DNA of 60,954 bases, the filler included, from Catajapyx aquilonaris (lineage: Eukaryota): assembly GCA_000934665.2 (NCBI GenBank). It is 3 parts of 3 records of this genome, joined end to end, with 100 filler letters (N's around TTAATTAATTAA, not from the genome) between each part and the next. Parts side by side here need not be neighbours in the genome. Positions count along the whole stretch, not along the records: positions 40,675 to 60,954 come from KZ539512.1; 2 more parts are not named here. One strand, given 5' to 3'. The notes under the pieces are model-generated. The model ran no database searches. It saw only the letters and a program-made list of their open reading frames with translations, and was not told where the DNA came from. Within the stretch, counting starts at the first letter, position 1; every line of letters starts with the position of its first letter. Of this stretch, positions 1 through 60,954 are shown in pieces. A program made the translations under genes and the position numbers.

Positions 1-104
1 GGGGGGGGCAGGGGGGGTTCCAATGGATACCACGGTCAGTCACTGGGGGGAAGGGGGGGTCAAAAAGTGGCCAAAAATCGGTCACGTGGTATATGGACGA
101 CCCC
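1..104. mobile_element. Right end of a PIF/Harbinger-like element
   Basis: Ends in ...cacgtggtatatggacgacccc followed by TTA. The other terminus is outside the window. Confidence 0.45.
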
Positions 105-723
105 TTACTTGCATTATGGATTATTGAATACTCAACAATTTCCATCACAAGTTCAAGCCCAAACTATTCCCATTCATTCCATTGCAAATAGATCACATAT
201 TTCAGACATTTGCACAGCCTTCTATGAATTAGCCATATAAATGGTATCAGTTTTGTTCAGGCAGTATTTTCCTGACAAACTTATTCTTGCATAATTTTTC
301 TTACATTGACACAGAAAGATTAACTCACTGTCAACTCATTCATTCTGTCTGCAGTAGTCTGACATAACTTCCCCAATTATAATAACTCTCTAGGCATTGG
401 GGAATGGGTCCCCAGTTTCTGCAGAATTAACCACAAAAGCATCAGTTAGTGACTGACTTCTTAACCCTAATTGGATGGATGCCATTTCGTATTTTTTGAA
501 AATGTTAGGGCGAATCACAAAAATAAAAACCTGCTGGCCTCTTGCTATTGATGTGGACTGGCACCCCAAATTGATTTAAAAAGCTACGGCAGTTTGGGTC
601 ACAGCTGAGAAATGATTCTCTCACCCTGGGTGGTGGAGTCAATGCATTCCAATTGGTGGACTAGGACTTATAATTGATATTTAAGGAGGTTGGCCCAGCA
701 TTGCCTTTCAACCTCCAAGGATA

Positions 724-887
724 GGGAAGGAAGGAAGCGGCTGTGGCCTATTATACGGAAGCAACCCCGGAATTATCCCAGAAAGACCGTGGAAAACAAC
801 GGTCAAGGTTGCCGGCCCCAGGATTAGAACCCAGGACCTCCCGATTAGCAGTCGGACGCCTTATCCACTATGCCAACCTGCTTCGGT
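724..887 (-). mobile_element. tRNA-derived SINE, family A copy 1
   Basis: Minus strand has A box TGGCATAGTGG and B box GGTTCTAATCC. Homologous copies at 21356-21502 and 34821-34998, partial copy at ~7355-7440. Confidence 0.8.
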
Positions 888-1104
888 GGTGGACTAGGAC
901 TGTGATCCTCTGCATAATTTTTTGTATGTTTTACTAGACAATCACTTTAGATGTGACCCACACCAATAAGTGTCTGGCGCCTGTGTCTAATTGACCAAGC
1001 TACATAACTGCACGAATGATCTGGCAAATGGCTGCACAATTAAGGAGATTCCACTGTATTTATATTATTTTATTCACAAAAATCATGGTGCTTTGACAAC
1101 TTAC

Positions 1105-4100
1105 CTGAGGTGGGAGCTTCTTCGCCTCAATATTTCACCTCTTGGATGAATCCGTCCTTCCTTTCCAGTTGCACTAAAGTCCCTGTATCCACCTACACCT
1201 TCTATCAGCAGTGTGACAAAATGGTTGAGAAATGTCTGCAAGCCAAACCGAACAATCAGCTGGAGTATGAAGCTCCGGTGGTACAGTTTCATATGCTTGG
1301 AGGAGGAAAATTCAGAATCATAGAGTTTCACTATGAGATCCAACAACAACTGTCTAGCTGCTGTTGGTCCTAGAGCTTGGCTAACAGGATCAAAGAGTAA
1401 CCAAGTGGCAAGAACTGCTGTATATGGCCCCTCCAGGAGTTCCTGCACATACGGTAGAACCAATTGTAGGCCTTCTTCATCCAACCGAAACAATAATTGT
1501 GACAGTTCTCTTCCAAGAAGCTTAACTTTGTACTCGCTCATTTTAATTGCAATGGCTTCACATTCAGGTCCTTCCTTAGACACCAGATCCACTGTAAGTG
1601 CTGTGTTCACCTCCACAATTTTTTGCAGAACAGCATAAAGCTGTTGAAAGTAAGGAGGAAATGGAACAATGGAAATGCATGGTTCCAAGATCTGATGAGC
1701 TGATGGAGGTGGAAGGCCAACAGAAGTAACAGCAGAATATCGGAATGGGCTATTGCCTTGCTTGCCTTCAGCACATTCTCCCACTTGAAGCAGCAATGTT
1801 GTCACACGCCGCACACATCGGGGAAGCTCATGAAGGTCTGATGAAAGCAGTGTGGTCCAGAAACGCAGCCGCTCATCCAATGGCACCCCACGTCCAAGAT
1901 GAGGGCACTTGGATGGCATAAATAGCTCACACAAAAGACAGCCTAGTACTTGCATGTCTTGTATCCGTCTCATAGCCACTGTCTGTCTGTGGTTAAAGCT
2001 CTCAAATCCACTTTCCAATTCTCGCTGAGGCAGACTTTGTGTTGTCCGACCAATGAAACTATACAAGGACTCCACCTCGCCTATTGCCACAGTGGGATTG
2101 TAGTCTTTCGGTAATTGAATGGGAGTGGCCTTTGGCTCCAGTTTGTCCTTTTCAGACACAAGGGACATGCGAGATCGACTGAGAAATCGTGTGAAGGCCA
2201 AAGGTCGGACATCCTCCTCATCTGTGTTCGCAAGTGCTTCTGTGGCACTCTCATCCACCTTCTCTTTGTCTAACCTTCTTCGTTCATGTGCAATGAAAGA
2301 TATCTTAGGGGGCACCTTGCCAAGAAATGGAGATGGCATCTGGCGATGAGGGTGTGGGTGTGAGAAGAGCTGAACCACTCCAGAGTTGGCCATATCTGTG
2401 TGCATGTCCACTAGATGAAGGCACACATTCTTTGCCTTTACTGCTGCTACTCCGGAGAGCCTGAAACAGGTAGATTTACACTGCATGAAGATTAACATGA
2501 GGATACAACTTACTTGTAACCAAAGGTCAGATCAATCCAATGGTGAAGCCTTTCCGAAACATGGGTCCCTTCTAAAGCTGCTCGATGGCTGCTGATGAAG
2601 TCTTCTGGTGTGTCAGCCCAACAGGGCACTTGCAAGTCTGGCAGGTCGTTGTGGACGGACTGAGGGAAATGCAGAGCATTGTATAAGTGAAACAATAGGA
2701 ATGCTTGTTAATATTCCTGCAAAGATTATGATATCTGCTGTAAATTTGGCGCAGCTTTGTATGCCTCTCAAAACAAAATGCTAGTGACAAGTGTATGACT
2801 GTGTTATTCAAGAAGCAATGTGAATTAAAACACACAGAGAGTAAAAGAACATATTGAAAAATGGAAACTGAAACAATTTCTACGAGAGTTGGGAATAAAG
2901 TCACAGCTCATATTTTCATTATGAATATCTGACCCTTTATAGTTTTGAACCATGTGCCACTTTCAATAGTGAATGCTTGCTTACATTCTTTCACTGAAGG
3001 ACCTTTAACCCTTTGTGGCCTAGTGTTTACAGTCGCAAACACCAGGAAATATTTTTTCCTGCCGTAACGGATGAGGTTTGCAAAATAAAAACACCATGGA
3101 TGTCTGGTAGCTACTGCCCTCTATAAGGGACAAACTCAAAACTGCCAAACAATAGGCAGCTCTGCTGGATCCAGCCCATTATAATGGCACGCTCTTTGAC
3201 ATCTGCGTGTGCCGGTCTGTGCACTTTTTTTCCCTGGGTGTCCCTCAAGTCTGAAACTAGGACTTTCCTATTACATTGTTGTACAGGGTGTCCCACAAAT
3301 TACGCTACCCAGAATTACATTAATAACTGTAACACAAAGGAAGATATTGCAACGGAATTTGAATTCAAGCAACCTCAACACGTGAGAAAGGAATTGGAAT
3401 GGGTCTGGCAAATGTGGGTGCTGTAATACTGACTCTGGAGCGACGAATCGGCCAGACGACACCTGAGCAGTGGCGCGCGGCGGATGTCCTTGCTTCCTGA
3501 TCCAAACGATGTGGAACTTTCGACTGGATATTTTCAACAGGATGGGGTGACATGCCGCACATCACATGTCAGCATGGCCGAAATAAAGTCCTTCTTCGGC
3601 GACCGAGTCATTTCGAAGGGACTGTGGCTACCGCGGTCGCCCGATCTTACGCCACCTGATTACTTCTTATGGGGCTTTCTGAAAGGAAGAGTGTACCGCA
3701 ACAATCCACGGTACATCCAGGCCTTGAAGGACATCGTCCAGGGAAATTCAGGCAGTACCGCAGGATTCCAAAATATGTCGCGCCGTGTTGAGACCTGCCT
3801 GGCCGATAATGGTGGCCATTTCCAACACATGTTGTGATGCCATTTCAAATCACACATGACAAGGTTAGTTCAGTTCAAATGTCGTTGCAATATCTTCATT
3901 TGTGTTGATGTTATGGAAGTAATTCTGGGTAGCGTAATTTGTGGGACACCCTGTAGTATATGGTTACCATAAATATACATGTATAATTATGTAACCATAC
4001 ACTACAACAATGTCACGGGAGGCAAAGTGTGCAGTAACGTATGCACCCATGGATGTTAAGGTCCTGGGTTCAATCCCAGCCTGGGGTTCCCCCCTTCTTC

Positions 4101-7100
4101 TCATGCAGAGTGGAGCCGTCTCTGGCTTCGTCTTGGGTGGAATCTCCGACAGACTAATCCACTCGGGGGAGTTCACAAAACGATTAAGCAGCGACATTGC
4201 ACTTGCACTTAGCACATCCCCTCCTAGTCACCCTGCCCTTGGACCAGGGAGCTTCGCCAAAAGGTTCCCTGAAAAGGGCCAAAGATGGCCCAGCACAGGG
4301 TAATTTAAAAAAAAAAAAAAAACATACAACAACAATGTAACAAGAAACTCCTCTGGTTCCATACTTTGTGGGGCACCCTGTACATCGAAACCTTCAATAA
4401 GTAATTGTGCCATTTTCTCATTCAGAACAGTTTATCGGTTCAGGAAAAAATGGAAACGGGCAGAAATTGGTTTTTGTAAGCCAACAACTGGTAGGTAATA
4501 TTACAAGTGTTTCCATTTGGTTACATTATTGAGAGACAATAATGGCACAACAGTGATTGTGTGCTGATTCAGGTGGCCATGCTCTACAGGCAATGTTGCA
4601 CTGTGCCGCTAAAAATTATTTTTTTCTAGTGTGCTACAGAGACAAATAAATTGTTTTGGAGTGCCAGTTCTTCACTTTTATTTGTTACTGTTTTCAAAGA
4701 TTTGCTCAATGTACCATGGTGATGGCAAGATGAAAGCACCTCATAACTACATAAGTATGTAAGGGATGATTTGGTATATTTTTTCCCTGCTTAACTGATG
4801 CCCAGTGACCATGTCACATGACTTTTCAAAGGGAAACACATTATCATCTAACAAGGTGTCTGACAGGGTTAACTGACAGAATTCCCAAGATTAAGTCCTG
4901 AGTCTGTTACAGCAATTCAAGCTACAGTATAATGATAATTTTGGAACGAGGCTGATCAAAAAAGACTGGGAATAATATTTTTCCTGAACTATTCGTTAGT
5001 CTGGATCAATGGTCACATGGTCTTTTTAAAGGTACTCCCCATCCATTTCAATGCACTATTTCAACAGTTTTATCCTATCGTCCAAGACATGGCACAAGAC
5101 ATTCTTCTTAAACTCCTTTTGGATAGCCTCAGATTTCTTCAGGACAGTAGTAGATGTATCGGTGTCCAGTAGCTTGGATTTCAAAGTGGGGAATTTAAAA
5201 AGTTAAATAGAGCCAGGTCAGGGGCATACGGTTGTTGCGGCGCACAGTTGATGTTTATTTTAGCCAGATATTTCATTATGACTTTCACAACATGAGGCCT
5301 CACATTGTCGTGATGCAGTCTCCATCCACTTGAATAAAGGTCCAGGCTTTTTTTTTTGGCAATGTGCTTCCTGATAGGTTATTTTATTTTATTTCATTTT
5401 TATTTTATTTTTAGTTACCCTGTGCCTTCCTTTACAGGATATTTAGGGGAGCTCCACTCCCTTACAATGTGTAAGTACAAAATAAAGAGGACATTTTTAA
5501 TACTTTGATACCAAACAGTGCAACACATTAACATTTGTGTGCATTACCAAAAAGAAAAACCCATAAACTTCTCAGTACTGATACAATCATATCCAATAAA
5601 TTCAGAGCGCCTTTGAAAAAAAAAGAAAACCTGGTAAGCGAGTTCCTTGGACACTTCAGAACCTTACCCTGTAAGTAAAAGGTGGGCGATAAGTTACGGA
5701 TATTGATTATTAGACGGGTAATGGACAGGGGTAGTTCGCCTCTGAAATATGACTCGGATGCATATCTTGCATGCGCCTCAGCATAATAACGATAACTCTC
5801 CGATTTTCCAAGGTCCAAAAGATCTTGCAGTTTGAGGTTTGACAGGATCCGGGAAAGGGATATCGAAATATCAATTGTTTGCCCAGGCGACCAGGATTTG
5901 CTTAGCCCAGAGTTTAAGTTGTCCAATCTGCATAGCCAGCTATAAGCATTCGGAAGTCTCGAATTGAAGGAGTGGCACGCGCAAGCCATGGCCATACCGG
6001 TAAGCGACTCTGGTGGTTTGTCTAATTGTTTATTATAAAATTTAATCACCTGTCGAATCGGACAATAGGCGTAGGAAGTACCCGGCTGTAGAGCAGAGGA
6101 TCAAAAAGAATTTCTTAAGAAACTGGTTTGCTTCCAGATAGTCTTTAACACTGAGAGGTTGTACTGTCCAGTGACAGAAGTGTGTGGGGGAACTGCATGT
6201 TTATCCCAGGTGAAAACAGAATTTGATGGCCACATACTGCTCCTTGTTTGTCACTTCCATTGTACTTGGAGGCGAAATAGAATGAGCCATCGTTGCAATG
6301 AGCAGAGTAGCCAGACGAATGGTCATAGGGTGGTGGCATCCGGCCACCTCATAAAACGAAGGCCGCAGTTTTCAGTTATAGCACTGTCAAAGCTGTAAAT
6401 TCAATGCAAGATATTTTTTTAAAATCATTCTCAGTCTTTTTTGATCAGCCCTCACCTGATCACCTGTTAAAATGTGTATGCAACATACTTCAATTATTAT
6501 CAGTACATCTACCTAAATACACAGTACACTGGTGGCTCGAACTTCGAACTTAATTTGTTCCAGGTCGTCGTTCGAACTCTGAATCAGTTTTCCCCATAAG
6601 AAATAGTGGAAAGTGAATTAATCCGTTCCCAGACCGTAAACAATACCCATTTTGATAAACTTAAGTAAGAAAGTGCGGGGAGGCATGGTGGCCGAGTCTG
6701 TAATGACTTGGCTTGCTGAGCGGAAGGTCCCGGGTTCGATCCTCACCCAGGAGCTCCCTTTCGCCTGCGTCAGGAGGGTCTCTGACCCGCGCCTTGGAGA
6801 TGTCTGGCAACCTAACCTCCAGGGAGACTGCACATGACCCCGGTAAAACGACATAGCACCTGCACCCTTGTCTCCTCCCCAGAAATGCCCATCCCTACAT
6901 GTCCCTTCTTCCCTGCACCAGTGATGGGAGAAAAAATTGTCAAGAAAATCGCTAGAAAAAAAATTGTGGTATTCCAGTCCCCAAAAGGGCCCCTGGCCCT
7001 ATCACGGGATATTACAAAAAAAAAAATGCACATCAATTAAGGTAAATGTAACAAGATTAAATGCCCTAAATAATAAATTGAATCATGAAAATAATAAATA

Positions 7101-10100
7101 AAATATGTAAACACTGTAATAAGAAAATTGCAATTAGTGTACAAGTGAGGAGTGATGGCCCCTGTGGGACTGGTGGTGAAAGAGAAAGATTACTGTTTGG
7201 AAGAGGAGTTACCTTCCATTATACAGTATATATCCAAGCACACCAAAAACAAAAGCGATAAGAGCAATGAAGACACCTGAGGGTAACGCAAGCGATTCTT
7301 TCACAGCAACTTGGGCGAAAAACAGATGGCATTTATGCAGTTTATGCGTTTATCTGTGGTTTCCCACGGTCCTCCCAGGATAATTCCGGGGTCGTTTCTG
7401 TAAAAATAGGCTACAGCCGCTTCTTTCCGTCCCTATCCTATCCCAAAAAGGAAAGTGAAATGAAAGCAAAGAGTTCCAGTCAAAACAAAATTGGGATGAA
7501 CTCCTCCCCTAAAGAGCTGCTAGCTGATAATGGGGTATGAATTATTGTTTATTATTATTATGCGTTTATGAGCATTTTTTCACTGTGAGTGTAGTTTGAA
7601 TTTAGAAGCATCGTTCGACCTTTGAGTCAAATTTTTCTGGAATTTTAGAGTTTGAACTCGGGAACATTCTAACTTAGTGGCGATCGAAGTACAAAGTTCC
7701 ACTGTATTCTGGACTTTAAATGCTGGACACACTCACATCACTAGCATACCTTAAATATGGATGGATCAGTGTAAAACTCAGGGATGCACTCATCTGGAGT
7801 CCACTGCTGCATGCGCTGGATTGATGATGGGTATTCTGCAGGAACCCATTTACTCCTAACATACTTGCACAGGATTTCCTTTGGTGTTTGCCTTGCTTTG
7901 TACACATAGTAGGTAATTTCTGACAGAACGTCGGAAATGTGGTGAGGTACCTGCCGGAAAATGGATATTAGAAGCCACAACGTCACTAGTAATGCCTTCA
8001 CACACTCACCCCAAGGTTACCACCCATGTCCTGACACACTCCATCATACGTCAGATCCAACTGCCTGTCTCCCTTGTTCAGGCGGAACTTTGATTTGGTT
8101 AAGTCTCGCCAGCCTCCATATGGACTAGAAAAATCCATGATCCAAGGCAGAACAGGGTGATGGTTGGGATTCCCAAAACGTCTCTGGGCCAAATAGTTGA
8201 GCGCCATCAGGTAGTCATAGTTAGATACCCTTCCATGAACCCAAAGGTCTACCAGCTGCCCAAGGGCTAGTTGATGGGTGGGGTGTTCTAGATCACTTCC
8301 TTCATTCTTTAAAGCTAACAAAATAGACTCCATCCCTTGTGATATACTGCTTGGAGCATGATTTGAGCGTGCCCTTGAATTGGTATCTTCATTCACTGAC
8401 ACTGGAAATATGTTAGCACTCACACTAGGCATCACATGCACCCACAAGTTCTTTTGCATGGTGATATCACACAGTGTTAGGTCACCAATAGCCAGTCCAC
8501 GGTCGTGCATGTTGCGGACAAATTGCATCAGCTGGTAAAGAATGAATAGGGGTTTTGCTACAGAACTGTTCACTAGGCCAGGGCTGAAGGTAACACAGTC
8601 GCTCACTGAGAACATTTCATGGGGTTGTATTATCAGGAAGCTATGTTTTGTCTCCAAAACACAATAAGCAGGTAGCACATTAGTGTGAGTTTCGAAATTT
8701 TTGGTCTTAACACTTGCATCTGCACTGTCACTCTTCGAAAGTTTCTCCAAGTCAATCAAAGGACAATTGTATATTCGGCACAGCACATCTCTAACAACAG
8801 TATTGCAATCCACAAATGAAATGCCTCCCAACTCTTTCCCTTCACTGGAATGTGCTGAAACAAAATATCCATATTTAGAGACCTAAGATATAATATATCC
8901 TTTAACAATGGCTACTAATATGCAGACATGCCTTAATCTAAGGTCACATTTTGTCCAGGTTGGAACAGAAGTGATGGTGAATAATGTATACGGGTCATTG
9001 CGCGTGAAATCAACACGAGGTTTGCTCGAGAATTTTAGATTTCCAAAATAGTTTGCAGGGAGATAGACCTATCCCTAAACTCTAGATATCCCAAGTATTT
9101 CGCTTCAATGTCCTCAAGGTCACGAGAGGTGAGGGGATATATCCAGGGGGGCAAATTGGACTTTCAAACCGAGCCACTTTCAGAGTCGAGGATCTCAAAA
9201 ACCATGCGCCGTAGCGACTTCTTTCATGAAATGTTTGTTTCAGATCATAGAACGTAGAATTTGAAGATGTAATCACTTATGCGATACCAGTATATGTATC
9301 GTGTAATGAGTTACTGCCTCCACAATAAGTATATTTTTGTCAAAATTTGCTCTCTTTCGGAATTTTTTACTGCCATATTGTATTCATTTGCGAACATTAT
9401 ACCTTGTTGGAGACATATCGATGTACCTGATCTCTCGTAAATTATTTAGCATTGTACAATATATAAACTCGGAGAAATTAACAGTCAAATTTTGAAGAAA
9501 CCTCATTTTGGCCATTATTGACGCCCAAAAAAAGGTCTGTGGGACGACGACTAAAAATCAGAGAGTGAGTTATTCGGAAAGTGCAAAAGGTGGGCTTTCA
9601 GAATATATCAGCCTCGTATATGATAATCGGACCTGAACAGACGGTAAGGCCTTTTGTTTGAAGGCATGTTTCGCCGGCATCTGTACCCGGCCATCATCGA
9701 ATGGCTTCAGACTCACATGTGTTCTCCCGTGGGGGCAATATGATGGCCGGGTAAAGACGCCACAGCTGCCGGCGGAAACATACCTTCAAACAAAAGATCC
9801 TCGGTTCGAATTTGACACCCCCCCCCCCCCCCCCCCCCNCCCCCCCCCAAATCCCCTCACCTTTCGTGACCTTGAGGACATCGAAACAAAATACTTGGGA
9901 AATCTAGAGTTCAGGAATAGGTCTATCTCCCTAAAAAATATTTTGAAAATCTAAAATTCACGAGCACACCTCATGATGATTTCACGAGGAATGACCCATA
10001 CAGTAGAACCATGATTATAAGCCCTATGAATATCTGTCTTCTTGGCATGTCCGTGTCCTGCTCCTATAGACACAGCATCCTACTTACAAAACCTATGAAC

Positions 10101-11825
10101 ATTTTGTGGCTAATGGAGTGGAGAGACTTAGCAGGCAAGGTTAGGATATCATCTTTAAAACAGAAAATGTAACAAACTTTTTTCACCAGCAATAATCTGT
10201 TTTTTAAACAATACTGTACTACACTACAAGTGTATTTTGTTTTGTGTTCCCTTATGTAAATTGTAAATACAGTACAATAGACTGTGTATGTAAAACATAA
10301 AGGCTCCACTATTTCTTATAAAACCATAACACAGCATTTCATTTTTTAAAATGTTTTTGTTGTGTTTCATTAGTTTTTTTGTGTTCCGAACATGTCCCCG
10401 TCCCATGGGTGACAGATAATTAATCAGGGTTCTACTGTACCTCAGAGAAAATTCAAGAGCACTGCCTGCAATTGTTATTATCATGAGATTCCCATTACCT
10501 CGATATCGCTTGAAGGCTTCCTTCCAGAGATTCTTGTAATTAGATTGAGACACATAATGCAAAAGTTGTGAAAATAAAAGTTCTTCTTTGGTATCACTTG
10601 GAAGAGACTGGCCCCGAGGTAATGACAGGACTTTCGTGTCTTGCTTCTTCCAAACCTAAAGGTGACAAAAAAATTAATCACTGATAATAATGATTGTACA
10701 GGGTGATTCTCTGGAATGGAAACCCAAACATTCCTCAATAACTTTTTAACTATGGTATGGTTCCCGGTGAAAATTGACATGTACTTACCTTATATCATGC
10801 CAAAAAAAGTCCGATTAAAGAATATACCAAAAGTGGTCCCCTCCAGCATCCAGGAATTTTTTAATGCGAGTCTGCATATTGCCGAAGACTCCTGCCGACT
10901 GGCGGCGGGGATGGCTCAATCTCCAGCCCACCCACCCGCTTGGCGATGGGGAATCTCAAGGCAACAGTCCCTGTTGCCTTGAGATTCCCCCTCGTCAAGT
11001 GGGCTGGTGGCCGGGGATGGATGCCATGGCCCCCGAGAATCAGCAGGAGTCTTCGGCAATATGCAGACTCGCATTAAAAAATTCCTGGATGCTGGAGGGG
11101 ACCACTTTTGGTATATTCTTTAATCGGACTTTTTTTGGCATGATATAAGGTAAGTACATGTCAATTTTCACCGGGAACCATACCATAGTTAAAAAGTTAT
11201 TGAGGAATGTTTGGGTTTCCATCATCCTGTATTTAATCATGGCCAAGTCAATACATACTCTAATAGACAAATATAACCACTTGGGTCCTAGGTTCTCATG
11301 TTGGCAAATCCAGGCTTCCATTTGGTCCTCTGTCAATGCTTCATGAAGCATGAACACGAATGGAATGTTGCCATCTCGGATGAGGTTGCTGCAAAATGTG
11401 ATACAAATAACACAAACTGCTCTTGACATGATTGCTGAGTTACCACCTTTCAATTCACCCACATAATATTCACAATTCCATGGCAATTTTATAACCCACC
11501 TATTGAGCACAATTATTTGGAATAAGGCCCAGGCCTGTTCTCATTTCCTTTCACCCCTTTAGATCCACCCTATTTGCACTGATATTTTACACCAACCCAA
11601 CTCTTCCTTCATCTTCTTCTTCCTTCCAGTAGCCTTAATGTATCAAACTAAAACCTTCAAGTTAATTGCATTCAATTACTCCTTCATCAGTAATAGTAAA
11701 ATGTTTTCCTCTTACCTTAGCCATGTTTGATGTGCTGCCAAAACTACTTGGTCCGCTTGATCTGTTGCTTTCAAGTATTTCAATGGAATTCGCAACACAT
11801 CTGCTATGATTTCGCGAGACCCCAT
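1105..11825 (-). CDS. WDR81: WD repeat-containing protein 81 (BEACH domain), 5' part; downstream WD40 exons lie off the left edge
   Basis: Exons with GT-AG borders and consistent phases: 11716-11825 ([14 protein letters not shown]...), 11259-11388, 10499-10655 (...[18 protein letters not shown]), 8010-8854 ([36 protein letters not shown]...[21 protein letters not shown]), 7750-7950 ([20 protein letters not shown]...[18 protein letters not shown]), 2514-2659 ([13 protein letters not shown]...HRAALE...[16 protein letters not shown]), 1105-2460 ([19 protein letters not shown]...GVVQLF.HPHP). These are characteristic WDR81 BEACH motifs. Confidence 0.93.
3284..3953 (+). mobile_element. Tc1/mariner-superfamily element (maT/rosa-like), internally deleted
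   Basis: TA-flanked TIR cagggtgtcccacaaattacgctacccagaattac / gtaattctgggtagcgtaatttgtgggacaccctg. Transposase remnant YFQQDG...[20 protein letters not shown]. Confidence 0.9.
4014..4322 (+). mobile_element. tRNA-derived SINE, family B
   Basis: B box GGTTCAATCC, body, 3' end gcacagggtaattt plus poly(A). Confidence 0.6.
4947..6454 (-). mobile_element. Degenerate mariner element interrupted by a LINE fragment
   Basis: Inverted termini gaggctgatcaaaaaagactgggaat / attctcagtcttttttgatcagccctc. Remnants of the mariner C-terminus (CIEMDGEYL) near 5030-5055 and an N-terminal IKFCF-like segment near 6210. Confidence 0.65.
5380..6140 (-). mobile_element. 3' end of a non-LTR retrotransposon (LINE)
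   Basis: Degraded post-RT-like ORF (5528-6049), 3' UTR ending ggcacagggtaact plus an (A)nT-type repeat tail at ~5380-5412. Confidence 0.6.
6522..7704. mobile_element. Degenerate pogo/Tigger-like element containing SINE insertions
   Basis: Ends ...gttccactg-TA; subterminal ttcgaac repeats; Tigger-like ttttccccataagaaat..gaattaatccgttcc. Confidence 0.45.
6676..7026 (+). mobile_element. tRNA-derived SINE
   Basis: A box TGGCCGAGTCTG-like, B box GGTTCGATCC, poly(A) at 7016-7026. Confidence 0.7.
8991..9998. mobile_element. Non-autonomous DNA transposon with long imperfect TIRs (TA-flanked)
   Basis: gggtcattgcgcgtgaaatca...gggagatagacctatccctaaactctagat versus atctagagttcaggaataggtctatctccc...tgatttcacgaggaatgaccc. 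Confidence 0.8.
10001..10437. mobile_element. pogo/Tigger-like MITE
   Basis: TA-cagtagaacc...ggttctactg-TA; related copy at ~46275-46564. Confidence 0.75.
10699..11229. mobile_element. Tc1/mariner-type palindromic MITE in WDR81 intron 2
   Basis: TA-cagggtga...catcctg-TA; ~180-bp essentially perfect inverted arms (10716-10897 / 11043-11222). Confidence 0.85.
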
Positions 11826-14195
11826 CTTATGTGACTAGAGGATCAGCTACACTTCAGACCTAAATATGAAATACATATGGTGAAAGGCCTGTGGAATCAA
11901 ATAATAACACCTTCTCCAAACAAATTTCTTGACATTGCAATGATCCTATCTTGCCAAGCCATAGGCTTGACATTGTTTTACAATGGCAATTAAGCACTTG
12001 ACAAATGACTGCTTTCACTTTTGAGCCAGCTGCTTCAAGCCAAATGACATGCATCCAAGGATGTACAGACTTAACATGGCTTCTCATTAACTAGTCCATA
12101 ATCCCATGCTTCCCAACCCTTGTCTTTCATAATCACCTCAACAAGAAATGCCATTTACATTTCGTTACCATGAATTCTAACTATCTGGTGGCTGTTTAAA
12201 AGCTACAACATTTTGCTACAAGGAAAAACTGGTCCAAATAATACAATATTGAAAAAATTCTGTTCAGTTAACTGCTGAACAGTACTCTGGAGAAGCAGTA
12301 CGGTTGAGTAGCTTACAAGAGATGGGTGGTCTATGTAGCCAATGGTGGACATTTGTCGACAAGAGACTGGTTCACGTCAAGAAATACCGTCGCAACTAGG
12401 GGCGGACTTGACACCGCACAACTTCTCGCAGACATTTTCATTTTCGGCGATCGTCCAACAGGGAGCACCACCATCCGCACTACATATTATCAACCCTTTT
12501 CAAAAATGATAATCAAGAGCGTGATCAAGAACAAATATTAAATTTATGAGAACCAAAAAAATATGGACGGTCTAGCAACATGCCTGGCTCTCGGGCTCTC
12601 CGTCTCCGCTGCAGGGTGTGGGTCGGTCGGGGTCGGTGGGGTCGGTGGTGTGGGTCGCGCCAAGGGTCGCGCAGACCTTCAAAATGTGACAACACTGCTC
12701 GGGTCGTCCTTAGCGTAGCAGTTGGTGGCCATGGTGATGTAGTAGCTGTGAAGAATTTCCCTCCGCGTCTGTCCACCCTGCGTGCCCTCCAAATCGGTTG
12801 TGGGCAGCAGGTGGGCAGTCCGGCGGCCTAGACCCTAGAACAGTAGAGTACTCTAGCCTTCGTGGTCCGGCAGTGTGGGCTCGCCAGAGGATACGTGAAA
12901 ACCCTTGCTTCGGACATAGGACATAGCTCCGGACCCACGCGTACAGAGTACAAACTACAGACCCAGGCCTGTATAACACCTCTGAAAAGTTGCGAATTGG
13001 ACTTGCGTTCTGATGCTGGAATTTCTCGTCTGCGTCAGGAAATTTTGTGTCCTCTTTGTTTTAGTAGGCAACACTGTATACTGGACTCGCTGTCAGCCTA
13101 TCCTTGCCTGACGTAATCATTTTGTATGACGTTGCTGCCGTTGGTGAAAAATAGGGCAGCCAGTTGGAAACTAAAAGTTTGAGGGTGTTTACTTATGAAG
13201 AAGTTTCCATACAATCTGACTGCCAACCTGAAAATACACAGGAAAGATAGGAAGTTGGGGTCCGATCTGAAAACCCTCCGACCTGGGCGACAACCTGACT
13301 GTCAGTATGTTGAAAACCAAAAGTATAGCTCACTGGACCTTTGTGGTCGCAACAACTTTCCTGATGTCTGAAAAGAGAGATGGTGGAAGCCGGCTGGACG
13401 CAGTAGTCTTGACTCTGATCGATATGCTCGAAATGAGGTCCTAACCTATATTTTTTAAACCTATGTAAAACATCGTCAGTATTTTAAAATTAATTTTGGG
13501 ATTTTTTTTGTTTAAAGAAATGCAATGCCATTCTCAAGCTATAATCAAATGTATTATCCATTATTACCCATTATTGCTGTGAGTAATGTCACTAAGCAGA
13601 AAAGTTGTATGAGGCAGGGACACTTCCAGGATCTTCACTTGTCATCCGAGCTGCTTTATTCCTTCTTGGGGCTCGGTGCCAGCTCCTGCTACAGGCCACC
13701 CCAGGGCGGACCTGCTTCACTTACTACTCCAGGGAGAGGATGGCAGGAGCCAGAATGCGCCCCTAGGCCATGCCCCCTTTTTGCCATGGCAATTTGAAAG
13801 TGACATTTAAACCCGCAATAATTGAAGAGGCGGATTCCCAAGTCCCTAAAGTCAACTAAAGTGAACATCGAACATGTGGATCCCACGATTTGTGCCGACC
13901 ATGACTGATGGGTCACTCTCTGGTCACAGTTGTCTGGAAGATGACATGGAACTCGCCGATAACCGCCCTGACTTCATCTTTCGTCAGCGTCCTTTGACTC
14001 AAGCTCTTATGGCACACGAAAAAGTCTAAAACCATGATCAGTCATATTGAAAGGCTCTCGTAGGTTTTAATTAGTATTTCAATAGTTAGTGATAATTTCC
14101 ATTGTCGTTAATGTCTCTATACTCTACCAGTCTAGAGTATGACGCTCTTGTTTTTGTTTGTGCATATATTAATTTCCTCTTTTGTTATTTTTCAG

Positions 14196-16447
14196 TGTGA
14201 AGCACAAAAGCCTAGCAGGCACACAATCATGACGAATTATTTATTCTCCAACTGCAAGCTTCTGGATCCAAAAGGAAGTCAAATCGCAACTTGCAGCGAG
14301 AAAAAGGCAAATTGGTATATACAAGTAGAATTTAATAGTGTGACACTAACGTTGTGTTGTTTTCTAATGTATGAGCAGAAAAAAGTAACAGTTAGAGAGT
14401 TGATTAACCCTCTGTCTCCCACTCAATAATGCACTCTTTGGGTGCAGGTTTAAAAATAGCGCCCTAAGTGAAAATCACTGAATCTGGCACCATAGGTTTC
14501 ACTCTCGATTCATGCACAAGAAGGGGCTGAAGCATCTGAGACCTACAAACCTGAGTTGCATCTTGAGATAGCCATATACGGCCTCATATGCTATGCCCGA
14601 GAAGGTGACGTCATCCTATTGCGACATCTACACTGGGTTTTTTTAGGCGGCGTCCACCCGTCAAAAAAATCAGAGATAATTCTATATGATTGCCCAGTCC
14701 CTTTGATGAATTATGAAAACATTAACCCCTTCGGCCCCAGATCGGCCCGAACCACACAGTTTTTGGCTTACGCGTACTCCGAAGATACGGACAAGATATT
14801 TTGCAAATAATAACAGCTATACTTATGAGATCTGGGAAAACCCTATGCATGCGTCTGGAACCATTTTACTCGTCTAGAAGTCCCTAAATTAATTTCCAAA
14901 AAAGGGCTATAATAACTCGAAATTGGACTACTGCCGCCCAACTTTTAGGCTGATTTAATTATGAAATGCGTGAAAATATGCGGAATAACAACCTTGAGAA
15001 CCATGCCAGACGAATTTGCTGGAATCGTCGTACTTTGCGAGAAATAAATTAATATTTATTTGCGGCTTTCTAGCACTTAGGAAAACTCCTAAATGAGTAT
15101 GAGATGAATTTTCTGAAATCGTCATACTTCATGAGAAACAAATAAATTTGGGAGTTTTCCGAAGTACCAGAAAGCCGCAAATAAGAATTAATTTATTTCT
15201 CGCAAAGCACGACGATTTCAGCAAATTCCTCTGGTATGGTTCTCAAAGTTGTTATTCCGCATATTTTCACGCATTTCATAATTAAATCAGCCTAAAAGTT
15301 GGGCGGCAGTAGTCCAATTTCGAGTTATTATAGCCCTTTTTTGGAAATTAATTTAGGGACTTCTAGACGAGTAAAATGGTTCCAGACACATTCATAGGGT
15401 TTTCCCAGATCTCGTAAGTATAGCTGTTATTATTTGCAAAATATCTTGTCCGTATCTTCAGAGTACGCGTAAGCCAAAAACTGTGTGGTTCGGGCCGATC
15501 TGGGGCCGAAGGGGTTAAGGGCCGGGTTCACCAAGCCCTGTTTTCATAAAAACCCAGGTTCTTTCGGAAAATCCCTGCAAATAGAATAGGGATTTTCCGA
15601 AAGAACCGGGGGTTTTATGAAAACCGGGCTTGGTGAAACCGGCCCTATGTGTCTGTTTAAAAATTTTTAAAGGTCCAGTTTAAACGGAGGTAATGTGATT
15701 CACCTTGTGCAACAAAAGGAGGCTCAGGTGGCAAGCGGGCACCACCTAGTGCTCGGAGCAGTCCACTCGGCCAATTAGGAACTAGGACACTTTTTACAAC
15801 CGTAATGGCAGTGGGGAGTTTGCCTACCCTTCACAGATCGTTCTCATTTTTCCCCCGGCAAAAAGTAAGTCACAGAATTTCGGGAAGTTTTTAATGGTTT
15901 TCAGCTGTACATCCACTTACCGGGAAATGTGCAGCAGGGAGCTATGTTTATTTAAATTCGTGCAGTAAATGTTTGTTTACACTGAATGAGACCTTTGGCC
16001 TATGACATCGTACCATTAAAAATATCACGTGAGTGGCATCAATACTCATGAACATAGCCTTAGGTAACTCTTCTAGTTTCTATGGTGAAAGAAATTTCCG
16101 TCTGGGTTATACCAGTGCATTTTTTTTTAAATATTTTGTTTGGTTGCATTTAAATGTAACCAAAATGGCCGTGGGAGACAAAGGGTTAAACCTGAAATTG
16201 GGACAGCACATGAGATTTCAGTACTTCTACTTTGTTTCCATTAGGTATGTTATGAAAAAACTTGGAGAAGTTGTCCAAAGGAACCCTTCGACTGTGAGGT
16301 TGAATTTCACTCCTGCTGGCTATCCAACTGGTGCTTGTGGCCAGTATTACCTTAACCCAAAAGACAACCTGTGCGTGGTGTGTGGTACAACAGAAAAGCT
16401 TGTGAGGAAAAGTACTGTTCCTCATGAGTACAGGAAGCACTTCCCAA
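14196..16447 (+). CDS. EXD2: EXD2-like protein, C-terminal HNH-like region (two exons, partial)
   Basis: Exons 14196-14314 (..MTNYLFSNCKLLDPKGSQIATCSEKKANW) and 16245-16447 (YVMKKLGEVVQRNPSTVRLNFTPAG...QYYLNPKDNLCVVCG...RKSTVPHEYRKHFP) join in frame (TG|G) across a GT-AG intron. They match the EXD2 C-terminal pattern LY.NC....PDG..LCTC..KKA.WY...YYL..KEN.CVVCG...RKNV.PHEYRKHFP. Confidence 0.78.
14726..15514. mobile_element. piggyBac-type palindromic MITE, copy 1 (nested)
   Basis: TTAA-ccccttcggccccagatcgg ... ccgatctggggccgaagggg-TTAA; roughly 350-bp near-perfect inverted arms. Confidence 0.9.
15519..15645. mobile_element. Small hairpin MITE (Harbinger-like termini)
   Basis: gggccgggttcaccaagccc ... 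gggcttggtgaaaccggccc, whole element palindromic. Confidence 0.75.
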
Positions 16448-16507
16448 GTAATGACACTGGAATGAACTCTCTACTCAATGTGCATGTTCATCCACTGTCA
16501 AGAAATT

Positions 16508-16758
16508 GAGGTGTCGGCGGCAAAATCCCCATATGTCCAAAATATTCATTTCCGGGATAAAATAACAGCTGGACAGTGCAGCCATCTAGCTACAGGAACA
16601 TACAATTGTCAACCGGAAAAACCCCATACAACGCCTAAAAATAAATGCTGGAAATATAGAGAGTTTCCATAAAAACCCCTTATGTATCCAAGAAGTTTTT
16701 CGTGTTTTTCTCAAAACTACCTCGATGTGACTTATGGGTTTTTTGCCGCCGACGCCTC
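16508..16758. mobile_element. MITE with GAG..CTC ends and AATT target duplication (Sola-like)
   Basis: AATT-gaggtgtcggcggcaaaa ... ttttgccgccgacgcctc-AATT. Confidence 0.75.
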
Positions 16759-16957
16759 AATTATAGTCAAGCCAAAATGAGGGAAAGCAGAAGGAGTATT
16801 TTGGTGACTCTAGCAAATGAGAGAGCCTGAGTAGTACTGTAAAAGATTTGTATAAGTTGACTGATTGGGATGGTAAAGCAACGAAGGTGGTGAGGCACTG
16901 AATCGACTGAAGTACTATTTCTTCCTTCCCACCAGGTGACGGAGTCAGACTGTAGAG

Positions 16958-17189
16958 CAGGGCTTCACGAACATAATATTTGGGGTTGTAAGGGAGGATA
17001 ACAAATTATTTTTACAAAATTATTCTATCTCTCTGGAAATATATGCCGTAAATGCAACGATGTGGTAATTTAGCAAGTATTGTCATTGACTATCACTCTG
17101 ACAGGGTAGGGTTGAATTGGGAAGTGGGAGTCGCGAATTTTATGAGACGATTTTCTGGGCTCGCCAACGACAAAAATTGGGAAGCACTG
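16958..17189. mobile_element. hAT-type MITE
   Basis: 8-bp TSD ctgtagag (16950-16957, 17190-17197); termini cagggcttc / gaagcactg. Confidence 0.8.
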
Positions 17190-17353
17190 CTGTAGAGTAG
17201 GGGAGACTGGGGCTAGATGGCACACTTTTTACAGGGCAATTCCATTTCGGATCACGCCAGATCCAGAAAAGTTGTCAGGGCTTGGTCTCCGATTATTACG
17301 GATAAATTACTCGAAGTACCGCTGTCGAAATCAAGTGAAACCTTGCATACTGG

Positions 17354-18152
17354 TGTTGTTTCATAAGTCATGATGCATATTTTTATATTCAAAAAAAGGT
17401 AACAGATACAGAGATGACCTCGGCTGAGTTTTGAAGAGCCGTCGATTACAATTTGATATGGCATGTAGATGTCCCCCATATCGCGAAGGGGGGGGGGGGG
17501 GGANGGGAATGGACCCCTCCCCACCCCATCGCCCTGAGACGACCCGAGCCTGACGCACTTGGAGCTGTTGGATGCTGCATGCTGGACACTCGGAGATGGA
17601 CAACACGGGAGCTTGATTTCGAGTGTGGGACAAGTCAGAGCACTATGCTTAGGACTCTGAAAGACTGAAAGGTCTCAGGAAGTTGGCATCCGCACTGGTT
17701 CCTCGCCATCTCTTTGAGGTGCAAAAGTGCCACCATTTTGCCCTCGCTTGGAACTCGATTGCATTGAGAGCGATGGTTTTTTAAAACTGTTTGTGGCGAT
17801 GGATAACACATGGCTCAGGTCATAGTCCTCTGACTTGTCCCACAATCGAAATCAAGCTCCTGTGTTGTCCATCGCTGAGTGTCCAGCATGCAACGTCCAA
17901 CAGCTCCAAGCGCATCAGGCTCGGGCTGTCTTAGGGCGATAGTGCAGTGGGGGGGTCACATTCCCCCTTTGTTTCCCTGCCCCTTGTGCGATATGGGCGA
18001 CATCTGTATGTCCAATATATTGAACATCAGGTCTCAGGAAGATATGGCAGATAAAATTGTAATCGATGGCTTTTCAAAACTCAGCAAAGGTCATCTCTGT
18101 ATGTGTTACCGTTTTTGAATAAATAAATATGCATCATGACTTATGAAACAAC
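17354..18152. repeat. Older, diverged ~300-bp inverted repeat (foldback element)
   Basis: gttgtttcataagtcatgatgcatattt...tgggacaagtcagag versus ctctgacttgtccca...atgcatcatgacttatgaaacaac. Confidence 0.7.
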
Positions 18153-18166
18153 CCATGTAACATATA

Positions 18167-18885
18167 CAGGGTGTCCCTAAATGATTGTCAACATTTGAAA
18201 GTTGCTTAATTTCTATTAGATGCGGTGTGCAATGACAAGACAGACATAGAATGAAAGAGCACATTTGGGAGTTTTTATTGCACACACTAGAAGTGCTCAA
18301 TATGAGCACCTTTCGTCACACAACATGATAGTCCAATTCTCGACACAGGCCAGCATGTCTGATGTGATTGATTCCACAGGAGCAACAATCCTGCGTTTCA
18401 ACTCTCACAAGCTGGTACGAAGACTTGGTCCTTTACATATACCCCGAGGGGAAAAAGTCACATGGGGTGAGGTCGGGAGACCTTGGCGCCCACTGGAGAA
18501 AACCCAGATCTTGCTGACCGGCTGCCCGATCCACCAATCCTTGCCCTTGAAAAGGCATCCCGTCGTCTGAAACTTCTGGAACCACCGTTGAATTATTGTA
18601 GGGAGGAGCGTAACGTCCTCCGTACTGTCGCCGTAAGGCCTGCTGAACAGTAACTACCGAACCAAGCTTTGCAAACTGCAGGACACGGAACGTTTTCTGT
18701 TCGGGAGACACCATTTTGTGGAGTGGCCCTGTGTGCCTCGCGGCAAAGTGCGGAACCAACTTTTCTGTGTGCAATAAAAACTCCCAAATGTGCTCTTTCG
18801 TTCTATGTCTGTCTTGTCATTGCACACAGCATCTAATAGAAATTAAGCAACTTTCAAATGTTGACAATCATTTAGGGACACCCTG
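18167..18885 (-). mobile_element. Tc1/mariner (rosa-like, long TIR) internally deleted element
   Basis: TA-flanked ~120-bp TIRs beginning cagggtgtccctaaatgattgtc. Transposase N-terminus (MVSPEQKTF.VLQFAK..SVVTVQ) is fused to [14 protein letters not shown]. Confidence 0.88.
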
Positions 18886-18887
18886 TA

Positions 18888-19311
18888 CAGGGTGTATCTG
18901 AACTCAGTGCCCCGACGTATATGACTGCTTTCCTAGCCACCAGAGGATCGATTTAAGCATAGGAATCATTATGTTTGGCCGCCGCATTACAGAGATACAC
19001 TCTTTAGCTATTTTTGCCTAATCGCTCCTTCTGACTTTTAAATAGAATATTCTGGTGTAACTAGCCAAAGAGGCCTTACCACCTGTGGGCAACAAACCAA
19101 CAAAGTCCCGCCCCCAGACCTTCCAGAGCCTTCTGACTGGGGGAGGGTTCGATGGGTGGCCTAACCGACAGGATATTTTGTACTACATGTTTGCGGCCAA
19201 TTATCTCAGAAATGCGGCGGCCAAACATAATGATTCCTATACTTAAATCGATCCTCTGGTGGCTAGGAAGGCAGTCATATACGTCGGGGCACTGAGTTCA
19301 GATACACCCTG
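18888..19311. mobile_element. Tc1/mariner-type MITE
   Basis: TA-cagggtgtatctgaactcagtgccccgacg ... cgtcggggcactgagttcagatacaccctg-TA; ~100-bp TIRs. Confidence 0.88.
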
Positions 19312-19747
19312 TATAAATAAGTGAAAGTGTTATTTCAGTTTTTTTGCGTGGAAAAGGAAATAAGCTTTAAATTTTCCAAATTTGATGTCCTCTTGGGTCA
19401 ATCTTATGTATTTAAAAATATTCTAGAAGGTCTGTCCGGGCTAAAAGGCCCAGAAAACATTGATGTTCCAATAGTCAACATGGGTGTTGACTTCAGAGAT
19501 GGTGAATAATTTTTGTACTTACACCTACGTGTAACAATTGTTTCATAACATTTCGAACGCTACCATTGAAATTTAATTATGACATCAGGAACCAATTAGT
19601 CAATACCCAGTGTCGACCTTGGGAACACTAGGGCAAGGTTATTCAACTGACAGCCCATGGTCCACTTCCTGACCACCACAAAATTTTGTCAGGATGCCCA
19701 CGATCCTTGCTTACAACTGCATAATATGAATTAGAAATAATCCTTAA

Positions 19748-20243
19748 CCCCTTCAGCCCCAGATCGGCCCGAACCACACAGATTTCGGCTTACGCGTACT
19801 CCGAAGATACGGACAAGATATTTTGCAAATAATAACAGCTATACTTACGAGATCTGGGAAAACCCTATGAATGTGTCTGGAACCATTTTACTCGTCTAGA
19901 AGTCCCTAAATTAATTTCCAAAAAAGGGCTATAATAACTCGAAATTGGACTACTGCTGCCCAACTTTTAGGCTGATTTAATTATGAAATGCGTGAAAATA
20001 TGCGGAATAACAACCTTGAGAACCATGCCAGACGAATTTGCTGGAATCGTCGTACTTTGCGAGAAATAAATTAATATTTATTTGCGGCTTTCTAGCACTT
20101 AGGAAAACTCCTAAATGAGTATGAGATGAATTTTCTGAAATCGTCGTACTTCATGAGAAACAAATAAATTTGGGAGTTTTCCGAAGTACCAGAAAGCCGC
20201 AAATAAGAATTAATTTATTTCTCGCAAAGCACGACGATTTCAG
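19748..20243. mobile_element. piggyBac-type palindromic MITE, copy 2 (cut by segment end)
   Basis: TTAA then near-identical to 14726-15220. Confidence 0.88.
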
Positions 20244-20343
20244 NNNNNNNNNNNNNNNNNNNNNNNNNNNNNNNNNNNNNNNNNNNNTTAATTAATTAAN
20301 NNNNNNNNNNNNNNNNNNNNNNNNNNNNNNNNNNNNNNNNNNN
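20244..20343. other. Artificial scaffold spacer
   Basis: 44 N + TTAATTAATTAA (stops in all six frames) + 44 N. Confidence 0.95.
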
Positions 20344-21355
20344 TTTGCAAAAGTCCTTTTTTTGTCAAAAGGAAACTTTTCATGACAATCGTTGCTGACT
20401 TTTCAAACTTTCGTCATTTTTGGACCACCCTAATGTACAGCCATGATTTTTTTCAGCAAAATTGGAGATGGTCGAGCAACACTTTGACTCAGTTAAGCTG
20501 GAATGACCCGTATGTGAATGGTTTGTTTTGTCAAAACTCTTGACAGTGGTTTTAATTTCTTTCAAAATGATAATATAGGAAATATAGCAATGTTTAATCA
20601 TCATGAGTCAGTGCCTTGAAAAAAAGAGGTAGGCAGTGACGCATATGTCTCAGCTATAGACATAATTTTCTAAATGTTTTGAAAATATCTTATAATATGA
20701 ATGATATGAAGTTGTTTCAGATTTTTTGCAATCGAGAATAAAATAATAATGAGTTTCAAAAATGAAAATAGGAAATGACATAAATAAGTTTGTGTGCATG
20801 TATGTCCGGAAAGTTTAACTAGATTTGCTATTTTCCATTGTCATTAGTATGGAATCCCATTCGAAGATAAAGCACAATATGTTAATAAAATAATGGTCTC
20901 CCCTGATATTATTTTTACAATTTAATTGCACGCCTTATCCTGACGATTACCATGCTGTGGTCACTTCACTGTAGATAAATACATTACCCATATCTGTAAC
21001 CTTGTTATTTTATTTGACAATGTAAGAAAAGTCTCATCAGTAATCCTTTAGTTGTTGTAGGCTACTTACCACTACGATCGCCTTCCCTCCGAAGAAATGC
21101 GACGGTGTAAAGCTGCACAAATCTCGAAATTTAAATATTAGTCTGTGCGCAACACTTCCTCGACCTGAAAAAGGTTAGGTTTTGATATTCCTATCATTTC
21201 TTTCTTTCTTTGCCTCATGATATACCAACATCTCCTCATCCCTCATATTCCATCAGAAGAACTCAACCTGAACCGTCCTGGTCTACACTTTTTTTTGGGG
21301 CACACCCAGAATGACTATGTCATTTCCTGTGGGGAATAAATTCAGGTAGAAACCA

Positions 21356-21502
21356 GGCTATGTCCTATGTACGGAAGCAACCTCGGAATTATCCTGGGAA
21401 ACCACAGAAAACCACGGTCAGGATCGCCAGCCCAGGGAATCGAACCCAGGACCTCCCGATTAGCAGTCGGACTCCTTAACCACTACACCAACCTGCTTCG
21501 GT
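21356..21502 (-). mobile_element. tRNA-derived SINE, family A copy 2
   Basis: Shares gaacccaggacctcccgattagcagtcgga...ctgcttcggt with copy 1. Confidence 0.8.
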
Positions 21503-21842
21503 ACACTAATAATAATAATTATTAGAAATTAAACCACCAAAAATGTTGCAGTTGTGATTATATTTCAGAGTTTCTTCTACTTCACTCATAAAACATCATT
21601 CAAGTTATTCGCCTTTATGGTTCAAGGCATAAAATAACATCAATTTCAACAACACAGAAGTTAGATAAAATAATTTCAAAAGTTATGGCTAGAATTTAAA
21701 CAAGCACAAGATCAGACACATGTAAGACAACAAAAATACAAACAATATCGCGCAAATATAAAGCAAAATTATTGAAAATATTTGCCATGCTACTCATATT
21801 CATCTCTCACCATCCTAAGCAGTTCTGCTGCAGTTCTGATAT

Positions 21843-22703
21843 TCAATTCTTAGGCGTATTGTCCACAGGATCAGCTGCCGACCTGCCATATCTTCTGATC
21901 TGTCCTCTTGTACGTCCATACAGCGCCTGAATACGGTACCGGTCGTCCCGAGGCAAAACAAAATTCCTCGGAAAGAGTTGGTACGTAGGGAACATCAATG
22001 CTCGTCTGTCTTCAGAATGACCCAGTCCCAAAGAGTGTCCGAACTCGTGTGCAGCCACAAAGAAAATGCTGATCTGATTACCCCTGGAAGGATTGACAGC
22101 CCAGAACTCGTCGTCGTCGAAGTGCGCGTCTCCTCCGATGCCACCGCCAGGAAAGTATGCATGAGCCAGAACTGCTCCTCGACCGTCGAAGGCGTTCCCG
22201 TCAGCATGGGAGCCTCTGGCGAATGTCACCAGAATGTCCGCACGACCGTTGGTCTCGGTGAATCTCAAAGGAGAGTTTTTGGCCCACACGTCAAGGGCGC
22301 GCGACAGTTCACGTCGTAACACGTCGTTCCTGATGCCTCGGACCCTGGTGCCTCGGACCAACCTCCAAGTCAGGTGGGTTTTACCCCATCCGCGACCCAG
22401 ACTGCTGGGACCGTACCTGATCTCGGCTCCTACGTCGGGCATACCGCATCGGGGCTTCTTCATAAAGGTGCGTGTCTTGGCGTCCATGCGTCCAGTGGCA
22501 GGTAATCCCATGAAGGACTGCATCCGACGTAAGGCCTGGCTGATTTTGCTTGGTGTCATCGTAGAGTTGTCTTCTTTGCCCATGTACCCGTACTTGCTGA
22601 GGTACGACATTTCTTCTTCCTTCATGGTCATGGGTTCTGGGAGCGTGGTTGCACCCATTGTAACAATGACCAAGGAAAGGAGCAGAGCTAGCGGGGCGAA
22701 CAT
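21843..22703 (-). CDS. Matrix metalloproteinase (M10A), secreted, minimal domain form, single coding exon, 286 aa
   Basis: Hydrophobic signal peptide, prodomain (YLSKYGYM...ALRRMQSFMGLPATG), cysteine switch PRCGMPD, structural-zinc/calcium loop HADGNAFDG..VLAHAYFPG..GDAHFDDDE.W, catalytic HEFGHSLGLGHS, Met-turn ALMFP, IQALYG, then a short tail and stop. Confidence 0.95.
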   Translation of the reverse strand: MFAPLALLLSLVIVTMGATTLPEPMTMKEEEMSYLSKYGYMGKEDNSTMTPSKISQALRRMQSFMGLPATGRMDAKTRTFMKKPRCGMPDVGAEIRYGPSSLGRGWGKTHLTWRLVRGTRVRGIRNDVLRRELSRALDVWAKNSPLRFTETNGRADILVTFARGSHADGNAFDGRGAVLAHAYFPGGGIGGDAHFDDDEFWAVNPSRGNQISIFFVAAHEFGHSLGLGHSEDRRALMFPTYQLFPRNFVLPRDDRYRIQALYGRTRGQIRRYGRSAADPVDNTPKN

Positions 22704-25700
22704 TGTGAATATCTAATGTGGTATGTCTACTGAACTTGTGCAAAAGCTACATGCTTCCTTCTCAGGTTGGCCACCACGACCATTGATATCAACCAACTTC
22801 CTCAGGTTATCAACGGATATGCGGGAACTTAACAGGAAAACCTCTTCCATGGAAGAAATAGATATTGTATCGTACTGTAGGAACTGATAAGGAATTTACT
22901 CGCATTTAGTTGATTAAAGGTGGCCAGGGAAATGTTCATACAGTATAAGTATGAGTATGTACTAATCTAAGATATACATGACTAAAATGCAATAATAGAA
23001 TAATTCCAAATAAATAAACAATTGAATACCAAATAAATAATATTAAATGCAAATTCATCATTAAATTGGCCTTGATTTATAGGCCAATAATAAATCGCTA
23101 GCTAAAAACGGACATTTCGAACAGCCTGGAGGTTTTTCTATGAACTGCAAGTCATATTTATTTACCTTGAAAACAAGTTTTCGGGCGTTCCCCTTTGTAC
23201 ATGGCCTGTTCCCGCGTATCGTACGTAGGCGACTACGGGGGGGGAAGTACCTACCGGAATGATTCTGACAAAGTGGGAATCCAAGAAGAGGGCTATAAAA
23301 AGAGCATTTTGGAGAAATATTGTCCTTCAGCTGCTCTCTATTGACCCCAATTACTGGTTAATTGCAGATATATTCCCCATAACTTGACCGAACCATGCAG
23401 TTGAAAGTGAAGAGGTAATTTCTCTCAATTCTCTAATGAAGGCCATCAGAGAATATAAGTAAGCAAAAAAGGCGCAACTTTTTGCTAATACGTACAGTAT
23501 ATATATTTTAGTGCTGATGTTATGGTAAGTATACAAGTACAATAATAAAACATCGTAAATCGCAGAATAGTATAGGGGTGGGAATTTTTATATAGCTATT
23601 TTCTACCTATTACTGTAATAATATTATTAATTAAATAATTTTATGTTTTAAAATCGATAACGAAATCGTGAAACGGGGAGATACACTACAAGTGTATTTT
23701 AAAATGAATTTCACAGGATCCGGGCATATGGATTCAGCAGAAATAAGGTGTTCCAAACATATGCTGAATTTCCTGTGATCTTTGTCCTGTTAATACTTCG
23801 TCGCGACTTTGTGCCTGTTGGCTCCAATTCACTTTTCTGTAGGCCTACGCATATGTTTTTTTTTGCCACCAATGTTGTTATTTTTTGGGGCCCTTCAGTT
23901 TTAGCAATAAAAATGGCATTGAAATTGAGTACCGGTACCCGTGACTATAAGCTCATTCTATCGATAAATACAGTACCGTATTGTTGGTCTCGGCACTCTC
24001 TGAAGTATGCTAAATACCTTACGTATACTGCAGTTCTTGCCAAAAGGAGGGAAAAAAAGGCCTCAGAACCCAATAACCCTCAATCTGGAACCTCCCATTA
24101 AATGTGCATAAGAAATGTTTCAAAAAGTCAGCATTAAAAACAGCAATTTAAGTACGGCCTGAGAAAATTGTTTAAAATCTTGGAACCTATCTCATTTACT
24201 TAACTTACATTATAATTTTGTCTCATTTTACGCCTTTTCACTTTAAGCCGCATTTTTCTGGAACCAATTACCGGCAAAATGGTTTAGGGCCTATAAAGCC
24301 TATATGATGCGATATGCTACGCATTGTTGCCATCTCTCATCTTGGTTATTAATCTTACTATACAGGAAGTTTCTGAGGTTGTTAGCCTCGGGGTTCTTGG
24401 GTAAAGAAGACCATAGGCGTTGCTGAAGCCAAAGTTGTGTCTTTCGACAGGTGTAACCCTCGCAAGTTCATTAAGGGTTAACTGATGATCAATAATTTCT
24501 GATTTGGTTCTTTTCATGTGACATTCTGAAATACAACAGTGCTTATAGTTGACATTGTCATTATTTTCTTAACTACATAATATTCTCGATTTCTCTTTTG
24601 CCCAATTGCCCGAGTGACCGTTCTGTTCATTGCACACTTCACTCATCGATAAACTGTGATGACGTAGTAGCACTATGATCGAATCATGCAATAACCGTTG
24701 CAGATGAAACGCAGTTGTATCTACTTGACATTGAACAAACAAGACCACTAACAGATTAACTGACAGTGAGTGCGCTACATTAGATTATTTGGCGTCATTT
24801 TAAGTGGGATTACTATGCAGACAATAAAACAATATCAATTAGGCTGCATTATTGCTTCTTTATGGTCATTTTATCCACGAGCAGCTTGAAGGTGTTTTTC
24901 TGAAACAAAAGGTGCAAATGCAGTGTAACACATGAGTGTAAAGCATTTTTTATTGCATAGTCGTATAAAAACAGAGTCATCATTTTGATTGCCGTATAGT
25001 CTTTGGAATATTGACAGGAACATACATGCACAAAATGTTTCAGCTACCAACAATTTAAAAACCTGCATAAAAAACACTACTATTTATCATAATATGTTGA
25101 GTATCACAGTTGAGCAAATCATAGTTGCACATACAGCAAGAATATTGGTCCCTATATGAGTAGCCTATACTATCACTTGCCTTCCATTATTGCCACGTCA
25201 CCATTGCACATCTATGGAAAAATGTGCGTTTATTTATAAAATCTAAATACTAACTTAATGATTTTTGCGCACGCCTCGTAATGTCATTTGAGATATAAAT
25301 CTACGCAAAATTGCCTTACGAGCAAGAAAATAAAAGTATTTCAAATCTGGGAGCTAACAATAAGTAAGATTCATTCATTATCCTTTCTATTATTCACGGT
25401 TACAGTAGTAATAACTTATGCGTTTCATAATTATGTCAAAGCCAACTTGGACCAGACATAACTTACAACCTTTATAATCACCCTGGATAAACCATGAGTT
25501 TCTGTCCTTCTCCTGTCTTTAAACACTATAGAGTTGTACATGACGGAACACTAATGTGTGACTTTCTGAGTTTTGCTTCGTGCATGTAACTCATTAGTGT
25601 GTAGCCTTCAGTGTGTAACGGACAAGTGAAATAAATTCTCACCATCTACATTCACAGATGAATGTTATAAAATCCAGGATTCACTTATGCTTATCTCCAT

Positions 25701-26146
25701 CAGAGTATCTCCTACCTATGCATAAAACACTGGTTGCCATTAGCCTACAAAAGGATATATAAATCGAATATCTGTGCATGTGCATAGCACATATACTCAA
25801 CCTCCACTTAGAGCTCCCAAGATTCGAAAAATCTCACATACCCGGTATTGTGCGAGCAGATTATGAGGATCACCTTATCAAAACACACACTGTCCACATA
25901 ATGCACAATTTTCACTAAAGGCAGCAACATATGCCCTTTTTTTTTACATATCCCAATATTGAAAAGTTGGACAAGTTGTGTTGTGAAACGACAATCCTCA
26001 ATAAAACATGACAGAAGTAGCTCTTTGCAATTAAAAAAACATAAAAAATTATGGCTCGCAACCCGGTAGTGACTATATCCATTTTGATAAATTAGGAAAT
26101 GTCCATGACGCATGAACACACGTCCTTACTTCTTGGAAGCGGAAAC

Positions 26147-29100
26147 TCAACTACCCATACCATTTGCATTAAGTTTGTGACCTTCCTCCTTGTCTTCCGA
26201 TGTCTTGACTTGGTCATATCTTTCCCTGCTTGTGCTATTTTGCCTGGCAGGCAATTGAAGCATGGCAAACACGAATATTAGCAAAGCTCCAAGGCCTAGA
26301 GTAACGCAAGCCAGCATAAAACCCAGTCCAGGTAGGGATGCCACCAGTTTCATTTTGGACAAAAGTTTGTCATCCATTTCGTAGCTATGGCTGATCCACA
26401 TGACGGGGAAAAAGACCCTCGGAAGGTGCTCAGTCAATCTGAAAATAGCAGTACCAATAATTGTTATTCATACTCAGTCTTCAGCTTTTCTCGGTGCAGA
26501 ATGACCACTACATATACTAGGTAATAAAACTGCAATTCACAACCTGATCACACCGGTTTGGGGTTTTTTTTTTACACAATAAGTCAGTAGGTAGGATTGT
26601 CCTTTACAAGGTCACCCCTTTTACGCACACACACAGATACATTATTTTACATAGGTGTGGGAAATACCAGTTCGTTGGAAAAATAATATATGCACATATT
26701 ACCGTTAAACTCTTGTGCAACATTAGGCTAGCCGATATGCGCATTGTAATGAAACATATGTTTGTATGCAAGATATTTCATTCAATCCATTCCATTTTCT
26801 GTAGAGTTCACACACACAACAATACAGTAACTTATTTATAGACTTCAGTATTACCTTATTAGCAAAATGTGTAGCTATTCACTGTGACGACCGTGTAAAA
26901 TGACAAATTGAAAGAGGTCAACCAACTTGATGGGTATATTTTCACTACAGTAAAACCTCGATATAAAGCTCTTCAAGGGATCGCTCAAAAGTAGCGTTAG
27001 AAGCGGGATAGCGTTACATGCGGGAAAATTTACATTATGGAAATGATGAAGGGACAGGCAAAAATGGGCGTTATATGCGGGAGCGTTATATCGAGGTATT
27101 ACTGTATACATTGCATATAACTGCGAAATCTATATAAATAAAGCCGTTTGTGAGTCTGTCTGTCTGTCTGTCCGCCTGCCAACCGTCATTTGCCTGCCAT
27201 CAAGAGCTGCGGTCCGGGTGGGAAGGACGGGAGGGGTTGCAGCTGAGGTGGGATTAGAGTAGATCCAGATTGTGAGCAGGTGGGAGGAGGGAGCGCCGGA
27301 GAGGAGCTATTGTTCTCCGGCGGCTTAATCAGGAGCAGATGGACAAGGTGGCACGTGCAAAAGTCCACTTTTTGCCAAGTCCAAAACGTCTGGGAAAACT
27401 GTCATGGCAGCTCTCTGTGCGTAAAAATTTTCACGGGGCTACTGGCAGGTGTTTTCCCTTCATTCATTTCTTCCCGGGCAACGCCGGGTGCCGCGGCTAG
27501 TAATTCTATAAGCTTAATTAATTACAGAAACAAGAATCAAAGATCAAACTGTGACATCTGAAACTTACTGTATTCCTTCAATTGGCTGGATTAAGAAGTT
27601 GAGTTGTGTCTTCGCACTAGCCTTGACAGTCACACCGGCTGTCTGCAGGTAGATAAAATGTGACATCAGAGTCCAATCATTAACCTTGAGTGAAAGAGGT
27701 CTTTAATTGAACTCACAGGTTCCAGATCCAAGTAAAACTGGTGCTTGGACTTGTTAGGTTCCATCCCTTCCACTGCTTCAAGATAGATGGGATCGGCGTC
27801 GTAGAAATGTGGTAAAGACATGAAGGTCGGTGCACCGCGTCTGCATGACGTGACGTTATGAAGGCCGTTGGGTGCACATATAGAGTCCGGTTCACGACCA
27901 CAGTAGCACTCATGCCCATCCTTCTTGGCTCCGAAAAATGTCTCGTCGGATCCGTACCTGTATACCGTTAGACCTTTCATGTCTACCTTTTCTTGGAATG
28001 GCAACGTGAGGATCCTGCAAGAAAAATATGCCGATTAAGTGTCTACATTTCAATATTAAATTAAAGTTGAACATATTTATTTATTAAAAACCCAGTAACG
28101 AGACCCTTGTTCTCTATGACCAACCTGCAGAGTCCGTATGCATATAACGAAATGTTGTCTTGCTTCCGGCCTGGGGGAAAGAGAGATCCATCTGATGCAT
28201 TGACACTGTTGCATGGTGCATTGTAGAAGTCATTTGTACTGCTGTAATTCCAGGAGGCCAGTCTTCCGAGCTTATTTATGTCATCTTCTCCAGTGTAAAG
28301 ATTGAAGGCACCGTCAATACCAAGAGAGCCATTTCTCTGTTAAACAATGCATTCAGTTAGTACAAGTCTTTAAATTGTGCGTAAGACGACGTACCCCGTA
28401 GAAAAACCCGAATTTATCGGGCGCTCCAGTTCCGGGAATGAATGAAGCTACTTTGAGCAATGGATCCGGATATCCGTCAAACATGATGTCCCCGACCCTT
28501 CTTCGAACTAGTGCCTTTATTCCCATCATGCTCAGAGTTTTGGACATGACGAATTTCACAACGTCTGATGCATACCGAGCTTGATGTACCATGGCCTAAA
28601 ATAAAATAGATCATTAATGGAATATATAGCCACCGCTTTTTGGTTCACACTTACGAAGAAGATGAAATGTAATAATAAAACTTACAATAATTGGAACGTT
28701 GAGAGTGTAGATAATGTCATCTAATGATGCTTCTGTCAAGGACGGTTCAAACACCCATGATATGTTGAGCTGATATGAAATAGTTAGGTTTGAGTTATGC
28801 TGAGCAGTTGGTCTGTACCGCGTTTCTCTGAAAGTGAGCATAAATATAAAGTTAGCCTTTACTAGAACCTTCAAATGTCATTAATTTTTTTGTCACGCCA
28901 TCATTAAACTGCATTGAAAATAAATATTTTTTTCCCTGACATTAACCTTCAAAGGACTTGTTCTTAGTCCCACAAGAAGGTGAAGGATGTGAAATAATCA
29001 TGAGACATTCAGAGAGAGTTCTTGCATAATGTCATGGTCTGGGAGAATGGGGAACCGGGCCCCTACATAAGTGAATTTATTTCGTTGATTTATTACTCAT

Positions 29101-29622
29101 GAAAATAAATCAGAAATTAAGTCGATCATTGCACTATCTGAAAATTACGATAAAGTTCAAAATGAATTTCTAAAAGCAGCTGATGGTTGATTAGAAATAA
29201 TATTAGCGACCCATTCAGGATTTAGGTCATACATGTTATTTTTATTAGCTAAAATGCATTCATTACCTGTATGTGTATGGTCCCACCTCCTCCAGGACTG
29301 GTTTGGCACCATCTCTCATCACCTCCTCATGATTGGTGCAATTGAAAAGATATATTCGCATATGGACGGTGGCGTCTGGAAACTTCCACATTTCCAAAAC
29401 CGTGGACTCTGGACCCAGGACGAGATTCTGCAGAATTCCAAAATAACAAGAAAATGTAGCGGTCCATATTAAATGTGCAGGAAATATTGAATATTACAGA
29501 CTTACCTTGTGCAAAATGTGGTCAAATAAGGTGGGCCAATAATATGCCATGAGGTTTCCGAAGAGGAAGAAGAAAATCCCCACACAAGCCAAGACTTTCC
29601 ATCGAATTCCCTTCTGGGGCAT
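26147..29622 (-). CDS. CD36 family / class B scavenger receptor (croquemort/SCARB-like), ~498 aa, 8 coding exons
   Basis: Exons 29506-29622, 29267-29427 (IYLFNCTNHEEV..GAKPVLEEVGPYTY), 28686-28827, 28395-28595 (FDGYPDPLL..KFGFFY), 28125-28336 (RNGS..G.FNLYTGEDD...SDGSLFPP), 27717-28014 (C.PNGLHNVTSCRRGAPTFMSLPHFYDADP...H.FYLDLEP), 27569-27642, 26147-26438 (FFPVMW, C-terminal TM). All borders are GT-AG, phases are consistent, and both N- and C-terminal TM segments are present. Confidence 0.93.
26948..27104. mobile_element. pogo/Tigger-like MITE in the last CD36 intron
   Basis: TA-cagtaaaacctcgatataa ... ttatatcgaggtattactg-TA. Confidence 0.8.
27129..27500 (+). mobile_element. Non-autonomous Helitron
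   Basis: Inserted between A and T; 5' TCTATATAAATAAA, (GTCT)n microsatellite, 3' hairpin cccgggcaacgccggg, terminal CTAG. Confidence 0.85.
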
Positions 29623-29955
29623 GGTGCCATTGGTTTCTCTGAAAAGACACAATGAGAAGAACTTCTTGAACACCACAACGGGCAAGATGGTAGGGGATAT
29701 ATGATTCATCAGAAAAAAATGGTCCAATTATAATAATAAAAGTTATAAACATTTCTTTTTCATTTACCTCTACTGTATGGTATATACACTCTTAACCATT
29801 TACCTTCTCTAGAGAGGGTAAGAAAGTGGCCATTTTTTTTTACCTTACATTGTAGGGTAAATATTCTTGGGTAAATTGATTCTAAGGTAAATTTTGCATG
29901 TATTACCTTAGAAAATAGAGGGTAAAAAAGGGCTTCTTTTTTACCCTCTATTTAG

Positions 29956-30236
29956 TTAGGATTGAGTGACATGTGTCCACTGTGGAGTCATGAGAAATGG
30001 ACTGTGGGAAAATATGTTGCATTTTTCTGCACTTGTCGAGATACACTCTTAACCATTTACATGTATTGCCTTAGAAAATAGAGGGTAAAAAAGGGCTTCT
30101 TTTTTACCCTCTATTTTCTAAGGCAATACATGTAAATGGTTAAGAGTGTATCTCGACAAGTGCAGAAAAATGCAACATATTTTCCCACAGTCCATTTCTC
30201 ATGACTCCACAGTGGACACATGTCACTCAATCCTAA
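29956..30236. repeat. Perfect 138-bp-arm palindrome with 5-nt loop
   Basis: ttaggattgagtgac...gagggtaaaaaag-ggctt-cttttttaccctc...gtcactcaatcctaa. Confidence 0.9.
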
Positions 30237-33200
30237 TGCTGTATAAAGATCAACACTTTATTGAACCTTTGACTAATCATGGAAAACCTCTGATTATATC
30301 CACAATGCATCATCAACCCATATCTCCTTAATTATCATTCATATTGGCTCTAAATGTCAGGAAACAATATGGAGTGTCGGTCGGAACAGTCAGTTGCCCT
30401 TGAATATTCCTTACCAAGGAGCGGGCTCTCTAGTCAGTAGAATCTTCAGCCGAATGAAGACAGTGTATTGTGACATTCGTGGCCACAAAAGCACTGTGAA
30501 TTGCCATGATTGGTGAACCGTACACATGACAAGTCTCGTTTTGGACACTCCGTAGCGCTGTCACTGACCCCAACATACCGACAGGCATATTCATGGTGAT
30601 CGGCCCATCACAAAAGGTCACATTATCAACACAATTGTTTTAGACCTGTGACCACAATATATTATTAGAATTGGTGATATTAACATACCGTGAACCTTCA
30701 GGATCTTGCAAAATTTTGACACCCTCACAAAAAATGGCATCGTCCTTCATGACTTCCACAATGAGAATGGGTCAGGAGCACTAAGAATGACTGCGCGATC
30801 ACAGAAGGAATGTGCTCCAATGAAGTGTGAGGAAATGGAGCTGATATCAAGTCCAAAGAGTGGTCAGGTCGAGGTTATCTGTGACCGTTCCAGCAGGAGC
30901 ACACATGTGTGGTGTTAATGGGAACCCAGTCAGTGTTGAACTAAAAATTTTACACATCCAGTGTGAATAATATATACGCGGTATATCAGTATGACAACAT
31001 TAATGTGTTATATAACAACCTGTTTTTCCATTATCATTGTTGTTTTTAACTCTCACAAAGGTGAACATACCCTTTTTTTAATTTAATTAATTACTGCCCA
31101 TTGGGTACCGAGGCAACCGGGGTTTGTCCCTAATGATACCAAAGGTGACCCCAAGGAAAAATAACACCATCAAAACATGTAACGAGTAATTTGTAGAGCT
31201 CAAATCACATTTACTGACACGATTAAAAATATCCAGAAATCATGCCCAATATGACGTCAAGTAAATGCAATAAATTACTTTCCGTTCTCACAGTGGGCAC
31301 TCGATGGCATTAATCACCCAAGAACAAAAAGTACAATTTCACCATGCATCATGTAAAAAATGACATGAAACTTTGCACATTTATTACTACATTTTAAACC
31401 TACGTTGAAAAAACTACTCATAAAATTCCATGCACTGCAATATGAAAAAAAAACTACATTATGATGCACAAGGTTAGCCCTTTCTTGACTAGATGCCTTT
31501 GAAATGCGTCAATGTTATTACACCTGGAAACGATTAATACTCAACTATCACGCGTACTATACCTTAAATTAGTGGTTATTGACAATATTGGTTTATGAAT
31601 ATTTGAGCTAACCAATAATTAATTATAGCCCATGGAGTCACGCTTTTTCTGCAGACTCATACGTAATACCACACTGTCGCTGGGCTCATCTTACAGCATG
31701 TAATGTGCAATCCGAGAAGCGGGACACTTAATACGATAACCCGATAAGTTATTATCTCAATGTCTGCCATAGACAGCAGGCAGTGTTCAATTCACTTCCT
31801 ATACACGCGCTTGGCCTTCAATTGGAGGTCAAAAAATCCCCACCAGGTCGACTCATACTGACCATTTCACATACTGGCTTTCTATATACTGAATGAGTGT
31901 GACGTCATGGAAACTTCTACTGACGTACTAGTAGGTGTGTGGCAATAATTAAAATGCCAATGCTTGCTGCCATATAGACATACGGTTGATGTTAAATTTA
32001 AATATCAATCGCGCGTATTCGAGCTTGAAATTAATTCAATGGGTTACAATTGCTTAAGTATGTCGCTTATCGGCCATATACAAGAGATTAGATCAAACAC
32101 TTGCACGGCCATTATTGTTCACTAAACAATGTTAGGCAACATCTGGTGCGAAGCACTGCTACAAAACAATAATCATACAAGGTGCTGGGCTATGGTAATT
32201 TGCTGGAAATCCCCTTGGTGTCTATTGTATAGCCGACACAACAAGAAACAAATATGTTGCTAAAATTTGAACTTATTACTCATAAACTACTTGAACAATG
32301 CTATGCATAACATATGTATACAGTACGTGGCTGTATACATTACTGAAAAACATGTCTGGCGCTATCAGTTTGTCTTCAAATTTCTATGAACATCTTGATA
32401 TACAATATGTGGCAGACCTTCAATTATTGTGTAGCCAATTAATTTTTTAAGCCATTACATGCACTTTTCTCTAGATGCACATGTCACTGACAATCTGACT
32501 TCACAGTACCGCAGCTTTGCATATTTCGATCTTCTATATATAGCCCGGAAACGTAAACAGTAAATAGTCAACGACCTCACCACATCGTACTAGATCCGAT
32601 AGCAACCTTGAGAACACCCACTTTCCACATGTATACAACTTGGTGGGAACAGCACGTGAGCAACACACACGTTCAAAACGTAAACATCGTTTGTCATTCT
32701 TCTCATATGGCACGAAGGTACTGTACATTCGGCCAATTATACTCGATATATTAACTAGCAAATTTAATATGCTGTTTGTTTACAATACATTACGCTGCCT
32801 GCACCAATGGCATCATTGTTGGTGTCAACTTAGTATTGGCATATTGTCACACCCAAACATACCTTGCACGATGCAGTCACATGTCTTTCTCAACTGTACA
32901 GTACGGTAAATACTCCTGGCAGCAACACACGTGTTGTACACTCTCAACTCCGAAAGCGACTCAACCTTGTCCTCGCCTCGGCCATGTGTTATACTCTCCC
33001 CTCATGTGTGTGTGTGCGCGCGAATGCGTGCGTGTGTGTGTAAAGTACGAGCTTGGCATACATATGAGGAAGTCACCAAACTACTTTTTTTTAGTTGTTC
33101 CTTTGGCCCGGGGGTGGGCTAGAAAAAGACATGTGGAGTTGTGGAATAGGCGACATTGGGCATTGGTCGGTACCATACAAAGACATACCGACATGTACTG

Positions 33201-34820
33201 AAATCGTCGGGGGTTAGCTGAGGTTAAGGGTACAGTACGATTTAGGAATTCGCCTAATATTACACGCACTCACATGCACGCGACCTGGCATGATGCCAAA
33301 AATAGCCGTAACTATACACGTCACCATTGTTTAATGTCGGTTCATTACATTACCACGGAGGGTCAATCAGGATCTGTCGCTTATGGGTATCATCTTCCTA
33401 TTGAGACAAGGGCGTCGGTTGCTTGGGTACCCCCATTGAGTACATCGTTTTTGTCCCAGGAATGTAGTTGCAGGTATCAGGGAATCCCCCAGAAGACCGG
33501 CTAATAAACCGGATTTTCCGCAGAAGGTATACGTTAGGGCGTCTAGACTGACGTGAATGATAGTACCGGTACCTGAATTCGGCGAACCTGAAATGTTTCG
33601 AAAAAAAAAAAAAAAGATCTGTGGGGATATTTTTAGGACGTCATTGGTATTTACGTGGTACCATGAAGTTGCCTGGACATGTTTTCAAGAGCAAAGGTGC
33701 TAACACAGAAAAGATATGCACGAAGGTCAAAGATGCGCCGGCACTTTTATTACACCTTTGTGTGATATACGACAGTGATTACTGTATGGGCGTAGTAAAA
33801 TATACTTTTTTTTCCTATACATTCATATCAATTGTTTATTCGTTACAAAATTAGGCGCTATAAGTACTGGGAATTACAAATATGGGTTTTTACATTTTCG
33901 CATTTCACACTTGCCCACTCTATTGTTCTCTGAAATGTATTCCGCCTACAAAGAACAATTGACGTGCAAATTTTTTTTACATTTGATGAAGTCATGATCC
34001 AAAGCGTAATTCACACTTAGCTCTTGTTTACTCCCCAGTTTTTTTTTGTGCTCGCCCTGTGGGTCAAATGTAAACAGACTCTGAAAGGGTTGAATATAAG
34101 AATGCAACACATTCTGTGACGTAACCCATCTGTTTTTGTTACCCATCAGAACTTTCCAAATGTGTTAATGACCCGAAAAATCCGTACCCTCAAGGACGCC
34201 TCTGAAATAAAGTTAGCTCTCCCGAAAAAGTGTGGACAACTTACCCTCATATTACGGGGGTCAAGCTGTGGTAGAATCGTCAACACTGTCCAAAATGAGA
34301 GGGAGTGACCTTGCCCCATTACAAAACAAGAGTTGGAACCTTCTTATCACTACCAAGCTTCCCATGTAAGCATATGCAACAAAGGGAGAAGGAAGAACTG
34401 ATAAGGTTGGAGGAATAAAAATCAGCAGAGTCCATTTTGCTCTCAAGTGAGGTCATTATCTGGCTGAAATCCATTTGGAGAAAGGCCAGAGTTGGGCCAA
34501 GTTCTCCACTTAGAACGTAGTTTTAATAAATAGGTGGTCGGTCACTACCCCCTAGTGATCCACGTGTTGTACGCTGCCATTTTGTTATCAATGGTGGGCC
34601 TTCTGGCAGGATAGGTAGAGGAATTATTTAACCGAAGATGTATTTTTTTTGGTCATTTTTTACGCATAATATTATTGTTCACTCCAGCAATCAGTTTGAA
34701 TAAAATATAATAATAATAATTTGTACCCCGTGCTAGAGCCATGGGCCCTCTTAGGGGGGTGGGATACCAATATTTTTTAAATATCGGGAACTCTTACTTT
34801 CATTTTTACTTCTCTTATAT

Positions 34821-34998
34821 GGGGATGGGTTAGGGACGGAAGGAAGCGGCTGTGGCCTATAATACCCCGGAATTTTCCTGGTGAGACCATGGGAAACCAC
34901 AGAAAACCACGGTCAGGGTCGGCGGCCCCCGGGATTCGAACCCAGGACCTCCCGATTAGCAGTCGGATACCATATCCCCTCCGCTACCACTGCTTCGG
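34821..34998 (-). mobile_element. tRNA-derived SINE, family A copy 3
   Basis: Same core (ggaaggaagcggctgtggccta...cgaacccaggacctcccgattagcagtcgga...tgcttcggt). Confidence 0.8.
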
Positions 34999-36599
34999 TA
35001 GTTTGAATAAAATAGACAATTAGTTGAAAAATTCCCAAGGAATAAATTGAGGTTTATGTATGTTGAAAAGTGCGATTGACGTAGGTCATTTGTTATTGCA
35101 GATGCGTCTAAGGGCATCGACGGTCATCTACCTCTCTCATTGGTTTCAAATCAATTGAACTGAGATGATTGCCGTCTTTAGCCAATGCACTTTGATTGGG
35201 TGAGTAAACTATTAAGTAGGCGGCAGGTCAAGCACCTAACTCTTATAGACTTACCCTCTTTATGAGGGCTTATTATAGGCTATGACGACAGTTTTACTGA
35301 TGCTTAGAGATGAATCTAGAAGTTTAATTGCTTAAATGACTATTGCAAACGACATTACACCATGCCATTTTTAATGAGATATATACTTAATATTAATTTA
35401 CGGAAGAAAAACGGAATTTGTTTTTTTACGGTAGCTCTATGATTTCTCAAAGAGTTCGCGATGCTATATTAGGTTGGTGACACCTGGTTATTGACATAGT
35501 GATACTGGACTTCAAGCACTTCAAGGATAACATATCCTGGCAAATATTCGTACTCTTCCTGCTTCAACCTTCCAGTTTTTGAGACTATATGCAGTGTGGG
35601 TATGTGTATCGTCAACACGTATATCGTTTAGGCACCGGGCTCTGTAATTTCATTTCTACTAAAAGGAAATTCTAGAGAAAGTCATCGTCTAACAACAGAG
35701 CCAAACGTGGCGGCACAATATGATACAAACACCAAATATTCCCATAGAATTATCTATTAAGTCACGGAAAAACCTGTGTACAGAATAATATAAATGACAT
35801 CTAAGAGCTTTATATGGTGAGAAACACCCGTAATTAAGTTGTAGTTACGATAGCCATCATCAGCACGGCATGGTAAAGCGACATGCTTGGTATTGCGAAA
35901 TAACTCTAAAAAATCAGACAACTGGAGGTAACTAATGCCATAATTGTCATTGAATCATGTGGCACAGTACCATACGTATAATGATGTTGCATGACCAACT
36001 TGGTTTCCCTGCGCGAGTGTTGCACAACAAAATGTGCTAATATGAGATATGGCATGTTAAGAGAATACTGAGGCTTGTTGTCAATTAAAAGAAGGGTAGT
36101 ACTCCATACAGCGTACAATCTAATTAGAGGTAGGTACACATGAACAAACGCGACCAAAATATGACTCTGATCATTATTAATTCCAAGTATTAATTTGTCG
36201 AATTATGATATAGAGCTTAATGGATTCATGCCCCCCTTGCACCCAGTTTTATGTCATGGTTTTATCACTTTTTGCAAATGCTGGGGGTACTGAGGGCTCG
36301 TGAAGGGTTCTACATGCTATAATTCCAGGTCCAAGAAATACGTAAGTCACTTCGTATAATATTCAGTTTCATTATTTTGACGGTTGTAATTACTTATGCC
36401 TTATGCCATTACATAAGTTACTAGGAATAACTTTTATTACTCGCTGGATGTGGGAAACTTTTTTTTTTGTTTAATGCCAGCGCATCTCATATAATTATAA
36501 CAAGTAAGAAAAACCCGCTCCATGGTAGTCACAGAAACCCTTCCTGTGGCTTATCGAACTACATACACATATGATTAATACACCTTGAACGTAATGATC

Positions 36600-36780
36600 A
36601 TCTGAGCCTGAGTTAATTGCTATTGCTGTGACTTATTGTTAGCTATTGCACAATTTTTGATATAAATCTGGTGAGCCTGAGCAATGACTATTGCTATTGC
36701 TATGACTTATTGTTAGCTATATATTGCACAATTTTTGATATACATCTGGTGAGTCTGACTCAATAACTATTGCTATTACC
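36600..36780. repeat. Degenerate tandem repeat, ~70-80-bp unit, ~2.5 copies
   Basis: Repeated gcctgag..ctattgct..gacttattgttagcta..ttgcacaatttttgatata.atctggtgag. Confidence 0.65.
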
Positions 36781-36802
36781 TATTTATACTAGGGGCAAGA
36801 TA

Positions 36803-37084
36803 ACTCATGCGTTTGGGGAGGTGGCTTGTGACCTTGGCAACACAAATAATTAACCCCGCCCCCTACCGGTCGACTAATCATGATTTGATTTCAAAGGAGG
36901 TGGGCGTTATGTTCTAAAACCTCAAGAATGAGATGAGTTTGTTTATACACTAACGCAATTGGTAACCCAGCAGGGGGGAAATATTTCCCCACCAATCGTT
37001 CTAAATTCCATACAAAAAACTTGGCAGGGGGCGGGGCTAATTATGGCTGCCAATGTCACAAGCCACCTCCCCAAACGCACGAGT
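36803..37084. mobile_element. MITE-like element with ~60-bp imperfect TIRs
   Basis: actcatgcgtttggggaggtggcttgtgac / gtcacaagccacctccccaaacgcacgagt. Confidence 0.65.
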
Positions 37085-37321
37085 TTTTTAAAAAAGCTGT
37101 TATTGAAATTAGAGTGTTGCGGATTATACGTGCATCGCCAAAAAATAAAATTTAAAATTAAAGTCCGAAAAAATGTGTCGAATTTTCGTTCCACTGCTAA
37201 CTTAGCAGTAGGCCTACCAGTGCCAGCACTGCGGTACTGCTAAGTTAGCAGTGCAGTGGGACGAGAATTCCACCATATCAATATGTCTCGCCAACAAAGA
37301 AATAGTAGTTTGTTATGTACG

Positions 37322-37566
37322 GTACAACTGTATAGAGATTATTGCTTGGTTTAATCAAAATACGTATTAAAACTACTGTAGATTTTTACTTTGTATTCTA
37401 GAAAAATTCTGTTAGAACAGAATTTTTTTAGAATACAAAGTAAAAATCCACAGTGAGTTTTATTACGTATTTTAATCTACAGTAAGTTTTATTACGTATT
37501 TTAATCTACAGTAAGTTTTATTACGTATTTTGATTAAACCAAGCAATAATCTCTATACAGTTGTAC
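37322..37566. repeat. AT-rich palindrome with internal 30-bp tandem expansion
   Basis: gtacaactgtatagagattattgcttggtttaatcaaaatacgta ... tacgtattttgattaaaccaagcaataatctctatacagttgtac. Confidence 0.8.
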
Positions 37567-38417
37567 ATTACAAACTTGTGAATAGCTCATTGTGTTACGA
37601 TGTCTAGGACCATTTTCCGATTATCCGTGTTTTCCGATTATCCGGAAACACGGTCCGTGCAGTCATTAGCCCGGATAATCGGGAATACAGTGTATTTTAG
37701 TAAGTTCACCACATTAAAATACACAGCAAACCTATATGCAGTGAATCTGACCTCGTGTATTAGCCAAAAGAGATAAACCATTAACTTTGATACTGTAGGC
37801 TGTACACATATAATCCCACTTCCTTCATAAACAGCCAGTTTAATCAGCACCCTCCCACTTATTCAGGTCATCATCATGCGCTGTTCAAAACGCACAATAG
37901 GCATATAGTGTGTCCTTAGTGATTTCTTATCACTGCCTTTCAGTGCAAGAGCCCTGGTGAGAATAACATCATTCCTACTCCCAGTACAACAGCACTTGCT
38001 TGCGCCCAACCTGGAACTCTACCACAATGCAATATTAGTCATGCTTGATTACGTACAATGGATATATTCGATGTACAGCACAGCATGTGATATTTGCCCA
38101 ATTATTGCTATGTTTGCTGTGTGAACTAGTTATGTGCTCACTTAATAGATTATAGTAGTTTTGTGTTATCGCGAAGTATAAATATTGTTCCGCACAGGTT
38201 ATAGCAAGCTTATCAAAAAGAAAACGTACGGTAACCCTTTGGATTCAATTTGTCTGATATGTCATATCACGAATAACTTATCATCACCTTTGATTGGATT
38301 GATTGGAATAAGGCCAAGGTTTATTTATAAGGGTTCACTTTTACCATTGTGGGCATTGGAATTTAGTATACGGGGTGTTGGAAATGTTCGTAGTTGTTGA
38401 AGATTTTTTGGCATTAA

Positions 38418-38521
38418 GGGGTGGAATTTGCGTCCCACTGCTAGTAACTGCTAACTTAGCGGTAACCACCCCCCAACTACTAAGTTAGCAGTAACTAGCA
38501 GTGGGACGAAAATTTCACCCA
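38418..38521. mobile_element. ~100-bp hairpin MITE family (other copies at ~37180-37271 and ~49680-49787)
   Basis: gggtggaattt..cgtcccactgctagtaactgctaacttagc ... ctaagttagcagtaactagcagtgggacgaaaatttcaccc. Confidence 0.7.
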
Positions 38522-40508
38522 AGCTTCTTACTTTTGGTTTAGTTACTATTGGTGGTCATCACAAGTGTTAGCTCCTAATTATATGGCAAATTGAATCATT
38601 AATCCCAGCTCGGGATTTCAAAAAAAAAAAAAAAATCGGTTGGAACAATATATTGGAATCAAACATCAATAACTAACAACCTAATATTAGCATCCTACTA
38701 TTTCAGTAACTATTCTAAAATAACTGCTTAATTATAAGAACTCAGGGCCAAAAAATCATCGACCACTAAGGACATTTCAATTGGAATAACCTGTATAGGT
38801 CTATTATCAAATGTTACTTCTTTTACCTTTTTGTTGTAATCTAGATGTCAGAGCTGCTACTTTTCCCCAATATCTGTAACTCACAGCACGACAAACAATG
38901 ACATACTACGTACTATGCACTACGTACTTTACATATTAATTATTCAAAAGTCGGCTAATGAGAACAATTATTTCAAACCGTCTATTAGGCTTACTAATTG
39001 TGAATCGTGTCAGGGATTAGTAGCCTGAATTTTAAATTAATGTAGGCGGGATAATCATACACTATAAACAAAATAATGAGTTTTGAAAGCCAGAGATTTT
39101 CAATGTGGCGTCATCATGTACCGGTAAAGTGACGTGGTCCACTTACCAAAATGACACATTCTACGTGCCATGTCACGTTTTTTTCCAGACCAAAGATTGG
39201 GTTTAGTCTGTCTATCAAGCCAATTAACAGCTCCTCAAAAGTAGCTCATCCCATCGTTACTCTTAAGATAGCAGGAACATATATATTTTTAAAGAAAAAG
39301 GCAGGTAAACTAATGTTATCTGACTGCATAACTATTATAATACATTTCCTCCCGTAACATAAGTTATCTTAATTGATCCGATGGCTCACGACAGTTAGCA
39401 GCAATAGTCGATTGCAACCTCCTAAAACAATCTTGCTAAACATGCAAAAGAGATGAGTTTCTTCAGTCTTATGTAAGACGGAGAAAGAAAAGTCAACAAC
39501 AAGATATGCAATGCAATTATTTGCACAGTACTCTACTTTTCCTTTCTGTCATCGCGCACTACCAATTATTGACGAACCAACATTACTAACCCCAACACCA
39601 ATGTACCAATCGCCCAATAAATGTATTTGGAGCAAATATTGCCATACCTTTTGGGACGACATGTCCAGTTGCGAAGACACGAGGAGTCCTCAGGTTGGTC
39701 GAAGGCCATGGTGATGGGCAATGCACTGAAGGACACCAGAGGATAGCAGTGCTGACCTACCGGCCGCGTGCGTATGACGCCGCGTGTGTACTGATGTATG
39801 GACGATGACGACCTAACTCATTCTCTGCTGGTGTCTCACAAGCCATTCTATTAGCCTCGCTTGGTCTCGCCCGATAAGGAATCATCAGCTCGGGAAGTAC
39901 CCGAGAACCGAGTCTGATAGCCAGCACCGGCCACCACACATTCGGAGTCAAGTTGCACGCCCATGACCGCTGCTGTCAGGGTTCACAGAGTATATCAATT
40001 GTCAGCCGAGTGTTGACCTCACCCGACCAGTCTTTTTGTTCAAAGCCAGTATTTCAGGCTGTAGGTGTATTTTTATAAGCAGTTTTGAGTCTGGCATACA
40101 AAATAAGTTGGGGTAAGTTCTTCACATTTGTCTCAGAAATCCCTGGGTGTCAGATGACGGTACACAGTGTAAGAGATGAATTGTTTTATGTCTCATCATC
40201 ATGACTACAAATTAACATGTTCTCATGCCTCAGGATTATTTTACTGTATTGCCGACGACCTTGCTTTCTATGGTGGGGCGAAATTGTGATTTCAGATATG
40301 TAATAAAATGGTGGTATTCGATATCTTGTTTGCAAGTTTGCTAATTTTCATAATTCTGGCTTATTCAGAAGTGAGTTATAATTACTCGAATTATAAGGAA
40401 AAGGAGGGACAGGCTGATTCCAGTTTGAATGTATCAGACTTGTGACGTTTTACCTTGCCACCAATCAAAGGCAACTGCGGGGCGGTGCATCCTTATGGAC
40501 ACTATTCT

Positions 40509-40510
<2 letters not shown>

Positions 40511-40569
<59 letters not shown>

Positions 40570-40570
40570 C
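40511..40570. repeat. (TC)n(TA)n microsatellite at segment end
   Basis: Directly visible. Confidence 0.9.
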
Positions 40571-40574
40571 AGGG

Positions 40575-40674
40575 NNNNNNNNNNNNNNNNNNNNNNNNNN
40601 NNNNNNNNNNNNNNNNNNTTAATTAATTAANNNNNNNNNNNNNNNNNNNNNNNNNNNNNNNNNNNNNNNNNNNN
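40575..40674. other. Artificial scaffold spacer
   Basis: 44 N + TTAATTAATTAA + 44 N. Confidence 0.95.
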
Positions 40675-41941
40675 CGTCTCTCAGGAAAACTGCTTATACC
40701 CTCGGAATCAGGATTTTTTGCCCGATTTTTAGAATCCAACTTGTATTTTGAGTGGAGTGTCCCTTTAAGAGCAGTACATTGATAATATATGGCTTGAGTA
40801 AGACCTATGGTACAGCTTAAATAAATTGGTGAAGATCTTACGTGCGGCTGCCTTGTATTAAGTAATTTCATTCTGCCACGGAGGTCTTACTACCCTTTTT
40901 TTCACTGAAGGGAATATTTTTGCTCTTACTACATTATAGAGAGACAAAAATCCACTTATTCCTTAGCTGATGATAACCTAGTCGGTGGGCATTGGCTGCA
41001 TGTGTGACGATGCCCAAAGGATGGAAAAATTCATGTGCAGCTAGTGCTCGCCTCATTTTTACATTTTGCAATCAGAAGTGAGTGAGATACTTTTCGTCAG
41101 AGTATTTGTGTTAATAGAAACAATGAAAAACTAACTACATCGTGTCACTGCAGCAGAGGTAGTTCATTTGGATAGAGTAGGGTTGATCGGGGTGCAGAAG
41201 GCGGGAGGGTGAGTAGTGGCTGGGGGCACTGGCTGTGTCTCAAACACGGAGCATGCAGGCTGAAGGATAGGTGTGTATCTGCTGAAGATAGGTCTGTATC
41301 CGCAAGGAAGGAAGGTTAGGCTAAGTTGGTACAGCATATCCATTCCCCTTCCAAAAAATCCTAAAATTCAAAAAATCTATGCTTGCATCCTTATGTTTGT
41401 GACACAGCCATTGCCCCCAGCCACCACTCACCCTCCCACCTTCCACGCCCCGATCAACGCTACTCCTTCCGTTCATTTATCTGTGGAGAGGGTGCAGTAA
41501 CGAAGGCGGGTTTTTATTAAAAGATATATGATAATGAGTTCTGCAAATCTCGGTACCCGTCAGGTATGCCTGCATGGAAAGAAATGTGCATCAGAGATAT
41601 GCACAGATGTGCTTATTTGGGGTTGCTGAATGTTGGTCTTTGTTGTGTCATGCTGTGCTTTGCAATTACAAATGTACACTGCTGCGTACATTCTTACTGC
41701 AAGCCATATTTCTTCACCTTCCTGGAAATTATTTCACTAATTATTTATCGAGTTTTTAAAATGGACACGATGCTCCCTTTATAACGTCCACTGCTTTGAT
41801 GTATCAGGTCAGGCAACCATCTGTCGGATTGCACGCATTGTGTAAGTTCATGAAATAATGGCTGCTGTACAAACCTTAGTACGGCCACAACAGGTCTTTC
41901 ACATGTTACCTTGATGTTACTCATGTTTGAAGATGACATAC

Positions 41942-42211
41942 CCCACTAGTCCTTCCTGAACCTCCTGCCAAAGGGTCATCCTCATCTTCGACCACCCTGG
42001 ACGTGTCCACCACCATCTCCTCCTCCTCCTCCGCTTCCTCCTTCTTGATCTCGAGGAGAGTGTCTTCCATGAGCGTAGTATAATCACTGTCCAACCATGG
42101 TGGTGGTGCTTCCTCCTCCTTCACCCTTAGCCTCCAACTCTCCTCGTCCACTGTGATGTCCTCCTCCTCCTTCACTTCCTCCTCCTTCTTTATCTTCAGG
42201 ATCAAAGACAT
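41942..42211 (-). CDS. Acidic exon (IKKEE/VKEE-rich) typical of the N-terminus of insect C2H2 zinc-finger proteins; rest of gene off the segment end
   Basis: Acceptor tgttgcag just upstream, ATG at 42211, ORF MSLILKIKKEEEVKEEED...EDDPLAGGSGRTSG, donor GTATGT at 41941. A possible 5' UTR exon ends at a GTGAGT donor near 42414. Confidence 0.55.
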
Positions 42212-43455
42212 GGCCCTGCAACACAGAAGTCTCTGAGGTGTGGGCAAAGGGAAGCAAATCAGATGAGTCCATCCCCACCACTATTTCAACTCACCCTTCC
42301 TCCTCGAGAGTGCCAATTGATGCGTGGTCGATAGGGGAAGAGTCCCTCCCACTCAGGGTTCCAACCGAACCGAATCCAGGGACTGTGAGACGGGTTCAAA
42401 CGAGTTCCACTCACCCGAAAGCAAGGTGCCCGAAAGAGAGAGACAGAATCGAAACAGAACAATGTTCAGGCGGCCATCTTTCTTTTTCTTTTTTTAAAAT
42501 GCAAATTAGGGTGCGTTCCTACCCCCACACCAGGGTGGAAAGATGGCCTTATGCGCTATTCGCACCTCACTAGTCGCCGCTACTGGTGACGCTGCTATGC
42601 GCTAATATTTTAGCTCTTCTCAGAATTCCTTACACTTTCTCACTTTTGAAAAAAGAGGTTCCGATGTACTATATTCGGCCATTCGCGCCAACTCTGCCTA
42701 CTGCTCTTAGTAGTTTGCATTATTTTGTACAACTTTTTACGAGCAATTCCGCCCAATACAGGTAACTATATAGCGGCGGAGCCCATTCTTCGCACATGGT
42801 AATCACCAACAAAATCCCCTTTGCCATGTTGGCGACGCACGGATAATAATCTGCAACGCGGATAATCCACACCCAGATAGTCGCAAGTACAGTGTATTTG
42901 CATTAAGGTAAACTGGGTTCATGTGCTGAAGTACCAAATGAATTGGGATATGTCACAGCTCACATATTCCACTTGTAAAATTTGTCCGTAGCTTTATTAG
43001 CTGCATGATGAAGCAAAACACAAAAAGGCACTTTTCTCAAAATGAACTCTGGTTGGAATATGCCGTTCTTCTTCTGAGCGGCCCAATATTGGTACAAAAT
43101 AAAGGTAAAATTACATCGCATTTCAACCAAATTTCACACCCTACTATTCTCTATGGAACCTACTTATATCTGTGCTTGCATTGAAGTATAGGAAAACTCG
43201 CGCAGGGCGACATGCCGTGTTTGCCATGGCCATAACAAAGGTCAGTACTGTTGGGGGTGATCCAAAACCAACACAGCAATACTAAGCAGTTGAGCCCGCG
43301 TGCTACCCAAGCCATTGCCAGATTGGACACACTATGCAAGTGTGGACAGTAGGATAAAGTGCGGGTCTCACTTTTCTAAATAGCAGAAAAATATTTCAGA
43401 GATAAATCCTGTACGAATTCACACCAGTTTTCCAATCATGGGATTACACACTTTT

Positions 43456-44071
43456 TTAAATAGCGCAGCTCAAAGAAAATGGCCTCTCTCGTGTATGAAT
43501 TCGCATGTGCTTTTTCAAATTACCTGGATGATTAAATTTTTTCTGGCACACTTCACAAGAAAACGGTTTTTCTCCTGTATGAATTTGCAAGTGCCTTTTC
43601 AACTTACGTGATTCACGAAACTTTTTCTGACACATCTCACAGGTGAATGGTTTTTCTCCTGTGTGAATTCGCATGTGATCTTTCAAATTATATAAATAAG
43701 GGAATTTTTTATCGCACACATCACAAGAAAACGGGCTTTCTCCTGTATGAAGTCGCTTGTGAGCTTTCAAATTATATAAATAAGGGAATTTTTATCGCAC
43801 ACATCACAAGAAAACGGGCTTTCTCCTGTATGAATTCGCATGTGAGCTTTCAAATTATATAAATAAGGGAATTTTTTATCGCACACATCACAAGGAAACG
43901 GGCTTTCTCCTGTGTGAATTCGCATGTGAGCTTTCAAATTATATAAATAAGAGAATTTTTTATCGCACACATCACAAGAAAACGGGCTTTCTCCTGTATG
44001 AAGTCGCTTGTGAGCTTTCAAATTATATGAATAAGGGAATTTTTTATGGCACACATCACAAGAAAACGGGT
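43456..44071 (-). pseudogene. C2H2 zinc-finger array (7 fingers), 5'-truncated, one frameshift
   Basis: Repeated CxxC...HxxxH with TGE(S/K)PF linkers. A 1-bp loss in an A-run near 43790 splits it into two ORFs, and an in-frame stop lies a few codons upstream of the first finger. Confidence 0.7.
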
Positions 44072-44963
44072 TTCCCCGCGCTCAATCACTATTCCCCCAC
44101 TCCTTACCCGAGCTAACCAAATAAGCTATTGGCAGTGGGCAGTCAGGCAAAGGTGGCCGAAACTGTTGCTTTGTCTGTGCCGAGGGGTAAATCACTCGGA
44201 AGTTGAGCGTACAACGGACTTGACGAGTGATTAACCCCTCGTCGTGTGCCGGCAGCAAGTTAGTGTCGTCGCGTCGGCCGGATTTTACGTCGCGAGTAGG
44301 CCTATACCCATGGCCGGCATGTAACGGGGGGTCCACATGCGATCCCGGATTATCTGGGGAAAGGCTGGTGAGGTCTATCTTCGACTTCTAGCTCCGGTCC
44401 AAACAGGAGCCATGTCACTTCTCCTACTTACACGTATCTACCCCCCGACCAGGCGCAGAGATCCGCCCGGTCGTAAGCAGCTTCGCCACGAAGGTGTATC
44501 CCTTTGCGCTCTTTTGTGAATCCTCCCCCACTGGGAGGACGCAGGGGATGGCGGCAGAGGCATAAGAATCTCACGAGGTTTCTGACCAAAAAGGCAAAGT
44601 GTTACCATTGATAAAAACATGCGAATTGGACTAAAATAAATATCAAATATAAATTAAACTAAAATGTGGCCGCATATCAAAGCTACTGGTTGTTCCCACT
44701 TTAATAGCCATTTATAAACTGCAGTTTTTAATTGTCCAAAACAGACTTACTTTTACCTTTTACAAAGTCGGGTTGAAAAAACTTCCCACTGTTTAATTAG
44801 ACACCTAAATATTTGATTGCCACATAACAAGCTAACCAACTCGTACAAATTATGCATAAGCTATTAATCAACAGTTCAATACCCGGGCCTCTATGATGGT
44901 ATAATACAAACCAGCCTGACACCTTAATCATGAAAACATATGTACGTATTGCATGTGGTTCAC

Positions 44964-45117
44964 CTCGCTCATGACCACGATGGATGTCTCCCCGGTGGCT
45001 GAGGCTACCCTCTTCTCTATGAGGTAACACATATACTCGTCGTTCAGAAGGCGGACCAAGTGGAAGGACCCGAAGGTTGCAGCGCCGCGCAGGCTCAAGT
45101 CCTTTATGGCCATAGAG
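44964..45117 (-). CDS. RFX: Isolated exon of an RFX-family transcription factor (C-terminal dimerisation region), diverged; gene or pseudogene fragment
   Basis: cag|...SMAIKDLSLRGAATFGSFHLVRLLNDEYMCYLIEKRVASATGETSIVVMSE|gtgaac resembles the RFX1-3 segment [33 protein letters not shown].VA...GETPIAVMGE. Confidence 0.75.
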
Positions 45118-45164
45118 CTGTTGAATAAAGAGATGAGAAGCAAATTGCAGTTAATCTCCCCATC

Positions 45165-45810
45165 GTGCATTAACAGAACTGGTCATATTGACCCCTTGAC
45201 CTTCATTTTTGGCTGTACAGGTCAATTTTGCAAATCCCCCAGTTTCCCATCGATTTTGATCAAAAATGTTGGGTAAGCGGGTCACCCCAATGGGCGCAAA
45301 ACGTGCATAAAAAGAACTGGCCATATTGACCCCTTGACCTTCATTTTTGGCTGTACAGGTCAATTTTGCAAATCCCCCAGTTTCCCATCGATTTTGATCA
45401 AAAATGTTGGGTAGGTGGGCCACCCCAATGGGTGCAAAACGTGCATAAAAGAACTGGTCATATTGACCCCTTGACCTTCATTTTAGGTTGTACAGTTCAA
45501 TTTTGCAAATCCCCCAGTTTCCCATCGATTTTGATCAAAAATGTTGGGTAGGTGGGTCACCCCAATGGGCGCAAAACGTGCATAAAAAGAACTGGTCATG
45601 TTGACCCCTTGACCTTCATTTTTGGCTGTACAGGTCAATTTTGCAAATCCCCCAGTTTCCCATCGATTTTGATCAAAAATGTTGGGTAGGTGGGCCACCA
45701 AAATGTATGAAAACCGTACCAAGGGTACATAGACCCCTTGAGCTTTATTTTAGAGGGCACACGTCAAGTTAGAAAATCCCGTAGTTTCCAACCCATATTC
45801 TTAAAAGGAT
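45165..45810. repeat. Tandem repeat, 138-bp unit, ~4 near-identical copies plus a diverged fifth
   Basis: agaactgg recurs at 45175, 45313, 45450 and 45588; related diverged units at ~50515-50740. Confidence 0.9.
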
Positions 45811-47389
45811 GTTACCAACGGGCAATGAGGGTAGTATCCTCACAGGATACGGATACGGATACGGTCTACGGATACGGTATGTGTTGCCAGATGAATGCAT
45901 GCGTATCTAAGTGGTAGGATATAAAATGGCTGCCTCCATGGCCATACTCGTGGCCATACCACACAGCAATTGTGTATGACGAAAATGCGCCTCACTTGAT
46001 TGGTGTGCTGCTATTTACTCACAAATACATGCCTCATTTATGCACTACAACCAAGCCTACACTCGATGTTATGAACTGATGCAGCTAAAGTACTGAGTAA
46101 GGTTGGCACATAATTTGCCGATCATTAGTAGGCCTAAATGTATTGTATAAAGTAATAAACTATAATGCATAGTAGCACAGTATTACATTAATTCCAAAGG
46201 TGTCACATCCATAATATTATGGTCTACTGAGACACATCCTGTTGGCGTCAACGATTATGGGGATAGTTGTACAGTATGTAGAACCCCGATTATCTGACTC
46301 TTCGGTTCATCCGACCTTCCTGCTCCGGCAATAAATCTGCTTTTTTCATGAAATACACTATTAAATGTTCATCTGCGCATTCGTTTGTTCCACCGTAGTT
46401 AAATTGTAAATACAGTACAATAGAGTGTGTATAAAAGATAAATACTTCACTATTTGTTATAAAATCATATTTATTGTACATTATTTCATCTTTTTATATG
46501 GTTTTGGTTGTGTTTTATAAATCCGACGATGTCCCATGGGTGTCGGATAATCAGTGTTCGACTGTACTAAGAAGTCATAACTTAGAGGTAACTGTAAAAC
46601 TATAACCAGTTATTCTGGAGAAGTTTCAATTACTTGGCATATGTAGCATTCTGCTGCAGATTCAAGCTTCTAGTATGCAGCATACGTATACCACTCTGTC
46701 ACTTGACTCACACCTACCTATAACAGTGTGCACTACATCGCATGCTGCAGGTCATGTCCTAAACAAAAGAAACTGATTGAGATTCGTCCATGGATCCAGG
46801 TGTTTGTCCTGCTTGGTCATCTGAAATACTGGAGCTTGCATAATAATAGGCGCAGCCAATCTAAGAACTCAGTTAATAATCCATATTGGCTATGAATTGG
46901 CCATTACCGTCCATAATGAACTTCTGCATGATGACAATATTGGGTCTTCTGAAACACCAATGCTTGATAATATATTGTAACGAAGGGAAGTAAATAAGGA
47001 AAGAAGTATGATCATTAAGATATTTATCTCTCTATTTAGGTACTAGGTACATTACCAATGTTAACAATGAGTTTTTACAAGTGGATGGAAACAGGAGAAC
47101 CCCTAGAAAACCCACGCAAGCTCCATGGAGAACCCACTGCAACTCTGTCCACATAAAGACCTTTGTCTGATCCACGATTCAAACTTGGGACCTTAGAGAT
47201 GTTAGGCACCCCTAGCCCAGCCGTGCTGCCCAATAAGAAATTGCACACGGACCTGCGGGAAGGTGTTCATCCAAGGGGTAAATCACTCGTCAAGTCCATT
47301 GTACGGTATAAGGCACCAAGTCCTACAAGTCCGGGCCCAAGTCCGGTTTTTTACAAGTTCTAATTTTTACAAGATAGTCCATTGTACGC

Positions 47390-48322
47390 TCAACTGCCAA
47401 GTGATTTATCCCTTGTGTTCACCACATAATCCACAATAAGGCCTGACCGCTGACCCTCTTCTTTTTGGCCAGCCTGCCTGGTTGAGGTATAGTGGTGGTG
47501 GAAGGGATTCTGACTACAAACAGACACAGCAACTGGACCCAGCCAATCATTGTTGTCCACAAGTCTAAAAGGTAGATTAGCAGCAGTAGCGGTTACTTCT
47601 GTCACTGGGTGAATGCTACTTACCCACTTGAAGACCACCCCTTCTTGGCCGTTCATGAGTCCAATGTTGCAGATGTTATTGCTGATGGTAAACTGGGACA
47701 GCCCAGACTATGTGGCCAGTTCTTCTTGGGTTAAAAGCCATGCACAGCCTCAGAGCAGAACGTGCTGGTGAATTAACTGCCTGACCATGAAGGCATGAGA
47801 GGTCAGTCTCAAATTGGTCCTTGGAGAGACCTGTCAAGGTCAGGTAGTCTTTTTCAGTTTGGCTGTCAGCGTCAAAGTTGAGGTGGGTTGTGGATGGGAA
47901 TTTCTTCGTGTTGGAGTATTCAGGGAGTCCCCTCCGCAGCCCATCCGCAATACTGTTGTGGCATCCTCCAGAGATAAACAAGTGTCATCACCACCAAAAA
48001 GCACTTGTCCAAAAGTTTGATCATCCAGGAAGACACCACTAGACAAATGTAGGCTGCAGAGGAGGCTCTCTTCTCGCAACCACAATTTGGCACTGCAATA
48101 TTTATCAATCTGTGCACTGTCAGGAAGCATGGTGAATGTTCCCCCAGGCATATGTGGAGCTTGGCAAATGACACGTGCATTGTCGCTGCCTCTGGCCTGC
48201 CAAATACTAGGCAGTTGGATTGTACATGCAAGATGTGAAGCAAAGAAAGAAAGGAAATGAAGCATGCAATAAGCAAGGGCTGAAGATGCAGGAAACCTCA
48301 GTAAGTGATTCAACAAGGACAC
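47390..48322 (-). mobile_element. Degenerate Harbinger/ISL2EU-type transposase remnant
   Basis: Frameshifted fragments LNFDAD..TEKDYLTLTGLSKDQF...RSALRL and HH..T...LIVD resemble HTH_Tnp_4/DDE_Tnp_4 transposases. Confidence 0.5.
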
Positions 48323-49979
48323 ATAAAAGGATAATGAAGTATACTAGTTAATACTAGTATCAACGAATTTCTGTAATGGTTAAGCTTTACTCCCAGATCA
48401 CAAACTTGCATTACAATTTTAAAAACCATTTCACACAGTGATATCCACATTATTCAAAGGCAGAATTGGGAAATTGTTCTAATCTGCATTATGAGATCTT
48501 CGTTCAAAAATGGATTGCAGTGACCGGATGGAAATATGATATGCCACACATTGCATGAAAGTAAGAATGCTTAAGAGCAGCACTACACAACATGCGGAGA
48601 AGGAAGTTTCTAGCAAGAAAGATGGCACTTTCACTAACAGCTGGTGGGTGTTATCGTTGGGCACACATCAAAAAATCTTTTTCCATGATCTTGGACTAAT
48701 CAAGCTTGCATTATACAAAGTGTTAATGAAATAAGTGTGCATCTGTTGAAGATTGATATAGTGGTTCTTAAGATATTTTTTTTGCCAATGCACCATTTAG
48801 TCATAAAATGAGGATTTGTCATGCATCATACAAACGCGTCATGTCCTTATAACCATATTAATACCATGGTTACAACATTACTGCAACAATGAACTCTTTT
48901 GTTATGTGTCATGCAAACATGTCGTACCCATAGTAATGCCGTAGTAACCACCACATAAACCATGGTGACCAATAGTTAGATGTGTGTGTATGATGCATCA
49001 CAAAATAGTTAAATGTTGTAATATGTGGTTCCATGGTATTACTATGGTTACTAAAGATTTTCTTACTTCACTGTGCATCTGCGGTACCAAGTGAAATGGC
49101 AAAAAAAAATGCTTATTTTGAATCAAGCTGTCATTCTTCAAAAAAATGTGCACTTATTTGCCACTGTGTACTGTGATTGCCACAAGAATAGGAACATTAG
49201 CATGGAGTAAATATGTTATGTGCTTTTCCTACTGTTCCTTGAATGTGTGAATACAAACCATTCTGGACTCCTGCTGCTTGTGGTTGAGCATCTGCAGGAG
49301 GGCCAACATGCAAGACACCAAACGTCATGCAGTCCACCATCAGCCACACCCTGGGAGAGTCAGCACTGTCTTATTGGGCCAGTGGCATCATGTTGGCCGT
49401 GTTGAACAGCAACTAGAAGAGTAAACTATTATTGAAGAAAACACATTGACACTTCTGACGGCACGACACAGTTACTGCCAAACGGTAGCTGACCTTTTAT
49501 CATGCGGTGGTTGCATGCACTGTACACTCCTCTTCGCAACGTCCTCTTGGCCTTCCACTTGGCACACTGCCTACACTTTCCATCCCTATTCCGCATCATA
49601 CCTTAAAATGATTCAAGGAGCAAGGTATTTAACATTTCTGAAAGTTTCTTGTTGTGCGTGTGTGTATGCTGTGAATGGAAGGAATTTTCGTCCCACGGCT
49701 AGTTACTGCTAATTTAGCAGTTCCAGTGTTGGCAAGGATACTGCTAATAAGCTTTCATGAACTGGCAGTGGGGTGAAAATTCGACCCAATGTACTTACTG
49801 CTGACAGTGAGAGAAGCAGAAGCAGCACCTACTCTTCCTGACCGACAGCTGATCTCATAAGATTCAAGTTTCAAGGCTCTCGCGCTGTTGCCGCTGTTCA
49901 CGTATCTGCCTGAATACAGGTTTGGTCTGCGGACGCGACGAAGACCATGCGCCATCTTGAATCCACATTAGCGCACGTG

Positions 49980-50340
49980 TCTGTATTTCGCATGACGGGG
50001 AATCGCCAGGCATTTCTCCCACGCGATAATTCTTACAACATTTTTACGGTATAAAAACCACATGAATTGTCGTTTGCGAGACACTGCATTATGATATGAT
50101 ACACCACGTGCTCACCAACCACTGTCCGTCACCACCATGTGCTTACCAACCACTGTCACCACCATGTGGAAACAATTGACGACCGATACTGCGGCAAGCG
50201 AAAAGGCCAAGGAAAAGGAAAGTTGGTTGACACGACAATTCATGTGGTTTTTACTTGGTTTTTACACCGTAAAAATGTAGTAAGAATTTTAGTGCGAGCA
50301 ATACCACCATATATGACGTCTCCAACATGCGAAATACAAA
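49980..50340. mobile_element. Diverged MITE-like inverted repeat
   Basis: tgtatttcgcatg...aaaaaccacatgaattgtcgt versus acgacaattcatgtggtttt...catgcgaaataca. Confidence 0.6.
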
Positions 50341-52207
50341 GCTAGTGATGAGCCGAAAATAGCTACGCTGCTATTAAGTAGCTGCTGGTCTAGAGTAGCT
50401 GGCTATTTTAACTAATATTTACAAACCTGCACGTTGGCGCGCGCATGTTGCCAGATGATGAATTCAATGTCGTGAGGGTTGCGGGCTATTCAGGATCACA
50501 TTAATAAGATCCTTTGCTGGGTAGGTGGGCCACCCCAATGGGCGAAAAACTGACCTAAAGGGACATGCGTCCCCTGATCCCTTGACCCCTCATTAAGGGG
50601 GTAAAGGTCACTTAAGCTAATAACAACCGTAGTTTCCAACTGATTTTCTTCAAATTTGTTGGGTAGGTTGCCCACCCCAATGGGCGAAAAATTGACATAG
50701 TTTGACCTCCGTCCCATGACCCGTTGAGCCCTCTTTCAGGGGGCAAATATCTTCGATTGATATTTCACAGGTTATTTTTCCGCTTGTGTGGAATGTGGAA
50801 TGGTATTGTTTTTCGACTACAACCCTCCAACTCCTTGTCCAAAATTTGTTATGGACCGTTTAGATTTCAACTGGAACAGCTTATAGAGAATTATGACACT
50901 GGGAAAAGGCTTGTGACGTTTGAAGTGAGGATTATTGTTCCCCCCCCCCCCCCCCACANCCCCCCCCCCCCAAGCAACACAGGCTTGCCAACCTTACGTT
51001 ACTTCTGGTGTTACGTGACTATTTTCGGTTCCATGCATTTAATAAATATCAAGGTGACTTGCCAGCCTGTCCATCGCTAATCGTGATGCAAATAAATTCA
51101 ACTTTTAGTAAAAAAGAAAAAAAATGGCAAAAGCCACAATGCATTCAATTTCCGTTTAGTTCCGTCAACTGTAGTGAAGCGATGCCTTGCTTTGTTTTTC
51201 TGGAAGCACTATTACATTACCCTTGTTGCTCAATCATATCAGATTCTTTAGAAGGAAAAAAAAGCCAATAATATTCCTTGCTAACCATGTTAGTTCTTTA
51301 TTTTGTTTTTAACAAAGTCAGTGGCACATTCAAAATTATCAACTATAGATACAGCTTGGTAGACTTAAACTTGTGTGGGCCATGAAAATAATGAAATATT
51401 TAAGGGTGTTTTTTTCGTGTGTTTTTGTTGTTGTTGTTGCTGCTGCTTTGTGCTGCATTTCTGACTGAAGAGAAATGCTTGGGTTTCTTTTTTTTTAATG
51501 TTGAAAATAATGGACAAACTGGGCTGTTAACCACATCTTGTCATCATGTAAAAATAATAAATAAAAAAAATCAGTATTCTTTAACCCTTACGAAGGACGA
51601 GATAATAAAAAAGTGACTGGTATGTAGAGTCTTCATTGTGCTGTACATATTATTGCAGTCAAGCCTGTAAATCCTCGAATGGGAAGGAAATAAAAATGCA
51701 GGACTTACAAGATGTGTCTTCACTCACAAACACAGAATACCAAGCTTTGGATTTTGAAGTCTTTATTACTAAACTATTCAACGCTAAGCCAAATAGAACA
51801 TTTTATTCTTTACAGTAACAGTTATTTTTGCTGCCGGGAAGAAAAAACACTTGGGGAAAGAGCTTACGCTCATTCTCTATGTGCATAATATGCACATAGG
51901 GAGGGATAACAACAAATATACACGACTGGATTAAAATTACACTTGCCACTTGCCTGTATCTTTGAGAATTGAAACCTTACTTAATGACCACAGGCAAAGC
52001 GAAAGAGCTGTAGAGAACATTTTAAAAATCCAACACTGCTCAACGTACTTAAATAAGGCAGGGAATGCAAACAATATGAACTGTGGGGGACCACGAAGAA
52101 CAAAAAAAAAAGGGGGGGGGGAGCAGGGGAGGAGTATGGGGGATGTATAGATGGCGATGTATCTTCTTCATAGTGTCCAAAGTTGGGATGGATCACATGT
52201 CCCAATT

Positions 52208-55200
52208 TTAAACACAGGCTCCTCCAGTCTGCTCCTGAAAAACGTCGATGACATCATCGTTCTCCATCTCCATCTTAAAAAAGATAACGGCAATGGTCAG
52301 GCCTTAAAAGACGGTTCACAGGCCACCACAATAATGTCAAGCCTTATCACAATGAACCACCGTTCCAATTACCCCCTTGCATGCTTATTAATGAAGAGAT
52401 TGCCTCACCTGCATGGGTGTATCATTCTCCCAAATCCGGACTCCATCAAATAAGAACCGGAGAGACAGAGGTTGGGCACCCTAAATGACAGAGTGACAGG
52501 GTTTTCATCAACTGCAACTAGGGCACACACCAAAGCACATTAATTTTTGAAACCTCACCACTCTCTGGTAGTACGCCGTTATCAGGACGCCCAGCGGAGT
52601 CGTCATCTTTACCCTAAATATGAGCTGGCTGCTGCCCTGCATGCGTCATTTTAACATATTATTCAACTGTTACAGTGGCATAAAAACTACAATTAATTTT
52701 GTGCAATAATAATTATTTCTCACTTGCGCCACCACCTTCAGCTTGATAATCCCACGTCCACGCCCTCCAATCTTAGGCTTCTTGTCCTATAATGGCAAAT
52801 GGATATGTCAGCAATGGAATTTCCCAAAGATCTTGAAGAGACACACATTGCATTGAAGCAGCCACAATTCGATTCTTCAAGGAACCAGAAAAAATTAATT
52901 ACTGGTGGAAGATTCTCGTTAGGGAGATATGATAATATTATTAATAAATGGTGATTAGATTTTCTCACCAATTAACGGCAACTGAAATCTGGCATTATGG
53001 TTTGTTGAGTGCAGTGGTCCCCAACTTGATAGTAGTTTGTAAACTATTGCAATGCATTTTCAATGACATTAGCGTTATTTTGACCCTGTTCAATGATAAC
53101 ATGCAGAACTAAAACAGGGTTAGGAATGCTATTGTCATTTGACTTCTAAATTTGAAGAAGCCCCGCCCCCAAGGGTGCGTTCAGTTATCGGTTTCCTGAC
53201 TATAGGTGAGCTAGGGTGACGTCACAAAATCAACAACATGGCTGAAAATCGAACGTGTTTTGTGACCCATCAATTTCCGTTTTCGCTGTCAGTTCCACTG
53301 GATCCCGATCCGTGCCATTTTTGACCTGGGGCACGACCTGGGATCAAAGCCGTAGTGCCTCAGGGTCAGCCATAGCAGGCTGGAACTCTAGCTGGTACCA
53401 GCAGCAGAAACACAATTATACAGGGGGTTCCCTGTAACTATGTAAAGACCTGCAGGGGTAATAGAGGCGACCAAGATAAGTATTTTTTTTACATAGGAAC
53501 CCGTGTCCGAAAACGCCATCTAGAGGGGCTTCATAGACAAGGAACGGGTGCGCTCATAGACGCGTCAGGCGGGAGGCGCTAGGCGAGCGGACTGTTTCGT
53601 TGATATTAAACAATGACGCGATGTGTCATATCCTGGCAACAACAGAGCAGTTGTTGTTCTCTATCCGCGCGTCTCCTAGGAGGTGGACTTTTGTTGCTAG
53701 ATGGCTCTGTTGTTGCCAGGTTATGGGACATAGCTTCGTTGATTACTATCCGCGCGCCATCTATCAACAAAACAGTCCGCTCGCCTAGCTCCTTTCGCGT
53801 GACGCGTCTGAGCCCACCCGTTCCTTGTCTATGAACCACATCTAGATGACATTTCCGGACATGGGTTCCTATGTGAAAAATTCTTGTCTTCGTCCCCTCC
53901 ACGGCCTATTACTCCTCTGGTCGCGTAACTCCCTCCCCCTATGAGTGAGCTTATAGCTTGCTTACGGACTTGGAGCTGACGTCCTCCACAGAGCACAACT
54001 TCGGGCGACTTCGGGCATTGGTTCGGGTGGCTGGCTCTGCGCCTTTCCCTACTCACCCATCTGCATTGGAAAGAATGGTTCAGGTTGGTTCAGAAAAGCG
54101 TCCGCCCGAACGTGACGTCAAAGTTGTGCTCCGTGGAGCGCCCGCCAGCGCCAAATAGAACATTCTACAGTGTGNNNNNNNNNNNNNNNNNGGGGGGGGC
54201 GCAACTAAACTCACGCCCTTCCCCGGCCAGATATGGAGTTGCGGTGAGCTGCTCCTCACTATTACCCCTGCAAGTCTTGACAGAGTTACAGGGATCACCC
54301 TGTACATTTATTTTCTCCGAGTTATTTACCAATCTCTTGTGGCAACCAGAACAATTGATATTTTTACAACGCAACCCATTAGGAATACGTATACCGGAAG
54401 AAAAAAGTGGCCAGAAGCATAGAACATTATTCGTATTCATATCTGTTCTGTACTGATGGACAAACCATTATGATGCAAGAGGTCGATTTGTTACAGCTGA
54501 CATGGACTATAAGGCATGGGTATTCTGGAACTCATATTTCAAAATAACCCACGAAATACTTTAGGAGGTCTTCTACACAAGTGTGACACAATTTGTGTGC
54601 AAGCCATGACTTATCCTGGTGACGAAATTGTACTCTTGAATATGCATAACACAACATCATCATAAAATCATATATTTTGGGTATTTCTTCACTGCTATAA
54701 TTCCCCAGAAAGGTAACAAAAGGAATAAAGTGATTCAATTCAGCCCCTTCTAGCCATTTAGTTCACTTCACATAAAAAAAAACCACAAGTAAAACTCAAA
54801 ATTTTACTAAAGAGAAAAACTCCTTGAGATATGACACCATGAGAAACACTGAATAAACAGTACCGAGTGTGAAGGGGGGGGGGGGGGGNAACAAAAGGAA
54901 TAAGTCATCATCAGCAGACATCATTATCATTCTGATAAACTGGTTCTTGAATTTATTGTCCTCATGATGGTACTAAAACCATGAGTTGTCACTGAATACA
55001 CATCAGTTCCCTTCGAAGCTTAACACAGTGGATCTACGGGTATGAAAATTAAAAGGCGAGTTTGTGGAAAATAGGGTGATGGAAGTTTTTAAGTGCTTGC
55101 CCTGAAATCAGCACCCAAAGAATTTGTTATTGGTCTTCCATCAAGTTTTTCCATTGCAGGCCTGTGTTATTAATAACTTTTGAACTGATGAAGTTAGACA

Positions 55201-57009
55201 ACAACTAAAAATGGACACTTTTTCACATGTCCATGAAACCTGCAAGTTCGCCAAAATTCATCAAAATCTGAGGTGGTCATTCCGAAAACTGTGCTGATTT
55301 GACACGGAATGACCCCAAAGTAACCATATCACACAACTGAAATGTCATCAATACAACTGAATTGTTGCTATTTTAAATCCTGAGTGTGCACCAATAGAAT
55401 GATGCATGCACAATAACATGCACAGCAATATTCCTAGTGGACTGAGAATTGAACCATGCTCTCCATCTTGCTACTCATGGACTCAGGAAGAGAAGTGAAA
55501 GTCATTGACTAATGATTTCAGCATGTGCAGTAGCAAGTTTGGTGGGTTTTGCAAGTATGGCGAAACACTATCTCGTAATACCAGATGGAATGTGGATCCA
55601 ATGGCAAGCTCAGAAACACGACAAGAATGACACATCATTGTCCACTGCCACCCCATGCTTGCAAATCATTAACAATAAGTGAGAAAGCATACCCCTGTTG
55701 CAGAGGACTCGCATGGAACTCCAAACTGAGAAGGTCAATGACCCCTCACCAGCAACCTGGAACACTGGAGTTTACTTAAAGTCAATTAATGTTCCCCCCC
55801 CTCCCACACACACATATCACATCCCCTTCACATCAGCAAACTCTGGCCATGTCAGCTGTTTTGGTCAATATCTTATACACACACAAAATGGGGTAGCCAG
55901 TGAACAAATTGCAGCATTTTGGAACATACAATCAAGCATTGCTGTTCTTATGTAATTACTAGGGCGAGCTGGCAACCCGTTCTGTATCCATGGTATCAGT
56001 GACATTGCTGACCAAAGAGTACTGCTATTATATAATATAATACCTAGAGGAGGTACTCCCTATCCTTTTCCATTAGACAGGCTGAGGCAGCCGCCATCTT
56101 GTTGGAGGTCATATTGTTGTTCTAACAGTTGTCTAGCAACTGGGACAACAACCAATAATGACAACTGGGCGATTAGTTCAATAATGTGAGGCGACCGCCA
56201 TCTTGACGGAGGTAATATTGTTGCCTGCATTGTTGCCTGCCTCACATTTCAGGCGGAGTGCCTCCTCTAGGTGTATATATAATATAGCAGAACTCTTTGT
56301 TGCTGACACGGGATTGTGCTGAAGTTACTATGGCAACAATGGGACACTGTTTCCATGACAATGTAATAACAATCATTGTTGATACAAGTAACTTGTTGCC
56401 ATGATGGATATAAAAGGGGCAAAACAAACTTTGCCTTTTATAGATAAACAGGATGACACAAATGTAGGGACACAATTCTCTTATGCACCAGAAAAGTGAC
56501 ACATCTCCAAAAAAAACAGTTTCGTATATAATATGCTTCAAGTTCAGCATCAACTGGCTTTAATCAATTTCTGTTCCTTTCTTCAGAATGACGATTGCAG
56601 AATGATTATTATCAAACGCTGTCTTACAATAGGGTTTTGAAGTCATAATAACAGACAAAATTACCGTATTCGACCAATAATATTATTGAGATCTGATGAC
56701 ATGTGTTATTACTTTACTACTTTTCTGGTGCATGAGCGAATTGTATTGTATTGTTGGTTGACAACTGCCAACCAACAATAGGCCCAACAACACAATAATT
56801 TTGCGTTCAAACTTTTGGGTCACCATGTAGATGGAAAACATGATCATAATAATTCCCACTAGAGGTAAATATTTCAGGCAAGTTGTAATCATGATGCATC
56901 CAGATCCTTCCCAAGTACGTGGCGGCCCTTTTAGAATCCCCTGCCTGTGTCTGCGGCCTCCCCCCTCGAACGGTTTGCCCCTTGTTCTGCCCCTCACCTG
57001 ATTGTCCAT
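52208..57009 (-). CDS. SUMO1: SUMO1-like small ubiquitin-related modifier, divergent, 96 aa, 5 coding exons
   Basis: Exons 56998-57009 (MDNQ), 52724-52786 (DKKPKIGGRGRGIIKLKVVAQ), 52559-52636 (GSSQLIFRVKMTTPLGVLITAYYQRV), 52409-52480 (GAQPLSLRFLFDGVRIWENDTPMQ), 52208-52273 (MEMENDDVIDVFQEQTGGACV*). All introns are phase-0 GT-AG, at the positions known for SUMO1 genes. The first exon assignment is less certain than the other four. Confidence 0.88.
53453..53918. mobile_element. Foldback MITE in SUMO intron 1
   Basis: cataggaaccc.tgtccg...catagacaaggaacgggtg...ctaggcgagcggactgtt versus its reverse complement at 53770-53880. Confidence 0.7.
56022..56290. repeat. Short element with inverted ends
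   Basis: ctgctatta..tata..acctagaggagg.actcc / ggagtgcctcctctaggt..tata..atagcag. Confidence 0.55.
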
Positions 57010-57399
57010 ATTCAACACTCTGGAGGTGATCTTCTACGGGTGCTGGTCCGACGGAGAGTTTCTTCGTCGGTAGATGCGGGGGGCGGACACGGGGCTGGAA
57101 CATGGGCTGGAAGCACAGCCGAACACGTAGTATGCTCTAATTGGAACAGAGAGAAAAAGAGGGGGTGGGAGGGAAGGGTGCAAGGGAGTGGGGAAGAGGG
57201 AGGTGGAGGGAGAATTAGAAGGAGGGTAGCCAACCTAAGATGGGCAATGAAAGGAACCGACAACAACGGAAAGGAATAGGGAAGGGGCGGGAGAGGATGG
57301 CAACACTGAACCAAAGAGGCGCGTATTTCCCCCACCCCCCTCCGTGGCACGCTGGCAAGATTGGCTACCCTGACACTTTGGGCGGAATTTCGGGCCTCT

Positions 57400-57500
57400 T
57401 TGTTCGACTTGGTGGCGCCATTGCGGGGCTCGGATGGTAGGTCTGCGCATGCGCTGGCTTTGGCGTGCGATGTTGTCATATGTCGAGATGAAGGCGGGAA
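57400..57500 (-). promoter_or_regulatory. Putative promoter of the SUMO1-like gene
   Basis: GC-rich patch with an NRF1/Ewg-type palindrome TGCGCATGCGC (57444-57454), upstream of the acceptor of the ATG-containing exon (57136). Confidence 0.4.
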
Positions 57501-58627
57501 TTTCAGTGTTTTAATTGAGATTCAACAAGAGCAATGTATCTCTTGGTTCCAATCGTTTAACTGGAGGTTAGCATGCAACGGACAATGTTTCTCTAAACCT
57601 CTAACTGCATGTCAAAGTTATAGTTGTTGACTATTGTAGTAGCGGAATCCGTTCTTGGCACGACCTGTTTCCATAACAAATTATGACATTGTAATCAACA
57701 CCGGCAATCAAACATTATTCATACCTTTGGAAACCAAATGAACGAACGAACAAACAAACTGTGCCTTTTATAATACATTTCAATCCGGATATAACAGACT
57801 TCAAGGGACCGAGGACCTCAGTATGTTACAGCCAAGTTGTCAGTTTTGCAACGAATACACAAAGTTTTCTGCTTTCGACATGCTTATAATGCGCGCTAAT
57901 GCCTGGTTAAGGAAACTACACACAAATATACAAAATTAGCTCACTCGTAAATGTATTACAACATGGCCAAAAAAAAATCCATCATTTTCTCATGCCTTTT
58001 CACTGCCAAAAATTGGATTAAAGGAAATCTTTTGACCTTTTCGGCAAGTGTTAGATCAGTGACAGGTGGGAAAATCACTGCCGCTCTCCGCTCCAGGAGT
58101 ATGCCATTCTTTCATGTGCATGGGAAAGGAAGCTGAGTAATCAAACAGCATATTTTTCCACCAAGAGACCAAGAAATATATTGTCTGTTATACACGAGAT
58201 GAGGTGAAAATAAGTATGTTATATCAGGAGTAAAAATGCACAGGGCGTTTTTGTCCACGCGCAGTGCTGCTTGTCACTTCCGGTGTTGAAGTAGGCGCGC
58301 TTAATTTGAACCCACACCTTGTCTGCGTGGGAATTACTTTACTTTGGGAATGAACATCAGGCTATATTTTGAGAGTAGACAAGTAGATAATGCGCACTTC
58401 AGGTTCAGGGTAGACCACTTCACTCGCCTTCGTTTGAATCCGCATGCTGTACCTTCAGGGCAGCCAAAGGTAAGCGTGTGATTGATAAGTTAGTATGGCA
58501 AAAGATGTTCCACTATATCAGTGGAAGGCATGAACAGAATTAGAGTAGGCCTACACATGTTGCTGAAGAACTAAACTGGTTTTATTTCTTAGGGCCCCAC
58601 TAGCCAGTTTCATTCAGCGTGCATGTA

Positions 58628-58969
58628 CAGTGCTGGACATAATAGCCGTCGCTGAATGTTTTTTTCCGGCGGCGACGGCGGCGGGGTTACCGGGCAACCC
58701 TGTCCGGCGGGCCAATTCAAACATCAGCCCATGGAGACTGCTTCCATTGTTGCCACTGTTTACAAATCGAGTGAGTGAGTGCGCAGGCAGAAGAGACCCG
58801 TCGCTGGGTCATCCACGTCACTCACTCGATTTGTAAACAGTGGCAACAATGGAAGCGATCTCCATGGGCAGATGTTTGAATTGGCCCGCCGGACAGGGTT
58901 GCCAGGTAACGCCGCCTCCTCCGCCGCCGGAAAAAAAACATTCAGCGACGGCTATTATGTCCAGCACTG
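58628..58969. mobile_element. Palindromic TA-flanked MITE
   Basis: TA-cagtgctggacataatagccgtcgctgaatg ... cattcagcgacggctattatgtccagcactg-TA; ~150-bp arms. Confidence 0.88.
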
Positions 58970-60954
58970 TACAGAACTGGTATTTTGTTCTGAAGCATTT
59001 CTGAAGCCTATAATTCAACATACTGCCAATAACCGGCCATATTATATTATGATCAAATTTTCCTTCCAGTCAATGATCGAGGGATGGGGGAAATGGTGAT
59101 CTGGGGGTGGCGGTGGGGGGACTGGGAGATCAGGGAGAAGGGGCGGATATAGTGAACCCGGAACCAGAAAATCGAAAAAAACCTCTTATAGCACGTCTGT
59201 CTGGACAGGTATCAGACAAACAGAGCCGTTCTATAAGACTGAAGTTTACTCTAATGACGGGAGCGTGATTAGAATAAACTTTTTCTCATTCTTTCAAGCA
59301 GGTTAATGACTGTAGCAATGTTGTTGATGCCAACCTGCATGTTGCGTATTTTTTCAGTAGATAGCTCATAATACCGCCTGCGCCCCCTTCCCCCACCACC
59401 CCTTCCCCCACCCCCTAACCGTCCATTTTCCCCAGATAGTCCCATTCCCCTAGACCTACCAGTCCCCCAACCCCTCCTACCCCCAGACCGCCCCTTTCCC
59501 ATATGAAAAATCTATCCTAGCAAACCCTTTTTTTAGACCTTTTTCTCATCCATCGGAAAAAGTCTTATAGCACGGCTCTGTCCGTCCGTCCTTCTGTGGA
59601 CAGGTATGATACCACCCAGGTATCAGGGGTAGGAGGAGGAGGCGGGGGAAACGGGTGACATGGGGAGGGGGCTGCGGGGGAACTGGGAGGTCAGGGGAGA
59701 AAGAGACGGTGGGGGGGGGGGGGTCAGCCAGGGGGAAGGGGCGGTGCAGGTGACTTGTGAGGATAGAGTGAACCCGGAACCCTAAAATCGGAACAAGTCA
59801 TATAATATAATAATACATATAATATATATAATATATAATATAAGTAATATAATAAGTTATAGCACGGGACTGTCTGTCGGATACCTTTCCACTTAATTCC
59901 ACAGGCAGACAGACAGACAGAGAGCTGCTCTGTAACTGTAAGACTTTTTTCTCGAAAAAGTCAAACTGTTTAAAACGCTTACAGGTCCCGGACCACAGGT
60001 TGGCAACACAGCATAACTCGTGACCTAAGGGGCCGATCAGGTGCCGCCAACTCTCAAAATGGCTCTTATAGGCCTAGGGAACATGTGTGCCGAGTGCACT
60101 ACACTTAGAGAGATTCATTATGCCGACATGCATTATCAGACCCCGAACACGGGCGGTAATATGCGACACACCTCTACGTGTTTAGAACACCGCATCATGT
60201 GCCAGGAGACCGAAGAAATCGGAACCCAGCAGTGTACCTAGATTCCGTGCGCTTCCTTTCCTTCTATATTCATCACTCCCATCCCGCTTTGCGCCAGAGA
60301 CGATTTAAGCCTGACCCTACCTGGAGTCGACCTGGTCATTCCCTACCATCACCTTGTCCGACCAGTTGCTCTGGTCAACCATCCCTGATCCCTCATCCTT
60401 CTTCCAGTTCTCATTCTGTATTCTGTTGTTGCCATAATCATCCTCGGAAATACATACTCTGAGTCTATCTACATATTGTCTTTTGGTGTACCCTCTTGTA
60501 ACCGTTGGTCACAATACATTTTGGGGGGATCTCTCCCACCACTGTTAGTAATGAATAACTGGGATTTTTGGAAGCGCGGGGCCTAGCAGTAATTAGGAAG
60601 GGAGACGACCCACTGCGAGGGAGAAGCAAGGGTGCCTCTGCACTTATCTAAGGCGAAGGCTCGCACATGTTATTAATCTTGTTATCAGATAACATAGTTT
60701 AGGTTGGGGAGTCCTTTTTACCAGACGTGTTCGTTTCAAGAATCTGGCATATGATGCAGGAACGATTTATTTATTTATTTTATTTATTTAATTTTTTAGT
60801 AGGACAATGAAAGAATGACAATATGGGAGATTTCTCACTCAGTTTTGTCCAATCCCGTAAGTTGCCCGTTGTCTTCCCAAGCGCGAGGCCTGGGGCGGGG
60901 GCCCCTTTTGCCTACAATAATTATGATTATTCTAGGTTCAGGTAAATGCTGTGT

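Follow-up and report, generated by a model that had tools for sequence, protein, structure and literature searches.

The window analysed here, a stretch of 60,954 nucleotides from Catajapyx aquilonaris, carries a SUMO1-type gene on its minus strand. Five phase-0 exons with coding lengths of 12, 63, 78, 72 and 66 nt (exons 1-5; the last includes the TAA stop) give an open frame of 96 codons that ends in QEQTGG plus three residues, and exon translations agree in position, length and frame with the five exons claimed by the earlier note. Downstream of a 5'UTR (57010-57139, the upstream end being approximate), the coding part of exon 1 (56998-57009) encodes MDNQ, has A at -3 and G at +4 of its start codon, and ends at a GTGAGG donor. 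Exon 2 (P0003; 52724-52786) encodes a basic tail with GGRGRG and strand beta1 (IKLKVV); exon 3 (P0001; 52559-52636) encodes strand beta2 and helix alpha1, the region of the SIM groove; exon 4 (P0002; 52409-52480) encodes the SLRFLFDG core and a loop with R70, W72 and M78; and exon 5 (P0004; 52208-52273) encodes the acidic patch, QEQTGG, a three-residue propeptide and the TAA. The 3'UTR (51711-52207) has AATAAA at 51802-51807 and 51762-51767. All of these features lie on the minus strand. A protease gene is the neighbour of the SUMO1-type gene.

Intron 1 (52787-56997, 4211 nt) is interrupted by N gaps and includes two repeats of very high copy number, while introns 2 (52637-52723, 87 nt), 3 (52481-52558, 78 nt) and 4 (52274-52408, 135 nt) are short and hold two, three and five in-frame stops, respectively. 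The donors of all four introns read GTGAG and the acceptors of introns 1-4 are TAG, CAG, TAG and AAG. As a pseudogene test we looked for intron loss and disabling changes, and found four canonical-ended introns, no frameshift and no premature stop; the splicing signals, di-glycine and short propeptide are intact, as had been proposed. Other SUMO1-type genes, represented by six genomic ORF fragments (P0132, P0133, P0135-P0137 and P0140), begin their last exon at the same residue.

To place the gene, we built a profile in which 100 canonical SUMO1-type monomers were joined by a single human SUMO2 unit and a single vertebrate SUMO1. With it we scored every six-frame stop-to-stop piece of the 61-kb window, 3176 in all. 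Exons 5, 4 and 3 ranked top (E = 1.6e-9, 4.7e-6 and 2.8e-5) and were colinear with it; among unrelated pieces, the lowest value was E = 1.2. By itself, exon 2 was below significance (E = 4.6), and no second SUMO-like exon was found elsewhere in the window. The best PDB matches of exons 3, 4 and 5, searched one by one, were SUMO or Smt3 chains, and exon 2 alone gave no match. Against Pfam, where single exons only were used, exon 4 reached 14.6 bits for Rad60-SLD (PF11976; cutoff 23.8) and the other three exons gave no SUMO match. Scored against canonical SUMO1-type monomers, the spliced protein reached 90-105 bits; human SUMO2 gave 70 bits per unit. The spliced protein aligned without gaps to Daphnia magna SUMO (P0255), with 54/89 residues identical (60-61%), and over 77 core columns it was 64% identical to the SUMO1 type versus 52% to SUMO2. 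The C-terminal Q-x-T-G-G and short propeptide, a hallmark of SUMO/Smt3, are present. On these alignments the gene is of arthropod SUMO1-type derivation, the earlier note having likewise assigned it to SUMO1; the canonical string used there for comparison (EIHFRVKMTT.MGKLKKSY) matches real SUMO1-type proteins such as P0255.

The predicted protein has nonetheless diverged strongly: changes affect about 40% of a sequence that normally hardly varies. We defined near-invariant positions as those at least 95% invariant in 100 reference monomers, drawn from the best 120 of 1342 matches; this gave 69 positions, and 'invariant' is here measured on a narrow sample, because the reference set lies close to one query and is rich in marine metatranscriptome sequences. 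The predicted protein differs at 24/69 of them, versus at most 4/69 in 99 of the 100 reference monomers, and canonical SUMO1-type proteins are about 90% alike. A relative-rate test of the predicted protein against Daphnia gave 14 unique changes versus 3 with a vertebrate SUMO1 outgroup (P = 0.008), and was flat (7 versus 8) with human SUMO2 as the outgroup. The amino-acid composition is atypical for the SUMO family. A SUMO phylogeny, for which the earlier note had called, put the predicted protein among the SUMO1-type rows on a terminal branch of 0.71 changes per site (median 0.013), the node itself being unresolved.

Family-invariant positions were kept at 24/27, versus 21/42 for SUMO1-specific positions (Fisher P = 0.0015), and 7 of the 21 altered SUMO1-specific positions carry the SUMO2 residue; the SUMO2/3-like TPL, AY and IDVF pointed out earlier are real in the alignment. 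Judged from this distribution, the changes are non-random in that they avoid positions invariant across the SUMO family, and they appear to sit mainly on surfaces read by partner proteins.

Roles of residues in enzyme and reader contacts were taken from the available text of PMC12687455. The acidic patch that faces E1 and E2 is kept (D67, E83, D85, D86 and D89), as are R63, R70 and Q94. We infer that the SUMO fold is retained. Since the fold core, acidic patch, R63, R70, Q94 and C-terminus are all present, the predicted protein would probably be trimmed after QEQTGG and pass through the SUMO E1 and Ubc9.

For the reader-facing surfaces, we take the groove positions (K39, K46, H43, K78 and others) to follow human numbering. 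The groove is described as a hydrophobic floor with a basic rim of K39, K46, H43 and K78 (PMC12687455, available text). Floor and rim residues F36, V38, L44, L47, K39 and R37 are kept; K46 is replaced by V, K48 by I, K49 by T and K78 by M; the claimed loss of helix lysines is real. At position 43 the residue is Pro, which SUMO2/3 also have, and position 72 is W. The acidic N-terminal tail that is usual in metazoan SUMO1 is absent: the tail is basic and RG-rich, with the GGRGRG arm described previously, and has a net charge of +3 (three lysines and three arginines) versus -4/-5 in P0245 and P0255. The whole protein has gone from -5/-6 to +1. The proposal of a remodelled interaction surface stands for the residues of the beta2/alpha1 rim and of the tail, but the beta2/alpha1 stretch as a whole hardly shifts in net charge (+3 versus +4), because two glutamates were lost along with three lysines. 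The large electrostatic shift is that of the tail and the whole protein.

The acidic tail of SUMO1 has been proposed to shield the SIM groove through ionic contacts (bioRxiv 10.1101/2024.01.04.574143, available text). Because the tail is basic here, this self-inhibition should be missing from the predicted protein. Acidic or phosphorylated SIMs would be expected to bind more weakly. The likely role would be that of a conjugatable tag with an altered set of readers.

We also examined run X5, which has a small share of words (0.08); none of the runs listed is recorded as RNA, and X5 is RNA-like by coverage. A 995-nt contig of this run (record 17) lies on 51711-51788 and 51919-52272, i.e. exon 5 and the 3'UTR, and on 57032-57055 in the 5'UTR. 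It joins 52272 to 57032 with 249 letters between, where 248 are expected from exons 1-4, and past 57055 it continues for 84 unaligned letters with only a loose likeness to the window. X5 depth is absent from flanking DNA and from intron sequence outside the repeats. There is no X5 cover on exons 2-4 of the window copy, the middle of the contig having other letters; this missing cover is no evidence against expression. Because the letters of exons 2-4 differ and the 5'UTR has diverged, the contig may be a related copy or allele. In DNA runs from the same organism (X1/X2), a second family of contigs aligns to the introns and skips exons 2 and 4 (52724-52789 and 52412-52502), and therefore at least one other coding version would be present. 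Masking by a human-DNA filter was considered as a cause of these skips and rejected, as other contigs from the same DNA runs cover those exons.

It is conceivable, if doubtful, that these contigs reflect two versions of a SUMO1-derived gene with introns and 3'UTR at least 90-97% alike and exons 2-4 and 5'UTR more than 10% apart, driven by diversifying selection. If so, this would be a SUMO under the kind of selection expected in conflict with viruses or transposons. RG repeats of PIWI proteins are methyl-arginine handles for Tudor-type readers, and the RG-rich basic tail could be such a handle too.

Searches for relatives with the same motifs found none: the tail or RG motif is in 0/138 fetched proteins (P0125-P0262). 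A word search that used 45 residues of open frame at exon 3 as its query returned no candidate sharing three words, which looks like an index miss because related proteins found otherwise carry FRVKMTT. Looking up the clusters of the closest canonical proteins returned no organism besides Daphnia.

On balance we favour a real gene, under selection and of arthropod SUMO1-type descent, that would have evolved unusually fast and changed its reader-facing surfaces. A functionless duplicate, decaying or untranscribed, would fit the 24 changes at near-invariant positions, the unusual composition, the exons 2-4 without direct RNA cover in X5 and the failure of both the word search and the 138 fetched proteins to yield a same-sequence relative. 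However, all 96 codons are open, the eight splice-site dinucleotides are intact, there is no indel relative to Daphnia SUMO over 89 residues, and family-invariant positions have been avoided. In simulations of random substitution at 36-41% protein divergence, only 8-10% of outcomes retained the frame and ATG, a figure that reflects substitutions alone; neither the 16 splice-site bases that are still intact nor the lack of indels enters into it. The open frame and intact splice sites despite this much change make decay quite improbable; on the sequence evidence, selection is the better reading of how the substitutions are distributed and of the unbroken frame. A SUMO fold that is not conjugated, and is a non-covalent decoy or regulator of SUMO enzymes, would suit the extensive surface changes and has a counterpart in human SUMO4, which may work mainly via non-covalent contacts (PMC12687455, available text). 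We consider this very improbable here: QEQTGG and the enzyme-facing residues are retained, and the SUMO4-type proline before GG that blocks maturation is absent.

Somewhat unlikely, in our estimate, is that this is the sole, ordinary SUMO1 orthologue of its lineage, with constraint relaxed or shifted while SUMO3 does the essential work, on the way to the loss of SUMO1 seen in beetles, moths and flies. Basal insects and Hymenoptera have one SUMO1 and one SUMO3 (PMC4866545, available text); the tail start QD.KP and EMENDDVI are as in Daphnia-type SUMO1, the last-intron position is common to other SUMO1-type genes, and the 61-kb window has no second SUMO exon. Yet the second contig family would imply at least one other coding version, and constraint would not simply have been relaxed, since the family-invariant residues are kept and the frame is intact. 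Under the favoured reading of a selected, fast-evolved SUMO1-type gene, we regard the co-existence of a canonical SUMO1 in the same genome as about evenly balanced.

The SUMO1 type is among the most conserved of animal proteins, and the 100 reference sequences (from the best 120 of 1342 matches) hardly vary. The arthropod SUMOs described so far are only SUMO1 and SUMO3, of which SUMO1 disappeared after the Hymenoptera had split off, according to the available text of PMC4866545; our literature searches on SUMO paralogue evolution turned up no paper on an arthropod SUMO beyond these two or on a strongly diverged one. A natural, intact version with the enzyme-facing surfaces kept and the reader-facing surfaces rewritten would be a ready-made experiment on how paralogue specificity is encoded, as well as a test, provided by nature, of the self-inhibition recently proposed for the SUMO1 tail. 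Should the second, coding-divergent copy be true, this would be a rare instance of a core modifier evolving rapidly.

Human SUMO4 and SUMO5, both rarely expressed, are comparable in being derived from a main SUMO and in their uncertain conjugation status (PMC12687455, available text). They differ in being 85-88% identical to their parents, versus about 60% here, and the predicted gene has introns and lacks the maturation-blocking proline. The non-archetype SUMO3 and SUMO5 of Arabidopsis are likewise fast-diverging copies beside conserved archetypes, with new functions proposed (PMC6680281, available text), but belong to another kingdom and arose independently. In the engineered human SUMO1 ED11,12KK, acidic tail residues were also made basic, which strengthened binding to SIM partners (bioRxiv 10.1101/2024.01.04.574143, available text); here a natural reversal is combined with loss of rim lysines, and for this reason the net effect on SIM binding is not readable from the mutant. 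The closest likeness is to arthropod SUMO1 (Daphnia magna P0255 and Blattella BgSUMO1; PMC4866545), with equal length, no gaps, a common last-intron position, the blocks IKLKVV, FRVKMTT, SLRFLFDG, EMENDDVI and QEQTGG in common and a shared QD.KP tail start, whereas the predicted protein is only 60-61% identical, has lost K46, K48, K49 and K78, carries W72 and has a tail of +3 rather than -4/-5.

Read from its sequence, the SUMO1-type gene is a real, intact and fast-evolved member of the SUMO1 lineage. The five phase-0 exons proposed in the earlier note were borne out by open pieces on the minus strand and by canonical intron ends: the coding part of exon 1 (MDNQ, 56998-57009) is followed by exon 2 (52724-52786), exon 3 (52559-52636), exon 4 (52409-52480) and exon 5 with its TAA stop (52208-52273), all translated. 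All four introns have GTGAG donors, with TAG, CAG, TAG and AAG as acceptors. Intron 1 is 4211 nt long; introns 2, 3 and 4 (within 52274-52723) are 87, 78 and 135 nt, each divisible by 3, placing exons 2-5 in a common genomic frame. Since these three introns contain 2, 3 and 5 in-frame stops, respectively, a retained intron would truncate the protein. The last-intron position is common to six other SUMO1-type genes, whose genomic last-exon fragments start at exon 5's first residue; the remaining exon breaks are presumably those of human SUMO1. The ATG is flanked by A at -3 and by G at +4. Upstream of the 5'UTR on the minus strand, 350-445 nt 5' of the start codon, a CCAAT box (57360-57364) and a GCGCATGCGC palindrome (57445-57454), which we take to be NRF1-like, suggest a putative housekeeping-type promoter. 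Two AATAAA motifs lie ~400-445 nt downstream of the stop.

Intron 1 carries two very-high-copy repeats (53344-54054 and 55951-56424), where contig depths from the DNA runs add up to as much as 131,783 and 21,040 versus ~25-400 in other bins. The repeats show numerous joints, as well as opposite-strand joints, and their inverted arms resemble a small non-autonomous transposon.

Database searches used single exon-derived pieces, while the whole protein was compared as exons joined by coordinates. Against the PDB, SUMO/Smt3 chains were the top matches of the exon 3 peptide (E 0.0055-0.16; 113 matches at E<=10) and the exon 4 peptide (E 1.4e-4 to 0.02; 135 matches), and the exon 5 peptide (76 matches) found a tandem SUMO2 construct at E 7e-9 and single SUMO2 at E 2e-4; the exon 2 peptide alone had no PDB match. 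The sole SUMO-type match in per-exon Pfam searches was Rad60-SLD on exon 4, below threshold. When a canonical-SUMO profile was run against the 3176 six-frame pieces of the window, exons 5, 4 and 3 ranked top (E 1.6e-9, 4.7e-6 and 2.8e-5) with colinear matches; the best unrelated piece had E 1.2, and no further SUMO-like exon was found among all 3176. None of four other minus-strand genes is linked to SUMO: WDR81 (BEACH exon, 1101-8882), a matrix metalloprotease (21843-22712), a CD36-family scavenger receptor (27666-28339) and a multi-C2H2 zinc-finger gene (43456-44081). The WDR81 exon matched arthropods first (125 proteins at E<=1e-10 among 1361 candidates), at 44-46% identity, which points to an arthropod host without a close relative in the searched collection.

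A 31-residue frame around exon 5 matched 16 proteins among 1.84 billion representatives (E<=0.001), comprising head-to-tail SUMO1-type repeats and last-exon fragments. With an 81-residue unit of one repeat protein (P0125) as query, 1342 proteins matched (E<=0.001); the best 120 were listed, including Daphnia magna and Caligus clemensi SUMO, and 100 of these formed the reference set under a single-unit rule (one LRF, KLKV at most once), the 20 left out having two or partial units. In gapless comparisons, the protein is identical to Daphnia SUMO (P0255) at 54/89 positions and to a canonical SUMO1-type protein (P0245) at 54/90; identity to a human SUMO2 construct is 45/100. Scored per single unit, SUMO1-type monomers reached 90-105 bits and SUMO2 reached 70 bits.

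The divergence is large. Among the reference monomers, 69 positions reach 95% invariance or more, as gauged on a narrow sample (the top of a single match list, with many marine metatranscriptome sequences), and 24 of them are changed in the Catajapyx protein; 99 of the 100 monomers differ at no more than 4, the outlier (P0157, 25 differences) appearing partial. A tree built from 58 distinct rows gave the protein a terminal branch of 0.71 changes/site against a median of 0.013 (vertebrate SUMO1, 0.44; human SUMO2, 0.89), with its node unresolved and its amino-acid make-up departing from the family's. With vertebrate SUMO1 as outgroup, there were 14 unique changes versus 3 in Daphnia (p=0.008). 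With human SUMO2 as outgroup the counts were flat (7 versus 8) because the protein has SUMO2-like states.

The changes are unevenly spread: 24 of 27 positions also identical in human SUMO2 and vertebrate SUMO1 are kept, versus 21 of 42 SUMO1-specific near-invariant positions (Fisher p=0.0015). At 7 of the 21 changed SUMO1-specific positions the SUMO2 residue is present. In a random-substitution simulation on the coding sequence, frame and ATG survived in 8-10% of 20,000 trials at 36-41% protein divergence, and a rough estimate gives a ~3% chance of all 16 splice-site bases surviving such divergence. The gene has no indel, so the odds of neutral intactness are lower still, these odds presupposing that the divergence arose within the window's own copy.

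Residue positions follow what we take to be human SUMO1 numbering. Residue roles in SUMO surfaces are those given in PMC12687455. In the predicted protein, putative conjugation determinants are kept and putative reader surfaces are rewritten. Retained are the floor of the SUMO-interacting motif (SIM) groove (F36, V38, L44, L47), R37 and K39, the acidic patch (D67, E83, D85, D86 and, as E to D, position 89), and R63, R70 and Q94 with QEQTGG. The lysines at 46, 48, 49 and 78 are replaced by V, I, T and M, respectively, and position 43 is P; Q replaces both E33 and E53, and D30, R69 and N72 have become G, V and W. The beta2/alpha1 stretch, described as remodelled in the earlier note, has lost K46, K48 and K49; its net charge falls only from +4 to +3. 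The N-terminal tail goes from -4/-5 in canonical proteins to +3, and the whole protein from -5/-6 to +1. According to a preprint (10.1101/2024.01.04.574143), acidic residues of the SUMO1 tail contact basic core residues, shielding the groove, and an ED11,12KK mutant binds SIM partners more strongly. By analogy with these SUMO1 data, the Catajapyx protein would be without tail self-inhibition, and the basic rim presented to acidic or phospho-SIMs would be weaker.

Five runs matched the region: four DNA runs from one 2014 sample, and X5, a small 2022 run of unstated kind. Across 50500-57600, X5 depth was confined to the 3'UTR and exon 5, a short 5'UTR piece and the intron-1 repeats. Its 995-nt contig spans 51711-52272 at ~97% likeness, ending one base before completing exon 5's first codon, then joins 57032-57055, past which 84 further letters loosely resemble the window. 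Between the joined pieces are 249 unplaced letters versus 248 expected for exons 1-4 and intervening UTR. From the depth pattern and these lengths, X5 resembles an RNA run, and the contig looks like a spliced message of full length. The contig's exons 2-4 had no placement on the window at 90% likeness, and the message may come from another copy or allele than the window's own. In the DNA runs, a second family of contigs, with depth about half as high, carries X5's variants. One difference visible in exon 5, 52239 A>T, turns IDVF into canonical IDVY. The second family aligns to the introns, a nearby stretch included despite ~8% difference, and skips 52412-52502 (~exon 4) and 52724-52789 (~exon 2). 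Our reading, judged from alignment coverage, is that the organism has a second copy or allele with coding exons more diverged than introns. The gene may be an extra paralogue, belong to a pair of diversifying alleles, or be the only SUMO1 of its lineage.

In two of the DNA runs (X1 and X2), 51500-53100 is covered by two families of contigs whose depths are about equal. They are 2-3% apart in the 3'UTR and ~8% apart in the proximal part of intron 1 (13 of 156 nt differ), with indels of 4, 42 and 53 nt; the organism is either very highly heterozygous here or has a recent duplicate that was collapsed.

Head-to-tail SUMO1-type repeats (P0125-P0128, P0131, P0134 and P0138) occur in public collections; the unit's GG is followed by a short acidic linker and the next unit, a layout resembling polyubiquitin. 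A review describes single proteins as the form in which SUMO paralogues are expressed.

According to PMC4866545, basal insects and Hymenoptera have one SUMO1 and one SUMO3, and SUMO1 loss postdates the Hymenoptera split. Among the papers listed in literature searches on SUMO-paralogue evolution, none was on a third or strongly diverged arthropod SUMO. Derived copies are described elsewhere: human SUMO4 and SUMO5 are 85-88% identical to their parents (PMC12687455), and plants likewise have derived copies (PMC6680281). The Catajapyx protein has the same QD.KP start of the tail and the same EMENDDVI as Daphnia-type SUMO.
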